Assembly (NCBI GenBank): GCA_002069705.1
Contig: MWBV01000004.1
Location: 1 to 48,358, forward strand
Reading direction: 5' to 3'
DNA: 48,358 bases
Source: Candidatus Diapherotrites archaeon ADurb.Bin253
Lineage (GTDB): Archaea; Nanobdellota; Nanobdellia; Pacearchaeales; GW2011-AR1
Both the position numbers and the translations under genes were made by a program. Within the stretch, counting starts at the first letter, position 1. The number at the start of each line of letters is the position of its first letter. Shown here piece by piece: positions 1-48,358 of this stretch. The notes beneath the pieces were generated by a model. The model saw nothing but the letters and a program-made list of their open reading frames with translations. It was not told the origin of the DNA and ran no database searches.

Positions 1-2
1 AT

Positions 3-350
3 GTGGAGCATAAATTGTTTAAAATGCACGAATTAGCGACTGATATTATTAATAAAAATATTGAGAAGATTATTGACAATCATAGCTATGAAAATCAAAA
101 AAATGTAAATCCTTATGGATGTATTTGTTATGGGCTGGATGCGAAGTGTCATAATATTGAAAATTTAAATTGCTTTTTTTGTTATTGTCCAAATTATGAT
201 AGAACAATTCTAGAAGGAAAGTGTAAGATAGATTCTCCTGATGGAAAATATATTGAAACTATTAATGGTAGAGTATGGGATTGTTCTGACTGCACTTTTC
301 CTCATAAGAGAGAAAATGCAATTAAATTACTAGAAAAATTGTTTAAATGA
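3..350 (+). CDS. Cysteine-rich small domain (zf-like) protein; start uncertain at the window edge
   Basis: Pattern C..C H....NCFFCYCPNY...C.I....G......VWDCSDC.FPH matches the archaeal/bacterial 'cysteine-rich small domain' family. The GTG start is at the window edge; an alternative ATG is at 24. Confidence 0.7.
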   Translation: MEHKLFKMHELATDIINKNIEKIIDNHSYENQKNVNPYGCICYGLDAKCHNIENLNCFFCYCPNYDRTILEGKCKIDSPDGKYIETINGRVWDCSDCTFPHKRENAIKLLEKLFK

Positions 351-458
351 ATTGTGGTTTTGATAATTGCATATTTTGTGGATAAATTTTATTGAATTAT
401 ATTTTGAAGTATAATTATGCTTATAAAATAAAACTGCTAAGTTTTACAATAAATTAAA

Positions 459-1073
459 ATGAGGATTATTCAGGAACAACCAATTAAGACAAGACCTACT
501 TGGGATGAGACTTTTATGAGTTTAGCAATACAAAATTCTTCTCGTTCTTCTTGTTGGTTTATCAGGTCTGGAAGTACATTTGTTCAAGATAATCAAGTTA
601 TATCTTCTGGATACAATGGAGCATCATCAAGATATAAAGATAATTGTCTTGAAATTGGTTGTGCTAAAGAAAAAAGAGGATTAAAATATGAAGAATCTCT
701 TAATTCTGGTTATTGTATAGGAATTCATTCTGAGATGAATGGAATTGGACATTTAAATAAAATGAATCCAAATAAAATGACACTTTATACCACAATATTT
801 CCTTGTGTTACTTGTGCTAAAAATTTGGAACCATATTCTATTCAAAGAATTGTATTTAAGAAGAAATATCTTGATGATGAATTTAATTATGCTTTAGAGC
901 ATTTAGAAAAATTAGGAATACAAGTAGATCAACTTGATTTGAGCTTGAGAAGATTTTGGGATATTGGTGTATATCGTAAATGGAAAAAGAAGGATATATG
1001 GACAGATGAGGAAATAGAAAATGCAAGAAAACTAATTGATTGTTGGGAGGATATTTTTAAAAAAACTAATTAG
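459..1073 (+). CDS. dCMP deaminase (cytidine/deoxycytidylate deaminase family)
   Basis: N-terminal RPTWDETFM, ISSGYNG, and zinc motifs HSE and PCVTC; lies in a cluster with thyA. Confidence 0.9.
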   Translation: MRIIQEQPIKTRPTWDETFMSLAIQNSSRSSCWFIRSGSTFVQDNQVISSGYNGASSRYKDNCLEIGCAKEKRGLKYEESLNSGYCIGIHSEMNGIGHLNKMNPNKMTLYTTIFPCVTCAKNLEPYSIQRIVFKKKYLDDEFNYALEHLEKLGIQVDQLDLSLRRFWDIGVYRKWKKKDIWTDEEIENARKLIDCWEDIFKKTN

Positions 1074-1074
1074 A

Positions 1075-1656
1075 ATGATATTATCTGCATTAAAAGTTCT
1101 TGAGTTAAATGAAAAATACAACTTAATTGAGGGTTTAAGTGAGAGAGAATTGAAAAATCCTGAAGGGAGTCTTTTGGATTTAAGAATTGGACAGATTCAT
1201 AATATTATTGGCGAGAGTTTGCTTGGAGTTAAAGAAAGATATTCTTCTAAGACCGAAACTATTGGAGATGTTAGAAAAGATGGGAATAAAAGATTTACAA
1301 TTAAACCTGGAGAATATTATTTGGTAACAACAATAGAAGTAGTTTCTTCTCCTGCTGAGAAAATAAAATATGATGAAAATTTTCCTGAAGCATATTTAAT
1401 ACCTAAGATTTGTCCTAGAAGTTCATTACAGAGAGGAGGAATAAGTTTGCATTTCACTTCAACTAATCCCGGATATAAAGGACAATTAACTTTTGGAATA
1501 AAAAATTTGGGAAATCAAGATTTTATTTTTGAATTGGGTGCAAGAATGTTTAGTATAGAATATTATGCTGTTGTCGGAGATATTAAAAGAGCTTATTCTG
1601 GACAACATCAAGGGGGGAGAGTTACCAGCAACGGTAAGATTGAAATTCAAAATTAA
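1075..1656 (+). CDS. dCTP deaminase/dUTPase-fold protein with atypical active-site residues
   Basis: LDLRIG, PRSSLQRGG and NPGYKGQLTF motifs of the trimeric Dcd/dUTPase fold. The ATG at 1075 lies 1 nt after the upstream stop and is preferred over the track start at 1036. Confidence 0.8.
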   Translation: MILSALKVLELNEKYNLIEGLSERELKNPEGSLLDLRIGQIHNIIGESLLGVKERYSSKTETIGDVRKDGNKRFTIKPGEYYLVTTIEVVSSPAEKIKYDENFPEAYLIPKICPRSSLQRGGISLHFTSTNPGYKGQLTFGIKNLGNQDFIFELGARMFSIEYYAVVGDIKRAYSGQHQGGRVTSNGKIEIQN

Positions 1657-1657
1657 A

Positions 1658-2095
1658 ATGAAAGAATTTCAAGTGACTCCTCAAGAAAAATATGATTTTT
1701 GTGTTTGTTCTGTTTTGCAAGCTATTTTAAGAAATTATAATATAAACCTTTCTCAAGAAGAGATTTCAAAAAACTTAATGCCTGGTAAAAATGGAGGGCA
1801 TATGATTGATGATGCAAGCATAGGCAATTTTTTGTTTTCAAACGGTTTCAAATATGAACATTATTTTTGGAATCAAACTCCATTCAATGAACCAGATAGT
1901 TTACTTGAAGAGATGGATAAAAACGAGGGATTTGTAGGAATAAATAAACATGTATATATTTTGAGAAATTTCAAAGACCCTGATTTGGAAATGATTGACC
2001 CAGTTAATGGAGAAGTTATTAGAAGGAGTATATTTGATGTTCTTAAGGAAATGCATGAGAAAGACGGAGGTTTTGGATTAATAAAGAAGTTGTAA
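1658..2095 (+). CDS. Peptidase C39-like (papain-fold) protein
   Basis: Q-x5-C (QEKYDFC) followed by an LSQEEI helix, a His (KHVYIL) and IDP, in the usual C39 order. The ATG at 1658 follows the upstream stop by 1 nt. Confidence 0.6.
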   Translation: MKEFQVTPQEKYDFCVCSVLQAILRNYNINLSQEEISKNLMPGKNGGHMIDDASIGNFLFSNGFKYEHYFWNQTPFNEPDSLLEEMDKNEGFVGINKHVYILRNFKDPDLEMIDPVNGEVIRRSIFDVLKEMHEKDGGFGLIKKL

Positions 2096-2157
2096 AATAT
2101 ATACATTGGAATTCAACTGTATTTATAAAAGAAAATTATTTTAGTTTTATAATAAAA

Positions 2158-3339
2158 ATGGTGCAACAGTATTTAGATTATTCATTAGATATTTTAACTT
2201 CTCCATATTCTAATTTTAAAGGGGGAAGCAAAGATTCTGGAATTATTTCTTTATTTGGTTATCAAAATAGATATGATTTGACTAAAGGATTTCCTTTAAT
2301 CACAACAAAACAAATGCCTGCTAAATCTAAATCCATGTTTACAGAGTTATTGTGGTTTTTAAAAGGAAATACAAATATTGAATACATGGAAAAGAATAAT
2401 TCTCCTGTTTGGAGAGCAGATGCTTTTCAACATAATCTTGAGAAAATGACTGATGCAGGAATTTATCCTAAGGGAATGCAAAAATATTCTCCAGAATGGA
2501 CTGTTGCAAAAGAAAATTATGGAAAAAGGATTAAAGAAAATCATGATTTTGCTATGGCTTGGGGAGATGCTGGACCTATTTATCCAAAGCAGTGGAGAAG
2601 GTGGAGTAAATTTTCTCCTTTAGAAAATCAAGAACAATTATATGTGAAAAATAAAGATGGAGAGTTTATTCCATTTGAAGGTAAAGTTTACAAAGAAGAA
2701 CAAATTGACCAAGTAAAAAATATGATTGAGGGTTTAAAGAAAAAACCAACAGGCAAGAAACATATTTTAACTGGATGGAATGTTGCAGATTTAAATGATA
2801 TGTCGCTGCCTCCATGTCACCTTTTGTTTCAAGCAACTGCAAATGAGAATGGGGAAATGGAGATGGAACTCTATCAAAGGAGTTGTGATTCATTTTTGGG
2901 TGTTCCATTTAATATTGCACAGTATGCCGCATTGACACAAATTATAGCTAAAGAAGCAGGTATGACTCCTAAAACATTTGTTCATACATTTGGAGATGCT
3001 CATTTTTATACTTCAATAGGAGAAAGAACAATGTGGTATAAAAATAATTTTAAAGAGGTTCAAGGAAAAATAAGAGATGCAAGAGATTTAGAAAAAAGAA
3101 CAGGTGACAAATCAAGTTATTTAGAAATTGTTGAATGGATTAATAAACGTGCCCCTGCAGACGGAAATATGGAAGATTACGACCATGTAACAGCAATTCT
3201 TGAACAATTAGCAAATGAACCTTTAGGGCTTTGTAAACTTGAGATTGTAGATAAACCTTTTGATAAATTAGAACTTAATGATTTTACTATTAAAGATTAT
3301 AAACACCATCAGAGAATATCAAGAAAAATGTGTGTTTAA
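2158..3339 (+). CDS. thyA: Thymidylate synthase ThyA, enlarged by insertions
   Basis: GFPLITTK, ELLWFL, GPIYPKQWR, LPPCH (catalytic Cys), YQRSCD.FLGVPFN and GDAHFY motifs. Confidence 0.97.
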   Translation: MVQQYLDYSLDILTSPYSNFKGGSKDSGIISLFGYQNRYDLTKGFPLITTKQMPAKSKSMFTELLWFLKGNTNIEYMEKNNSPVWRADAFQHNLEKMTDAGIYPKGMQKYSPEWTVAKENYGKRIKENHDFAMAWGDAGPIYPKQWRRWSKFSPLENQEQLYVKNKDGEFIPFEGKVYKEEQIDQVKNMIEGLKKKPTGKKHILTGWNVADLNDMSLPPCHLLFQATANENGEMEMELYQRSCDSFLGVPFNIAQYAALTQIIAKEAGMTPKTFVHTFGDAHFYTSIGERTMWYKNNFKEVQGKIRDARDLEKRTGDKSSYLEIVEWINKRAPADGNMEDYDHVTAILEQLANEPLGLCKLEIVDKPFDKLELNDFTIKDYKHHQRISRKMCV

Positions 3340-3340
3340 A

Positions 3341-3820
3341 ATGAATTTGACTATAATCGCAGCAATTTCTAAAAATAATGTTATAGGAAAATACGGAGAA
3401 ATTCCGTGGTATATTCCTGAAGATATAAAAAGATTCAAAGATATTACATTTAATCATCCTGTTATTATGGGAAGAAAAACTTACGAATCTCTTAGTGAAA
3501 AATTTAAGCCTTTACCTGGAAGAAAAAATATTGTTCTTTCAAATACATTAAATGAACAAAGTGGAATATATCTAGCAAGAAACATAGAACAGGCAATTGG
3601 TTTTACAGACAATAAAGATTCTTTTATAATTGGTGGAGGAGAGATTTACAAAAAATTCCTTCCTTTTTCAAATAAATTAGAAATAACTAGAGTTAATCAA
3701 AATGTTTTTGGAGATATTCTTTTTCCAGAAATTAATTTTTCTGAATGGGATTTAATAAATCGAGAAGATAGAGGATTTTATTCTTTCTTAACTTATTTAA
3801 GAAAAAACCAACAATTTTAA
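3341..3820 (+). CDS. folA: Dihydrofolate reductase
   Basis: IAAISKNNVIG, IPWYIPED, VIMGRKTYESL, PLPGRKNIVLS and IIGGGEIY motifs. ATG at 3341, directly after the thyA stop. Confidence 0.97.
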   Translation: MNLTIIAAISKNNVIGKYGEIPWYIPEDIKRFKDITFNHPVIMGRKTYESLSEKFKPLPGRKNIVLSNTLNEQSGIYLARNIEQAIGFTDNKDSFIIGGGEIYKKFLPFSNKLEITRVNQNVFGDILFPEINFSEWDLINREDRGFYSFLTYLRKNQQF

Positions 3821-3844
3821 AAATAGAACATTTGTATATGGAAC

Positions 3845-4156
3845 ATGGTGGCAGAATTAACAAATGGTAGTTTTAATGAATTTATCAAAGAAGGAACTGT
3901 CTTAATTGACTTTTATGCTGATTGGTGTATGCCTTGTGTTATGATGGGGCCTATTGTTGAAGAGGTTGCAGAGAAATTTAATGGAAAATTAAAAGTGGGT
4001 AAGGTTAATGTTGAAGATGGACATGAGATTTCACAGAAATTTGGTGTTTCGTCTATTCCTAATTTTGTTTTGTTTAAAGATGGAAAAGTTATCACTAACT
4101 TTGTTGGAGCTATGAGTGAAGAAGAATTTAGTGAAAAAATACAAAAATTTCTTTAA
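3845..4156 (+). CDS. trxA: Thioredoxin
   Basis: DFYADWCMPC (WCxPC), KVNV, VSSIP and FKDG; 103 aa. Confidence 0.95.
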   Translation: MVAELTNGSFNEFIKEGTVLIDFYADWCMPCVMMGPIVEEVAEKFNGKLKVGKVNVEDGHEISQKFGVSSIPNFVLFKDGKVITNFVGAMSEEEFSEKIQKFL

Positions 4157-4217
4157 TGCAGGATGATATATTCTGTATTGGTTAATTTTATAAAGTGATT
4201 TTATCTTTTTCTGAGGT

Positions 4218-4242
4218 ATGGCTCCGTAGCTCAGCCTGGTTA
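4218..4242 (+). repeat. 25-bp duplicate of the tRNA-Lys 5' end (acceptor 5' strand to D-loop)
   Basis: atggctccgtagctcagcctggtta occurs at 4218-4242 and again at 4289-4313. Confidence 0.95.
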
Positions 4243-4290
4243 AAGTTCTAACGAACAAACCATTCTGAGATTATGAAGCTGTTACATCAT

Positions 4291-4365
4291 GGCTCCGTAG
4301 CTCAGCCTGGTTAGAGCACTGGACTTTTAATCCAGGTGTCGTGGGTTCAAATCCCATCGGGGCCA
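4291..4365 (+). tRNA. tRNA-Lys(UUU)
   Basis: Full cloverleaf: acceptor GGCTCCG/CGGGGCC, D-stem GCTC/GAGC, anticodon arm CTGGA-CTTTTAA-TCCAG, T-arm GTGGG-TTCAAAT-CCCAT. CCA is not encoded. Confidence 0.97.
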
Positions 4366-4456
4366 TATTAACTTTAATTTAATTTTTTAAATTTGATTTG
4401 AACCTTTGGGTTTAACATCGAATTTATGAGGTGTTAGGTCGAGCGTACGTGAGGCC

Positions 4457-4475
4457 CAAATCCCATCGGGGCCAT
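4457..4475 (+). repeat. 19-bp duplicate of the tRNA-Lys 3' end (att-like)
   Basis: caaatcccatcggggccat occurs at 4348-4366 and again at 4457-4475. Confidence 0.9.
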
Positions 4476-4524
4476 TTTTTGTAAATTTTAGTAGTACTAT
4501 GAATGGATGTAGTGTATAACCTTA

Positions 4525-4545
4525 ATGCAAAGGTTTAAAAACCAA
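4525..4545 (+). promoter_or_regulatory. Putative BRE/TATA promoter for the RNA polymerase genes
   Basis: A purine-rich run followed by TTTAAAAA (aaaggtttaaaaacc) about 90 nt upstream of rpoH. Similar boxes precede rps12, EF-2 and EF-1A. Confidence 0.5.
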
Positions 4546-4632
4546 TTTTTGTTATCTTTTATTATCACAAAGTTGTTAAATATTTATCCTGTGGCCAGTG
4601 TGCTGAGGATTAAATGACATTACACATTCAAG

Positions 4633-4842
4633 ATGCACATTCTACAACCAAAACACACAAAACTTAACGAAAAAGAAGTTCAAGAATTGTTAAAGAAATA
4701 TAATGTATCTAAATCTCAATTACCAAAAATTCTTCTCAATGATGCTGCCTTGGCAGATATGAATTGTGCTGTTGGAGATATTATAAAGATTGAAAGAAAA
4801 GAAGAAGATAAAATAAATTTGTATTTCAGAGTTGTAGTTTAA
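4633..4842 (+). CDS. rpoH: DNA-directed RNA polymerase subunit H (Rpo5)
   Basis: HILQPKH, QLPKI, GDIIKIER and YFRVV; canonical position before rpoB. Confidence 0.95.
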   Translation: MHILQPKHTKLNEKEVQELLKKYNVSKSQLPKILLNDAALADMNCAVGDIIKIERKEEDKINLYFRVVV

Positions 4843-4849
4843 AAATTAA

Positions 4850-7800
4850 ATGGCAAAACAAGGACACATAATCGTTAAAAATTACTTGAATGAACATTCA
4901 TTAGTTGAATCTAATATTATTTCTTTTAATAATTTCATAGAAAAAAAACTTCAAGAGATTGTAAATGAAATTTCTGAAACAATTACAAATGAAGAATTTG
5001 AGATAACCCTCGGTAAAATTGAAGTTGGAAAACCAAGAGTAACAGAAGCTGATGGAAGTGCTTCTTTGATAACTCCTGCTGAAGCTCAATTAAGAAACCT
5101 TACATATGCTGCTCCAATAACCCTTGAACTTACTGTAAAAAAAGACGGACAGATTGATTCAGAAGTTGTGGAAATTGGAAGAATACCAATTATGGTTAAG
5201 AGTAAAAATTGTAATACTATGGGAATGTCAAAAGAAGACCTTATTGCAAATTACAACGACCCTTTAGATCCAGGAGGGTATTTTATAATTAAAGGAAATG
5301 AAAGAGTGATGATTATGGCAGAAGATTTAGCTGAAAATCAACCTTTCATAGAAAATAACAAAAAAGGAGATTTGACCCTTAAATTATTCTCATTAAAAGG
5401 AACTTATAGGATACCTATAACAATAACTGAAAATAAGGAAGGTATCTTTAATGTTTCTTTCAGCAGATTCAAGGATATACCTGCAATTGTTTTACTTAAA
5501 GCATTAGGCTTAACAAAAGAATCTGATATTGCAAAATATATTGGTAAAGAAACAGATAGTGTTATTGTTAATTTATATGAATACACAAATATGGCTGAAA
5601 AAGAAGATGCTATGATGTTTATTGCTGAAAAGACAAATCTTCAAGGTACAAAGAAAGAAATTCTTGACAGAGTTAAACAAAGAATTGATTCATATTTATT
5701 CCCTCATATTGGACAGAAAAAAGAAGACAGAATGAAAAAAGCTGTAACTCTTTGTAAATTTATTAAACAATTTTTAGTTGCTAAAGAAAATCCAAGATTA
5801 AGAACTGATAAAGACCATTATGCAAATAAGAGAGTTAGATTATCTGGAGATTTACTTGCTACATTATTTAGAGTAAATTTAGGAATTTTAGTTAGAGATA
5901 TACAATATTCTCTTCAAAAATCTTCTAAGAGAAAGAAATTCTTTTCTATAAAAGTATTAGCTAAATCAACTTTGTTTTCTCATAGAGTTGAATCTGCAAT
6001 TGCAACAGGTTCATGGACTGGTGAAAGAAGCGGTATAACCCAGAATATTGATAAAACAAATTACCTTGCAACAATTTCACAATTACAAAGAGTTTCAAGC
6101 ATGCTTCCTGGAGATCAAGAAAATTTTATGGCAAGAACTCTTCATCCTACTCACTATGGAAGATTCTGCCCTATTGAAACACCAGAAGGAACAGAAATTG
6201 GTCTTAGAAAGAATTTGGCAATACTTGCAAGAGTTTCAACAAGAGTTGAATTAGATGAATCAAAATTCATGAAAGATTTGGAATCTCTTGAATTAAATAA
6301 AGAGGATATTGGAAATTATGATGTGTTTTTTAATGGTATGTTTATTGGAACAGTGAATGATGGAAATAAATTTGTAAAACAAATAAGAGAAAAAAGAAGA
6401 GAGAATCAACTTCCTGTTCAAATGAGTTTCAGAGAAGATGAAGGAATAAAAACAATTTATATTTCAACAGAATCAGGAAGAGTTTTAAGACCTTTAATAA
6501 TTGTTGAAAATGGGACATCTAAACTTAAGAGCGAACACCTAGTACAAATAGAACAAGGAGAAATCAAATGGAAAGACCTTATTGAAAAAGGGATTATTGA
6601 ATATTTGGATGCTGCTGAAGAGGAAAATGCTTTGGTTGCACTTAATGAAGAAAGTTTAACTCAAGAACACACTCATCTTGAAATTGATCCTGTTTCATTG
6701 TTTGGAACTGTTACAAGCCTTGTTCCATATGGTAATCACGACCAGAGTTCAAGATTAAATAGAGGTTCAAAAACCCAGAAACAAGCTCTTGGATTATATT
6801 CTGCAAATTATCTATGCAGATTAGATACCGATGTAAGTATTTTACAATATCCTCAGAAACCGATAGTAAGAAGTTTTGTTTATGATACTTTGAATACATA
6901 TCCAGCAGGACAAAATCTTGTTGTAGCTATAATGGCGTACGAGGGATATAATATGGAAGATGCTTTAGTATTAAATAAAGGAAGTCTTGATAGAGGACTT
7001 GGAAGAAGTTTTTATTTCAGACCTTATTCTGCAATTGAAATGAATTATGCTGGTGGATTAAAAGATGAAATTGCTATGCCAGAAAAAGATGCTTCTGGTT
7101 ATAGGATGGAAGCAAGTTATAGACATTTAGAAGATGATGGAGTTATTTCTCCAGAAGCAGAAGTTTCAGAAGGAGAGGTCATGATTGGTAAGATGTCTCC
7201 TCCAAAATTCTTATCTGAAGCAAGAGAAATTTCAATAAGAACAAAGAAAGAATCAAGTGTGGCAATGAGGCAAGAAGAAAAAGGAATTATTGATTCAGTG
7301 TTTATTACAGAAGATAATGAAGGAAATAAAATTGTTCAGGTTAAAACAAGAGACCAGAGAATTCCTGAGCTCGGGGATAAATTTGCAACATCTCATGGAC
7401 AGAAAGGAGTTATTGGTATGATTGTACCTGAAGAAGATGTTCCTTTTACTTCAAGAGGTATGAGACCTGATATTATATTTAATCCACACGGTTTGCCTTC
7501 GAGAATGACAGTAGGATATTTACTTGAATTACTTGCAGGTAAAGTGGGTTCATTAAGAGGAGAGATTGTTGATGGCACTTCTTTCTCTGGAGCAAGCAAG
7601 AAAGAACTTGAAGAACAACTTGAAGATTTAGGATTTAGATTTGATGGTAAAGAAACAATGTATAATGGAATAACAGGAAAGAAAATAGTTTCAAGGATAT
7701 TTGTAGGAGATTTATATTACTTAAAATTAAAGTATATGGTAGGAAATAAAATGCATGGAAGAGCTTCTGGTAAAGTTGCGCTTTTAACAAGACAACCTAT

Positions 7801-8104
7801 TGAAGGTAGAGCAAGAGGAGGAGCATTAAGATTAGGAGAAATGGAACAGCAAGCATTAGTTGCTCATGGAGCTTCGTTGTTATTAAAAGAAAGATATGAT
7901 TCAGACAAAGTTGTTTTACCAATCTGTACTAAGTGTGGAACAATTGCTATTGAAGATAGTGTGAGACAAAAAACTTATTGTCCAATGTGTAGCAGCGAGG
8001 ATATTGAACTAGTTGAAGTATCATATGCATTTAAGTTGCTTCTTGGAGAACTCCAAGGCCTTCATATAAATACAACTTTTGAATTAAAGAATAAATACGA
8101 ATAA
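4850..8104 (+). CDS. rpoB: DNA-directed RNA polymerase subunit B (Rpo2), unsplit
   Basis: GGYFIIKG.ERV, CPIETPEG, GYNMED, GDKFATSHGQKG, RQPIEGRARGGALRLGEME, and a C-terminal CxxC..CxxC. Confidence 0.98.
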   Translation: MAKQGHIIVKNYLNEHSLVESNIISFNNFIEKKLQEIVNEISETITNEEFEITLGKIEVGKPRVTEADGSASLITPAEAQLRNLTYAAPITLELTVKKDGQIDSEVVEIGRIPIMVKSKNCNTMGMSKEDLIANYNDPLDPGGYFIIKGNERVMIMAEDLAENQPFIENNKKGDLTLKLFSLKGTYRIPITITENKEGIFNVSFSRFKDIPAIVLLKALGLTKESDIAKYIGKETDSVIVNLYEYTNMAEKEDAMMFIAEKTNLQGTKKEILDRVKQRIDSYLFPHIGQKKEDRMKKAVTLCKFIKQFLVAKENPRLRTDKDHYANKRVRLSGDLLATLFRVNLGILVRDIQYSLQKSSKRKKFFSIKVLAKSTLFSHRVESAIATGSWTGERSGITQNIDKTNYLATISQLQRVSSMLPGDQENFMARTLHPTHYGRFCPIETPEGTEIGLRKNLAILARVSTRVELDESKFMKDLESLELNKEDIGNYDVFFNGMFIGTVNDGNKFVKQIREKRRENQLPVQMSFREDEGIKTIYISTESGRVLRPLIIVENGTSKLKSEHLVQIEQGEIKWKDLIEKGIIEYLDAAEEENALVALNEESLTQEHTHLEIDPVSLFGTVTSLVPYGNHDQSSRLNRGSKTQKQALGLYSANYLCRLDTDVSILQYPQKPIVRSFVYDTLNTYPAGQNLVVAIMAYEGYNMEDALVLNKGSLDRGLGRSFYFRPYSAIEMNYAGGLKDEIAMPEKDASGYRMEASYRHLEDDGVISPEAEVSEGEVMIGKMSPPKFLSEAREISIRTKKESSVAMRQEEKGIIDSVFITEDNEGNKIVQVKTRDQRIPELGDKFATSHGQKGVIGMIVPEEDVPFTSRGMRPDIIFNPHGLPSRMTVGYLLELLAGKVGSLRGEIVDGTSFSGASKKELEEQLEDLGFRFDGKETMYNGITGKKIVSRIFVGDLYYLKLKYMVGNKMHGRASGKVALLTRQPIEGRARGGALRLGEMEQQALVAHGASLLLKERYDSDKVVLPICTKCGTIAIEDSVRQKTYCPMCSSEDIELVEVSYAFKLLLGELQGLHINTTFELKNKYE

Positions 8105-8105
8105 A

Positions 8106-11100
8106 ATGGCAAAAATAATAAGAAAGAAAATAGGAGAAATGAAGTTCAGTTTATTTAGTCCTGAACAAATTAAAAAATTATCATGTGCTAAAATAGTTAC
8201 GCCTGAATTGTATGATATTGATGGATATCCTGTTGATGGTGGATTAATGGATTTAAGATTGGGTGCTGTTGATCCTGGAGTAAGATGTAGGACTTGTGGT
8301 GGAAGAATAAAAGAATGTTTAGGACACCCGGGAAGTATTGATTTGGCTAGACCATTGATTCATTTGAAATATGTTCCTTTAATTGAAATGGGTTTAAGAT
8401 GTTTTTGTAATGATTGTGGAAAATTAATGTTAAGTGAAAAGGATTTAGAAAAATACACTCCAAGTCAGAGAGCTAAAAAAGCTAAAGATGCAAAAAAATG
8501 CCCTTATTGTCAGGCAATTCAAGAAAGAGTTAGGCTTGATAAGCCAACAACATTTTATAGAGGAAAAGTAAGAATATTCCCAACTGAAATAAGGGAACTG
8601 CTTGTTAAAATACCTGATGAAGAATTAAGGAAAATAGGAGTAAATCCAAATGCATGCAGACCTGAATGGGCTGTTTTAACTTCACTTTTAGTTCCTCCTG
8701 TTACTGTTAGGCCTTCAATTATTCTTGAGACAGGTGAGAGAAGTGAAGATGATTTGACACACAAACTTTCAGATATAATTAGGGCCAATCAAAGATTATG
8801 GGAAAATCTAAATGCTGGTGCTCCTGAAGTTATTATAGAAGATTTATGGGATTTATTACAATTTCATATTACAACTTTCTTTGATAATACTGTTACAAGA
8901 ATTCCTCCTGCAAGACACAGAAGTGGTCAACCTTTAAAGACTATCACAGAAAGAATTAAAGGTAAAGAAGGAAGAATAAGAAAAAACATTGCAGGTAAGA
9001 GAGTAAATTATTCTGGTAGAACTGTTATTTCTCCTGATTCATCAATTGATATAAATGAAGTAGGTATTCCTTTTGAGATAGCAAGAATTGTAACTGTTGC
9101 AGAAACTGTTAATGATTTGAATTTGGAAAGACTAAAAAAATTAATTCAGAGAGGAGAAGAATATCCTGGTGCAAATTATGTTATAAGACCAGATGGAAAA
9201 AGAAAGAAGATTTCTATTGATTTAAAAGAAGAAATAATCAATGAGTTGTCTGCAGGTTATCAAGTGGAGAGACATTTGCAAGACGGAGATGTTGTTTTAT
9301 TTAACAGACATCCAAGTCTTCACAGAGGAAGCTTAATGGCACACTTTGTAAGAATTCTTCCAGGAAGAACATTTAGATTACATCCTGCTGCTGCAGCTCC
9401 ATATAATGCTGATTTTGATGGTGATGAGATGAACATACACTCTCCCCAGAATGAAGAAGCTAGAGCTGAAGCAAAAATACTTTTAGATGTTAAAAGAAAT
9501 TTAATTTCTCCTAAGAACAATACTAGTTTAATTGGATGTATTGGGGATGCAATAACTGGAAATTATTTAATGGGATTAGAAGAATTTCCAGTAGAGTATG
9601 CAAATCAATTACTTTTTAATTCAGAAGTAGATGCACAATTCACAAAGAAAACTGTTTCTGGAACAGAAATTTTCTCAAAGATACTTCCTAAGTTTAATTT
9701 TTCAAATGAATCTATGACTATAAAAGACGGAGAAATTGTGAAAGGGGTTATAGATAAGACCGCATTTGGAAGCGAGGATGGGGAATTAGTTAAAGTTCTT
9801 GATAAAACAATAGGAAGAGAAGAAACATTCAAGACAATAAAGAGAGCATTTAATTTAGGAAAAAATTATTTAAGTGGAAGAGGAATAACAATAGCAGTTA
9901 ATGATTTGGATTTAAATGAAGATATTCTTAAACATTGCGAGGAAGTTATTGAAAAAGCTCAGAAGAAAACTCAGGAAATAATTGATTCAGATAGAGATGG
10001 AACTCTTGAATTAATTCCTGGTAAAACAAAGGAAGAATCAAGGGAAATTAGAATACTTCAAACTCTTAATGAAGTAAGAACAAAAATAGGTGAAATTGTA
10101 AAGAGAGAATTCCCATCTGAAAATCCTGTTAGTAGTATGATTAAATCAGGTGGTGGAGGAAACATACTTAATATAACTCAGATGGCATCTTGTGTTGGAC
10201 AGCAGGCTCTTGGTAGCAAAAGAGTTGACTTTGGTTATAATGATAGGACATTATCTTTTTTCAAGAAAGGAGATTTATCTTCTAAGGCAAGAGGATTCAT
10301 TAAGAGTTCTTTTATAAGGGGATTAAAACCAGATGAATTTTTCTTCCAGGCAATTACAGGAAGAGATTCTCTTATGGATACTGGTTTAAGAACTCCTAAA
10401 TCAGGTTATTTATATAGAAGACTTGCTAGTGCTCTTCAAGATTTAAGAGTAGAGTATGATGAGACAGTAAGAGATAGCAATAATAATATAATTGAATTCA
10501 AATATGGTGATGATGGAATTGATGTAACTAAATTACATCTTAAGGAAAAACTTGATTCTGGTGAAGCAATAGGTATTGTTACTGCCCAATCTTTTGGTGA
10601 AGGTTCAACACAGATGGTATTGAGAACATTCCACATGGCAGGAGTATCTGAAATGCAGGTTACAACTGGTTTACCAAGATTAATTGAAATATTCGATGCA
10701 AGAAAGAAACCTTCTTCTCCTAAGATGGAAATTTATCTCAATAAAGAATTCAACAATGAAGATGGTGCAAGATTTGTTGCTGAGAAAATAAAAGAAGTCA
10801 AGCTTAAAGAAATTGCATCAGAAATTAATGTTGATTTTAGTGCAAGGAAGATAGAAATAAAAGTAGATAAAGAAGGATTAAAACAAGCACATTCTACAGT
10901 TAAGAAAGTAGTTGAGAAATTAAATGAACTAGGATTTAAGGTTAAGGAAAAGCAAGATTATATCTATTTAGATGCTGATGATAAAATTGGGTTTAAAGAT
11001 TTGTATAAGTTAAAAGAAAAACTCAAAGAAACAATAATTTCAGGAGTTAAAGGAGTTGAACAGATATTGGTTGTAAAGAGAGATAACAATTTTGTTATAA

Positions 11101-11597
11101 CAACTCTTGGAACAAATCTTAAAGAGATTATAACTATGAAAGAAGTTAATTCTTATAAAACAATTTCAAATGATTTCTATGAAGTTGCTGAGATATTTGG
11201 AATAGAGGTTGCAAGAGAATTACTAATGCACGAGATAACTGAAGTTCTTAAGTCACAGGGATTAGATATTGATATAAGACATTTGAAACTTGTTACCGAC
11301 GCTATGACCAATTCAGGTGATATTAAAGGAGTTACAAGAATGGGAATTATTGCACAGAAGTCATCTATACTTGCAAGAGCTACATTTGAAACACCTGTAC
11401 CTCAATTTGTTAAGGCTACAGTAAAAGGTGGAAATGATAAATTATTGAGTGTAATAGAGAATATTATATTAAATCAACCAGTACCGGTTGGAACAGGATT
11501 ACCTGGATTACTTGTTAAAGTAATTGGACCTTTGACAAAAAAAGAATCTGAAAAAAAGACAGCAGATTCAAAGATTGTCAATAAAGTAAATAAGTGA
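8106..11597 (+). CDS. rpoA: DNA-directed RNA polymerase largest subunit, A' and A'' fused in one ORF (Rpo1)
   Basis: A' motifs (CRTC, GKRVNYSGRTVI, catalytic NADFDGD) and A'' motifs (GEAIG..AQSFGE..TQM.LRTFH, GLPRLIE, RATFE, PVPVGTG) lie in one 1163-aa frame. Confidence 0.97.
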   Translation: MAKIIRKKIGEMKFSLFSPEQIKKLSCAKIVTPELYDIDGYPVDGGLMDLRLGAVDPGVRCRTCGGRIKECLGHPGSIDLARPLIHLKYVPLIEMGLRCFCNDCGKLMLSEKDLEKYTPSQRAKKAKDAKKCPYCQAIQERVRLDKPTTFYRGKVRIFPTEIRELLVKIPDEELRKIGVNPNACRPEWAVLTSLLVPPVTVRPSIILETGERSEDDLTHKLSDIIRANQRLWENLNAGAPEVIIEDLWDLLQFHITTFFDNTVTRIPPARHRSGQPLKTITERIKGKEGRIRKNIAGKRVNYSGRTVISPDSSIDINEVGIPFEIARIVTVAETVNDLNLERLKKLIQRGEEYPGANYVIRPDGKRKKISIDLKEEIINELSAGYQVERHLQDGDVVLFNRHPSLHRGSLMAHFVRILPGRTFRLHPAAAAPYNADFDGDEMNIHSPQNEEARAEAKILLDVKRNLISPKNNTSLIGCIGDAITGNYLMGLEEFPVEYANQLLFNSEVDAQFTKKTVSGTEIFSKILPKFNFSNESMTIKDGEIVKGVIDKTAFGSEDGELVKVLDKTIGREETFKTIKRAFNLGKNYLSGRGITIAVNDLDLNEDILKHCEEVIEKAQKKTQEIIDSDRDGTLELIPGKTKEESREIRILQTLNEVRTKIGEIVKREFPSENPVSSMIKSGGGGNILNITQMASCVGQQALGSKRVDFGYNDRTLSFFKKGDLSSKARGFIKSSFIRGLKPDEFFFQAITGRDSLMDTGLRTPKSGYLYRRLASALQDLRVEYDETVRDSNNNIIEFKYGDDGIDVTKLHLKEKLDSGEAIGIVTAQSFGEGSTQMVLRTFHMAGVSEMQVTTGLPRLIEIFDARKKPSSPKMEIYLNKEFNNEDGARFVAEKIKEVKLKEIASEINVDFSARKIEIKVDKEGLKQAHSTVKKVVEKLNELGFKVKEKQDYIYLDADDKIGFKDLYKLKEKLKETIISGVKGVEQILVVKRDNNFVITTLGTNLKEIITMKEVNSYKTISNDFYEVAEIFGIEVARELLMHEITEVLKSQGLDIDIRHLKLVTDAMTNSGDIKGVTRMGIIAQKSSILARATFETPVPQFVKATVKGGNDKLLSVIENIILNQPVPVGTGLPGLLVKVIGPLTKKESEKKTADSKIVNKVNK

Positions 11598-11644
11598 TTA
11601 ATTGTCATCGACAGATTTATAAAAGCATTTCTTATTTAATAAAA

Positions 11645-12061
11645 ATGGTTAATACACTCGATATGAAAGACTTAAGGTATCTAAATCTTTTTGAAAGAGT
11701 CACAGGTATAAGAACACACTATTGTTTTGAATATAATAATACAATTATATTCTGTGTACCAAAAGAACTTGTTTCAAAGGCAATTGGTCCAGAAGTTAGA
11801 AATCTTAGGAGAATAAGCGAGATAATAAAAAAGAGAGTGAAAGTAATTGCAATACCTAGTAGTTCTCAAGATATAAAAAAATTTATTGAGTTAGTTGTGA
11901 GTCCAGTTACATTTAAGGATTTAGAAATTTCTGAGAATGAAATTGTTCTAAATGCTGGAGCACAAAGTAAGGCTGCATTAATTGGTCGTGAAAAAAGAAG
12001 ATTAATTGAAATGCAGAAGATAACAAAAGATTTTTTTAAAAAGGATTTCAGGATAATTTAA
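11645..12061 (+). CDS. nusA: Archaeal NusA (KH-domain transcription factor)
   Basis: LNLFE..TG, KAIG and ALIGR KH motifs; position downstream of rpoA. The ATG at 11645 is preferred over the track start at 11594. Confidence 0.9.
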   Translation: MVNTLDMKDLRYLNLFERVTGIRTHYCFEYNNTIIFCVPKELVSKAIGPEVRNLRRISEIIKKRVKVIAIPSSSQDIKKFIELVVSPVTFKDLEISENEIVLNAGAQSKAALIGREKRRLIEMQKITKDFFKKDFRII

Positions 12062-12082
12062 ATAATATTTTATTTTTACACA

Positions 12083-12403
12083 ATGGAATATAATATAGAT
12101 GATAAAAATTACAGAATAGAAGCAAAAGGTTCAGAGAAAGAGATAAAGAAATTTGCAAGATGCCTTGTGGAGACCATAAATAAACATTATCTTGGCGAAT
12201 TTGATTTATATAAATCTAGAGTCGCTTCAGAACCAGTGCAATACAATCCAACTGCTTATGAAAGAATTTATTTAAGTAATAATTCATTATTATATCTTCC
12301 AAATATTAATGAAGAAAATGGTAAGAAATTTCATTTTAATATTTTAATGATACATTACAAAAAAGCCAGAGAGAAATTTGAAAAAATTAGTGAGAGCTTT
12401 TAA
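12083..12403 (+). CDS. Hypothetical protein
   Basis: 106-aa ATG-started ORF filling the nusA-rps12 gap; no family recognised. Confidence 0.65.
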   Translation: MEYNIDDKNYRIEAKGSEKEIKKFARCLVETINKHYLGEFDLYKSRVASEPVQYNPTAYERIYLSNNSLLYLPNINEENGKKFHFNILMIHYKKAREKFEKISESF

Positions 12404-12410
12404 AAACAAG

Positions 12411-12430
12411 ATAGGTAAGGTTTTTAAACT
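12411..12430 (+). promoter_or_regulatory. Putative TATA box upstream of rps12
   Basis: aaggtttttaaact ends about 33 nt before the ATG. Confidence 0.45.
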
Positions 12431-12462
12431 AATTTCCTGATAATAGATAATTAATAATTCAA

Positions 12463-12885
12463 ATGGGATTAAAAAGTGCAATTAAAAAAAAGAAAGATAG
12501 GAAGAAATTCCAATGGAAAGATAGAAAATTTAAAGTTAGAACTCTAAATCTTTATGCTAAATCTGATCCTTTAGAGGGTGCAAATCAGGCTAAAGGAATT
12601 GTTCTTTCTAAAGTTCAAAAAGAAGCTAAACAGCCAAATTCAGCAATGAGAAAGTGCTGCAAAGTCCAGCTTACAAAGAATGGAAGAACTGTTACTGCAT
12701 TTATTCCAGGTAATTTAGCTCAGAAGTTTATAGATGAACACGATGAAGTTATGATTGAAAGAATTGGTGGAAAACAAGGAAGAAGCAAAGGAGATATTCC
12801 TGGAGTTAGATATGCTGTTATTAAAGTAAATGACCAACCTCTTGAGAGATTATGGCTTGGAAAGATACAGAAGGGTAGAAGATAA
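12463..12885 (+). CDS. rps12: Ribosomal protein uS12
   Basis: [16 protein letters not shown] and GDIPGVRY motifs. Confidence 0.98.
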
Positions 12886-12886
12886 A

Positions 12887-13153
12887 ATGGCTGAACAAAT
12901 AAAATTCCACGAGAGATATTATGAAGATGTTAAAAGATATCTGAATAGTCATAAGGAGTTACATCCCGGTAATTCATTTGGAGTCGATGGAAAACTTTAT
13001 TTGACTAATGGTAGAAAAAAACCTAGTGGATTTGTTCTTCAAAGATGTTGTGAAGAACCAAGTGAAATAATGTTATCTGTGATAAATTATCATCCTAGTT
13101 TCAACCAAATTAAATCAGATCTTCAAAAGATTATAGAGAGTAAGAATGAGTGA
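12887..13153 (+). CDS. Hypothetical protein between rps12 and rps7
   Basis: 88 aa from the ATG at 12887, 1 nt after the rps12 stop. Its stop overlaps the rps7 start by 8 nt. Confidence 0.7.
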   Translation: MAEQIKFHERYYEDVKRYLNSHKELHPGNSFGVDGKLYLTNGRKKPSGFVLQRCCEEPSEIMLSVINYHPSFNQIKSDLQKIIESKNE

Positions 13154-13754
13154 GCAAACAACCAATTTAAAGATATTTGATAAGTATGACATTTCTACAA
13201 TCCAGATACAGGATGAAGGATTAAAATCTGCTATTAATTTGAAACCTAAATTAGTTCTTAAAAATCAAGGTAGAGGTGTTGGAAAATTCAGTCAAACAAA
13301 AGTGAATATTGTTGAGAGATTAATGAATAAAATTTCAGTTGCAGGACATAGAGGTAAGAAACATAGACTTGAAAAGGGAAATGCAACAGGAAAATACACT
13401 AAAAATATGAAGATTACCCTTGATGTTTTGGAAATAATTGAAAAAAAGACAAACAAGAATCCTGTTGAAGTGTTGGTAAGAGCTGTTGAAAATTCTGCTC
13501 CAAGAGATGAAACAACAGTAATTGAATATGGTGGGGCAAGATATCCTCAGGCAGTTGATGTTTCTCCTGTAAGAAGAGTTAATCTTGCACTTAAACATTT
13601 AGTTCATGGAGCATCTGATAAGGCATTCAATAAGAAAAAAACAATTACTCAGACTCTAGCAGAAGAAATAATAATGGCTGCTGAGAATAATGGTGAAAGC
13701 TTAGCTGTGAGGAAGAAGAAAGAATCTGAAGCTCAAGCTGATTCTGCTCGTTAA
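13146..13754 (+). CDS. rps7: Ribosomal protein uS7
   Basis: IVERL.N, NPVEVLVRAVENSAPRDE, YGG..Y.QAVDVSP.RR and ADSAR C-terminus. Confidence 0.98.
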   Translation: MSEQTTNLKIFDKYDISTIQIQDEGLKSAINLKPKLVLKNQGRGVGKFSQTKVNIVERLMNKISVAGHRGKKHRLEKGNATGKYTKNMKITLDVLEIIEKKTNKNPVEVLVRAVENSAPRDETTVIEYGGARYPQAVDVSPVRRVNLALKHLVHGASDKAFNKKKTITQTLAEEIIMAAENNGESLAVRKKKESEAQADSAR

Positions 13755-13852
13755 GCTTCATATTCATAAGTCCTCACTTTGTTGCGGTGTTCTCATTCTT
13801 CGAACAGAAGTAATCTGAAGCTCAAGCTGATTCTGCTCGTTAAGCTTCATAT
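13723..13852 (+). repeat. 41-bp direct repeat of the rps7 3' end, separated by a 48-nt filler
   Basis: aatctgaagctcaagctgattctgctcgttaagcttcatat occurs at 13723-13763 and 13812-13852. Confidence 0.95.
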
Positions 13853-13903
13853 GTCTTATTATTATAGTAATTATTAAAAACTATAATTTATGTTTGTATA
13901 AAT

Positions 13904-14170
13904 ATGACTTATAAGATACCTAATTTACAAGATGTTGAAAGAGAAATAAAGGAATTTTTAGTTAAGAAAGATAGATTTTATTTTAGAAATATTTATCCTA
14001 TTTTATCTTATTCTTCAAAAGAAGGATATTACACAGTTAAAATTGTTGCTCAAGATAAAAAGATTGGGGTTAATTTGAAAGATTATTTTGATAGGACATT
14101 TAAATCTGGGTTTGGAAAAGAAGAATTAGAAACTCTTTTAGAAAAAAATCATGTTAAATTGATTATTTGA
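13904..14170 (+). CDS. Hypothetical protein
   Basis: 88-aa ATG-started ORF between rps7 and EF-2, preceded by a TTAAAAA box. Confidence 0.6.
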   Translation: MTYKIPNLQDVEREIKEFLVKKDRFYFRNIYPILSYSSKEGYYTVKIVAQDKKIGVNLKDYFDRTFKSGFGKEELETLLEKNHVKLII

Positions 14171-14182
14171 TTAGAAAATATT

Positions 14183-14199
14183 GAAAAGATTTAAAAACT
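14183..14199 (+). promoter_or_regulatory. Putative BRE/TATA promoter of EF-2
   Basis: gaaaagatttaaaaact ends about 34 nt before the ATG. Confidence 0.5.
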
Positions 14200-14232
14200 A
14201 TTTTTATCAACTTTAATAATTAGCAACATAAA

Positions 14233-16431
14233 ATGGCAGAAAAAGAAACAAGTTTAGATAAGATTAGAAGATTGGTTTCTAATCAGAATAATATAAGAAA
14301 TGTAGCTACAAGTGCACATATTCACCATGGTAAGACAGCTTTTACAGATAATTTGCTGGCTGCTGCAGGTATGATGGCTGCAAAGAATGCTGGAGATTTG
14401 GAAGAGGGTATGGCAACATGGCAACATTCAGATGAACAAGAGAGATTGATGACTGTTGATGCTGCAAATGTTTCTATGGTTCACAATTATCAAGGAGAAG
14501 AATATTTGGTTAATTTGATTGATACTCCTGGGCACGTTGATTTTGGTGGAAATGTTACAAGAGCTATGAGAGCTATTGATGGTACATTTGTTTTAGTGTG
14601 TGCAGTTGAAGGAATAATGCCACAAACAGAGACAGTTATAAGACAGGCTCTTAAAGAAAGAGTTAAACCTGTTCTTTTTATTAATAAAGTTGACAGATTA
14701 ATCAATGAATTACAAGTAACTCCTGAACAAATGCAGGAACGTTTCAAAAAAATAATTGAAAAATTCAATCATTTAATTGACCAGATTGCTGAAAAGGAAT
14801 TTGCAAGCAAGTTTAAAGTTAATGTTACTGACGGTAGTGTTGCATTTGGTTCTGCAAGAGAAAACTGGGCTTTGTCAATTCCATTTATGATGAAGAAAAA
14901 AATAAGTTTCAAAGATATTTACAAATTATATGATGGAACTTTGTCTCATGAAGAGAGAGACAAATGGGTATGGGAACATGCGCCACTATATGAAGTTATT
15001 TTAGATATGGCAATTAAGCATTTACCTAATCCAATAGAAGCTCAATCTTACAGAATTCCTAAAATATGGAGAGGAGATTTGGAAAGTGATTTTGGAAAAG
15101 ATTTGATTAAATGTGATAAAGATGGAGAACTTGGATTTGTTATAACAAGAATTGTTATTGATCCTCGTTCAGGAAAAGAAATTTCTGCTGGTAGATTATA
15201 TTCTGGTACACTTAAGAGTGGAATGGATGTATATGCAAATAATGCAAAAAAGCCAGGTAAAATTCAACAGGTTTTGGTTTATAATGGTATAAAACCAGAA
15301 CAATTAGAGAGTGTTCCTGCAGGAAATGTTCTTGCAGTAAGTGGATTAAATCTTGATGTTGGTGAAACAATCACAACCAAAGAGCAAACTGCATTTGAAG
15401 AAATAAAACACATATTCCAACCTGTAATTACAAAGTCAATTGAAGTTATAAAAACAGCTGATTTACCTAAACTAATTGAAATCTTAAGAAAAGTTTCAAA
15501 GGAAGACCCTTCAATTAAAGTTACTATTAATGAAGAAACAGGTGAAAGTTTAATTTCTGGAATGGGAGAATTGCATCTTGAAATAATTGAGAACAGAATT
15601 AAAACAGAAAAAGGACTTGATGTTAAAACTTCTAATCCAATTGTTGTATATAGAGAATCTGTTGGAAAGAGTTCAGGACAAGCATTTGAAGGAAAAAGTC
15701 CAAATAAGCATAATAGTTTCTTTATCAGAGTTGAACCTCTTGATGATGAATTGTCTGATTTAATTGATAAAGGAGAACTTCCAGAAGGAAGAATGAAGAA
15801 AAAGAACGATGTTGTTGTAAGTACTCTTTCAAAGATTGGATGGGGAAGCGATGAAATAAGAAATGTTAAAGATATCTATAAAGGGAATATGTTTTTCGAC
15901 GAGACAAGAGGAGAAGTTCATATTGGTGAAGTTATTGAAATGATACTGGATGCATTTGAAATGGTTATGGATCAGGGACCTTTGGCAAGAGAACCTTGTA
16001 TGAGAATGAAAGTAACACTTGAAGATATTAAACTTCATGAAGATGCTATTCACAGAGGACCAGCTCAGGTTTATCCTGCTGTAAGAGAGGCCATAACTGA
16101 AGCAATGAAAAGTGCAAATGCTACTCTTCTTGAACCTTTACAAATTCATTTAATTGAAGTTCCAGAAATGTTTATGGGTGCTGCTACAAAACTTGTTGGT
16201 GGAAAGAGAGGACAACTTTTAGATATGACTCAGGAAGCTGGACAAGCTCAATTAAAGGCAAAGATTCCAGTAGCTGAAATGATTGGATGGAGTTCTGATT
16301 TAAGGAGTGCAACTGAAGGAAGAGGAACATCTTCGCTAGTTGACCAGCACTTTGAAAGAATACCTGTTGCATTACAAGCAGATGTTATAAAGAAGATTAG
16401 AGATAGAAAAGGATTAGCTGAGAATCAGTAA
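14233..16431 (+). CDS. fusA: Translation elongation factor 2 (aEF-2)
   Basis: IRNV...AHIHHGKT, NLIDTPGHVDF, INKVDR, GMGELHLE, the diphthamide loop HEDAIHRGPAQ, and LRSATEGRG. Confidence 0.98.
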   Translation: MAEKETSLDKIRRLVSNQNNIRNVATSAHIHHGKTAFTDNLLAAAGMMAAKNAGDLEEGMATWQHSDEQERLMTVDAANVSMVHNYQGEEYLVNLIDTPGHVDFGGNVTRAMRAIDGTFVLVCAVEGIMPQTETVIRQALKERVKPVLFINKVDRLINELQVTPEQMQERFKKIIEKFNHLIDQIAEKEFASKFKVNVTDGSVAFGSARENWALSIPFMMKKKISFKDIYKLYDGTLSHEERDKWVWEHAPLYEVILDMAIKHLPNPIEAQSYRIPKIWRGDLESDFGKDLIKCDKDGELGFVITRIVIDPRSGKEISAGRLYSGTLKSGMDVYANNAKKPGKIQQVLVYNGIKPEQLESVPAGNVLAVSGLNLDVGETITTKEQTAFEEIKHIFQPVITKSIEVIKTADLPKLIEILRKVSKEDPSIKVTINEETGESLISGMGELHLEIIENRIKTEKGLDVKTSNPIVVYRESVGKSSGQAFEGKSPNKHNSFFIRVEPLDDELSDLIDKGELPEGRMKKKNDVVVSTLSKIGWGSDEIRNVKDIYKGNMFFDETRGEVHIGEVIEMILDAFEMVMDQGPLAREPCMRMKVTLEDIKLHEDAIHRGPAQVYPAVREAITEAMKSANATLLEPLQIHLIEVPEMFMGAATKLVGGKRGQLLDMTQEAGQAQLKAKIPVAEMIGWSSDLRSATEGRGTSSLVDQHFERIPVALQADVIKKIRDRKGLAENQ

Positions 16432-16472
16432 ACAGTAAATTTTTTAAATCATTTATTTCTTGAAAAAATCAT

Positions 16473-16925
16473 ATGGAAAAAATTACATTTAAATTACCAC
16501 AAATTATCTTTACTGAAAGTGGATTGAACAGATACAATTATCTTGAAAGAATTGCATCAAATTCAAATGAACCCAAAGTTAATTTAACATTTCAGGAAGA
16601 TAGTGGAGAAGATAGCAGAATCATTGCAATAAAATATCAAGTAGAAGGAGAAGAAGGGAATGATGTTTTATATTATTCTGAAGGAGCACATAGATTTTCT
16701 ATAACAACTGCTAATTTGAGATTTCCTTATATTGGGAGAGTTCTTGTTCGCGATAGAAATAATCACAAGATAGGTGTTGATTTTGAAAACTTTTTTAAAA
16801 AAGATTTAAGACAAAGGCATATTAATAAAATAAATAAGAGAGGAAATATTATAAAAAATTTGAGTCCTGAATATGTTGCAAAAAGGTATAAGGATATTTT
16901 TTATAGATTGAATATTCAAGATTAA
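16473..16925 (+). CDS. Hypothetical protein
   Basis: 150-aa ATG-started ORF; no family recognised. Confidence 0.65.
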   Translation: MEKITFKLPQIIFTESGLNRYNYLERIASNSNEPKVNLTFQEDSGEDSRIIAIKYQVEGEEGNDVLYYSEGAHRFSITTANLRFPYIGRVLVRDRNNHKIGVDFENFFKKDLRQRHINKINKRGNIIKNLSPEYVAKRYKDIFYRLNIQD

Positions 16926-16958
16926 ATTTATAAATAATTTTTTTAATATATATTTTAT

Positions 16959-17282
16959 ATGAATTGGAAAAAAATTCCATATTATATTCCTGGAGTTGGT
17001 TTAGCTACTCATACTGTGAGAGAATATAAATTAAGAAAAGGGAAAAATCCTTGGTATAATCTTAAAGAACCTCGAGATAGAAAAGCTTTGGCTAATTATT
17101 TAGTACAAGTAGGTTATCTGAGTTTTGCAATACTTTGGAAAGTTTACGTCGGTTCTTATTTAGGAAAAGGAATTAATACTGGAGATTGGCATCCATTTAG
17201 ATTTGATTCTAAAAATAAAATTGAATCAAATATAGAAGATAAAATTAAGAAAAGTAACAGTTTGGAAAGTATTTTCCGTTGA
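16959..17282 (+). CDS. Hypothetical protein, probably with one transmembrane segment
   Basis: 107 aa with a hydrophobic stretch (YLVQVGYLSFAILWKVYVG). Confidence 0.6.
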   Translation: MNWKKIPYYIPGVGLATHTVREYKLRKGKNPWYNLKEPRDRKALANYLVQVGYLSFAILWKVYVGSYLGKGINTGDWHPFRFDSKNKIESNIEDKIKKSNSLESIFR

Positions 17283-17332
17283 TAAATTAGAATTTCATAA
17301 ATTCTATAAAATAATATATAAGAAATAAAATC

Positions 17333-17348
17333 AAAAAGTTTATAAACT
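17333..17348 (+). promoter_or_regulatory. Putative BRE/TATA promoter of EF-1A
   Basis: aaaaagtttataaact, containing the palindrome AGTTTATAAACT, about 70 nt upstream of the ATG. Confidence 0.45.
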
Positions 17349-17418
17349 AACTTTTTTATTAACTAATTTATAGTTAAAGTGAAATTAATATTTCACTGAA
17401 TCTATTTAAGGTAACAAA

Positions 17419-18702
17419 ATGGCAAAAGAAAAACCAACAATGAATGTAGTGTTTGTAGGGCATGTTGATGCTGGTAAGTCTACTTGTGTAGGTAGATTAA
17501 TGTTTGATGGTGGTGCAGTATCAGAACAAGAAATGGTGAGATTAAAAACTGAAGCTCAAAAACACGGAAAAGCTGGATTTGAATTTGCTTATATAATGGA
17601 TAGTATTAAAGAAGAAAGAGAAAGAGGAGTTACAATTGATTTATCTTACAAAAAATTAATGACTCAAAAATATGAAATCACAATTATTGATGCGCCTGGA
17701 CACAGAGATTTTGTTAAAAACATGATTACTGGTGCTTCACAAGCAGATGCTGCATTTTTAGTTATTGCTGCTCCTGCTGGAGTTCAACCACAAACAACAG
17801 AACATTTATGGCTTTTAAGAACAATGGGTGTAAAGAATCTTGCTATTGCTATAAATAAAATGGATGCTGTTGAATATAAAGAAGATAGATTCAAGACAGT
17901 TAAAGAAGATGTTTCTAAATTATTAAAACAAGTTGGAATAAATCCAGATAACACACCTTTTTTGGCTGTTAGTGGATTACAAGGAGATAATATTTTCAAA
18001 AAAACTGATAAGATGCCTTGGTATAAAGGACCAAGTGTTGTGGAACAAATAGATTTATTCCCTGCTCCAGAATTACCAACAAACTTACCAATGAGAATGC
18101 CAGTTCAAGATGTATATGAAATTACAGGAATTGGAACTGTTCCAGTTGGAAAAGTTGAAACTGGTATAATGAAAATTGGACAGAAAGTTATAGTTCTTCC
18201 AGGAAGATCTGGAACCGGAATTCCAGGTGAAGTAAAGACTATTGAAGCTCATCATGAAACTTTGCCTGATGCTCCTGCTGGTATGAATGTAGGTGTTAAT
18301 ATTAGAGGAGTAGGAAAGAAAGATATTGCAAGAGGAGATGTTATTTGTGAAGCAAGTGCTCCAATACCAATAGTTGAAGAATTCATTGCTCAGATTGCTG
18401 TAATAAATCATCCAACTGTGTTGGCTAAAGGATATGCTCCTGTATTCCACGTACACACAGCTCAAGTACCTTGCCAATTTACAGAATTAATAGAACAAAT
18501 TGATCCTAAGACTGGACAAGTTATAAAACAGAATCCTGATTTCTTGAAGAACGGAGATGTTGCTAAAGTAAGAATAAGACCACAAGGAAATTTATGTTTA
18601 GAAACTGCTAAAGAAAATCCATTTATGGGAAGATTTGCAGTTAGAGATGCTGGAGCTACAGTAGCTGCTGGTATGTGTTTGGAAATTGTAAAAAAGAAAT
18701 AA
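17419..18702 (+). CDS. tuf: Translation elongation factor 1-alpha (aEF-1A)
   Basis: [41 protein letters not shown] and GRFAVRD. Confidence 0.98.
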
Positions 18703-18891
18703 ATAGGTGATTTTTCTATAAAATAAACTTAAAAAATTCAATAAAATTTAATCAAATAAATTCTAAAAAATTTAAAATGATATTCTTTCAAATTTTATTC
18801 CAGCAGTTTTACAATCTTTTGAGAAGTTTATGAAGTATTGAATCAATTGAAAAGGATAAGATTTATAAAACAAGAATAAAGATAATTTATC

Positions 18892-19098
18892 ATGAAACAG
18901 AAAGACGATTATTTACTGATGATTGAGGATTATGAATGTTTAAACAATAATTCAAAATTTGAATGCAGATTTTGCAATGGTTTTGGCAAATATTTGAATA
19001 AATATATTGTTGAAAGCACAGCAGAATGTTATAAATCTAGAATAATGGGGGAAGGTGAATTAAAAGGGTTATCTAAAAAGATTTTTGAGATAATTTAA
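18892..19098 (+). CDS. Hypothetical small protein with a CxxC
   Basis: 68-aa ATG-started ORF containing ECRFCNG; abuts the next ORF. Confidence 0.5.
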   Translation: MKQKDDYLLMIEDYECLNNNSKFECRFCNGFGKYLNKYIVESTAECYKSRIMGEGELKGLSKKIFEII

Positions 19099-19099
19099 G

Positions 19100-19399
19100 A
19101 TGACAGAAGAAACTAAAGAATATGAGTGTTCTAAATACCCAGAAAATATGAGGGGACTGAGTCCAGAAGAATTTGCTAAAGAGTTTGTTGGTACAAATTA
19201 TTTTTATCAGAGAGAGTGTTTTAAAGAGATGATTAAGGAGTATAAACGAGAAGAAACAGGAGATAGAAAATTAGGAAGAAAACAATTATATTCTGGTTTA
19301 GAAGAATTATCTGTTGCACTTAAAGGGCCTGTTAGTGGTGCTATGGATAAAGTATGCAAAGCTTGCAGAAAATACCTTAGGAATCCTTTTTCGTCTTAA
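19100..19399 (+). CDS. Hypothetical protein
   Basis: 99-aa ATG-started ORF 1 nt after the previous stop; contains CKAC near the C-terminus. Confidence 0.6.
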   Translation: MTEETKEYECSKYPENMRGLSPEEFAKEFVGTNYFYQRECFKEMIKEYKREETGDRKLGRKQLYSGLEELSVALKGPVSGAMDKVCKACRKYLRNPFSS

Positions 19400-19445
19400 A
19401 TTCAATATTAACAATACTTAAAAACCCTCGAGTATTCTAATATTT

Positions 19446-20000
19446 ATGCTTACTAAAGGGATGTCTAAGAGTGAGATAGAAAAAGAGCTTAAGGGAAAAG
19501 GTGATTTTATTCAGATTGATTATCTTAACAGATTTATTGCTCAAAAACCTCCTTTACATGAGAAGAAATTTGCTTTTATGAAACTTATAGAAATTTATGA
19601 ATCAAAAAGAATGTTCAATGATGTGGCTAAAATTTACAGTAATCTTTCAACTTTAGCACTCTCTGCACAAGAAAGAGGAGATTATCTTATAAAAGAAACA
19701 AAGGCATACATACAAGGAGGACGATTTGATGAAGCAGATGCTGTTATGAGGAGAGCTATGGAAGAAGTTACAATAATAAGAAAAGCAGATATTTATGAAG
19801 ATATAAAACAATTTTATAAACAACAAGCAGAACAGTATGAAAAAGAATCAAGAAGAAACCATGCTGTTAAAGTTTATGAAAAACTTCTTAGTATGAAAAT
19901 AAGTGAACAGGAAAGAGCTGAGATTAAAAGTAAATTATTGACATTGTATGAGCAATTGGGTAAATTTAGAGAGTCGTCTGTTTTGAGCAGAAGAAGATAA
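19446..20000 (+). CDS. Alpha-helical repeat (TPR-like) hypothetical protein
   Basis: Repeated helical patterns such as AKIY, AY...GRFDEAD and AVKVYEKLL; preceded by a TTAAAAA box. Confidence 0.65.
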   Translation: MLTKGMSKSEIEKELKGKGDFIQIDYLNRFIAQKPPLHEKKFAFMKLIEIYESKRMFNDVAKIYSNLSTLALSAQERGDYLIKETKAYIQGGRFDEADAVMRRAMEEVTIIRKADIYEDIKQFYKQQAEQYEKESRRNHAVKVYEKLLSMKISEQERAEIKSKLLTLYEQLGKFRESSVLSRRR

Positions 20001-20059
20001 AATAGGTATATATCTTTGATTATAGTTTAATTTTTAAATTTAAGTTCATTGAATTAATT

Positions 20060-20368
20060 ATGGATAAATACAAAAGAGATTTTAACAAGGGAGTTCATAA
20101 TAAAAGAAAGGCCTTGACTAGGTCTAATCCTTTAGAATATACTATTTATGGTTTATTTTATAAAGATGGTCCCGGTACAAGTGCAGTTGCAACTGTTGCT
20201 GCAGAAAATGGTAATGAAGCAATAAATATGCTGGAAAAAGAATTTTCTAAAGCAAAAATGAATTTCTTAAGATGGTCTATTGATGCAATTGCAGAAGATA
20301 CAGGTTATAAAACTTCTAAGAAAGGTATAATTTATGCTTATGATTCTATTACTAGGCGTATTCTTTGA
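20060..20368 (+). CDS. Hypothetical protein
   Basis: 102-aa ATG-started ORF; no family recognised. Confidence 0.6.
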   Translation: MDKYKRDFNKGVHNKRKALTRSNPLEYTIYGLFYKDGPGTSAVATVAAENGNEAINMLEKEFSKAKMNFLRWSIDAIAEDTGYKTSKKGIIYAYDSITRRIL

Positions 20369-20500
20369 TGAGAAATAAGATAAAATCTAGTTTTTTTGAG
20401 GTAACCGAAGGACTTTTAAACTATCTAAATTACTATATTTTGAAAAGTATCGTATTCAATTATTATCACGATATCACATCACATTCAAATTCGAGAGTCT

Positions 20501-20610
20501 TGCTGACTTAATTTAGGGTCAACAGAGGGATTGAGAGTTAAAAATCCTAGAAATAGGTAGGCAATAAGCCTTGATATGCTGAAAGATAAAGGCGATATTT
20601 TTCTAGAAAT
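20501..20610 (+). ncRNA. Candidate structured RNA (leader of dnaG)
   Basis: Intergenic stretch, GC-richer than its flanks, with several short helices including CCTA-GAAA-TAGG. No known family recognised. Confidence 0.3.
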
Positions 20611-20647
20611 CATTAGATTTCAAATAAATTAAATAAATAGGAAAAAA

Positions 20648-21805
20648 ATGGCAAAAATAAGTCCAGTATCAATAAAATATATGATACATGCGAATTTTAC
20701 GGCTGAAGGTGCTTTAGAAAAACCTGATGTAATTGGTGCTATATTTGGGCAGACAGAGGGTTTATTGGGTGCTGAGTTGGAAATGAGAGAATTGCAAAAA
20801 GAAGGAAAGATAGGAAGAATTGAAGTTGATTTAGAAAGAAGAGACAAGATGACTGTTGGTAAAATAAAAATTCCTACTGCTCTTGACCAATCTGAAACAA
20901 CTTTAATAGCTGCTGCAATTGAGACAATAGAAAGAATAGGTCCAAGTGACTCTCAGATTGAAGTTGAAAGAATTGAAGATGTGAGAGGAAGCAAGAGAGA
21001 ATATATTCTTGAAAGGGCTAAGAAACTTATGTCTGAAATCAAAGGTTCTACAGACTCAAGAGAGATTTCAAATGAAATTAAGGATTCTGCAAAGACTTCA
21101 AGCATACAAGAGTATGGAGATGAAAAATTACCATGTGGAAATATCTCTGGAAAAGAGATAATTGTTGTTGAAGGAAGAGCAGATGTTGTTAATCTTTTAA
21201 GAGCTGGTGTTACAAATGTTATTGCTATGAATGGTACTAAAATGCCTAATGCAATAAGAGAACTTGGAAAAGAAAAAGAGATAACTCTTTTTGTTGATGG
21301 AGATAGAGGTGGAAAACTTATAATTCAAAATGTCTCAGAAAATGCTGATGTAGATTACATTGTAATGGCACCTGATGGAAAAGAAGTTGAAGAACTTGCA
21401 GGAAAAGAAATTCTTATGAATTTAAGAAAGAAAGTTCCATTAAACGAGTATCTTAAAAGAGAAGGTATGCAAAGAAGAGAGAATAATGGAAATGGTTTTC
21501 AAAGATCTTCACGAACAAAAGAATTAAGTGATGAAGAAAAAGAAAAGCTAAAAAAGATTTTGAGAGAAATTGAGGATTCTGGAAGAGCTGTTCTTTTAGA
21601 TGATTCTCTTAATAAGATAAAAGAAATCTCTGTTAGAGGATTTGGTGGAAGTTTAAGAAGAGTGAATGAAAAACCTTATGCAATTGTTCTTGATGGAACT
21701 GTAACAGGTTCTATTATAGATTCAGCTGAAGATGTAGGATGTAAGGTCCTTGTTGCAAGAAATTTTGCTGCAACAAGCAACAATATTAAATTATTAAGTT
21801 TTTAA
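20648..21805 (+). CDS. dnaG: Archaeal DnaG (TOPRIM; bacterial-type primase homologue, exosome-associated in studied archaea)
   Basis: EKPDVIGAIFGQTEGLLG, GRIEV, ET.ERIGP, VVEGRADV and FVDGDRGG. Confidence 0.96.
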   Translation: MAKISPVSIKYMIHANFTAEGALEKPDVIGAIFGQTEGLLGAELEMRELQKEGKIGRIEVDLERRDKMTVGKIKIPTALDQSETTLIAAAIETIERIGPSDSQIEVERIEDVRGSKREYILERAKKLMSEIKGSTDSREISNEIKDSAKTSSIQEYGDEKLPCGNISGKEIIVVEGRADVVNLLRAGVTNVIAMNGTKMPNAIRELGKEKEITLFVDGDRGGKLIIQNVSENADVDYIVMAPDGKEVEELAGKEILMNLRKKVPLNEYLKREGMQRRENNGNGFQRSSRTKELSDEEKEKLKKILREIEDSGRAVLLDDSLNKIKEISVRGFGGSLRRVNEKPYAIVLDGTVTGSIIDSAEDVGCKVLVARNFAATSNNIKLLSF

Positions 21806-21819
21806 TTTTATGATAATTC

Positions 21820-21855
21820 AAGGTAAGGAGAAATCCTTATCTTGTTTTTATTTTT
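21820..21855 (+). terminator. Hairpin plus U-tract terminator after dnaG
   Basis: AAGGTAAGGA-GAAA-TCCTTATCTT forms a 10-bp stem (one G-U) with a GNRA loop and is followed by gtttttattttt. Confidence 0.65.
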
Positions 21856-21863
21856 CACGAGAT

Positions 21864-21968
21864 TTAGTAACAATGGGTAACATTAAGTAACAGGATATTT
21901 TGACTTTTATTTTGAGATATTATAATTGTTCACTGTATGTACTGACACCCAGTTACTTTGGTGTAACT
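21864..21968. promoter_or_regulatory. Candidate operator sites upstream of the surface-protein gene
   Basis: GTAACA at 21867, 21877 and 21887 (exact 10-bp period), and an inverted repeat AGTTAC-N6-GTAACT at 21951-21968, upstream of a TTTATAAA box (21992-21999). Confidence 0.4.
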
Positions 21969-22053
21969 CTTAAATTACTACAATCGTAAACTTTATAAAC
22001 TGCTTCTACCCTTAAAATACTGTAGAAAAAAACTTTCTACGCAATTAAATAAA

Positions 22054-23343
22054 ATGAGAGCAAAAATGAATACAAAGAAAATCTTGGTTTCTCTTTGTAC
22101 AATCGCAATGGTATTGTTCTTGGTTACTATAGCTAGCGCTGAAGTTTGCAGATGCGAACCAACAACTAATGTTGATTGTGAATGTTGCGGAACACTTATA
22201 ACAACTCCAAGTGATGCTCCTCTTGCAGGATGTGTTACAATTGAAGTTGATGGAATGAACATCAACAACAATCCGAGTGTTATAGCTGGTGAAGATGTTA
22301 CTGTTAAAGTAACTTTCACATCTATTGCAACTACAACAGGCGTTAGAATAAAAGCTGAACTTGAAGGTGACAAGGATAGTGTTGAAGCTATGACAGGTTC
22401 TTTTGATGTAGAAGCTGGACATACTTATACAAAATCTTTGAGACTTAAAGTTCCATTTGAACTTAAGGATGTTACATCTGATGACTTAGAACTTTCAGTT
22501 AGAATCTGGAATTCAGATTATGAGTCAGAATATGAAAACATTGCTTTAAGAGTTCAAAGACCTTCATACAACCCAGTTGTTAAATCTATAAGTGTTGCTC
22601 AATCAGTTAATGCTGGTAAAACAATTCCAGTTGATATATTGGTTAAGAACATGGGATACAATGACTTGGAAGATTTGTATGTAACTGTGGGAATTCCAAC
22701 ATTAGGTGTTAAAAAGACAGCTTATTTTGGAGACCTTGTAACAAAAGAAAGTTGCACTAAAGACTGTAAAGAGGAAGATACAGTTAGTGGTAGAATATAC
22801 CTAGAAATTCCATATGGAGTTGAAGCTGGTATCTATAACCTTGAAGTACTTGTTGAAAACGATGATGTTGAATCAACATTCGTTAGACAAATTGCTATAG
22901 AAAACAATTTGCCTAAAAACGTTATTGTAACAAGTAACAAAAAGACAGTTGCAGTTGGTCAAGAAGCTGAATACAGTTTGTTGCTTGTAAACCCAACAGA
23001 TAGTTTACTTGTATACACAATTGTAGCAGAATCTAATGGCGAAGTTTCTTCAAGTGTTGATAGTGCTGTTGTTGCTGTTCCAGCTGGATCAAGCAAAACA
23101 GTTACAGTAACTGCTATGGCTAAATCAGAAGGAGAATACAACTTCGATGTTAATGTTTTCTCTAATAACAAAGTTGTAGAGAAAGTTACTCTTAACTTGA
23201 AAGCTGAAGGAAGAGCTGTAAATCCAATTGTTGTCTTAACAGTTGTTCTAGCAATAATCTTTTTAGTATTGCTAGTTGTGTTGATTGTACTATTAGGTAG
23301 AAAACCACAAAAAACTGAAGAATTCGGAGAAAGTTACTACTAA
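22054..23343 (+). CDS. Membrane-anchored cell-surface protein with repeated beta-sandwich (Ig/CARDB-like) domains
   Basis: Basic-then-hydrophobic signal peptide, V/T/N-rich beta-strand repeats, a C-terminal TM helix and a short tail KPQKTEEFGESYY. A long T-tract follows the stop. Confidence 0.75.
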   Translation: MRAKMNTKKILVSLCTIAMVLFLVTIASAEVCRCEPTTNVDCECCGTLITTPSDAPLAGCVTIEVDGMNINNNPSVIAGEDVTVKVTFTSIATTTGVRIKAELEGDKDSVEAMTGSFDVEAGHTYTKSLRLKVPFELKDVTSDDLELSVRIWNSDYESEYENIALRVQRPSYNPVVKSISVAQSVNAGKTIPVDILVKNMGYNDLEDLYVTVGIPTLGVKKTAYFGDLVTKESCTKDCKEEDTVSGRIYLEIPYGVEAGIYNLEVLVENDDVESTFVRQIAIENNLPKNVIVTSNKKTVAVGQEAEYSLLLVNPTDSLLVYTIVAESNGEVSSSVDSAVVAVPAGSSKTVTVTAMAKSEGEYNFDVNVFSNNKVVEKVTLNLKAEGRAVNPIVVLTVVLAIIFLVLLVVLIVLLGRKPQKTEEFGESYY

Positions 23344-23400
23344 ATTCCTTTTTTCTTTTTTTATTTTTTATTTAGTCTTTCTCCATTTCTTTTTTAAAAT

Positions 23401-24009
23401 TTAATCAATAAATTTGACAAACATAAATCCAGGTATTTCTTTTTCAATAATATATTTTCCTGAGATTTTTCTTATTGCAGTTAGAGTCTGAAGAAATCCT
23501 GAGCCCAGAGGAGCAACTATTATTCCATTATCTGCTAATTGGTCAAGTATTTCATGAGGTATCTCTTTTAGAGCTGCACTTATTAAAATTCTATTAAATG
23601 GGGCTTCTTCAAATTTTTCTTTCCCATTTTTATTATATATTTTAACATTAGAGTATTTTTTTAGTTTTTCAACTGAGAGGTCTGCTAATTCTTTTACAAT
23701 CTCTGCACCATAGGCTTTTCCTTGTTCTCCTATTATCTCTGTTATGAGTGCCAGAGTGTATCCACATCCAGAACCTATTTCCAATACTTTTTGATTTTCT
23801 CTAAGTTTTAAAAGAGAGAGTACTAGTGCTATTGTTGAAGGTTGTGAGATTGTTTGGTCATTTGTAAGAGGCAGAGCAATGTCTTCATAAGCTAATCTCT
23901 GGAATCCCTCACTTACAAAATCCTCTCTTTTAACATTGCAAAATGCTTGAATTATGTTATCTTTAAATCCTTTAGCCCTCAAACTCTTAATTAACCCCTC
24001 ACGATCCAT
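23401..24009 (-). CDS. pcm: Protein-L-isoaspartate O-methyltransferase
   Basis: REDFV, AYED.ALP, QTISQP, VLEIGSGCGY, APFNRILISAA and G.IVAP.G. MDREG at 24009 is the preferred start. Confidence 0.93.
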   Translation of the reverse strand: MDREGLIKSLRAKGFKDNIIQAFCNVKREDFVSEGFQRLAYEDIALPLTNDQTISQPSTIALVLSLLKLRENQKVLEIGSGCGYTLALITEIIGEQGKAYGAEIVKELADLSVEKLKKYSNVKIYNKNGKEKFEEAPFNRILISAALKEIPHEILDQLADNGIIVAPLGSGFLQTLTAIRKISGKYIIEKEIPGFMFVKFID

Positions 24010-24132
24010 TAAATATAGAAGCATAACTTTTATTTAATTGTTTTGAAAAAACATCTTCCCTAATATTAATGAATATATTAACCTTTAAATAATCTTTTTT
24101 CATTGTGAATATAGAAGAGAGGGGAAAGATAA

Positions 24133-24774
24133 ATGGGGGAAGAAATGAAACAACTACGAATCTTAAAACAAGAAACAACTAAATCATGTGGCATTGCTTG
24201 TTTAAGGAGCATTATTAATTATTATGGGGGGAATTATTCTGAAAAAGATATTTGGAAGAAACATCAATCGTTTGGAAAAGGAGAAGAAATTAGAAGCCCT
24301 ATATTAAGTCTAGGTGTTACTTCCCTTAAATTTGGTTTAGATGTTCAATATATGGGGTATAATCCTATAATTGTAAACAATAATAAATATCCAGATAATC
24401 TAAAGAAATCTTTGGAATTAAAATCAAAAAATTATTTTAGTTTTGGAAAATATTACGTTGATCAAGCTTTGCAGTTTTTGAAGCTTGGAGGAAAGGCTAT
24501 TACAGAAAAATTGAATATTCAAAAGTTAAAGAAAATATTAGATAAAGAGAAATTTTTTTTGGTTGAGGTAAGACCTGCTTTTATTAGCAAAAAATCCTCT
24601 GCTGAAATAGACATGAATCACAAAGTTATTGTCATAGGATATGATAAAAAAGGTTTCAAAATACTTAATCCAAGCGATTGTAAAGAGTATGTTTGGGATT
24701 TTGAGAGTTTCTTGATTGCTTTTTATGCTTCAATACCAGAGATATTAGTTATAAAAAAAGGAAGGAAGAGCTGA
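24133..24774 (+). CDS. Peptidase C39-like cysteine protease
   Basis: QETTKSCGIACL (Q..C), NHKVIVIGYD (His) and ILNP. Confidence 0.8.
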   Translation: MGEEMKQLRILKQETTKSCGIACLRSIINYYGGNYSEKDIWKKHQSFGKGEEIRSPILSLGVTSLKFGLDVQYMGYNPIIVNNNKYPDNLKKSLELKSKNYFSFGKYYVDQALQFLKLGGKAITEKLNIQKLKKILDKEKFFLVEVRPAFISKKSSAEIDMNHKVIVIGYDKKGFKILNPSDCKEYVWDFESFLIAFYASIPEILVIKKGRKS

Positions 24775-24825
24775 AATATAAAGAAATTCATAAAATAAAA
24801 TCTTCTATGATATTAAGAATATAAT

Positions 24826-27684
24826 TTAAACTTTAAGGCTTACAACTTTACTTATGCCTTCATGCATCGAGATACCATAAAGATTTGTAGCATTTGTGAT
24901 AACTTCATCATTGTGAGTTATAACAATATATTGTCCTTTCTGCATGTATTTTCTTAAGAGTCCTCCTAAACGTTCTGAGTTTCTTTTATCTAGAGCTGCA
25001 TCTATTTCATCCAATATATAGAAACAATAAGGATTAAGCTCTTGTATTGCAAATATTAATGAGAGTGCTACCATTGTTTGTTCTCCTCCTGAAAGAGAAG
25101 TAACATCAAAATACTTACCATGTCCTGTTTTAACTAATATTCCCACTCCTCCTTCAAAAGGTTCTTTAGGATTTTCAAGTTCAAGAGAAACCTGTCCTTT
25201 GACACTTATTTGTGCAAAATTTCTAGAAAATATCTCATTTAATTCTCCGAGAGTCTTAAGGAAAACTTTCTTTTTCTTTACATCAATATCATGGATTATC
25301 TTTAGGATGCTTTCTTTTTCTTTTGTTATCTTATTTGCTTTTTCATTTATTACATCGTATTCTTTTTTTATTTCATCATAGACTTCAACTGAACGCATAT
25401 TTACAGGACCTATCTGAGAAAATGCTTCCTGTATCTTTGCTAATTTTTCAGTTAAAAATTCCCTAGAACCTCTAATAGTCTCTATATCAGGAAAATTAAG
25501 CATATCTAATTCTAAATTCTCTATCTCTGCATCTATCTTTGCTTTCTCTATTTTGACATTATTTATTTCCTGTTCTATATTATATATGAAATTCTTTTTT
25601 ATAAGAGTGTCTTGATCATCTTTTCTTATTTTTGCCTGAAGGTCATCTCTTTCTTTTATCATTGCCTGGAACTTTTGAATTAGTTCTTCTTCTTGTTTCT
25701 TTTTCTTTTCAAGTATCTTCTCTTTTTCATCAAATTTCTTTTTAAAACCTGTAAGCTCTTCTTTAACATCTTCTTCTTCTCTTGAGAGTTGTTTCAAGGA
25801 AATCTTTAAACGTTCATACTCTCTCTGTTTAAAAGCAATTTCTGAATTTACATTTTCTTTTGTACGCAAAGATATTTCCTGAAGTTCAATTCTTGCAGTC
25901 TCGTATTTTTGTTCTACATTAGAATTCTCTTCTAATTCTTTTTCAAGATTATTCTTTAATTTCTCTATCTCAGCTAATTCTTTTCTTGAGATAATTATCT
26001 TGTCATTAAGACTCTTTATTGCATTTTTCTTTTCATTTATATTTGATATTTTTATTAAGTCCATTTCTCTCTTAGAAACCTCTGAAGATATTTTTTCTAT
26101 TTCTTGAGATAAAATTTCTTTTTTCATCCCTATTTGAGAGAGTTCTTTGTCTGAATCTTCTAGTTCTTTTGTAAGTGAAGATATTTTTGGATATATTTCT
26201 TTATGAATATTTTCTATATGTTCTTTTGTTATCTTGCTTTTACATAAAGGACAAATATCCATCTTGGATATTGTCTCAGTTATTTTTTTCTCTTTTTCAA
26301 TCTCTTTTTCACTTGAGAAAGAAATTTTTTCTAATTCTATCTGTCTCTTATTTAAATTTTCTAAAAGAGATTTTTTATTATATAAAGAAGATTTCAATTC
26401 TTCAACTGATTCAGGAGAAGTTCTTTTGTCAAATAATTGTCCTGATAGTGATTCTATTTGTTTGACTAAGAAATTTGATTCATTATCATAACCTTGGAGA
26501 GCAGATTTTTTATCCTCAAATTTTTCTCTTATTGATTTTAATTCTGATTTAATCATATAAAATCTTTTTCTTCTTTCTTCAAGCTTTTCAAGTTCTAATT
26601 TTTTTGATACTATTTCTTTTTCTTTTTTAACAACAGAAGGAGATTCTTTTTGTAGTTCTTTAAGTTCAAGTTCTTCTTTTCGTATTGACTCTTGATTTTC
26701 TAATTTTTGTTTAAGAATAGAATTTATTTTATTTTCACTATTTTCTATTTTAACATTTAATCCTGCAATATCTGCTCTTATAGAAGTTATTTCTTGATTT
26801 AATTTTTCTTGTTCAAGTCCAGTTGATTCTTGTATTTTCTTATTTATTGCTACTATCTTCTCTTCGTAATTTTTTATACCTTCGCTAAGCTTGGATATTT
26901 CCTGCTTTATTTTTTCTATTTCCTTATTTTTCTTTGCTATTGATTCTTCTATCTCTTTCAGATGTGATTTTCTTTTATTTATGTCTACTTTTATTATACT
27001 TGCTTTGAATTTTTTTATATCTCCTTCAAGTTTTTTATATTTGAGTGCTTGCTGCCTTTCTTTTTCAAGATTATTCAAGTAAGCTGTCCTTGCTCTTAAT
27101 ATAGAGAAAACTTCTTTTTGTTTTTCTTCTGTTTTTTCAAGCTCTTTAAGGGATTTTTCTTTTCTTGATTCATATACTGAAATTCCTGAAACTTCTTCTA
27201 TTATTTTTCTTCTTTCTTCTGTATGCATTCTTACAAAATTTTGTATTTCTCCCTGTAGGATTATATTAAATCCATTAGGGTCTATACCTGCCTGAGCAAG
27301 CAATCCAAGGACTTCTTGTCTTGTTTTTGTTTCATTATTTATTTTGTAGATGCTCTGTCCGTTTAATCTTACTATTCTTTTTATAGAAATTTCTTCTGAT
27401 TCTATTGAAAAAGTTTTATCTGTGTTATCAAAAACAATTTCTACAATTGCTTCTTTTGCAGGAGAAGCTGCTTTAGTTCCTAGAAAAATAAGATTTCTTG
27501 CTTTAGCTGCACGCATAGATTTTATGCTTAATCTTCCTAAAACAAAACATAATGCATCTGATATATTAGATTTTCCTGAACCATTTGGTCCCAATATAAC
27601 ATTTATACCTGATGTAAAAGGTATTTCTGTTTTTCTTGGAAAACTCTTGAAACCATGCATTACCAGTCTTTTAATGTAAGCCAT
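24826..27684 (-). CDS. smc: SMC-family ATPase with condensin-type heads, a central CPLC motif and no recognisable hinge
   Basis: GFKSF, Walker A GPNGSGKSN, Q-loop IILQG, GPVNM, signature LSGGE, Walker B/D-loop YILDEIDAALD and ITH. Long coiled coils flank CPLC at residues 478-481 of 952. A GGAGGT Shine-Dalgarno-like sequence precedes the ATG. Confidence 0.93.
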   Translation of the reverse strand: MAYIKRLVMHGFKSFPRKTEIPFTSGINVILGPNGSGKSNISDALCFVLGRLSIKSMRAAKARNLIFLGTKAASPAKEAIVEIVFDNTDKTFSIESEEISIKRIVRLNGQSIYKINNETKTRQEVLGLLAQAGIDPNGFNIILQGEIQNFVRMHTEERRKIIEEVSGISVYESRKEKSLKELEKTEEKQKEVFSILRARTAYLNNLEKERQQALKYKKLEGDIKKFKASIIKVDINKRKSHLKEIEESIAKKNKEIEKIKQEISKLSEGIKNYEEKIVAINKKIQESTGLEQEKLNQEITSIRADIAGLNVKIENSENKINSILKQKLENQESIRKEELELKELQKESPSVVKKEKEIVSKKLELEKLEERRKRFYMIKSELKSIREKFEDKKSALQGYDNESNFLVKQIESLSGQLFDKRTSPESVEELKSSLYNKKSLLENLNKRQIELEKISFSSEKEIEKEKKITETISKMDICPLCKSKITKEHIENIHKEIYPKISSLTKELEDSDKELSQIGMKKEILSQEIEKISSEVSKREMDLIKISNINEKKNAIKSLNDKIIISRKELAEIEKLKNNLEKELEENSNVEQKYETARIELQEISLRTKENVNSEIAFKQREYERLKISLKQLSREEEDVKEELTGFKKKFDEKEKILEKKKKQEEELIQKFQAMIKERDDLQAKIRKDDQDTLIKKNFIYNIEQEINNVKIEKAKIDAEIENLELDMLNFPDIETIRGSREFLTEKLAKIQEAFSQIGPVNMRSVEVYDEIKKEYDVINEKANKITKEKESILKIIHDIDVKKKKVFLKTLGELNEIFSRNFAQISVKGQVSLELENPKEPFEGGVGILVKTGHGKYFDVTSLSGGEQTMVALSLIFAIQELNPYCFYILDEIDAALDKRNSERLGGLLRKYMQKGQYIVITHNDEVITNATNLYGISMHEGISKVVSLKV

Positions 27685-27801
27685 TAAAAATAACCTCCAA
27701 GTTTTTTTCTATTTGCATCACCAGTTTTTTATTCTTAGTCATTTAAAATAACCCTTAAAATCAGAAGTTTTTTGGGTTTTTAAGCATTAATATAGAATAT
27801 C

Positions 27802-28473
27802 TTAAATCAATTTTTTTTGAGTGAGTTTTTCTGAAGCTTTTTTCCAGGTTTCCCAAGTTTTTCTAAAGATGCTTGCATTTTTTGGGTTATCTGCGTGCAA
27901 TTCTAAAAAATGAATTGTAGCTGGGTCAGAAGTGTATCCTGAACCTATTTCATCTCCATACTTTTCTCTTAAGATATTCATTTCTTTTTCACGTATTGAT
28001 TTTGCTAATATTGATGCTGCTGAAACTGCGACATAGTTTTTGTCTGCTTTGTGTTCACAAGTTATTTCAAGGTTTGATAAATTATTTATTTTCATTTTTA
28101 AAGCATCAACCCATTTAGTTACACCAACAGAAGGACAATCAATAACCACTTTTATTTTTTTGTAACCCTTGTTTATCTTATTTATTATCTCTGCTATTTT
28201 TCTGGATTCAAGATTATTTAGATTCATTCCTGAATTTAAACTCTTATCAATTTCTTTTGGATGAACTACTATAATCTCAAAGGTTTCAGCTTTTTCTCTT
28301 ACTATATTTGCAAGAAATTCCCTTCTTTTTGGAGTTAATTCTTTGCTGTCTTTTATTCCTAATCTTTTAAATTCTCTTTCAATTGAAGTGTCAATTAAGC
28401 AACCAGCAATAACCATTGGCCCTATAACAGGTCCTTTTCCTGCTTCGTCTATACCAAGAATAAAATCACCCAT
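27802..28473 (-). CDS. rnhB: Ribonuclease HII
   Basis: GIDEAGKGPVIGPM, DSK.L, KAD..Y.AVSAASILAK and GSGY.SDP. Confidence 0.96.
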   Translation of the reverse strand: MGDFILGIDEAGKGPVIGPMVIAGCLIDTSIEREFKRLGIKDSKELTPKRREFLANIVREKAETFEIIVVHPKEIDKSLNSGMNLNNLESRKIAEIINKINKGYKKIKVVIDCPSVGVTKWVDALKMKINNLSNLEITCEHKADKNYVAVSAASILAKSIREKEMNILREKYGDEIGSGYTSDPATIHFLELHADNPKNASIFRKTWETWKKASEKLTQKKLI

Positions 28474-28547
28474 AATATTCTTAAAACAAGTTTGTTTTTA
28501 AAAATTGTTGTTGTAAATAGTGTAAAACAAGAAAATATGTGATAAAC

Positions 28548-29003
28548 TTAAAGAAGATCTAAAATATAATTTTCTTCAACAGCATATTCTGTTCCTAAGC
28601 TTAATTTTACAGGTATTTTGTATTCTTTTGAAAGCATCTTTCCCAACTTATTCATTTTTGAGAGATTTTTTCTTCCATTAACATTCAAAACCCATTTGGA
28701 ATACTCGTTTGCTCCTTTTTTAGAGTTATTGAACCATAATGTTCCTAGATATTCTGCCTTAGAGTGTTTAGAATATGGTATTCCAAAAAATGATTTTTTT
28801 ATTGGTTCTTTGTCTTCTAAAATTCCAATAAAACTTGAGAGAGGATATTTAGTCCTTACTTTTCCATGTCCTGCTATATCAAACCCTTGTTCTTTTATTT
28901 TTACTGATACAGGATATGCTGGACCATTTACAAAATCCAATTCTAAATTTTGTTCTATTTCTTCTACTTTTGTCTTTAGTGATTTTTCTAATACTTTTTC
29001 CAT
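28548..29003 (-). CDS. Hypothetical protein
   Basis: About 151 aa from MEKVL at 29003; no family recognised. Confidence 0.6.
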   Translation of the reverse strand: MEKVLEKSLKTKVEEIEQNLELDFVNGPAYPVSVKIKEQGFDIAGHGKVRTKYPLSSFIGILEDKEPIKKSFFGIPYSKHSKAEYLGTLWFNNSKKGANEYSKWVLNVNGRKNLSKMNKLGKMLSKEYKIPVKLSLGTEYAVEENYILDLL

Positions 29004-29103
29004 ATAATTACAGTCTTTTAGATGTTTTATAAACATTTATATGAGTTAATCAAAGCCATTATATTCGAAGAATTTAAAAACGAAAAACATCTTTGAAATA
29101 GAT

Positions 29104-29179
29104 AGCGGGGTAGAGCAGTCTGGAGTGCTCGTCGGGCCCATAACCCGGAGGTCGTGTGGTTCAAATCCCACCCCCGCTA
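29104..29179 (+). tRNA. tRNA-Met(CAU), initiator type
   Basis: Acceptor AGCGGGG/CCCCGCT with A1-U72, three G-C pairs closing the anticodon stem, CAT anticodon and TTCAAAT T-loop. The T-stem has one extra nucleotide. Confidence 0.9.
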
Positions 29180-29193
29180 CTTTTGATTTTAAA

Positions 29194-29403
29194 ATGAACC
29201 ATTGGATAAAGATACTAATTCACCTATTGATATTTGTGGATTTACTTTTTCTTTCTACTTTAAGTGATTTTTTTGCAGTGTTATTTGTATTGTATATTGC
29301 CTATCTTATTCTTTTAGGAGTTAAATTATCCATAATTTATCTTGGAAAAATTATGAGAGGAGAGAATAAAGGCAGAAAAAAAGCAAAAAACCCTAAAACT
29401 TAA
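29194..29403 (+). CDS. Small membrane protein
   Basis: 69 aa from the ATG at 29194, with two hydrophobic helices and a basic tail. Confidence 0.6.
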   Translation: MNHWIKILIHLLIFVDLLFLSTLSDFFAVLFVLYIAYLILLGVKLSIIYLGKIMRGENKGRKKAKNPKT

Positions 29404-29425
29404 ATATAAGTTAAACCTTAAATAA

Positions 29426-29956
29426 ATGATGGGAAGAGAGGTGAAAATATATTTTGCTTTCTTGTTTTTAATTTTAATTGCAGGGATTGTTTGTGCTTAT
29501 CCTAGTTTCTCTTTAGTAAATGAAGATACAAATTCAAAAAAAGCAGTTATTGTTTACAATGTTGACCCTATAGAAGTCATTAATGATTATTCAACAGTAA
29601 TTCAACTTAATTATCTTTACGGAGATTTTGCAGATTTAATAGAGTATTTAAGAAATACAAAAATAATGACTATTCTTTATTATAATGGGGATATTAATTC
29701 TGAAACTGTAAAATATCTTGAAGAAGAATCTGGAGTTAATTTCAGAAGATTCTTGAAAAATGTGAACAAAGCTCAAAAATTAAATTCTTTAAATGAAGAA
29801 GAGATACTTAATACTCCTGAAATAATAATTAGTGGAAAGTCAATTGAACAACAGAATTCTGTTAAATTCACTTTTGTGACTAGTTTAACTATTATAATTA
29901 TAATTTCTATGATTGTGGTTGTAAAGTCCATGTCTAAGGAAAAGAAAAAAAGATAA
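29426..29956 (+). CDS. Secreted or membrane-anchored hypothetical protein
   Basis: N-terminal signal-like helix, C-terminal TM helix and a lysine-rich tail. Confidence 0.7.
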   Translation: MMGREVKIYFAFLFLILIAGIVCAYPSFSLVNEDTNSKKAVIVYNVDPIEVINDYSTVIQLNYLYGDFADLIEYLRNTKIMTILYYNGDINSETVKYLEEESGVNFRRFLKNVNKAQKLNSLNEEEILNTPEIIISGKSIEQQNSVKFTFVTSLTIIIIISMIVVVKSMSKEKKKR

Positions 29957-29965
29957 GGTAATGTA

Positions 29966-30012
29966 TTAGTAACTACATATTAAAAAATAAAATTAATTTA
30001 GTAACTACATAT
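29966..30012. repeat. 15-bp direct repeat with 32-bp period
   Basis: ttagtaactacatat occurs at 29966-29980 and 29998-30012. Confidence 0.85.
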
Positions 30013-30139
30013 GTAAATTCTGATTATACGAACTTTAATTTTCAAGAAGCCTTTAAAAATCTTTGCTTTATCGACGACAAATTTAAATACCCTGAAGGCG
30101 AGTTAAAATTGATTTAAATGAATTCCTATACTTTTTACA

Positions 30140-30910
30140 ATGAAAAGAAAAATGCCTCTAATCGCACTTGCACAAATAAAATACAATCATACAGGAAGAC
30201 ATAATGTTGACAGAATAAAGAAATATATTGTTCTAGCTGCTGAAAAAAAGGCAGATATTGTGTGTTTTCCTGAAACTTGTATAAATAAAGCTCAAAAATT
30301 ACCTTTAAATCACAAATTAATAAAAGAGATTCAAGAAACCTGTAAAGAACATTCTATTTGGGCAATAATAACAGATAATTTTATTTCTAAAGGAACACAT
30401 TATAAAATGGCTATTTTAATTAATAGAGAAGGAAAAATAAAAGGAAAATACAAGAAGATACATCTTTATGGTGATGGAGTTGAAGAAAACGGCAAAAGAA
30501 TTTTTGTAAGAGATACTGATTTTGGTAAGATTGGAATTGCTATTTGTTGGGACTTGGCTTTTCCAAAACTATTCAGAAAAATGAAAAAAGCAGGTGCTGA
30601 AATTGTTTTTTGTCCTTCTTATTGGGGATATGAAGCTAAAGCCCATAAAGAAGAACCTAAATTAAATGAATTGAATTTATTGAAATCAATGGTGCTTTCA
30701 AGAGCTTTTGAAAACTTGAATTTTGTATGTGTGTGTAATCCTTATAAAAAAGAATGGGATTTAATTGATTATTCTGCTATTGCTTCACCACATAAAATTC
30801 TTACAGAGTTGTATGATAAAGAAGGTTTAGTTATGTCAAAAATTAATTTAAATGAAATAGAAAAATTCACTAAACTTTACCCTGGTAAAAAACCTGGTGA
30901 AGAAAAATAA
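30140..30910 (+). CDS. Carbon-nitrogen hydrolase (nitrilase/amidase superfamily)
   Basis: Catalytic E-K-C triad in FPE, YKKIHL and ICWD; SRAFEN. Confidence 0.92.
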   Translation: MKRKMPLIALAQIKYNHTGRHNVDRIKKYIVLAAEKKADIVCFPETCINKAQKLPLNHKLIKEIQETCKEHSIWAIITDNFISKGTHYKMAILINREGKIKGKYKKIHLYGDGVEENGKRIFVRDTDFGKIGIAICWDLAFPKLFRKMKKAGAEIVFCPSYWGYEAKAHKEEPKLNELNLLKSMVLSRAFENLNFVCVCNPYKKEWDLIDYSAIASPHKILTELYDKEGLVMSKINLNEIEKFTKLYPGKKPGEEK

Positions 30911-30912
30911 AT

Positions 30913-31476
30913 TTATATTTTCTTTAAAATCTTTTTTTCAAGTTTCATTAAAATAAAAAAACCTATAATTGCGAATAAACCAGTTGTTGCAAATACTAAT
31001 TCAAATCCTATTCTCTCAGCTAACAATGCTCCAACTCCTGCTGTTATTGCTGTTCCTATACTTACAGAAGATGAATAAATTGAGTACTGGAATCCTCTTT
31101 TTCCTTTTTCAAGATTAGATGTGAATAAACTTGACCAAGAAGGATATGCAAATGCTGCTGCAATACCATAAACAAATTGAATTATATAAATATGGTAAAT
31201 ATGTGTTGAGAAAATATATCCTATTGGAACTAAAACAAACAAAGCAGTTCCTAATCTCAACATCCATAATCTATCTTTAGGATTAAATTTGTAAGCAAAT
31301 AAAAGCTGAAGAAGTGCATGAGTTATCATGAAAATTGCACTGGCTACTCCTGCTGCAGTTATTGTTCCTCCAACAAGATTATCTTTTATGAATATTGCAA
31401 GAATAGGAGAAATTAAACCAAAACCACTTAAAACAAATATGTCTGATATTATTAAAAGTTTTAATGTTTTGTTCAT
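30913..31476 (-). CDS. Half-size MFS-like transporter (about 6 TM)
   Basis: 187 aa with six hydrophobic helices and MFS-like P.W..L....L....RG and G...G..LAERIG motifs. Confidence 0.8.
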   Translation of the reverse strand: MNKTLKLLIISDIFVLSGFGLISPILAIFIKDNLVGGTITAAGVASAIFMITHALLQLLFAYKFNPKDRLWMLRLGTALFVLVPIGYIFSTHIYHIYIIQFVYGIAAAFAYPSWSSLFTSNLEKGKRGFQYSIYSSSVSIGTAITAGVGALLAERIGFELVFATTGLFAIIGFFILMKLEKKILKKI

Positions 31477-31597
31477 ATTTGTCTTTTACCTCAGGGTAAT
31501 TAGAAAATTTTGATTATAAATCTTTTGAAATAAGATTATTGAAAAACCATATATTTATAAGGATTTTAGGCAAATATTTTAATATACTCAAATATGA

Positions 31598-31678
31598 GCC
31601 GCCTTCGCATAGTGGTATTGCAGTGGATTGCTAATCCACGCCCTTCGGGGCTGGCAGGTTCGATTCCTGCAGGCGGCG
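31598..31678 (+). tRNA. tRNA-Ser(GCU)
   Basis: Acceptor GCCGCCT/AGGCGGC, anticodon arm GTGGA-TTGCTAA-TCCAC, long variable arm GCCC-TTCG-GGGC, T-loop TTCGATT and G discriminator. Confidence 0.96.
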
Positions 31679-31690
31679 TATTAAAAAATA

Positions 31691-32341
31691 TTAGTTTCTT
31701 TTCATAACTAAGTAACTTGTTCTATTTTTTGGAATATTTGGCCAATCAATAATTATTTGTCCATGAAAACCATTTTGAGTAAAAATCCTCGCAGTTTCTT
31801 TTAATTCTTGTTCACTTTTTGGATAAAATTGAATAACGAGAAGTCCGTTTTTGTTTAAAACAGAATAAATTCCTCAAGCTATTCTTTGTATTTCTTGTTT
31901 ACCCTTAATCCATTGAAGTGCAGAAACAGAAACAACTCCATCAAATTTACGACCTTCAAACAATTTTCCAACATCCTTCATATCTCCAACATATGCTTCA
32001 AATCCTTTTTCTTTGGATTTACTTATCATCTTTGGAATTAAATCCATGCAAGTTACATTATATCCTTCAGAACAATAGACTTCTGCAGTATATCCTGGAC
32101 CAGAGCCAATATCTAATAAAGACTTTCCAGAATCTAATTCTAAAAGTTCTAAAACTCTATAAGCTATTTTTTCTTGTGCTCTTCTCATACCTCCAGAACG
32201 AGAATATTTTTCTACTTCTTCATCAGTATAATAAAGAAGAGGATTTCCTAAATCTTCCTCAGGTCTATTATTTTTTACAACCCATCCTTTATCTTTTTTT
32301 GAGTTTCCTTTTCTTCTTTGATTTTTTTTATTTCTTATCAT
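31691..32341 (-). pseudogene. Bud23/WBSCR22-like class I SAM methyltransferase interrupted by one in-frame TGA (31874-31876)
   Basis: RPEE...P..YY..EE..KY, LLDIGSGPG, MDL.P.M, FDGVVSVSALQW; after the TGA, 60 more in-frame codons (GIYSVLNKNGLLVIQFYP...GFHG...DWP...YLVM) run to a TAA at 31691-31693. Confidence 0.8.
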
Positions 32342-32438
32342 AAAAAATTTAATTTCTCTGTTTTTATAAATATTATAATACCTGCTAGTATTAACAATTT
32401 ATGATAGGTTTTTAAATAATCATTTCGTATACTTATTT

Positions 32439-32597
32439 ATGGCAATGGTTGATTTAGAGGACATCCATTCAATAGAGAGGGCAAAGAAAAAAAATTCTGT
32501 AAGTCGTAAGCACATTTATTGTCAAAAGTGTGGTCGTGCAAAACGCTGTCATGATCCAGAGTGCACTCAATTACATTGTAATTGTGGACAACTTTAA
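32439..32597 (+). CDS. 52-aa cysteine-rich microprotein (putative zinc finger); not in the ORF track
   Basis: ATG at 32439, TAA at 32595-32597; MAMVDLEDIHSIERAKKKNSVSRKHIYCQKCGRAKRCHDPECTQLHCNCGQL. A TTTTTAAA box lies about 25 nt upstream. Confidence 0.65.
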   Translation: MAMVDLEDIHSIERAKKKNSVSRKHIYCQKCGRAKRCHDPECTQLHCNCGQL

Positions 32598-32619
32598 ATT
32601 TCAAAGAGTATTGGATAAC

Positions 32620-32904
32620 ATGGACAAAATAGACATAATAGATACTGAAGTAGATGACTTTGAAGATGAAGAAGAATTAGATGATGAAATTGAAGATGAA
32701 GAATATGAGGATGAGAGTGAAGAAGAAAAAATAGAAAATGAAAGATATGAACAATACGCAAATTTAATAAAACAAAAGACAGACAGAGAATTAATTGAGA
32801 GTATTTCTGTTAGATTATTTTCATTGGAAACAGATATAAAACATATAAGAGATGATTTAGTAGATTTGTATAATCTTGTACTTGAAAATCAGGAAATTGA
32901 CTAA
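32620..32904 (+). CDS. Highly acidic small protein
   Basis: 94 aa from the ATG at 32620, with a D/E-rich N-terminal half and a heptad-like C-terminal helix. Confidence 0.65.
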   Translation: MDKIDIIDTEVDDFEDEEELDDEIEDEEYEDESEEEKIENERYEQYANLIKQKTDRELIESISVRLFSLETDIKHIRDDLVDLYNLVLENQEID

Positions 32905-32929
32905 TTGAATTGTATAAATAAAATAATCT

Positions 32930-34300
32930 TTAAGTTGGTCTTGGGTTATAAGAGGTTATTAATTTTATGAAATATTCTAGTTTTTCTTTTACTTTCAATT
33001 GTATTATTGCCTTAGAAGTTTCAACTTGTCTAACTTCTTTTAATTTTGGTAATATAAATATTGAAGGTAAAATTCTTAATACTGTACTTAAAAGAAATAC
33101 AGAGAGTATTGCTCCTAATCCAAATATAGAAAATGATGCTGAACCTGAAAGTTGTCCTCCAATCAATCCTCCTAAAAATGAACCTATTGAATTAACAAAT
33201 CCAAAATAAGTGAAACAGAGTATTATCTTTGGCTTTGTTACTGCATCATAAATGAAGTTAGATACTGAGAGATTATATGCTGCCCATACAAACCCTGAAA
33301 AGAATTCAACTGCAAAAAGATACCTTATTAAAACCCATTGTGGAGAGTTCATCAATAATAACGAAGCTATCCATAATAAAGGCACAAATGAAATCAAGAA
33401 TCCTGATATTTTCATAACTTTAACTGTTCCATACTTATCGATTTTTTTTCCTATAAATGAAAGGAAAAATATAGGCGAGACAAGTGAACTTAAAACTATT
33501 AAAGTGAATGCAAAATAAGAAAGCTGTAATTCTTTTAACATATATACTGAAAAAAACGGAGATGCTATTACAACAGCAAAAGACATCAAAGATGTAAATA
33601 TAACAAATCTTCCAAAATTATTAGAATGCATTTTTTTTGCAAATTGTAAAAAGCTGAAAAATGCTTTATCGTCTCTTGTTGGTTGTGGTTCATACTGCTT
33701 TTTTAAGAAATGAAATGAAAAATATCTTCCTATTGCAGCTAAAGAGAAAAGTAAAATAAATCCTAAGAAAACTTTTTCTTCTTTAAAAGAATCAAGTATA
33801 ATACTTGCTGTAATCATGCTTATTGCTATAACAAATCCATTTATCCTACTCCTTTTACTGAAAAATTCTCCTCTATTTGTTTCAACTAAGTCCTGCATCC
33901 ATGAAGTCCAGGCAGGAGAGGCAATTAACCCTGAGATTATTATTATTGAATAACATATTATCAAAAATAATGAAGCATAAATTAGTTTTAATTGAAAAAA
34001 GAAATATGCAACTCCAACCAAAAGCAGGGGTATCCAGAAAAATGCCTGAATGAATATGAAAGGCAAAACCATATTCTTTCTAGATTTTTTGTAATAAGCT
34101 TTACTTAAAAAAATTCTTAATATATTTGCAATAAGAGTTGGAAGAACTTCTAATATACCTATTAATTTGTTTGAGAGTCCTAATGAAAGTGCATAAGGAG
34201 TTATGTATTTTAACCCCATACCTTCCATTACACTAGAAGAAGCACCATCTTTGAGACTATATTTCTTTCCTTGTTCCTTCAATAATCTTTCTTCTTCCAT
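32930..34300 (-). CDS. MFS transporter (about 12 TM)
   Basis: 456 aa with about 12 hydrophobic helices; PAWTSWMQDLV...RG and GKKIDKYG (MFS motif A-like). Confidence 0.9.
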   Translation of the reverse strand: MEEERLLKEQGKKYSLKDGASSSVMEGMGLKYITPYALSLGLSNKLIGILEVLPTLIANILRIFLSKAYYKKSRKNMVLPFIFIQAFFWIPLLLVGVAYFFFQLKLIYASLFLIICYSIIIISGLIASPAWTSWMQDLVETNRGEFFSKRSRINGFVIAISMITASIILDSFKEEKVFLGFILLFSLAAIGRYFSFHFLKKQYEPQPTRDDKAFFSFLQFAKKMHSNNFGRFVIFTSLMSFAVVIASPFFSVYMLKELQLSYFAFTLIVLSSLVSPIFFLSFIGKKIDKYGTVKVMKISGFLISFVPLLWIASLLLMNSPQWVLIRYLFAVEFFSGFVWAAYNLSVSNFIYDAVTKPKIILCFTYFGFVNSIGSFLGGLIGGQLSGSASFSIFGLGAILSVFLLSTVLRILPSIFILPKLKEVRQVETSKAIIQLKVKEKLEYFIKLITSYNPRPT

Positions 34301-34372
34301 ATATTTCCATATCCATCCTTCCCTCCTCGGTTAATAAGTCTGAGAAATAGATAAATTGTATTATTTAAAAAC

Positions 34373-35197
34373 CTATCTCGTGATATCAGAAGTCTTTTTC
34401 CATTGAATATAATTCTTTTCAAGTATATCTATTACAGCTTGTCTTTGTTCACTTTTACCTAATCCTTTCCAATCCAAGACAACAAAATCTACTGGTTCCA
34501 CTGTTTTTTTTATTGTTTCAAGAATAAATGTTTCTGATATTGGCATAACATACTCTGGAATTATGTGGGCAAAAGCAACATTTGATTTTAATTGAAGCTT
34601 ATTAAAACCAGGGCAATAATGCGGTCCTCCTAAACCTACTGCTATTTCTCTATATTTGTTTTCTTGAAATTCTTCTATTGTCTCTTTTATTGTTTTTGCA
34701 AGTATGAATCCTGCTCTTCTGTCTACCCATTCTGTTTCAGTTGAACCTATTTCAATGAAAACACAGGGTTTGGAAATTAATGGACCGTGATGAGTGCATT
34801 CAAGAGTTACCTTGTAATCTAAAGAGGCATTCTCTGCATTTTCTTGAAGCTTTGTGAACAAAAGTTTATTGAATAATGCAGAAGCTGGACAGACTTTTTC
34901 TGGTTCTCCTCCAAAATCTGCAGTTCTAAAATTTCCAGGAGCATGAACAGACAAACTCTTTTCTTTTTTCTCTGATTGATGTTTTGAAGCAAATATTATT
35001 AAGTCATATTGATTTATTTTTTCCAAATCCAAATTATTCGTATATATTGTTTCTTCTTCAACAAAATATAAATCAAAACTAGGTTTATTTCCCCATGATG
35101 ATAAAAGAGGATTTTCTCTAAATTGAGAAAGATGATTTGTAATATTCATGCCAGCTTTATCTTTTTTACTTGCTAGGACCAAGTATTTTTGAAACAT
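34373..35197 (-). CDS. dtdA: D-aminoacyl-tRNA deacylase, archaeal DTD2 type
   Basis: FASKHQS, LSVHAPGN, TLECTHHGP, FIEIGSTE and GLGGPHY. Confidence 0.93.
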   Translation of the reverse strand: MFQKYLVLASKKDKAGMNITNHLSQFRENPLLSSWGNKPSFDLYFVEEETIYTNNLDLEKINQYDLIIFASKHQSEKKEKSLSVHAPGNFRTADFGGEPEKVCPASALFNKLLFTKLQENAENASLDYKVTLECTHHGPLISKPCVFIEIGSTETEWVDRRAGFILAKTIKETIEEFQENKYREIAVGLGGPHYCPGFNKLQLKSNVAFAHIIPEYVMPISETFILETIKKTVEPVDFVVLDWKGLGKSEQRQAVIDILEKNYIQWKKTSDITR

Positions 35198-35251
35198 AGA
35201 AGTAAAATAAACAAACCATTTAAATTATTTTTGATTATAAAATTCAACAAT

Positions 35252-35557
35252 TTATCTATATTTATCACAGAATTCTTCTTGTACTTTTGCAAGATGATTC
35301 TTAAATTCTTTAAATTGTTCAAAGTATTCCTTGGAATGTGTATTATAAGATTCTAATGAATCTAAGAGATTTTTTGCTTTATTTAATTTTCCTATTAAAT
35401 CTCCATTAAAACCTTCTTGTCTAAATAAATATTCTAAATCGTCAAATTTATCTAGTGCAGCTGTTGGATGAAGTTCTCTGCAATCAGAAACTATTTCCAA
35501 AAAATACTCCACTGCTTTATCCTTTGGACTGAAACCCTCATATCTTCTATATACCAT
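35252..35557 (-). CDS. Hypothetical protein
   Basis: 101-aa ATG-started helical ORF. Confidence 0.6.
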   Translation of the reverse strand: MVYRRYEGFSPKDKAVEYFLEIVSDCRELHPTAALDKFDDLEYLFRQEGFNGDLIGKLNKAKNLLDSLESYNTHSKEYFEQFKEFKNHLAKVQEEFCDKYR

Positions 35558-35647
35558 ATTAGATTTTAGTGAAACACTCTTTTTTATGTATGTGTACTAA
35601 TATAATAACTTTTTTAAAGTATTCTATACAGGAAAATAAACAATAAA

Positions 35648-35902
35648 ATGAAAAATAAACAAGAAAATATGGTTAAAATAACATACAAAGATAAAGTTGA
35701 AAGAATATATGGCATTTTAGAAGAATGTGAAGCAAAGGGTAATGCTGAAAGAGAAAGTTCTATAAAATTACTTCAAGAATCTTTCTCATTGTATAATGAG
35801 GTAATATCTTTTAAAGGGACTAGATATTGTTCAAGAAATTTATCTGATGTTCCAACGAGAATAAATAACCTTGTAACAAAATTAATGGAATATAATTCTT
35901 AA
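35648..35902 (+). CDS. Hypothetical protein
   Basis: 84-aa ATG-started ORF divergent from the previous one. Confidence 0.55.
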   Translation: MKNKQENMVKITYKDKVERIYGILEECEAKGNAERESSIKLLQESFSLYNEVISFKGTRYCSRNLSDVPTRINNLVTKLMEYNS

Positions 35903-35948
35903 ACTAATATAAAAAATAAAAAGGAGATTAAAGAAAAATAAAGTTCTC

Positions 35949-36134
35949 CTATTTTCTATTAACAAAATAATAAACTATTGCAGTGATTATGCTAAATACT
36001 ATTGCTACAACTGTCCAGAGTATTTTATACCCACTTGACATTTTTTTCTGATTTGCCCAGACATCATAAATAACCCAGACAGCACAGATTAAAGCAACAA
36101 TACCAACTAAAGTTCCTCCAATTCCTAATGCCAT
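35949..36134 (-). CDS. Small two-TM membrane protein (PLDc_N-like)
   Basis: W.IYDVW......K.LW.V......I.AIVYYF pattern; AGGAGGT Shine-Dalgarno-like site upstream. Confidence 0.75.
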   Translation of the reverse strand: MALGIGGTLVGIVALICAVWVIYDVWANQKKMSSGYKILWTVVAIVFSIITAIVYYFVNRK

Positions 36135-36215
36135 ATTATACCTCCTAAAATAATTAAATAAGGAGTGTATTTAAAATTATGTTAAATATAAAAAGTGTTT
36201 TTTACTTAGAAAAAG

Positions 36216-36857
36216 ATGGGAATAATATCAGAAATACTAGGACAGATAGCACTATTTTGTATTAGTGCTATTTCTTCAATGGGTTATTTAGGCATTGGAT
36301 TTTTAATGATTCTCGAAAGTATGATTTTTCCAATTCCTTCAGAATTAGTTATGCCTTTTGCTGGTTTTTTAATTGCAGAAGGTAAAATGACTTTCTTTTG
36401 GGTTGTATTTTCTTCTATAATTGGGAGTTTAATTGGTTCTTTGTTGTCTTATTATATTGGATTTAAGGGAGGAAAGAAATTCCTTGTTAAATATGGAAAA
36501 TATTTTTTATTGAATGAAGAACATTTAGCTAAAACAGAAAAATGGTTTTCTAAAAAAGGTGAATTAACCATATTTATTGGAAGATTTATACCTATTGTAA
36601 GACATTTTATTTCAATACCTGCTGGATTTGGAAGAATGAATCTTAAAAGATTTATTTTGTATACTGCAATAGGAGCAGGAATATGGAACTCATTTTTAAT
36701 GTATATTGGATTTGTTCTAGGAAATAATTGGGAGAGTATAAGCCATTATTCTGATTATTTATCTTGGGGTGTTTTGATAATTTTGATTATAATTGGGATT
36801 TATTTTGTTGTAAAAAGATTAAACAAGAAATCAAGAAAATATAAAAAGCATAGATAA
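36216..36857 (+). CDS. DedA family membrane protein
   Basis: LESMIFPIPSELVMPFAG, F.K.G...IFIGRFIP.VR..ISIPAG and F..YT..GA.IW. Confidence 0.93.
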   Translation: MGIISEILGQIALFCISAISSMGYLGIGFLMILESMIFPIPSELVMPFAGFLIAEGKMTFFWVVFSSIIGSLIGSLLSYYIGFKGGKKFLVKYGKYFLLNEEHLAKTEKWFSKKGELTIFIGRFIPIVRHFISIPAGFGRMNLKRFILYTAIGAGIWNSFLMYIGFVLGNNWESISHYSDYLSWGVLIILIIIGIYFVVKRLNKKSRKYKKHR

Positions 36858-36868
36858 TAATATAATTT

Positions 36869-37144
36869 ATGAATGAGGTGATTAAATTAGCTTTAGGAAT
36901 TTTTGTTCTTATATTGGGGATACCTATAGGAAATGTTCTTGCAAGAAATACTCCTGAAGAACTTAAAGATGGTAGAAAGTGGTTTTATTTGATTATACTT
37001 GTGTGCTTTGTTGGAGCAATAGTGAGTTTAATAATTAGAAATGATGCTCTACTATTTACTTTTCTTTTTATTGCAATTGTAACTTCAAGGAGCATAAAAA
37101 AAGATAAGAAAGAAGTTAAGAGAAGAAGGAAAAGTAAAAAGTGA
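36869..37144 (+). CDS. Small membrane protein (about 3 TM)
   Basis: Three hydrophobic segments and a basic tail. Confidence 0.65.
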   Translation: MNEVIKLALGIFVLILGIPIGNVLARNTPEELKDGRKWFYLIILVCFVGAIVSLIIRNDALLFTFLFIAIVTSRSIKKDKKEVKRRRKSKK

Positions 37145-37186
37145 TATATTGATTAATCTTAAAAACTCTTTTTTGTTTTTGTTTAT

Positions 37187-37996
37187 ATGGGAAGTATAAA
37201 AATAGGTCCAACTGGTTTAGGAAGTGTCAGAGAAAGTGAAAAAACACTTCAAGAATTCTCAAAAAACGGATTCAATAATTGTGAAGTTCTTTTTGTACAG
37301 AAAGTTTATATAGATAAAGAAGAAGCTAAAGAAATAAAAGAATTTGCAAAGAAAAATAAAATTGATTTAAGTGTTCATGCTCAATATTTTATTAATTTAA
37401 ATTCTGAAGAAAAAGAGAAAGTTCATGCAAGTATACAAAGAATCTTAAAATGTTGTGAAATAGGGCATGAATTAGGTGCTAAGAGTATTGTCTTTCATCC
37501 GGGGTTTTATGGAAAAGAATTTCAAAAAACTAAAACATTAGAAGACAAAAAAAGAGTTGAAGAAGAAACATTCCAGAATATTAAAAAAAGGGTTCTTGAA
37601 ATCATGGAAACAATTGAAAAAAAGAAATGGAATGTTGAACTCTGTCCTGAAACTATGGGTAAGGTAAATGTTTTTGGGAGTCCTGAGGAAATTTCAAGAT
37701 TAGTTAAAGAAACTGGATGTAGTTTTTGTATTGATTTTGCCCATATTTTAGCAAGAGAAAAAAAAGTTGATTATGAAAAAATAAAAAGATTATTTCCACA
37801 GAAAAAATGGCATTGCCATTTTTCAGGAATAGAGTATGGTGATAAAGGAGAAAGAAATCATATTAGAGTTGAGAAAAAACAATGGAAAGAATTGTTTGAA
37901 AACTTGCCTAAAGATAAAGATATAACAATTGTATGCGAGAGTCCTTATTCTGTTGAAGATTGCATTGAAGGATTGAAAGTTCTAAATGACAAATAA
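37187..37996 (+). CDS. nfo: Endonuclease IV-like AP endonuclease (TIM barrel)
   Basis: Metal-ligand motifs SVHAQYFINLNS, VFHPG, ETMG, CIDFAH, HCHFSG and ESP. Confidence 0.88.
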   Translation: MGSIKIGPTGLGSVRESEKTLQEFSKNGFNNCEVLFVQKVYIDKEEAKEIKEFAKKNKIDLSVHAQYFINLNSEEKEKVHASIQRILKCCEIGHELGAKSIVFHPGFYGKEFQKTKTLEDKKRVEEETFQNIKKRVLEIMETIEKKKWNVELCPETMGKVNVFGSPEEISRLVKETGCSFCIDFAHILAREKKVDYEKIKRLFPQKKWHCHFSGIEYGDKGERNHIRVEKKQWKELFENLPKDKDITIVCESPYSVEDCIEGLKVLNDK

Positions 37997-38053
37997 ATAA
38001 ACCTTGTACTAGAAATATTTATAAGTTCAAAAATCTTGAATAATTTGTAAAAA

Positions 38054-38662
38054 ATGGTGAAAGAACCTTACTATAAATCTAGGAAAGGGAATGAAGAATT
38101 TAGTAAAAGAAAACACATGGCTTCGCTTGCTAAATATAATCCTCTTAGTGCTTATGGAATAGCTAGAAAGATAGATACTCCTTCTTCTAGTAGAGGAGAT
38201 AGTGTGGAAATAAGAGAAGAGAAATATACTTTTGGATTAGCTTCAATGGACGAAAAAATACGTTCAGGAGATTTGAGAGAAGCGTATTTTACATTTTTAA
38301 ACCTTCAAAAAAGATTGGACCAAGAACAAATAATGCCTAAAGACAAAGTTGAAAAATATCAGGAAGCTTTAGCAAGAAGAGGTTCTAGATTGATTACAAA
38401 ATCAAATAAATCAGAAAACTATTTTGAAGACAATAAAGTAATTTTGAAATATTGTAAGAAACATCTCAAAAAAAATAAATCTTCTGGACTTGAAAAAGCA
38501 ATAACAATTATTTCCTTAGGTTCAATGATATTGGGAGTTGCAATAGGATATCCTGCATTAACAGGTAATGCGATTGCAGATGTTGTTAGCGGTTCTGTTA
38601 TACATGGTGCAGCATTATTTTTCTTAGGACTTCTTGGAGTTTTTTTAGCTAACAAGAAATAA
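38054..38662 (+). CDS. Hypothetical protein with a C-terminal TM hairpin
   Basis: Soluble N-terminus followed by two TM helices joined by ALTGNAIA. Confidence 0.7.
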   Translation: MVKEPYYKSRKGNEEFSKRKHMASLAKYNPLSAYGIARKIDTPSSSRGDSVEIREEKYTFGLASMDEKIRSGDLREAYFTFLNLQKRLDQEQIMPKDKVEKYQEALARRGSRLITKSNKSENYFEDNKVILKYCKKHLKKNKSSGLEKAITIISLGSMILGVAIGYPALTGNAIADVVSGSVIHGAALFFLGLLGVFLANKK

Positions 38663-38667
38663 AATAT

Positions 38668-39072
38668 TTAAGACAGAATTTTTTCAAGCTTTTTAAATGA
38701 CTGGATTCTTTCTGCTTCATTTAATACATCTTTCATTTCTTCTTCTCGTTTATTTTTTTCAATTTGTTCTTGGGCTTCAAAAATCATAACTTCCTCTTCA
38801 TGTTTCTTCCATTCAAAGTATTTTCTATGAAGAAGATTATAACACTCTTCTACTTTTTTATCTCCTTCTTTATTTCTTTCATTATAAACAAATTTTTGGA
38901 GAGGAACTATGTTTCCTTGTTCAAAGATAGTTAATTCATACATCTCACTAAAAAGATTATGAGAATAAAAATAAAAATCCTTCTTTTTTATCATAAAACC
39001 CTTCCATATTTTTTCAACATTACTTGGATTTGTTTTATTGAATAACTTCAGAATTCTTCCTATTTCAACCAT
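38668..39072 (-). CDS. Hypothetical protein
   Basis: 134-aa ATG-started ORF with a charged C-terminal helix. Confidence 0.6.
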   Translation of the reverse strand: MVEIGRILKLFNKTNPSNVEKIWKGFMIKKKDFYFYSHNLFSEMYELTIFEQGNIVPLQKFVYNERNKEGDKKVEECYNLLHRKYFEWKKHEEEVMIFEAQEQIEKNKREEEMKDVLNEAERIQSFKKLEKILS

Positions 39073-39132
39073 AAAAAAGAATACTCCAAGAAATTTATAA
39101 ATATTATTACGATAAAAAATTATTGTTATAAA

Positions 39133-39885
39133 TTAAGCCACTTCCAAAAAAGTTAATCCATACATTATTAGAATTCCTAATATAATCCCTATAATCTTAT
39201 TTATTGAAAAATGTTTTTCTTGATTTTTATGCAGTTCTGGAATTAAATCACTACCAGCAATATATAAGAAACCTCCTGCTGCAATAGGTATTGCGATTAA
39301 TGCAAACATATCACTGCTACCTGCAAATAAAATTCCTACAATTGCACCAAGAACTGCTGTTAAAGCTGAAAGGAAATTAAAGAAAAGGGCTTTCTTTTTA
39401 GAATATCCTGCATAAATCAAAACTCCGAAATCTCCTATTTCTTGAGGTATTTCATGAAGGATGACTGCAAGAGTTGTTACAATTCCAAGAGGTATATTTA
39501 TGAAATATGCTGCCGCAATAACCAAACCATCTAGAAAATTATGAAAGCCATCTCCTATAATGTTCATTATACCCAAGGAATGTGGATGAGATTTTGATGT
39601 TGGAATATGACAATGTCTCCATTGTATAGCATGTTCAATTATGAAAAACAAAATTACTCCCAAGAGTACAAGAGAAGAAGTTATTAATCCTGAACTTGAT
39701 TTTTCAAATGATTCTGGTATTAAATGCAAAAATGCTCCCCCTAAAAGAGAACCTGCTGAAAGTGAAACAAGAAATAAAATTATTTTGTTGAGTTTGTCTT
39801 TTTTCAATAAAACAAAAAATATTCCTACAAGAGAGATTAATGATACTATTATTACACTTAGGATTGAATACACCTCTGGTTTCAT
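39133..39885 (-). CDS. ZIP-family divalent metal (zinc) transporter
   Basis: GGAFLHLIPE, His-rich loop, GDGFHNFLDG, LHEIPQEIGDF and DLIPELH. Confidence 0.93.
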   Translation of the reverse strand: MKPEVYSILSVIIVSLISLVGIFFVLLKKDKLNKIILFLVSLSAGSLLGGAFLHLIPESFEKSSSGLITSSLVLLGVILFFIIEHAIQWRHCHIPTSKSHPHSLGIMNIIGDGFHNFLDGLVIAAAYFINIPLGIVTTLAVILHEIPQEIGDFGVLIYAGYSKKKALFFNFLSALTAVLGAIVGILFAGSSDMFALIAIPIAAGGFLYIAGSDLIPELHKNQEKHFSINKIIGIILGILIMYGLTFLEVA

Positions 39886-39977
39886 TGAAATAATAGAAAG
39901 AAAGGGTTTTTAAGATTAAGCTTTGAAACTAAATTCCTATTAATAAATAATATAAACCTTATTTTTATAATTATATT

Positions 39978-40694
39978 ATGTTATATTTAATTGGATTAGG
40001 ATTAAATGAGAAAAGTTTGTCTAAAGAAGCAATTGAAATAATCAAAAGATGCAAGAAAGTTTATCTTGAGGATTATACTGTAGATTTTCCTTACACTCAT
40101 CAGGCACTTATTGATGAAATTGGAAAAAAGTTCGTTACTGCAGATAGAGAAAAGGTTGAGAGCCTTGAGATTGTAGATGAGGCAAAAAAAATGGATGTTG
40201 CTTTGCTTGTTTATGGAAGCCCTCTAACTGCTACAACCCACGTAACCCTTATTGAAGAAGCAATTTTATCTGGGATTAAATACAGAATTATAAATAATGC
40301 ATCTGTTCTGGATGGAATTGCAGAAACAGGATTACAAGTATACAAATTTGGTAAAATAACTTCTTTACCAGAATGGAAAAAATCTTATGAACCTGATAGT
40401 TTTATGGAAATTGTGAAAGAAAACCAATCCATAAAAGCACATACACTTCTTCTTGTGGATATTGGATTGGATATTAAAAAGGCAATTGAACAGCTGGAAA
40501 AAGCAGCAAAAAAACATAATTTTAAACTTTTTAAGTTAATTATTTGTCAAGCACTTGGAACAAAAAAACAAAAAATAATTTACAAAGACATAGAAAAAAT
40601 AAAAGAATTTACAAATGTTCAAAAACCTTATTGCATAATCATTCCTGGAGAGCTTCACTTTATGGAAAAGAAGATGCTTGAAGGATTTAGTTAA
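39978..40694 (+). CDS. dph5: Diphthine synthase
   Basis: MLYLIGLGL, VYLE.YT, DRE.VE, LLV.G.PL.ATTH, YKFGK, HTLLL.D and IIIPG.LHF.E. Confidence 0.93.
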   Translation: MLYLIGLGLNEKSLSKEAIEIIKRCKKVYLEDYTVDFPYTHQALIDEIGKKFVTADREKVESLEIVDEAKKMDVALLVYGSPLTATTHVTLIEEAILSGIKYRIINNASVLDGIAETGLQVYKFGKITSLPEWKKSYEPDSFMEIVKENQSIKAHTLLLVDIGLDIKKAIEQLEKAAKKHNFKLFKLIICQALGTKKQKIIYKDIEKIKEFTNVQKPYCIIIPGELHFMEKKMLEGFS

Positions 40695-40711
40695 TATTCT
40701 TAATTATATAT

Positions 40712-41038
40712 CTACAACCAAGATAAAACTGTATCATCTATATTTAGTGTAGATAATTTAGACAAATTTATATCTAATTTTTCTTTAACTTTGTTTGGAG
40801 ATAAAAAATCAGTGATAACCCTCATTGGCGGATTTATATTTTCAAACATGTGATTGTATAAATTTATTTTAATTCTTTCCAACTTATTTTTAGGCATTGT
40901 AGCATATTCAAAATTATTCATACCTCCATAAACAAAACAAGAATATCTATCATTAAGTATGTCTGTCAACCTTTTGTAGAATAAATGCCTCTCTTCATCA
41001 GACAAAGAATCTAATCTAGGTAATAAATAATTGTCCAT
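40712..41038 (-). CDS. Hypothetical protein
   Basis: 108-aa ATG-started ORF convergent with dph5. Confidence 0.55.
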   Translation of the reverse strand: MDNYLLPRLDSLSDEERHLFYKRLTDILNDRYSCFVYGGMNNFEYATMPKNKLERIKINLYNHMFENINPPMRVITDFLSPNKVKEKLDINLSKLSTLNIDDTVLSWL

Positions 41039-41127
41039 TCTTAAGTATAAAATAAAATTTGTTTTTAAATACTATTATAATTGATTTAACAAAAACTTTT
41101 AAAATTGTATTTGCCTTAATAAGATAT

Positions 41128-42039
41128 ATGAATAAAATGAAAATATTAGGATTAATTTTTGTGTTCCTCTCTATGATTTTGTCTTTGGCAAATATATTCT
41201 CTGTTAAGATAACAGGAGCAATAATTGGTATTGGTGTTAAAAGTTCTTTAATTACAATATTTACATTAGTTTTTTTGTTTCTTGGAATTTTCTTTTTAGG
41301 TAATTTAGAAAAAAAAGTTTCCAATTGGGTTAAAGCTGCCGCAATTGCAGGAAGCATTGGCCTTATTGCAGCTCCAGCTTATCATGCAAGAAAAGATAAA
41401 CTAAAAAAAAGAACCAAAGAGAATGTTGAAATAAATAAAGAAGTAAAAGTTGTTTCTCCATATATGACTACACAAGGAAGATTTGAAAGAACTTACAGAT
41501 GGGATAAGATATTAGATGAAATTGAAGATAAATATGAATTACCAAGAGGAATATTAAAAGGACTTGTCATGAGAGAGAGCTATGGAGACCCTTTAAGATT
41601 AAATGCTATGGGAGATGGTGGAGCAGGATTGTTTATGTTTCAACCAAGAACAGCAAAGGCTTATGGATTAAAGGTTCATGGAACTTCTGACAGGTCTAGT
41701 GCAGACAAAGTCCACGGGGCTGAATTAAAGGAATTGGTTAAAAAGCATAATTATGATTATGGAAAATTAGCTGTGATAGATGAACGATTTGATGTAAGAA
41801 AATCTGCAGAAGCAGCAGCAAAATACCTTAGAGATGATTTCAAGAGATATGGTTCTTGGGATAAGGCCCTATCAGCATATAACCAAGGGAAACCTGCCCC
41901 GAATGCATCTGAAACAAAACATGTTAAAGCAGTTAGAGAATATCAAGCATACTATAATGAAAGAGATAAAAAAGATCATAAATATTCAACGCAGAAAACA
42001 AACACTAAATCAAAGGCTAAAAGGCAAAGAAAAAGGTAA
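41128..42039 (+). CDS. Membrane-anchored lytic transglycosylase (SLT domain)
   Basis: L..L...ES (RES, catalytic Glu), GGAGLFMF.P.TA, DERFDV, A.YL and ALSAYNQG are the SLT motifs. The N-terminus has 2-3 hydrophobic helices. Start probably at 41128 or 41137. Confidence 0.88.
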   Translation: MNKMKILGLIFVFLSMILSLANIFSVKITGAIIGIGVKSSLITIFTLVFLFLGIFFLGNLEKKVSNWVKAAAIAGSIGLIAAPAYHARKDKLKKRTKENVEINKEVKVVSPYMTTQGRFERTYRWDKILDEIEDKYELPRGILKGLVMRESYGDPLRLNAMGDGGAGLFMFQPRTAKAYGLKVHGTSDRSSADKVHGAELKELVKKHNYDYGKLAVIDERFDVRKSAEAAAKYLRDDFKRYGSWDKALSAYNQGKPAPNASETKHVKAVREYQAYYNERDKKDHKYSTQKTNTKSKAKRQRKR

Positions 42040-42093
42040 GTTTTGATTTTCAAAAATCTTAAAAACTAATCACTCTATTAAGTTTAAGTAAAA

Positions 42094-44892
42094 ATGTATG
42101 ATTTTAAAGATGTAGAAAAAGTTGCGAGAGAAATCTGGAAAAAACACAAAAAAGAATTAAAAGAATCTGTTCAGGATAATCCAAAAAAACCTCTTTTTAG
42201 TTTTCTAGAAGGACCCCCTACTGCGAATGCTCCTCCTGGATTGCATCACTTAGAAGCAAGAACATTCAAGGATTTAATATGTAAATTTAGATATATGAAT
42301 GGTTTTTCTGTTCCACGTAAGGGAGGATGGGATTGTCATGGATTACCTGTTGAAGTTCAAGTTGAAAAAGAGCTTAAACTTGAATCAAAAAAAGAAGTTG
42401 AAAAATATGGGGTTGATAAGTTCATAGAAAAATGTAGAGAGAGTGTTTTCTCAAACATAGAAGACTGGAATAAATCAACAGAAGAACTGAATTATTTAAT
42501 TGATTTGGAAAACCCATACATCACATTAGAAAATAATTATATTGAAAGTGTTTGGTGGAGTTTAAAGGAATTATATAAGAAAAAACTTCTTTATGAAGGA
42601 TACAAAGTTCTTCCTTTTTGCACAAGATGTGGAACTCCTCTATCAAGTCATGAAGTTGCTCAGGGCTACAAAGAAGTTCAGGAAGAATCTGTTTATATTG
42701 CATTTAGAATAAAGGGAAAAAAAGATGAATATATTTTAGCATGGACAACAACTCCTTGGACATTGCCAGGAAATGTTGCATTAGCTGTTGGACCTAAAAT
42801 AGAATATGTTAAAGTTGAATTACCTGATGGAGATAAATTAATAATTGGAAAAGAAAAAATAGGGCTCTTGAAAGGACAGTGTAAAATAATTGAGAAGCTT
42901 AAAGGAAAAGATTTAATTGGATTAGAATATGAACCATTATATGAGATAAAAGAATTGAAATCTGATAATTCTTACAGGATTGTGGCTGCAGATTTTGTTA
43001 CAACTGAGGATGGTACAGGTGTGGTGCATACTGCTGTGATGTATGGTGAAGAAGATTATAATTTAGGTAAAGAAATTGGATTACCTGAGGTTCATACTGT
43101 TGGACAAGATGGAAAATTTTTGGATATTGTTCCTGAGTTCATAAGAGGTAAGTATGTTAAATCTGCTGAAAAAGACATTAAAGAAGATTTAAAGAAAAGG
43201 CATCTTTTATTTAAGGTTGAAAAAATAAGCCATGATTACCCATTCTGTTGGAGGTGTGATTCTCCTTTGTTGTATTATGGAATAAATTCCTGGTTTATCA
43301 ATGCAAGTGAAACAAGAAAGAGATTGGTTGAATTAAACAAAGAAATAAACTGGTATCCTTCACACATTAAAGAAGGAAGATTTGGGAAATGGCTTGATGG
43401 TGCTAAAGACTGGGCACTTTCAAGATTCAAATTCTGGGGAACACCTTTACCAATTTGGAAATGTGAATGTGGTAAAGAAAAAATAATTGGAAGTATTGAG
43501 GAACTAAAGAAAGAAGCAATAAAAATGCCTAAGGAAAAAATAGATTTGCATAAACCTTGGATTGATAAAGTAAAATTAAGGTGTTCTTGCGGGAAAGAGA
43601 TGAGAAGAATACCAGATGTAATTGATTGTTGGTATGATTCTGGAAGTGCGTCGTTTGCACAATTCCATTATCCATTTGAAAACAAAAAAGAATTTGAAAG
43701 AAGATATAGTTATGATTACATTGCAGAAGGAATTGACCAGACAAGGGGTTGGTTTTATACTCTTCATTTCCTAGGTACAGTACTATTTGATAAACCTGCT
43801 TACAAGAATGCAATTTGTATGGGGCATATTGTTGATGAGAAAAGTGAAAAGATGTCAAAATCCAAAGGAAACATCATAAAACCAAGAGAAATAATAGATA
43901 AAGCGGGTGTTGATGCTGTAAGATTGCAATTTTTAACTTCAGATGTTGGAAATCAAAAAAGATTTTCTTATGAATTAATGAAAGAGAATGTTTTGGGTTT
44001 TTTGAATGTGTTATATAACTGTAATACCTACTACAAACAACTAGATAATAAAAAATGCTCTTATAAGATTGAAGATAAATGGATATTAAGCAAGCTAAAC
44101 AATCTTGTGAAAGAAGTTACAGCTGATTTAAATAATTATGAATTAAACAAGCCTTTTGAAAAGATAAATAATTTTGTTGTAAACAATTTTTCAAGAGGAT
44201 ATATTAAGATGACAAGGGATAGGGAAGATACAAAAGAGATTTTAAGGGAAGTTCTTGAAAAAATTTCATTATTGCTTGCGCCTTTTGCTCCTCATATCTC
44301 TGAATATATTTATAGTGGTTTCTCTAAAAACTCTGTTCATCTCTCAAAATGGCCAAAATTTGATGAAAGTAAAATAAATTTAGAGTTAGAAAAAGAAATG
44401 GAATTAATAATGAAAGTTATTGAAATTGGTTTAGCTGAAAGAGATAAAGCTCAAATTGGATTAAAATGGCCATTGCAAAGGGCTACAATTTGTGGAAAAT
44501 ATCTTGATTTTGAAGAAGAACTAATTGAAATATTAAAATCACAATTAAATGTAAAAGAAATTGTCATTGAAGAAGAGGAGGAACTAAAAGTAGTGCTTGA
44601 CAGAGAGATAACTCCTGAATTGGAATCAGAAGGTTATGCGCGTGAAATTGCAAGACAGGTTCAAGAATTCAGAAAGAAACTAGGATTGAGCAAAAAAGAA
44701 AATATTGAACTTTATATTGCAACCAGCGACGAATTCAAAGAAATAATTAGGAGTAAAACTGATTTTATTAAACTTAGAACAAACTCAAAAAAACTGGAAT
44801 TTGTTGCAACCCTACAGAAAGAAAAATTTAAAAACACTGTATCTTTTAATATTAAAGATAAAAGAGGAGAAATAGGGATAGTCATAAAGTGA
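42094..44892 (+). CDS. ileS: Isoleucine--tRNA ligase (archaeal/type 2-like) with GXHH signature
   Basis: EGPPTAN, GWDCHGLPVE, WTTTPWTLPGN, GTG.VH.A, YP.CWRC, EG.DQTRGWFY and KMSKSKGN. Confidence 0.97.
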   Translation: MYDFKDVEKVAREIWKKHKKELKESVQDNPKKPLFSFLEGPPTANAPPGLHHLEARTFKDLICKFRYMNGFSVPRKGGWDCHGLPVEVQVEKELKLESKKEVEKYGVDKFIEKCRESVFSNIEDWNKSTEELNYLIDLENPYITLENNYIESVWWSLKELYKKKLLYEGYKVLPFCTRCGTPLSSHEVAQGYKEVQEESVYIAFRIKGKKDEYILAWTTTPWTLPGNVALAVGPKIEYVKVELPDGDKLIIGKEKIGLLKGQCKIIEKLKGKDLIGLEYEPLYEIKELKSDNSYRIVAADFVTTEDGTGVVHTAVMYGEEDYNLGKEIGLPEVHTVGQDGKFLDIVPEFIRGKYVKSAEKDIKEDLKKRHLLFKVEKISHDYPFCWRCDSPLLYYGINSWFINASETRKRLVELNKEINWYPSHIKEGRFGKWLDGAKDWALSRFKFWGTPLPIWKCECGKEKIIGSIEELKKEAIKMPKEKIDLHKPWIDKVKLRCSCGKEMRRIPDVIDCWYDSGSASFAQFHYPFENKKEFERRYSYDYIAEGIDQTRGWFYTLHFLGTVLFDKPAYKNAICMGHIVDEKSEKMSKSKGNIIKPREIIDKAGVDAVRLQFLTSDVGNQKRFSYELMKENVLGFLNVLYNCNTYYKQLDNKKCSYKIEDKWILSKLNNLVKEVTADLNNYELNKPFEKINNFVVNNFSRGYIKMTRDREDTKEILREVLEKISLLLAPFAPHISEYIYSGFSKNSVHLSKWPKFDESKINLELEKEMELIMKVIEIGLAERDKAQIGLKWPLQRATICGKYLDFEEELIEILKSQLNVKEIVIEEEEELKVVLDREITPELESEGYAREIARQVQEFRKKLGLSKKENIELYIATSDEFKEIIRSKTDFIKLRTNSKKLEFVATLQKEKFKNTVSFNIKDKRGEIGIVIK

Positions 44893-44974
44893 CTACCTAC
44901 CGGTAATCCAAAAAATTTACTCTTTTATTATAACAAAGTTTAAAAGGAGATGTCGCTAAACCAATATATACAAA

Positions 44975-45781
44975 ATGATAGTAAAAGACGAATTCCTAAG
45001 TAGGTTGAGAAAGATTTTTGATTTGAACCTATATGAGGTAAAGGTCTGGACAGCTCTTTTGTCGAGGGGAACCTCAACAGCAGGGGAACTAAGTAATATT
45101 TCAGATGTACCTCGTTCAAGAACATATGATATTTTAGAAAGTCTTGAAAAAAAAGGATTTATTGTTATGAAACTTGGTAAACCTATCAAGTTTGTTGCAC
45201 TTAAACCTGAAGAAGTTGTTGAAAGAGTTAAGAAAAACCTTATAAAATATGCTCAAGAAAGAACAAAAAGACTTGAAACACTTAAAGATGATGAAGTTCT
45301 TGAAGAACTAAATGGATTATTTACTAAAGGTATTAAGTTTGTTGAACCAAGTGAATTATCTGGAAGTATTAAGGGAAGACAGAACTTATACAATCACTTA
45401 GATATGATGATTCGTGATGCTGAAAAGACAATCACGATTGTTACAACAGCAGAGGGTCTTAACAGAAAACTTGAGGCTTTGATGCCTATTCTTGAAAAAA
45501 TTAAAAAAAGAGGGGTGAAAGTAAGAATTGCTTCTCCTATAAATAACAATAATATAAAATATGCAAGAGAATTAAAGAAAGTTGCTGAAGTTAAAGAAAT
45601 GGAAGGGATAAGAGCTAGATTCGTAATTGTTGATGGAAATCAAATAATGTTTATGCTTTTGGATGATGAAAAATTCCATCCTAATTATGATATTGGTGTG
45701 TGGATTAATACAGAATTCTTTGCTCATGCACTTGAACAGATGTTTGATATTGCTTGGAAAGAAATGAAACCTATTAAGTAA
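44975..45781 (+). CDS. TrmB-family (TrmBL2-like) DNA-binding protein
   Basis: N-terminal wHTH (LNLYE.KV..ALL, AGEL..ISDVPRSR.YD.L.SL..KG), a coiled coil, and a C-terminal PLD-like domain (RFVIVDG). Confidence 0.9.
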   Translation: MIVKDEFLSRLRKIFDLNLYEVKVWTALLSRGTSTAGELSNISDVPRSRTYDILESLEKKGFIVMKLGKPIKFVALKPEEVVERVKKNLIKYAQERTKRLETLKDDEVLEELNGLFTKGIKFVEPSELSGSIKGRQNLYNHLDMMIRDAEKTITIVTTAEGLNRKLEALMPILEKIKKRGVKVRIASPINNNNIKYARELKKVAEVKEMEGIRARFVIVDGNQIMFMLLDDEKFHPNYDIGVWINTEFFAHALEQMFDIAWKEMKPIK

Positions 45782-45859
45782 ACAAGAATTCTTTTATACA
45801 TCTATTAATTAAAATTAAGTAATCAAAACATATAAAAAACCTTATTTTTTAAATATAAT

Positions 45860-46135
45860 ATGAAAGTAAAAAAAGAGATGAACAAACCTATAAAGATAAT
45901 ATTGATTGTCTTGGTTATTTTGTTGCTTGCAGCTGGAATTTACTTTTTGGTTACAGAACTTAAAGAAGCAAGATATACAAGAGAGATGTCAATATTTGAA
46001 CAGGGTTTTACATATGGGTATACCAATGCAGTGATGCAGATAATAAACATCTCAGATACTTGTCAGCCATTCCCAGTTTATCTTGGAAATGAATCAAGGA
46101 CATTAATTTCTGTTAATTGTTTAAATCTTGCTTAA
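45860..46135 (+). CDS. Single-TM hypothetical protein
   Basis: Basic N-terminus, one TM helix and two Cys in the C-terminal part. Confidence 0.65.
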   Translation: MKVKKEMNKPIKIILIVLVILLLAAGIYFLVTELKEARYTREMSIFEQGFTYGYTNAVMQIINISDTCQPFPVYLGNESRTLISVNCLNLA

Positions 46136-46196
46136 ATTGCTTTGAAAATCTAGAAAAGAGAAAGGAAAGCGAGAGTAGGATATAAAATTTAAGAGA

Positions 46197-47036
46197 TTAA
46201 CCGAGTAATTTTTCAATTCCTTCTATATTTTTTACTTTAAATATTTCTAATCTTAATTTAGTTGAATTCTCAATACCTTTTGTGAAATTCATAGCCTGAA
46301 GTTTTATTTGTCTAAAAGGAAGATTATACTTATTTGCTAATTTAAGATATTGTTTAAAAGATTTTTTGAAAGTAGTGTTGGTTATTTTAGAAAATATTTC
46401 TGGTCTTCCAATAGCTTCTCTTCCTATCATAATATAATCAAATTTTTTTAAAAGTTCTTTGTAATTTTTTTCATTTACATTTCCGGAATATATTACAGGA
46501 AGAAATGTTTTAGATTTTATTTCCTCTGCAAAGTTTAAATCTGGTTCTCCTGAATACCCTTGTTTTTGAGTTCTTGGATGAATTGTTATACCATCGCAAT
46601 ATTTTTCTGCAAGTTTTAGAATATCAAATGAAATATTGGATTTTCTCATCTTTAGAATCAAAGGTTTTTTTGTGTTAGCTCTCATAACTTTCAATATCTC
46701 TTCAATTATTTTTAAATCCTTGAGGTAGCTTCCAAAACCATGTTTCTTAGCATTTTTAGCAGGACATCCTAAATTAAAATCCCAGAGTGAAACTTCTTTA
46801 TCATGTTTTTCTATGAACTCTTTTATACCTGAAGTATTTGTGGTAAAAATCTGAAGTCCAGGAGTGTCATCTAGATATATTTTCTTTTTAGAAAGAGGAT
46901 TAATCATGCCTGTAAAGGTTAAACCACAACCTGCCTTTTTACACATAATTCTAAATGCAGGATCATTTATTTCTTCCATTGGTGCCAAGAATATTCTGTT
47001 CTTTACTTTCAAGTTTCTTATTCTTCTCATGAACAT
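46197..47036 (-). CDS. dus: tRNA-dihydrouridine synthase family protein
   Basis: LAPME, DFNLGCP, KMR, IHPRT, SGN and IMIGR. Confidence 0.9.
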   Translation of the reverse strand: MFMRRIRNLKVKNRIFLAPMEEINDPAFRIMCKKAGCGLTFTGMINPLSKKKIYLDDTPGLQIFTTNTSGIKEFIEKHDKEVSLWDFNLGCPAKNAKKHGFGSYLKDLKIIEEILKVMRANTKKPLILKMRKSNISFDILKLAEKYCDGITIHPRTQKQGYSGEPDLNFAEEIKSKTFLPVIYSGNVNEKNYKELLKKFDYIMIGREAIGRPEIFSKITNTTFKKSFKQYLKLANKYNLPFRQIKLQAMNFTKGIENSTKLRLEIFKVKNIEGIEKLLG

Positions 47037-47075
47037 ATTAACAAGAATATATTTAAATTGGTTTTCTTTTAGTAA

Positions 47076-47543
47076 ATGATGAGAGTAGTGAACAAAAAAA
47101 GAGGATTATCTAAATCTTCTAACATGTTGCTTATAACAATGTTGATACTAATCACTGCATCTATAATCTGGATTGTATTAAGAGGGCCTTTAAGAGGGAC
47201 TGCGAGTCAAATACAATATTATGAATCTGAATTAGATATAAAAATAGAAAAAGTCCAGTATCAAGGAAATTCTTTAAACATAACTGTTAAACGAAATGTT
47301 GGAAAAGGGCAATTTATTGGTACAAGTTTTTTAATAGAAACAGCAGAGAGTTCTGAATTTTTTGTTGAAAGAACTATTTTAAATGAATTAGAGATGAAAA
47401 CATTCACATTTAATTTAATTGAAATACAACCTGAGAACATAATTAAAATAAAAATAGCTCCTATATTCAAATTAGATACAGGTGAAGAAATGGTAGGTGA
47501 AACAAAAGATGAATACGAATTTTCAATCTACAAACAAGATTGA
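47076..47543 (+). CDS. Pilin-like surface protein with a class III signal-peptide-like N-terminus
   Basis: KKRG|LS followed by a long hydrophobic helix and a beta-rich domain. Confidence 0.65.
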   Translation: MMRVVNKKRGLSKSSNMLLITMLILITASIIWIVLRGPLRGTASQIQYYESELDIKIEKVQYQGNSLNITVKRNVGKGQFIGTSFLIETAESSEFFVERTILNELEMKTFTFNLIEIQPENIIKIKIAPIFKLDTGEEMVGETKDEYEFSIYKQD

Positions 47544-48358
47544 TAAAGAAGAGACAAAAATACCTAGTTCAAGTGTAACTATACTATTAGTAATTATAGT
47601 TATTGTTTTGATGGTCATTATGTGGGTTTTATTTAGAAATTTTTTTGGAAATCATAAAAACGTAGATACTATCCCTTTAGATGAATCTAATTTAGATTTA
47701 AAAATATCTAGAGTTCAAAAAATAAATGACTCTTTTATAAATATAGTTGTGAATAGAGAATATGGAGAAGGAGAATTTGTAGCCCTAACTTTTATTATTT
47801 ATGATGGAAATAAAACTGAAACAATAAGAAAAAATATTTCAATTGAGGAGTCTGAAAATAAGAATATATTAATAAATTTGGCTTTAGTTAATGCTTCAAA
47901 AATCCAAAGTATTTCTATTACTCCTATATTAGAAGATGAATCTGGAAAAGAAATTCTTGGGGAAATTGAAGATAAATATTTTGCAAATGTCAGTTGCTCT
48001 AAATTTTGTCCTTATAAAGCAGAATGTGGAACAAATGATTGTGGAGAGCCTTGTGGAAAGGGATGCACAGAAGGTTACTCTTGTGAAAATTACAAATGTA
48101 TTAAAATAAATATACCACAAAATCAAACTCAAAACCAGACCCAACTTCAAAATATATCCTGCGAAGAGAATTGCTCAACACTAGAACTTCAGTGTGGAAA
48201 TCATACAATATGCAATAAAAGCATTAATTGTGGAGATTGTTCAAATGGATACACTTGTCAAATAAATGGAACCTGTACTAAAAATCCATGTGTACCTGCA
48301 ACTTGTGCTTCTTTAGGAAGAAATTGTGGAACAGTTAGTGATGGATGTGGAGGGACTT
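47509..48358 (+). CDS. Membrane-anchored paralogue of the preceding protein, extended by cysteine-rich repeats; runs off the window end and is absent from the ORF track
   Basis: Open frame from the ATG at 47509 to the end: MNTNFQ...TM helix...ESNLDLKISRVQ...GEGEFV...ISITPILEDESGKEILGEIEDKY, then Cys-rich repeats ending CVPATCASLGRNCGTVSDGCGGT. Confidence 0.85.
   Translation, partial: MNTNFQSTNKIDKEETKIPSSSVTILLVIIVIVLMVIMWVLFRNFFGNHKNVDTIPLDESNLDLKISRVQKINDSFINIVVNREYGEGEFVALTFIIYDGNKTETIRKNISIEESENKNILINLALVNASKIQSISITPILEDESGKEILGEIEDKYFANVSCSKFCPYKAECGTNDCGEPCGKGCTEGYSCENYKCIKINIPQNQTQNQTQLQNISCEENCSTLELQCGNHTICNKSINCGDCSNGYTCQINGTCTKNPCVPATCASLGRNCGTVSDGCGGT

Follow-up and report, generated by a model that had tools for sequence, protein, structure and literature searches.

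The hinge is treated as a defining part of an SMC protein and has been proposed to be both a DNA-binding site and a DNA entry gate. In this study, we ask what closes the arms of an SMC-like protein in which a sequence-only reading had seen condensin-like heads combined with a zinc-hook apex, and to which family this protein belongs. Its gene was found in Candidatus Diapherotrites archaeon ADurb.Bin253 (GCA_002069705.1) on contig MWBV01000004.1, of which positions 1-48,358 constitute the window analyzed here (contig C4 of the genome). The uncultured host belongs to an order within the Nanoarchaeota (DPANN), for which the database labels are Pacearchaeota or Nanobdellota. It is highly probable that the gene encodes the archaeal Smc of Smc-ScpAB, that its hinge was swapped for a zinc hook at the base of this order, and that a zinc-linked dimer of the protein organizes the chromosome.

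The smc gene and its product

The smc open reading frame starts with ATG, ends at a stop codon and encodes 952 aa. The features of the gene, and the gene directly upstream, are as follows:

24826..27684 (-): smc, 952 aa and stop codon, orthologue of archaeal SMCs in which a zinc hook replaces the hinge (Pfam, NCBIfam, alignments to heads of known structure, head tree)
27181..27684 (-): residues 1-168, forming the N-terminal half of the ABC ATPase head (SMC_N, 5xei alignment, invariant G32-N40 and Q144, alpha/beta fold)
27568-27591 (-): Walker A, GPNGSGKS, residues 32-39; the Q-loop is Q144
26263..27180 (-): N-terminal coiled-coil arm, residues 169-474 (helical in the model, SMC_prok_A alignment)
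26161..26298 (-): predicted Rad50-type zinc hook region, residues 463-508, with KSKITKEH directly after CPLC (PF04423, profile search, invariance, model)
25207..26226 (-): C-terminal coiled-coil arm, residues 487-826 (helical in the model, arm lengths that change together from family to family)
24829..25206 (-): C-terminal half of the ABC ATPase head, residues 827-952 (3kta_B and 1xew_Y alignment, invariant motifs)
25081-25095 (-): signature LSGGE, residues 864-868
25000-25020 (-): Walker B, YILDEID, residues 889-895; the H-loop is H924
27802..28473 (-): RNase HII gene (rnhB), the immediate upstream neighbor of smc, same strand, and marker for synteny (PF01351, 1.3e-46)

The translated frame contains every motif that had been described from the letters, as well as the length of 952 aa and the CxxC close to the midpoint. 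On the N side these are GFKSF (residues 11-15), GPNGSGKSN (32-40), and LGRLSIKSMRAAKARNLIFLG (49-69); on the C side, GPVNM (759-763), LSGGE (864-868), YILDEIDAALD (889-899), ITHNDE (922-927), and GISKVVSL (943-950). The CPLC within ICPLCKSKIT occupies residues 478-481 (nt 26242-26253), the midpoint of the protein being residue 476.

The heads are of the SMC type

The expectation that the heads would prove SMC-like and not Rad50-like was borne out by HMM scores, by alignments to Pyrococcus heads and by a head-only tree. SMC_N was matched at 1e-50 in a Pfam scan, and among the NCBIfam models the protein scored 529 bits with SMC_prok_A (TIGR02169), 498 with SMC_prok_B, 112 with ASRP, and at most 102 with Rad50 models. 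The SMC_prok_A match falls into two stretches and leaves out the hinge positions of the model, residues 3-473 aligning to model positions 1-462; the score is under the equivalog cut-off of 729.4 bits, which is no surprise for a protein lacking the hinge. Pyrococcus Smc heads matched the hook SMC at 286-352 bits and Rad50 heads at about 55 bits; residues 1-248 align to the Pyrococcus Smc head 5xei, and the C-terminal head to the Pyrococcus Smc C-heads 3kta_B and 1xew_Y. The split ABC ATPase head is complete, with Walker A, Q-loop, LSGGE, Walker B, and H-loop all present, and G32-N40, Q144, S865-E868, D892, E893, and H924 are invariant in orthologue alignments. In a head-only maximum likelihood tree, sampled without ASRP sequences, the hook SMCs and their short forms (see below) make up a single clade (90/99) nested within the hinge SMCs of their class, with Rad50 on a branch of length 10.

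The central CPxC hook, together with a length near that of Rad50 (872-895 positions in the NCBIfam Rad50 models), could be taken to mean that this is the organism's own Rad50/SbcC repair ATPase, its heads being unusually close to those of SMC. However, the head scores and the tree exclude this, and the genome has a separate mre11-rad50 operon on contig C2, where the true Rad50 (683 aa, with a CPTC hook) adjoins Mre11. Mre11 was not found as a neighbor of smc, the upstream gene being RNase HII, so that this explanation is extremely improbable. It had been noted that mre11, scpA, and scpB are missing from the window, and this is correct, since they are located on C2, C15, and C3; a search of the whole genome recovered both the Rad50/Mre11 pair and ScpA/ScpB. 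ScpA (C15:678-1313, 42 bits) is present in 58 of 61 genomes of the order and ScpB (C3:43715-44155, 114 bits) in 60 of 61. The occurrence of ScpA, ScpB, and Mre11-Rad50 elsewhere in the genome indicates that we are dealing with the lineage's Smc-ScpAB with an altered apex and not with an orphan hybrid.

The hinge is absent and the apex resembles a Rad50 zinc hook

The absence of a hinge was upheld by a Pfam scan and by AlphaFold modeling: SMC_hinge (PF06470) gave no match at E<=1 in the 952-aa protein, and a globular apex or cryptic hinge, which was looked for, was predicted neither in the AF2 full-length model nor in the apex model. In the full-length model (pLDDT 79) residues 169-826 are helical and the chain folds back at a sole turn of 12 residues, 475-486. 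The helix is broken at 209-219, 346-354, and 416-423 in the N-terminal arm and at 587-589, 607-613, 729-740, and 759-764 in the C-terminal arm, the break at 607-613 sitting opposite that at 346-354. This fold-back, and the fact that the lengths of the two arms co-vary across families, show a long intramolecular antiparallel coiled-coil arm.

The central CxxC, which had been expected to be conserved, is present as CPxC in 120 of 120 close relatives and in 12 of 12 divergent full-length orthologues, and 57 orthologues with identities down to 35% show no change at C478, P479, or C481. Since almost no other position of the surrounding arm is invariant across this deep divergence, the motif is not there by chance. 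Of the two HMMs proposed for the apex, only Rad50_zn_hook (PF04423) found a counterpart; the 952-aa protein alone scores 21 bits, under the gathering cut-off of 24.3 bits, and 20 of 21 orthologue apex segments are matched, the best at 8.8e-10. A profile of the orthologue apices matches 1L8D, the Rad50 hook of P. furiosus, with E=5e-7, and 6ZFF with 3e-6, with a similarity that spans about 78 residues and an identically spaced CPxC-x4-T-x-E-H, and when run against the organism's own genome it retrieves the SMC itself, two Rad50-type proteins, and nothing else. The apex model is a helical hairpin (pLDDT 94) for which 1L8D is the top Foldseek match in the PDB, and on which 6ZFF superposes with a TM of 0.83 at 3.0 A. 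Although Rad50 hooks rank first, the Foldseek E-values (>=0.03) are not significant, as expected for so simple a hairpin; we did not take them as proof of hook homology and relied on the sequence-profile results instead. Taken together, these data identify a zinc hook of the Rad50 type at the apex, which would bind zinc and dimerize.

A different view would be that the CPxC serves a single protomer as a structural or redox site, or simply caps the hairpin, and that dimerization occurs through heads and arms only or the arms are left unlinked. The predicted structures are monomer models, and relatives of 781-898 aa that lack the CxxC keep ScpA and ScpB, so that an apex link may be dispensable. 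On the other hand, each protomer offers only two conserved cysteines, too few for a tetrahedral zinc site unless a second protomer takes part, the likeness to Rad50 hooks extends well beyond the cysteines with equal spacing, and the motif is invariant across deep divergence. We regard an intra-protomer role as unlikely and favor a zinc hook that joins two protomers.

The hook SMC is the orthologue of the hinge SMCs

Hook SMC orthologues are present in 118 of the 121 genomes of the order, some of them assembled as one or two contigs, and an SMC hinge is present in one, where it belongs to the bacterial-type SMC on contig C51. In a phylum sample of 300 high-quality genomes, most of which belong to other orders in the class, a hinge is present in 278, generally in open frames of 1140-1190 aa, and the hook SMC is 40-46% identical to these hinge SMCs over residues 1-390 and 610-952. 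The rnhB-smc gene order is common to hinge SMCs (L055, L060, L062, and L063), to hook SMCs (L013, L016, L018, and L019), and to a short form (L021). By phylogeny, by one-for-one distribution and by synteny, these computations show that the hook SMC is the SMC orthologue of its lineage; within the order the hook has replaced the hinge and was not added beside one, and the hook SMC is apparently the order's only SMC. Further hinge-less lineages of the class were considered as independent cases of a hook, and were rejected because six genomes without a hinge proved to lack SMC altogether or to have just a fragment where a contig ends.

Archaea-specific SMC-related proteins (ASRPs: ClsN/Sph) combine a zinc hook with coiled coils and heads resembling those of SMC (PMC9389158), and a weak match to the ASRP model might place our protein among them. 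The two share an SMC-superfamily head, a coiled coil, a zinc hook, and an archaeal host (ClsN, Sph1/2; NF045487). However, the 112 bits obtained are far below the 300-bit cut-off of NF045487 and the canonical hinge SMC L063 reaches 117 bits, so that this model scores a canonical SMC just as high, and the score with SMC_prok_A is 529 bits. The head tree, though it contains no ASRPs, the complementary distribution, the rnhB-smc synteny and the retention of ScpAB all point to an SMC orthologue, and membership in the ASRP family is very unlikely.

The short length of the gene could also have arisen by a deletion during assembly, and this we can rule out. Among the 120 closest database relatives, 84 have exactly 952 aa; one and the same protein occurs on 28 contigs, the longest of 801,691 bp, and the form is conserved in more than 100 independent assemblies. 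A broader version of this concern is that assembly or binning produced the hinge-less gene as an artefact and that the real SMC is the hinge-bearing one, since the genome (88.5% complete, 2.6% contamination) does contain an SMC fragment with an SMC_hinge match on C51. This contig is only 2.3 kb long, its SMC scores 602 bits with SMC_prok_B against 377 with SMC_prok_A, and it is only 25-29% identical to the archaeal SMCs of the class. We rejected it as a native hinge-bearing paralogue, given that its hinge is the only one among the 121 genomes; it is a bacterial-type contaminant. Genes for RNA polymerase, EF-2, and a class I tRNA synthetase mark the window itself as core chromosome, and there is hardly any chance that the artefact account is right.

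Short relatives lacking the hook

Some related genomes encode SMC forms of about 800 aa that have neither a hinge nor a CxxC, form one clade with the hook SMCs in the head tree, and co-occur with ScpA and ScpB; the 801-aa protein of L023 is one of them. Such hook-less forms are found in at least four sub-lineages of the order, in three of which the hook has clearly been lost secondarily. Relatives of this kind show that the clade can do without the hook. It is conceivable, but we hold it only tentatively, that this amounts to a full picture in which the order's only chromosomal SMC runs on a zinc hook, at least four sub-lineages are hook-less, three of them by secondary loss, and the short forms that keep ScpAB need no dedicated apex dimerization domain in vivo.

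Discussion

Our preferred explanation is that at the base of the order the hinge of about 200 residues, along with neighboring arm segments, would have given way to a CPxC hook of the Rad50 type. Two protomers would then share one Zn2+ through four cysteines, as in Rad50, forming a homodimer constitutively linked at the apex; ATP would engage the heads, which ScpA would bridge, with ScpB binding to ScpA. The complex would presumably organize the chromosome as an ordinary Smc-ScpAB does, like the engineered Smc(zinc hook) of B. subtilis. The hook may have come from Rad50 by recombination or have arisen by convergence, and the SMC and Rad50 of one cell, with their homologous hooks, might conceivably form mixed zinc-linked dimers.

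Compared with the archaeal Smc of Smc-ScpAB (TIGR02169; Pyrococcus heads 5XEI, 5XNS, 4I99), the hook SMC is alike in its heads, ATPase motifs, antiparallel arms, ScpA/ScpB partners, rnhB adjacency, and place in the tree. It differs in lacking the PF06470 hinge, in its CPxC apex, in being about 210 residues shorter, in central arm segments that BLAST does not align, and in falling under the equivalog cut-off. With Rad50/SbcC (PF04423; 1L8D, 6ZFF, 5GOX) it shares the CPxC-x4-T-x-E-H apex and the helical hairpin, but its heads are not of the Rad50 type, no Mre11 is adjacent, and the genome has its own Mre11-Rad50. The condensin-like heads, the apex profile and the missing hinge sustain the SMC-Rad50 chimeric architecture first proposed for this gene. 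A natural SMC-type protein without a hinge has also been reported in marine Actinobacteria, as a "hinge-less" SMC without a CxxC motif (Sussfeld et al., 2025, PMC12153180); these proteins are bacterial and closer to the archaeal hook-less short forms than to the hook SMC.

The nearest precedent is man-made. A B. subtilis Smc engineered to bear the zinc hook of P. furiosus Rad50 supports Smc function in vivo in a manner that depends on arm length (2017, PMC5344682), and in Rad50 hook and hinge are interchangeable (PMC6969161). The engineered protein has the same architecture, in that a Rad50-type hook closes off SMC heads and arms, and its dependence on arm length matches the tight length conservation of the hook SMC, which, in contrast, is natural and fixed across an order. 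The full-text literature searched yielded engineered swaps, hooks of ASRPs, and the hinge-less SMCs of Actinobacteria. A natural zinc-hook SMC was not reported in this literature, whose incomplete coverage means that absence is not proof; as far as the searchable literature shows, the swap from hinge to hook had been made by engineering only. The suggestion that the hinge would be dispensable agrees with the natural protein but had already been borne out in experiments with the B. subtilis chimera, so that our finding confirms dispensability and does not establish it. As such chimeras were already shown to work (PMC5344682), the natural zinc-hook SMC is a new natural variant and not a new principle.

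There is a practical consequence for genome surveys. Hinge-based searches, such as that used for the SMC sequence collection in PMC5344682, would miss hook SMCs, and whole-protein equivalog cut-offs score them low; SMC can thus be wrongly called absent or atypical in these DPANN genomes. Being compact and natural, the hook SMC would also suit structural and single-molecule studies.

With respect to the family as a whole, this widespread order retained heads, arm length, kleisin, and ScpB after the hinge had been exchanged for an unrelated, predicted four-cysteine zinc link, which is evolutionary evidence that the apex mainly holds the arms together. Engineered chimeras led to the same conclusion, that the apex chiefly joins the two arms (PMC5344682, PMC6969161). 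The related genomes offer a graded set of apices with a hinge, a hook, or none. If the short forms are functional, Smc-ScpAB would work in vivo without any dedicated apex dimerization domain, and the clade would provide a natural series, from hinge to hook to nothing, in which to dissect the role of the SMC apex.

Results

The smc gene of Candidatus Diapherotrites archaeon ADurb.Bin253 encodes a protein with heads of the SMC type and, as judged by profile comparisons and structural models, an apex that is a Rad50-type hook and not a hinge. This combination had been proposed in a sequence-only reading, and the motifs quoted there are all found in the open reading frame, including a cysteine motif close to the protein midpoint (residue 476). 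That reading had also named a head-domain phylogeny, hinge and hook HMM searches and a survey of relatives for the central CxxC as ways of checking the proposal, and the results of each, described below, agree with it. It also suggested genome searches for ScpA/ScpB and for a separate Rad50/Mre11 pair, all of which are encoded elsewhere in the genome.

24826-27684, minus strand: smc open reading frame, ATG to stop, 952 amino acids
26242-26253, minus strand: CPLC motif, residues 478-481

The window, at about 29% GC, belongs to the core of an archaeal chromosome, with genes for RNA polymerase subunits B and A, EF-2, a class I tRNA synthetase and RNase HII. RNA polymerase subunit A, which is split into A' and A'' in most archaea, is here a single 1163-amino acid open reading frame with Rpb1 domains 1-5 (8106-11597, plus strand). 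GC skew is strongly positive (+0.23 to +0.31) at 1-22000 and 42000-46000, coinciding with long plus-strand gene runs, and about zero or below at 24000-36000, where the genes are on the minus strand. A 162-amino acid open reading frame upstream of RNase HII (28548-29036, minus strand) has no Pfam match.

The heads score far higher on SMC than on Rad50 models. Among NCBIfam models, SMC_prok_A gives 529 bits and SMC_prok_B 498, and the Rad50 models give at most 102. The best matches among PDB sequences are Pyrococcus Smc heads (5xei, 5xns and 4i99; 286-352 bits), followed by bacterial Smc and eukaryotic SMC2, SMC3 and SMC1, against about 55 bits for Rad50 heads. All 57 aligned orthologues keep the Walker A, Q-loop, signature, Walker B and H-loop residues unchanged. 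Zinc hooks are known in the ASRP family (PMC9389158); the 952-amino acid protein is unlikely to be a member of that family, since on the ASRP model it reaches 112 bits and a canonical hinge SMC 117.

Pfam matches to the whole protein comprise SMC_N (1e-50) and generic AAA models, with no SMC_hinge among them. Each of the 120 closest database relatives has the CPxC motif, as do 12 of 12 divergent full-length orthologues from other families of the order, the one to which GW2011-AR1 belongs within Nanobdellota; C478, P479 and C481 never vary, even in orthologues at 35% identity, and the rest of the arm is almost without invariant residues. A profile of the 84 residues around the motif aligns along some 78 columns with two hook structures of Pyrococcus furiosus Rad50, 1L8D (E = 5e-7) and 6ZFF (3e-6), sharing with them the pattern CPxC-x4-T-x-E-H, and gives 0.08 against human RAD50 (5GOX). 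Searched against every open reading frame of the genome, it matches only the SMC itself and two Rad50-type proteins. Pfam Rad50_zn_hook recognises 20 of 21 apex segments, with a best value of 8.8e-10; the segment from the window reaches 21 bits, just below the 24.3-bit cut-off. The full-length AlphaFold2 model (57-sequence alignment, pLDDT 79) predicts a continuous helix from 169 to 826 with a few breaks, among which 346-354 in one arm lies opposite 607-613 in the other, and with a turn of 12 residues at 475-486; the model is without a globular domain, as had been read from the sequence. Residues 400-560 modelled alone form a confident helical hairpin (pLDDT 94). Foldseek places 1L8D at the top and 5GOX fourth, with no hinge structure among the 50 PDB matches listed, though its E-values do not reach significance for a fold this simple; the fit of 6ZFF to the apex model has a TM of 0.83 at 3.0 A.

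The 952-amino acid protein is the SMC of its lineage and not an extra protein. An orthologue is present in 118 of 121 sampled genomes of the order (61 of the 62 high-quality ones). The comparison sample comprised 300 further high-quality genomes of the phylum, almost all of them belonging to other orders within the class; a hinge is present in 278 of them, in open frames mostly of 1140-1190 amino acids, and was not found in those belonging to the order itself. Of six hinge-less genomes checked outside the order, five lack an SMC and the sixth has only an SMC fragment, truncated where its contig stops. Over residues 1-390 and 610-952 the protein is 40-46% identical to hinge SMCs of sister orders, and in a head-only maximum-likelihood tree all SMCs of the order form one clade (90/99) among hinge SMCs, the Rad50 of this genome lying on a branch of length 10. 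RNase HII, the immediate upstream neighbour of smc here, has the same position beside hinge SMCs in four sister-order genomes, and also beside hook SMCs and one short form. Together, the hinge and hook distribution, the tree and this synteny show one gene that was kept in place and whose apex was swapped at the root of the order. In the databases the relatives are named 'chromosome segregation SMC family protein', with no reference to the apex.

One SMC hinge does occur in the assembly (878 kb, 95 contigs, 88.5% complete), on a 2320-bp contig outside the window (C51) holding the N-terminal 671 amino acids of a bacterial-type SMC. We rejected this 2.3-kb fragment as native: it scores 602 bits on SMC_prok_B against 377 on the archaeal model, and its identity to the archaeal SMCs of the class is 25-29%. 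Since none of the other hinge searches in the 121 genomes of the order gave a match, this fragment is most likely a binning contaminant.

In another genome of the order (G017), where the main hook SMC lies in two pieces on separate contigs, contig C20 encodes a second, divergent SMC-type protein (1000 amino acids, 32% identity, central CPVC hook), which may be either a paralogue or a contaminant; a long branch makes its placement in the tree unreliable. Some orthologues, namely the relatives P0024 and P0034 (1474-1476 amino acids) and frames of about 1490-1516 amino acids in G101, G113, G105, G118, G030, G058, G060 and G034, carry an insertion of about 520 amino acids with intein and LAGLIDADG domains (PF14890, PF14528) just after residue 36-38, within the Walker A loop. 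Frames of about 1700 amino acids occur among the hinge SMCs of sister orders as well, in some cases.

Seven genomes of the order have SMCs of 781-898 amino acids with no CxxC at all, lacking roughly residues 400-570 of the 952-amino acid form.

L021-L027, in G005, G006, G044, G036, G012, G004 and G029: short-form SMCs with neither hinge nor CxxC

They fall at four places in the head tree. In three of these the hook was lost secondarily, because they are placed inside the hook clade; the history of L025-L027, which branch at its base, is less clear. ScpA and ScpB are still present in the short-form genomes, including the single-contig genome G044.

The partner genes lie on other contigs of the assembly.

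Contig C15: ScpA (42 bits, above cut-off)
Contig C3: ScpB (114 bits)
Contig C2: mre11-rad50 pair, separate from smc

Within the order, ScpA is found in 58 and ScpB in 60 of 61 genomes. The first gene of the C2 pair encodes a 390-amino acid metallophosphoesterase and abuts that of a 683-amino acid protein whose best family is Rad50, with its own CPTC hook. Outside the window, contig C58 (1850 bp) holds an SbcC/Rad50-like fragment that has a CPLC hook and runs off the contig on either side; it may stem from a second repair ATPase, a mobile element or a contaminant.

Discussion

Architecture, orthology and partner set were established here by computation. With regard to mechanism, two protomers would each contribute two cysteines to a single Zn2+, in the manner of Rad50, forming an apex-linked homodimer in which ATP-driven head engagement and the ScpA bridge may then act as in ordinary Smc-ScpAB. 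We draw this from swap experiments, in which B. subtilis Smc is functional with the P. furiosus Rad50 hook in place of its hinge (PMC5344682), and Rad50 remains so when its hook is exchanged for the hinge of MukB or of B. subtilis SMC (PMC6969161).

Exactly 952 amino acids are found in 84 of the 120 closest relatives (66-90% identity), and conserved head residues lie 311 and 278 residues from the two cysteines in most sequences; in other families both distances are longer together (319/291, 327/316), which fits selection on the length of an antiparallel arm. For B. subtilis Smc, Buermann et al. reported such an arm-length dependence in the wild-type and zinc-hook forms alike (PMC5344682).

A full-text literature search found no description of a natural zinc-hook SMC; the related cases that it turned up are the engineered hinge and hook swaps, the ASRP hooks and the hinge-less actinobacterial SMCs, reported without CxxC (PMC12153180). 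The principle that the apex can be swapped is already established by engineering, and this apparent natural zinc-hook SMC offers a natural confirmation of it and a useful model for the SMC field.

Follow-up and report, generated by a model that had tools for sequence, protein, structure and literature searches.

The window analysed here is a 48,358-nucleotide stretch of DNA from a tiny DPANN archaeon of wastewater digesters, and its minus strand carries a gene whose product resembles the rRNA methyltransferase Bud23/WBSCR22 (Table 1). From the ATG start, the reading frame of this gene runs for 155 codons, reaches a TGA at codon 156, and continues for another 60 codons to a TAA. If the TGA is read, the joined frame comprises 216 sense positions, and the TGA is its sole interruption. 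Identical 155-residue products are called in many public assemblies. The TATA-like element upstream of the start codon may be an archaeal promoter for a leaderless or short-leader mRNA. At the opposite end, a tRNA-Ser(GCU) gene faces the methyltransferase gene in convergent orientation, beginning only 12 nt beyond the TAA; one population SNP, at position 31593, sits just outside this tRNA gene. Divergent from the methyltransferase gene are two short ORFs, both predicted in every related contig, the first encoding a Cys-rich, zinc-ribbon-like protein of 52 residues and the second a very acidic protein of 94 residues. Neither has a Pfam match. That the shorter ORF is a real gene is suggested by the two population SNPs it contains, both of which leave the encoded residues unchanged.

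Table 1 Features of the Bud23-like methyltransferase locus, in window coordinates.
Feature	Position	Strand	Content or evidence
Whole Bud23-like methyltransferase gene	31691..32341	-	ATG 32341-32339, TAA 31693-31691; sequence, phmmer against the PDB, AF2, Foldseek, tree
Codons 1-155, ORF ended by TGA	31877..32341	-	tail, RPE, SAM motifs I-III/IV, SxSAxQW; β1-β4
In-frame TGA, codon 156	31874..31876	-	in the helix between β4 and β5; polymorphic TGA/CGA/CAA
60 codons past the TGA	31694..31873	-	β5-β7; family-invariant Q171, Y173, P174, F192, D199, P201
TATA-like TTTATAAAAA	32361..32370	-	20-29 nt upstream of the ATG, read from sequence
Population SNP span	31838..32309	-	alleles of public contigs; defines H1, H2, H3 and mosaics
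Variable sites, upstream of codon 156	32309; 32261; 32132; 32017; 31977	-	K/N; synonymous; D/E; S/A; K/R
Variable sites, codon 156 and beyond	31876, 31875; 31838	-	within codon 156; synonymous
tRNA-Ser(GCU)	31598..31678	+
52-residue ORF	32439..32597	+	Cys-rich, zinc-ribbon-like
94-residue ORF	32620..32904	+	very acidic

In the joined protein, Pfam recognizes generic class I methyltransferase domains only (Methyltransf_11, E = 2e-13), and NCBIfam has no specific model for it. A phmmer search against the PDB returns yeast Bud23 (E = 1.7e-28) over residues 26-214, an alignment that crosses the stop, together with human WBSCR22 (E = 1.7e-24); the next methyltransferase follows at 8e-6. The identity to the yeast and human proteins is 31-38%. 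An AF2 model of the joined protein, built on 27 homologues, has a mean pLDDT of 89.8 and a seven-strand class I fold, in which a Lys/Arg-rich N-terminal tail (about the first 17-25 residues) is predicted to be disordered. When this model is searched with Foldseek, ranks 1 to 8 are all occupied by Bud23/WBSCR22 chains (E = 1.5e-19 to 1.5e-15, rmsd of about 2 Å), with TM scores on the target of 0.72-0.90 for these eight and of 0.83-0.90 for seven of them. Generic methyltransferases follow after a gap, from 4e-11.

Residue conservation was assessed in a 72-sequence alignment that contains 66 Bud23-like rows, yeast and human included, and six outgroup methyltransferases. The residues of the SAM fold (L76, D77, G79, G81, G83 and D100, which make up the LDxGxGxG of motif I and the acidic motif II) are invariant. 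A second set is conserved in at least 90% of the Bud23-like rows and differs in the outgroups: the RPE segment, Q56, R62, S138/S140/Q143/W144, Q171/Y173/P174 and D199/P201. Each of these family-only residues (window numbering) aligns with its yeast counterpart, and six lie past the TGA. The coordinates and the motifs on which the initial annotation had based its assignment (RPEE, YY..E..KY, R.LELL, SVSALQW and, beyond the stop, QFYP...GF.G...D.P...YLV) are present exactly as it described them, and the agreement with the Bud23 family is well beyond chance. Its proposal of this family in place of a generic methyltransferase is borne out by the sequence search of the PDB and by the tree, in both of which the joined protein groups with Bud23 and apart from the outgroups. 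Sequence and model together support the prediction that the gene encodes a short, archaeal-type Bud23/WBSCR22 (KOG1541 / K19306) class I SAM-dependent RNA methyltransferase.

A maximum-likelihood tree sets the Bud23-like proteins apart from the outgroup methyltransferases with a support of 99/95 (96 in a quick tree). One clade (100/100) unites the yeast and human PDB sequences with the long-form proteins that group with them, and the window protein lies outside of it. The C-terminal WBS_methylT domain (PF12589) is found in seven of the eight proteins sampled from this eukaryotic long-form clade and, according to Pfam, is absent from the window protein and from the archaeal representatives. The archaeal proteins fall into several supported clades, among them an Asgard-containing clade (95/87) and a clade of Woese-, Pace- and Nanoarchaeota (97/83); the window protein nests in the Woese/Pace/Nanoarchaeota subclade. 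Because the backbone of the tree is a polytomy, the origin of the eukaryotic clade is not placed by it. A separate clade (100/100) is made up of the Bud23-like proteins of Promethearchaeota MAGs (L038, L039, L042-L045), which have 211-215 residues and share 32-38% identity with the window protein. The gene had initially been described as a close homologue of Bud23. Homology is upheld by sequence, fold, motifs and phylogeny; the word close is not, given the 31-38% identity, the position outside the eukaryotic clade, and the lack of both PF12589 and a free-standing Trm112.

An exhaustive HMMER search collected 189 representative clusters at E ≤ 1e-10. When prokaryotic species are scanned with one genome each, full-length homologues are found only in archaea, where their hosts are Woese-, Pace- and Nanoarchaeota, Micrarchaeota, Iainarchaeota and Promethearchaeota (Asgard) MAGs, and all are 190-230 residues long. 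Some JGI auto-annotations label such proteins 18S rRNA (guanine1575-N7)-methyltransferase. All other archaeal homologues examined are uninterrupted. An apparent second in-frame TGA in a distant homologue (G132) lies upstream of the start codon and is an alignment overhang, and a homologue that seemed to be truncated at its N-terminus (L031) is merely masked with Ns. Closer to the source organism, the distribution is sparse: an orthologue is present in two of the 23 other species of the same genus, in one of 16 further genomes of the order, and, phylum-wide, in 11 of 400 high-quality genomes (about 3%, that is, absent from about 97%). The best reading of this distribution is that the gene is accessory and has already been lost by most relatives.

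Bud23 together with Trm112 makes m7G in eukaryotic 18S rRNA. The initial annotation had proposed a search for Trm112, and in this genome (88% complete) no free-standing Trm112 is found. Its sole Trm112-like sequence is the N-terminus of a 348-residue Trm112-methyltransferase fusion on contig C12 (L005:1498-2544, plus strand). This N-terminus is an archaeal Trm112-like zinc knuckle that scores 63-66 bits against NF038101, under the 77-bit cut-off. A second weak match to Trm112 proved to be ribosomal protein L40e. Across relatives, Trm112 is undetectable in 38 of 41, including the three that carry the orthologue. The enzyme is predicted to work apparently without a separate Trm112 partner. As for the substrate, yeast 18S G1575 is equivalent to E. 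coli 16S G1338, and the 16S gene on contig C2 carries GGAAUCCGUAGUAAUCG, the universal GGAAUC motif with the G1338-equivalent base. Because this base is universal, its presence is necessary only and is uninformative on modification. The intact enzyme would make m7G at the 16S guanine equivalent to yeast G1575.

To follow codon 156 beyond the sequenced strain, alleles were surveyed across public metagenomes, in which near-identical proteins (96-99%) are abundant. A DNA-pattern search of metagenomes yielded a single contig, far fewer than were reached through protein clusters. One cluster of such proteins, of nominally 216 residues with Trp at position 156, translates only under TGA = W, and several clusters hold members of 155 residues. 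The same TGA was verified at the DNA level in 14 independent assemblies, which come from different projects and were built with different assemblers: this window; ERZ795028, ERZ27257483, ERZ27257450 and ERZ772708 from ENA; 3300025730, 3300010351, 3300009670, 3300009666 and 3300009783 from JGI; SRR36158021, SRR27911154 (plus seven similar places) and SRR8536338 from Logan; and the NCBI MAG GCA_035410325.1. A sequencing or assembly error is excluded by this recurrence. At least 17 contigs carry CGA (Arg) at the same codon and at least 24 carry CAA (Gln), with the DNA examined for at least 10 and at least 12 of these, respectively. The stop is present on about 22 of the roughly 80 contigs of the species, or about a quarter, in contig counts that are not normalised. 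In every TGA contig that reaches them, the 60 downstream codons are intact and hold no second lesion. Sister species have CAA, CAG, AAA or TTC at this position. The codons of orthologues, which the initial annotation had suggested comparing, are CAA, CGA, CAG, AAA or TTC, and TGA at codon 156 is conserved in no other species. Because contigs of the same species have CGA or CAA and sister species have CAA, CAG or AAA, the path of alleles reads as leading from CAA (Gln) through CGA (Arg) to TGA, with a C>T transition as its final step.

TGA behaves as an ordinary stop in this genome. It ends 121 of 707 long ORFs (17%), with a median of five codons to the next stop, and a G after the TGA, as at codon 156, is nothing unusual for a stop here (17 of 95 TGA stops). 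ARAGORN finds a tRNA-Trp(CCA) and neither a tRNA-UCA nor a tRNA-Sec in this genome, in which SepSecS and SelD were likewise not found. Within the window, Rfam detects only tRNAs and no SECIS, and the RNA past the stop is unstructured (z = -1.3). Genome-wide reassignment of TGA is ruled out by the clean TGA stops and the absent suppressor tRNA, and selenocysteine by the missing tRNA-Sec, SepSecS, SelD and SECIS and by the Gln or Arg of relatives at this position. A split gene in which re-initiation yields a two-piece enzyme is also excluded, because the sole in-frame ATG, GTG or TTG after the TGA is that of M213. Programmed recoding of the codon (as Sec, Trp or Gly, or within an incipient code change), or else an error in sequencing or assembly, is therefore exceedingly improbable. 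It draws on the fact that some gene callers used translation table 4 and reported Trp at codon 156; set against it are the 17% of long ORFs that end cleanly in TGA, the lack of the tRNAs, enzymes and SECIS named above, orthologues with Gln or Arg in place of Cys or Trp, and the 14 independent assemblies.

Low-GC contigs from ENA ERZ795028 and JGI 3300025730 (L001 and L002) were translated by gene callers with table 4. The use of this table (TGA = W) has put a spurious 216-residue protein with W156 into public collections, where it hides the stop. Table 4 is applied silently by some callers, and an in-frame TGA in a low-GC MAG is not necessarily a sign of recoding. Other long TGA-joined frames in this genome look like non-coding or antisense ORFs, and a codon-usage scan for interrupted genes did not discriminate in this 29% GC genome. 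At C2:64198-64851 (plus strand), two protein-like frames of 112 and 104 codons without a Pfam match are joined by one TGA (...RKVLH*LIYRMAAW...); they may be neighbouring genes that share a frame, or together make up another gene with an interruption.

Three main haplotypes are distinguished by codon 156, namely H1 with TGA, H2 with CGA and H3 with CAA, and mosaics are found beside them. In one mosaic, present on contigs of 63 kb and 77 kb, the 5' markers of H1 are combined with CAA and T504; in another, the TGA is flanked on both sides by H3 markers, one of them 38 nt away. Overall, the TGA is seen on at least five haplotype backgrounds, and all four gametes are observed between positions 31876 and 31838, which are 38 nt apart. 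Because this distance is shorter than assembler k-mers, the combinations reflect real recombination or recurrent mutation and not chimeric assembly; assembly chimeras alone are an insufficient account of the mosaics. The presence of four gametes across 38 nt points to frequent homologous recombination in this DPANN lineage. The SNP density in the gene is about 1.2%, equal to that of its flanks. Across the species population, a comparison of window positions 30400-33600 with loci L001-L004 and L102-L134 gives a SNP density of about 1% and extensive marker mosaicism. Targeted hypervariation of the DGR type, which a set of almost exclusively non-synonymous SNPs might evoke, is rejected, as the SNPs are neither adenine-specific nor clustered and their density matches that of the flanks.

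The spread of the TGA over at least five backgrounds, including the one with an H3 marker 38 nt away, and the repeated loss of the gene across the phylum would also be expected if loss were adaptive. A null allele would then be favoured in some digesters, owing to the cost of the enzyme or to ribosome properties, and a gene-specific sweep spread by recombination would be in progress. This pattern is indistinguishable from that of neutral drift with recombination, and intact alleles are still the majority; adaptive loss is accordingly given a low probability.

The long-term history of the gene is one of constraint. Relative to orthologues of 84% identity, the dN/dS ratio is 0.16 before the stop and 0.18 after it, which means that purifying selection acted on the full-length protein until recently. 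Within the species, six of the eight variable positions are non-synonymous, and on the H1 branch this applies to all four changes (E70D, A109S, R122K and the nonsense change), against a long-term dN/dS of 0.17; SNPs in neighbouring genes are mostly synonymous. The within-species pattern leans towards relaxed constraint, with counts too small for significance. Each missense change of H1 is a conservative one (E>D, A>S, R>K), a pattern that could reflect continuing selection on the protein.

Taken together, these results are best explained, with a probability of about 0.65, by a TGA that segregates as a loss-of-function allele in an accessory gene, most likely marking a dispensable gene that is in the course of being lost. 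In the sequenced strain, translation would stop at codon 156, as expected for a true nonsense mutation. The resulting 155-residue product would most likely be inactive because it is without β5-β7 and the invariant QFYP. The TGA allele would be neutral or nearly so, because it is carried by about a quarter of contigs, beside intact alleles and on several haplotypes; near-neutrality in turn is in keeping with an accessory gene already lost from most relatives. The 3' part would have escaped decay through frequent recombination with intact alleles. The initial annotation had taken the conserved motifs past the stop as a sign of a very recent event or of readthrough. This argument is weakened by the finding that the allele is widespread and recombined, so that exchange with intact alleles can keep the 3' part clean. 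Among the three origins it had offered for the stop, error is eliminated by the 14 assemblies, a pseudogene allele stands as the best reading, and readthrough has gained no support. Two observations count against a null allele: a frequency of about 25% across many digesters is high unless the allele is neutral, confers a benefit or has hitch-hiked with a successful strain, and no second lesion is found in the 60 downstream codons, though recombination can explain the latter.

The same two observations bear on leaky termination, in which near-cognate tRNAs (Trp-CCA, Arg, Cys) would read the UGA at a low rate and the allele would attenuate the gene in place of abolishing it. UGA is generally the leakiest stop codon. 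In a slow-growing symbiont, a small dose of full-length enzyme may be enough for an rRNA modifier that acts stoichiometrically, and the product of near-cognate readthrough would probably be functional, since codon 156 accepts Q, R, K, L, E and F. This high variability in orthologues marks a tolerant surface position, and the intact downstream ORF of all TGA contigs, the intermediate frequency of the allele in many samples, and the conservative missense changes on the TGA haplotype are each consistent with a product that is still made. Leaky termination is nonetheless unlikely: the stop stands in an ordinary TGA-G context with no downstream structure (z = -1.3) and no suppressor tRNA, TGA is conserved at this codon in no other species, the gene is dispensable in most relatives, and recombination alone accounts for the clean 3' part.

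Fragments that are missing strands of the fold rarely fold themselves, and the 155-residue product loses three of the seven strands of the Rossmann-like sheet together with the residues of QFYP and the D and P, all of them invariant. In no other species is there a natural short form that ends at this point. A function of the N-terminal fragment itself, such as that of a module that binds SAM or the ribosome, is thus very improbable, even though the fragment retains the SAM motifs and the basic tail and even though, as one published study reports, the presence of Bud23 and not its catalysis is what matters for 40S maturation in yeast and human (PMC4472018).

The proposal of a nonsense allele in a gene that is being lost makes the stop codon itself a matter of ordinary population genetics, in which an intermediate-frequency, recombining nonsense allele of an uncultivated symbiont is usable as a population-genetic marker. 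A more speculative and rather improbable proposal is that the TGA is no null but is maintained as a "dimmer" allele, with rare near-cognate readthrough at a codon open to substitution supplying a little full-length enzyme. In a DPANN population that recombines freely, the Gln, Arg and stop alleles would then persist side by side, with the dose of enzyme and the level of 16S m7G suiting different hosts or digesters. If this were true, an archaeal Bud23-type m7G would be present at the P-site of the small subunit without Trm112, and eukaryotic Bud23 would descend from an archaeal enzyme.

Reviews of the Trm112 network report no Bud23 homologue in archaea (PMC5372719, PMC6144793), and the literature searched contained no paper that pairs Bud23 with Asgard, DPANN or their phyla. 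The archaeal Bud23-like family thus appears to be undescribed in that literature and is a modest extension of a known family; a clear set of short Bud23-like proteins in DPANN and Asgard archaea runs counter to the published statement that there are none in archaea. If the G1338-equivalent base is methylated, the enzyme would provide an archaeal point of departure for a eukaryotic factor of ribosome biogenesis and would offer biochemists a minimal form that needs no partner.

In comparison with eukaryotic Bud23/WBSCR22 (18S m7G1575/G1639; PDB IDs: 4QTT/4QTU and 6G4W), the core of the window protein superposes at about 2 Å with a TM score of up to 0.90. The two share the RPE segment, Q32/R38, SxSAxQW, QFYP and D177/P179 (yeast numbering), as well as a clade apart from other methyltransferases. 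In contrast to the eukaryotic proteins, which have the Lys-rich C-terminal WBS_methylT domain (PF12589), the window protein has a basic N-terminal tail; its gene is interrupted by a TGA in the sequenced strain, and its substrate is a predicted one. The short archaeal Bud23-like proteins (190-230 residues) match it in length, architecture and motifs, and are uninterrupted where examined. With respect to the stop, the closest parallels are the nonsense polymorphisms and young pseudogenes of reduced symbiont genomes, in which there is likewise one C>T change at a CGA, an ORF that is otherwise intact, and a gene that is mostly lost. Unlike typical young pseudogenes, the allele described here is unusually well documented, as it is found in many metagenomes, at an intermediate frequency and on recombinant backgrounds.
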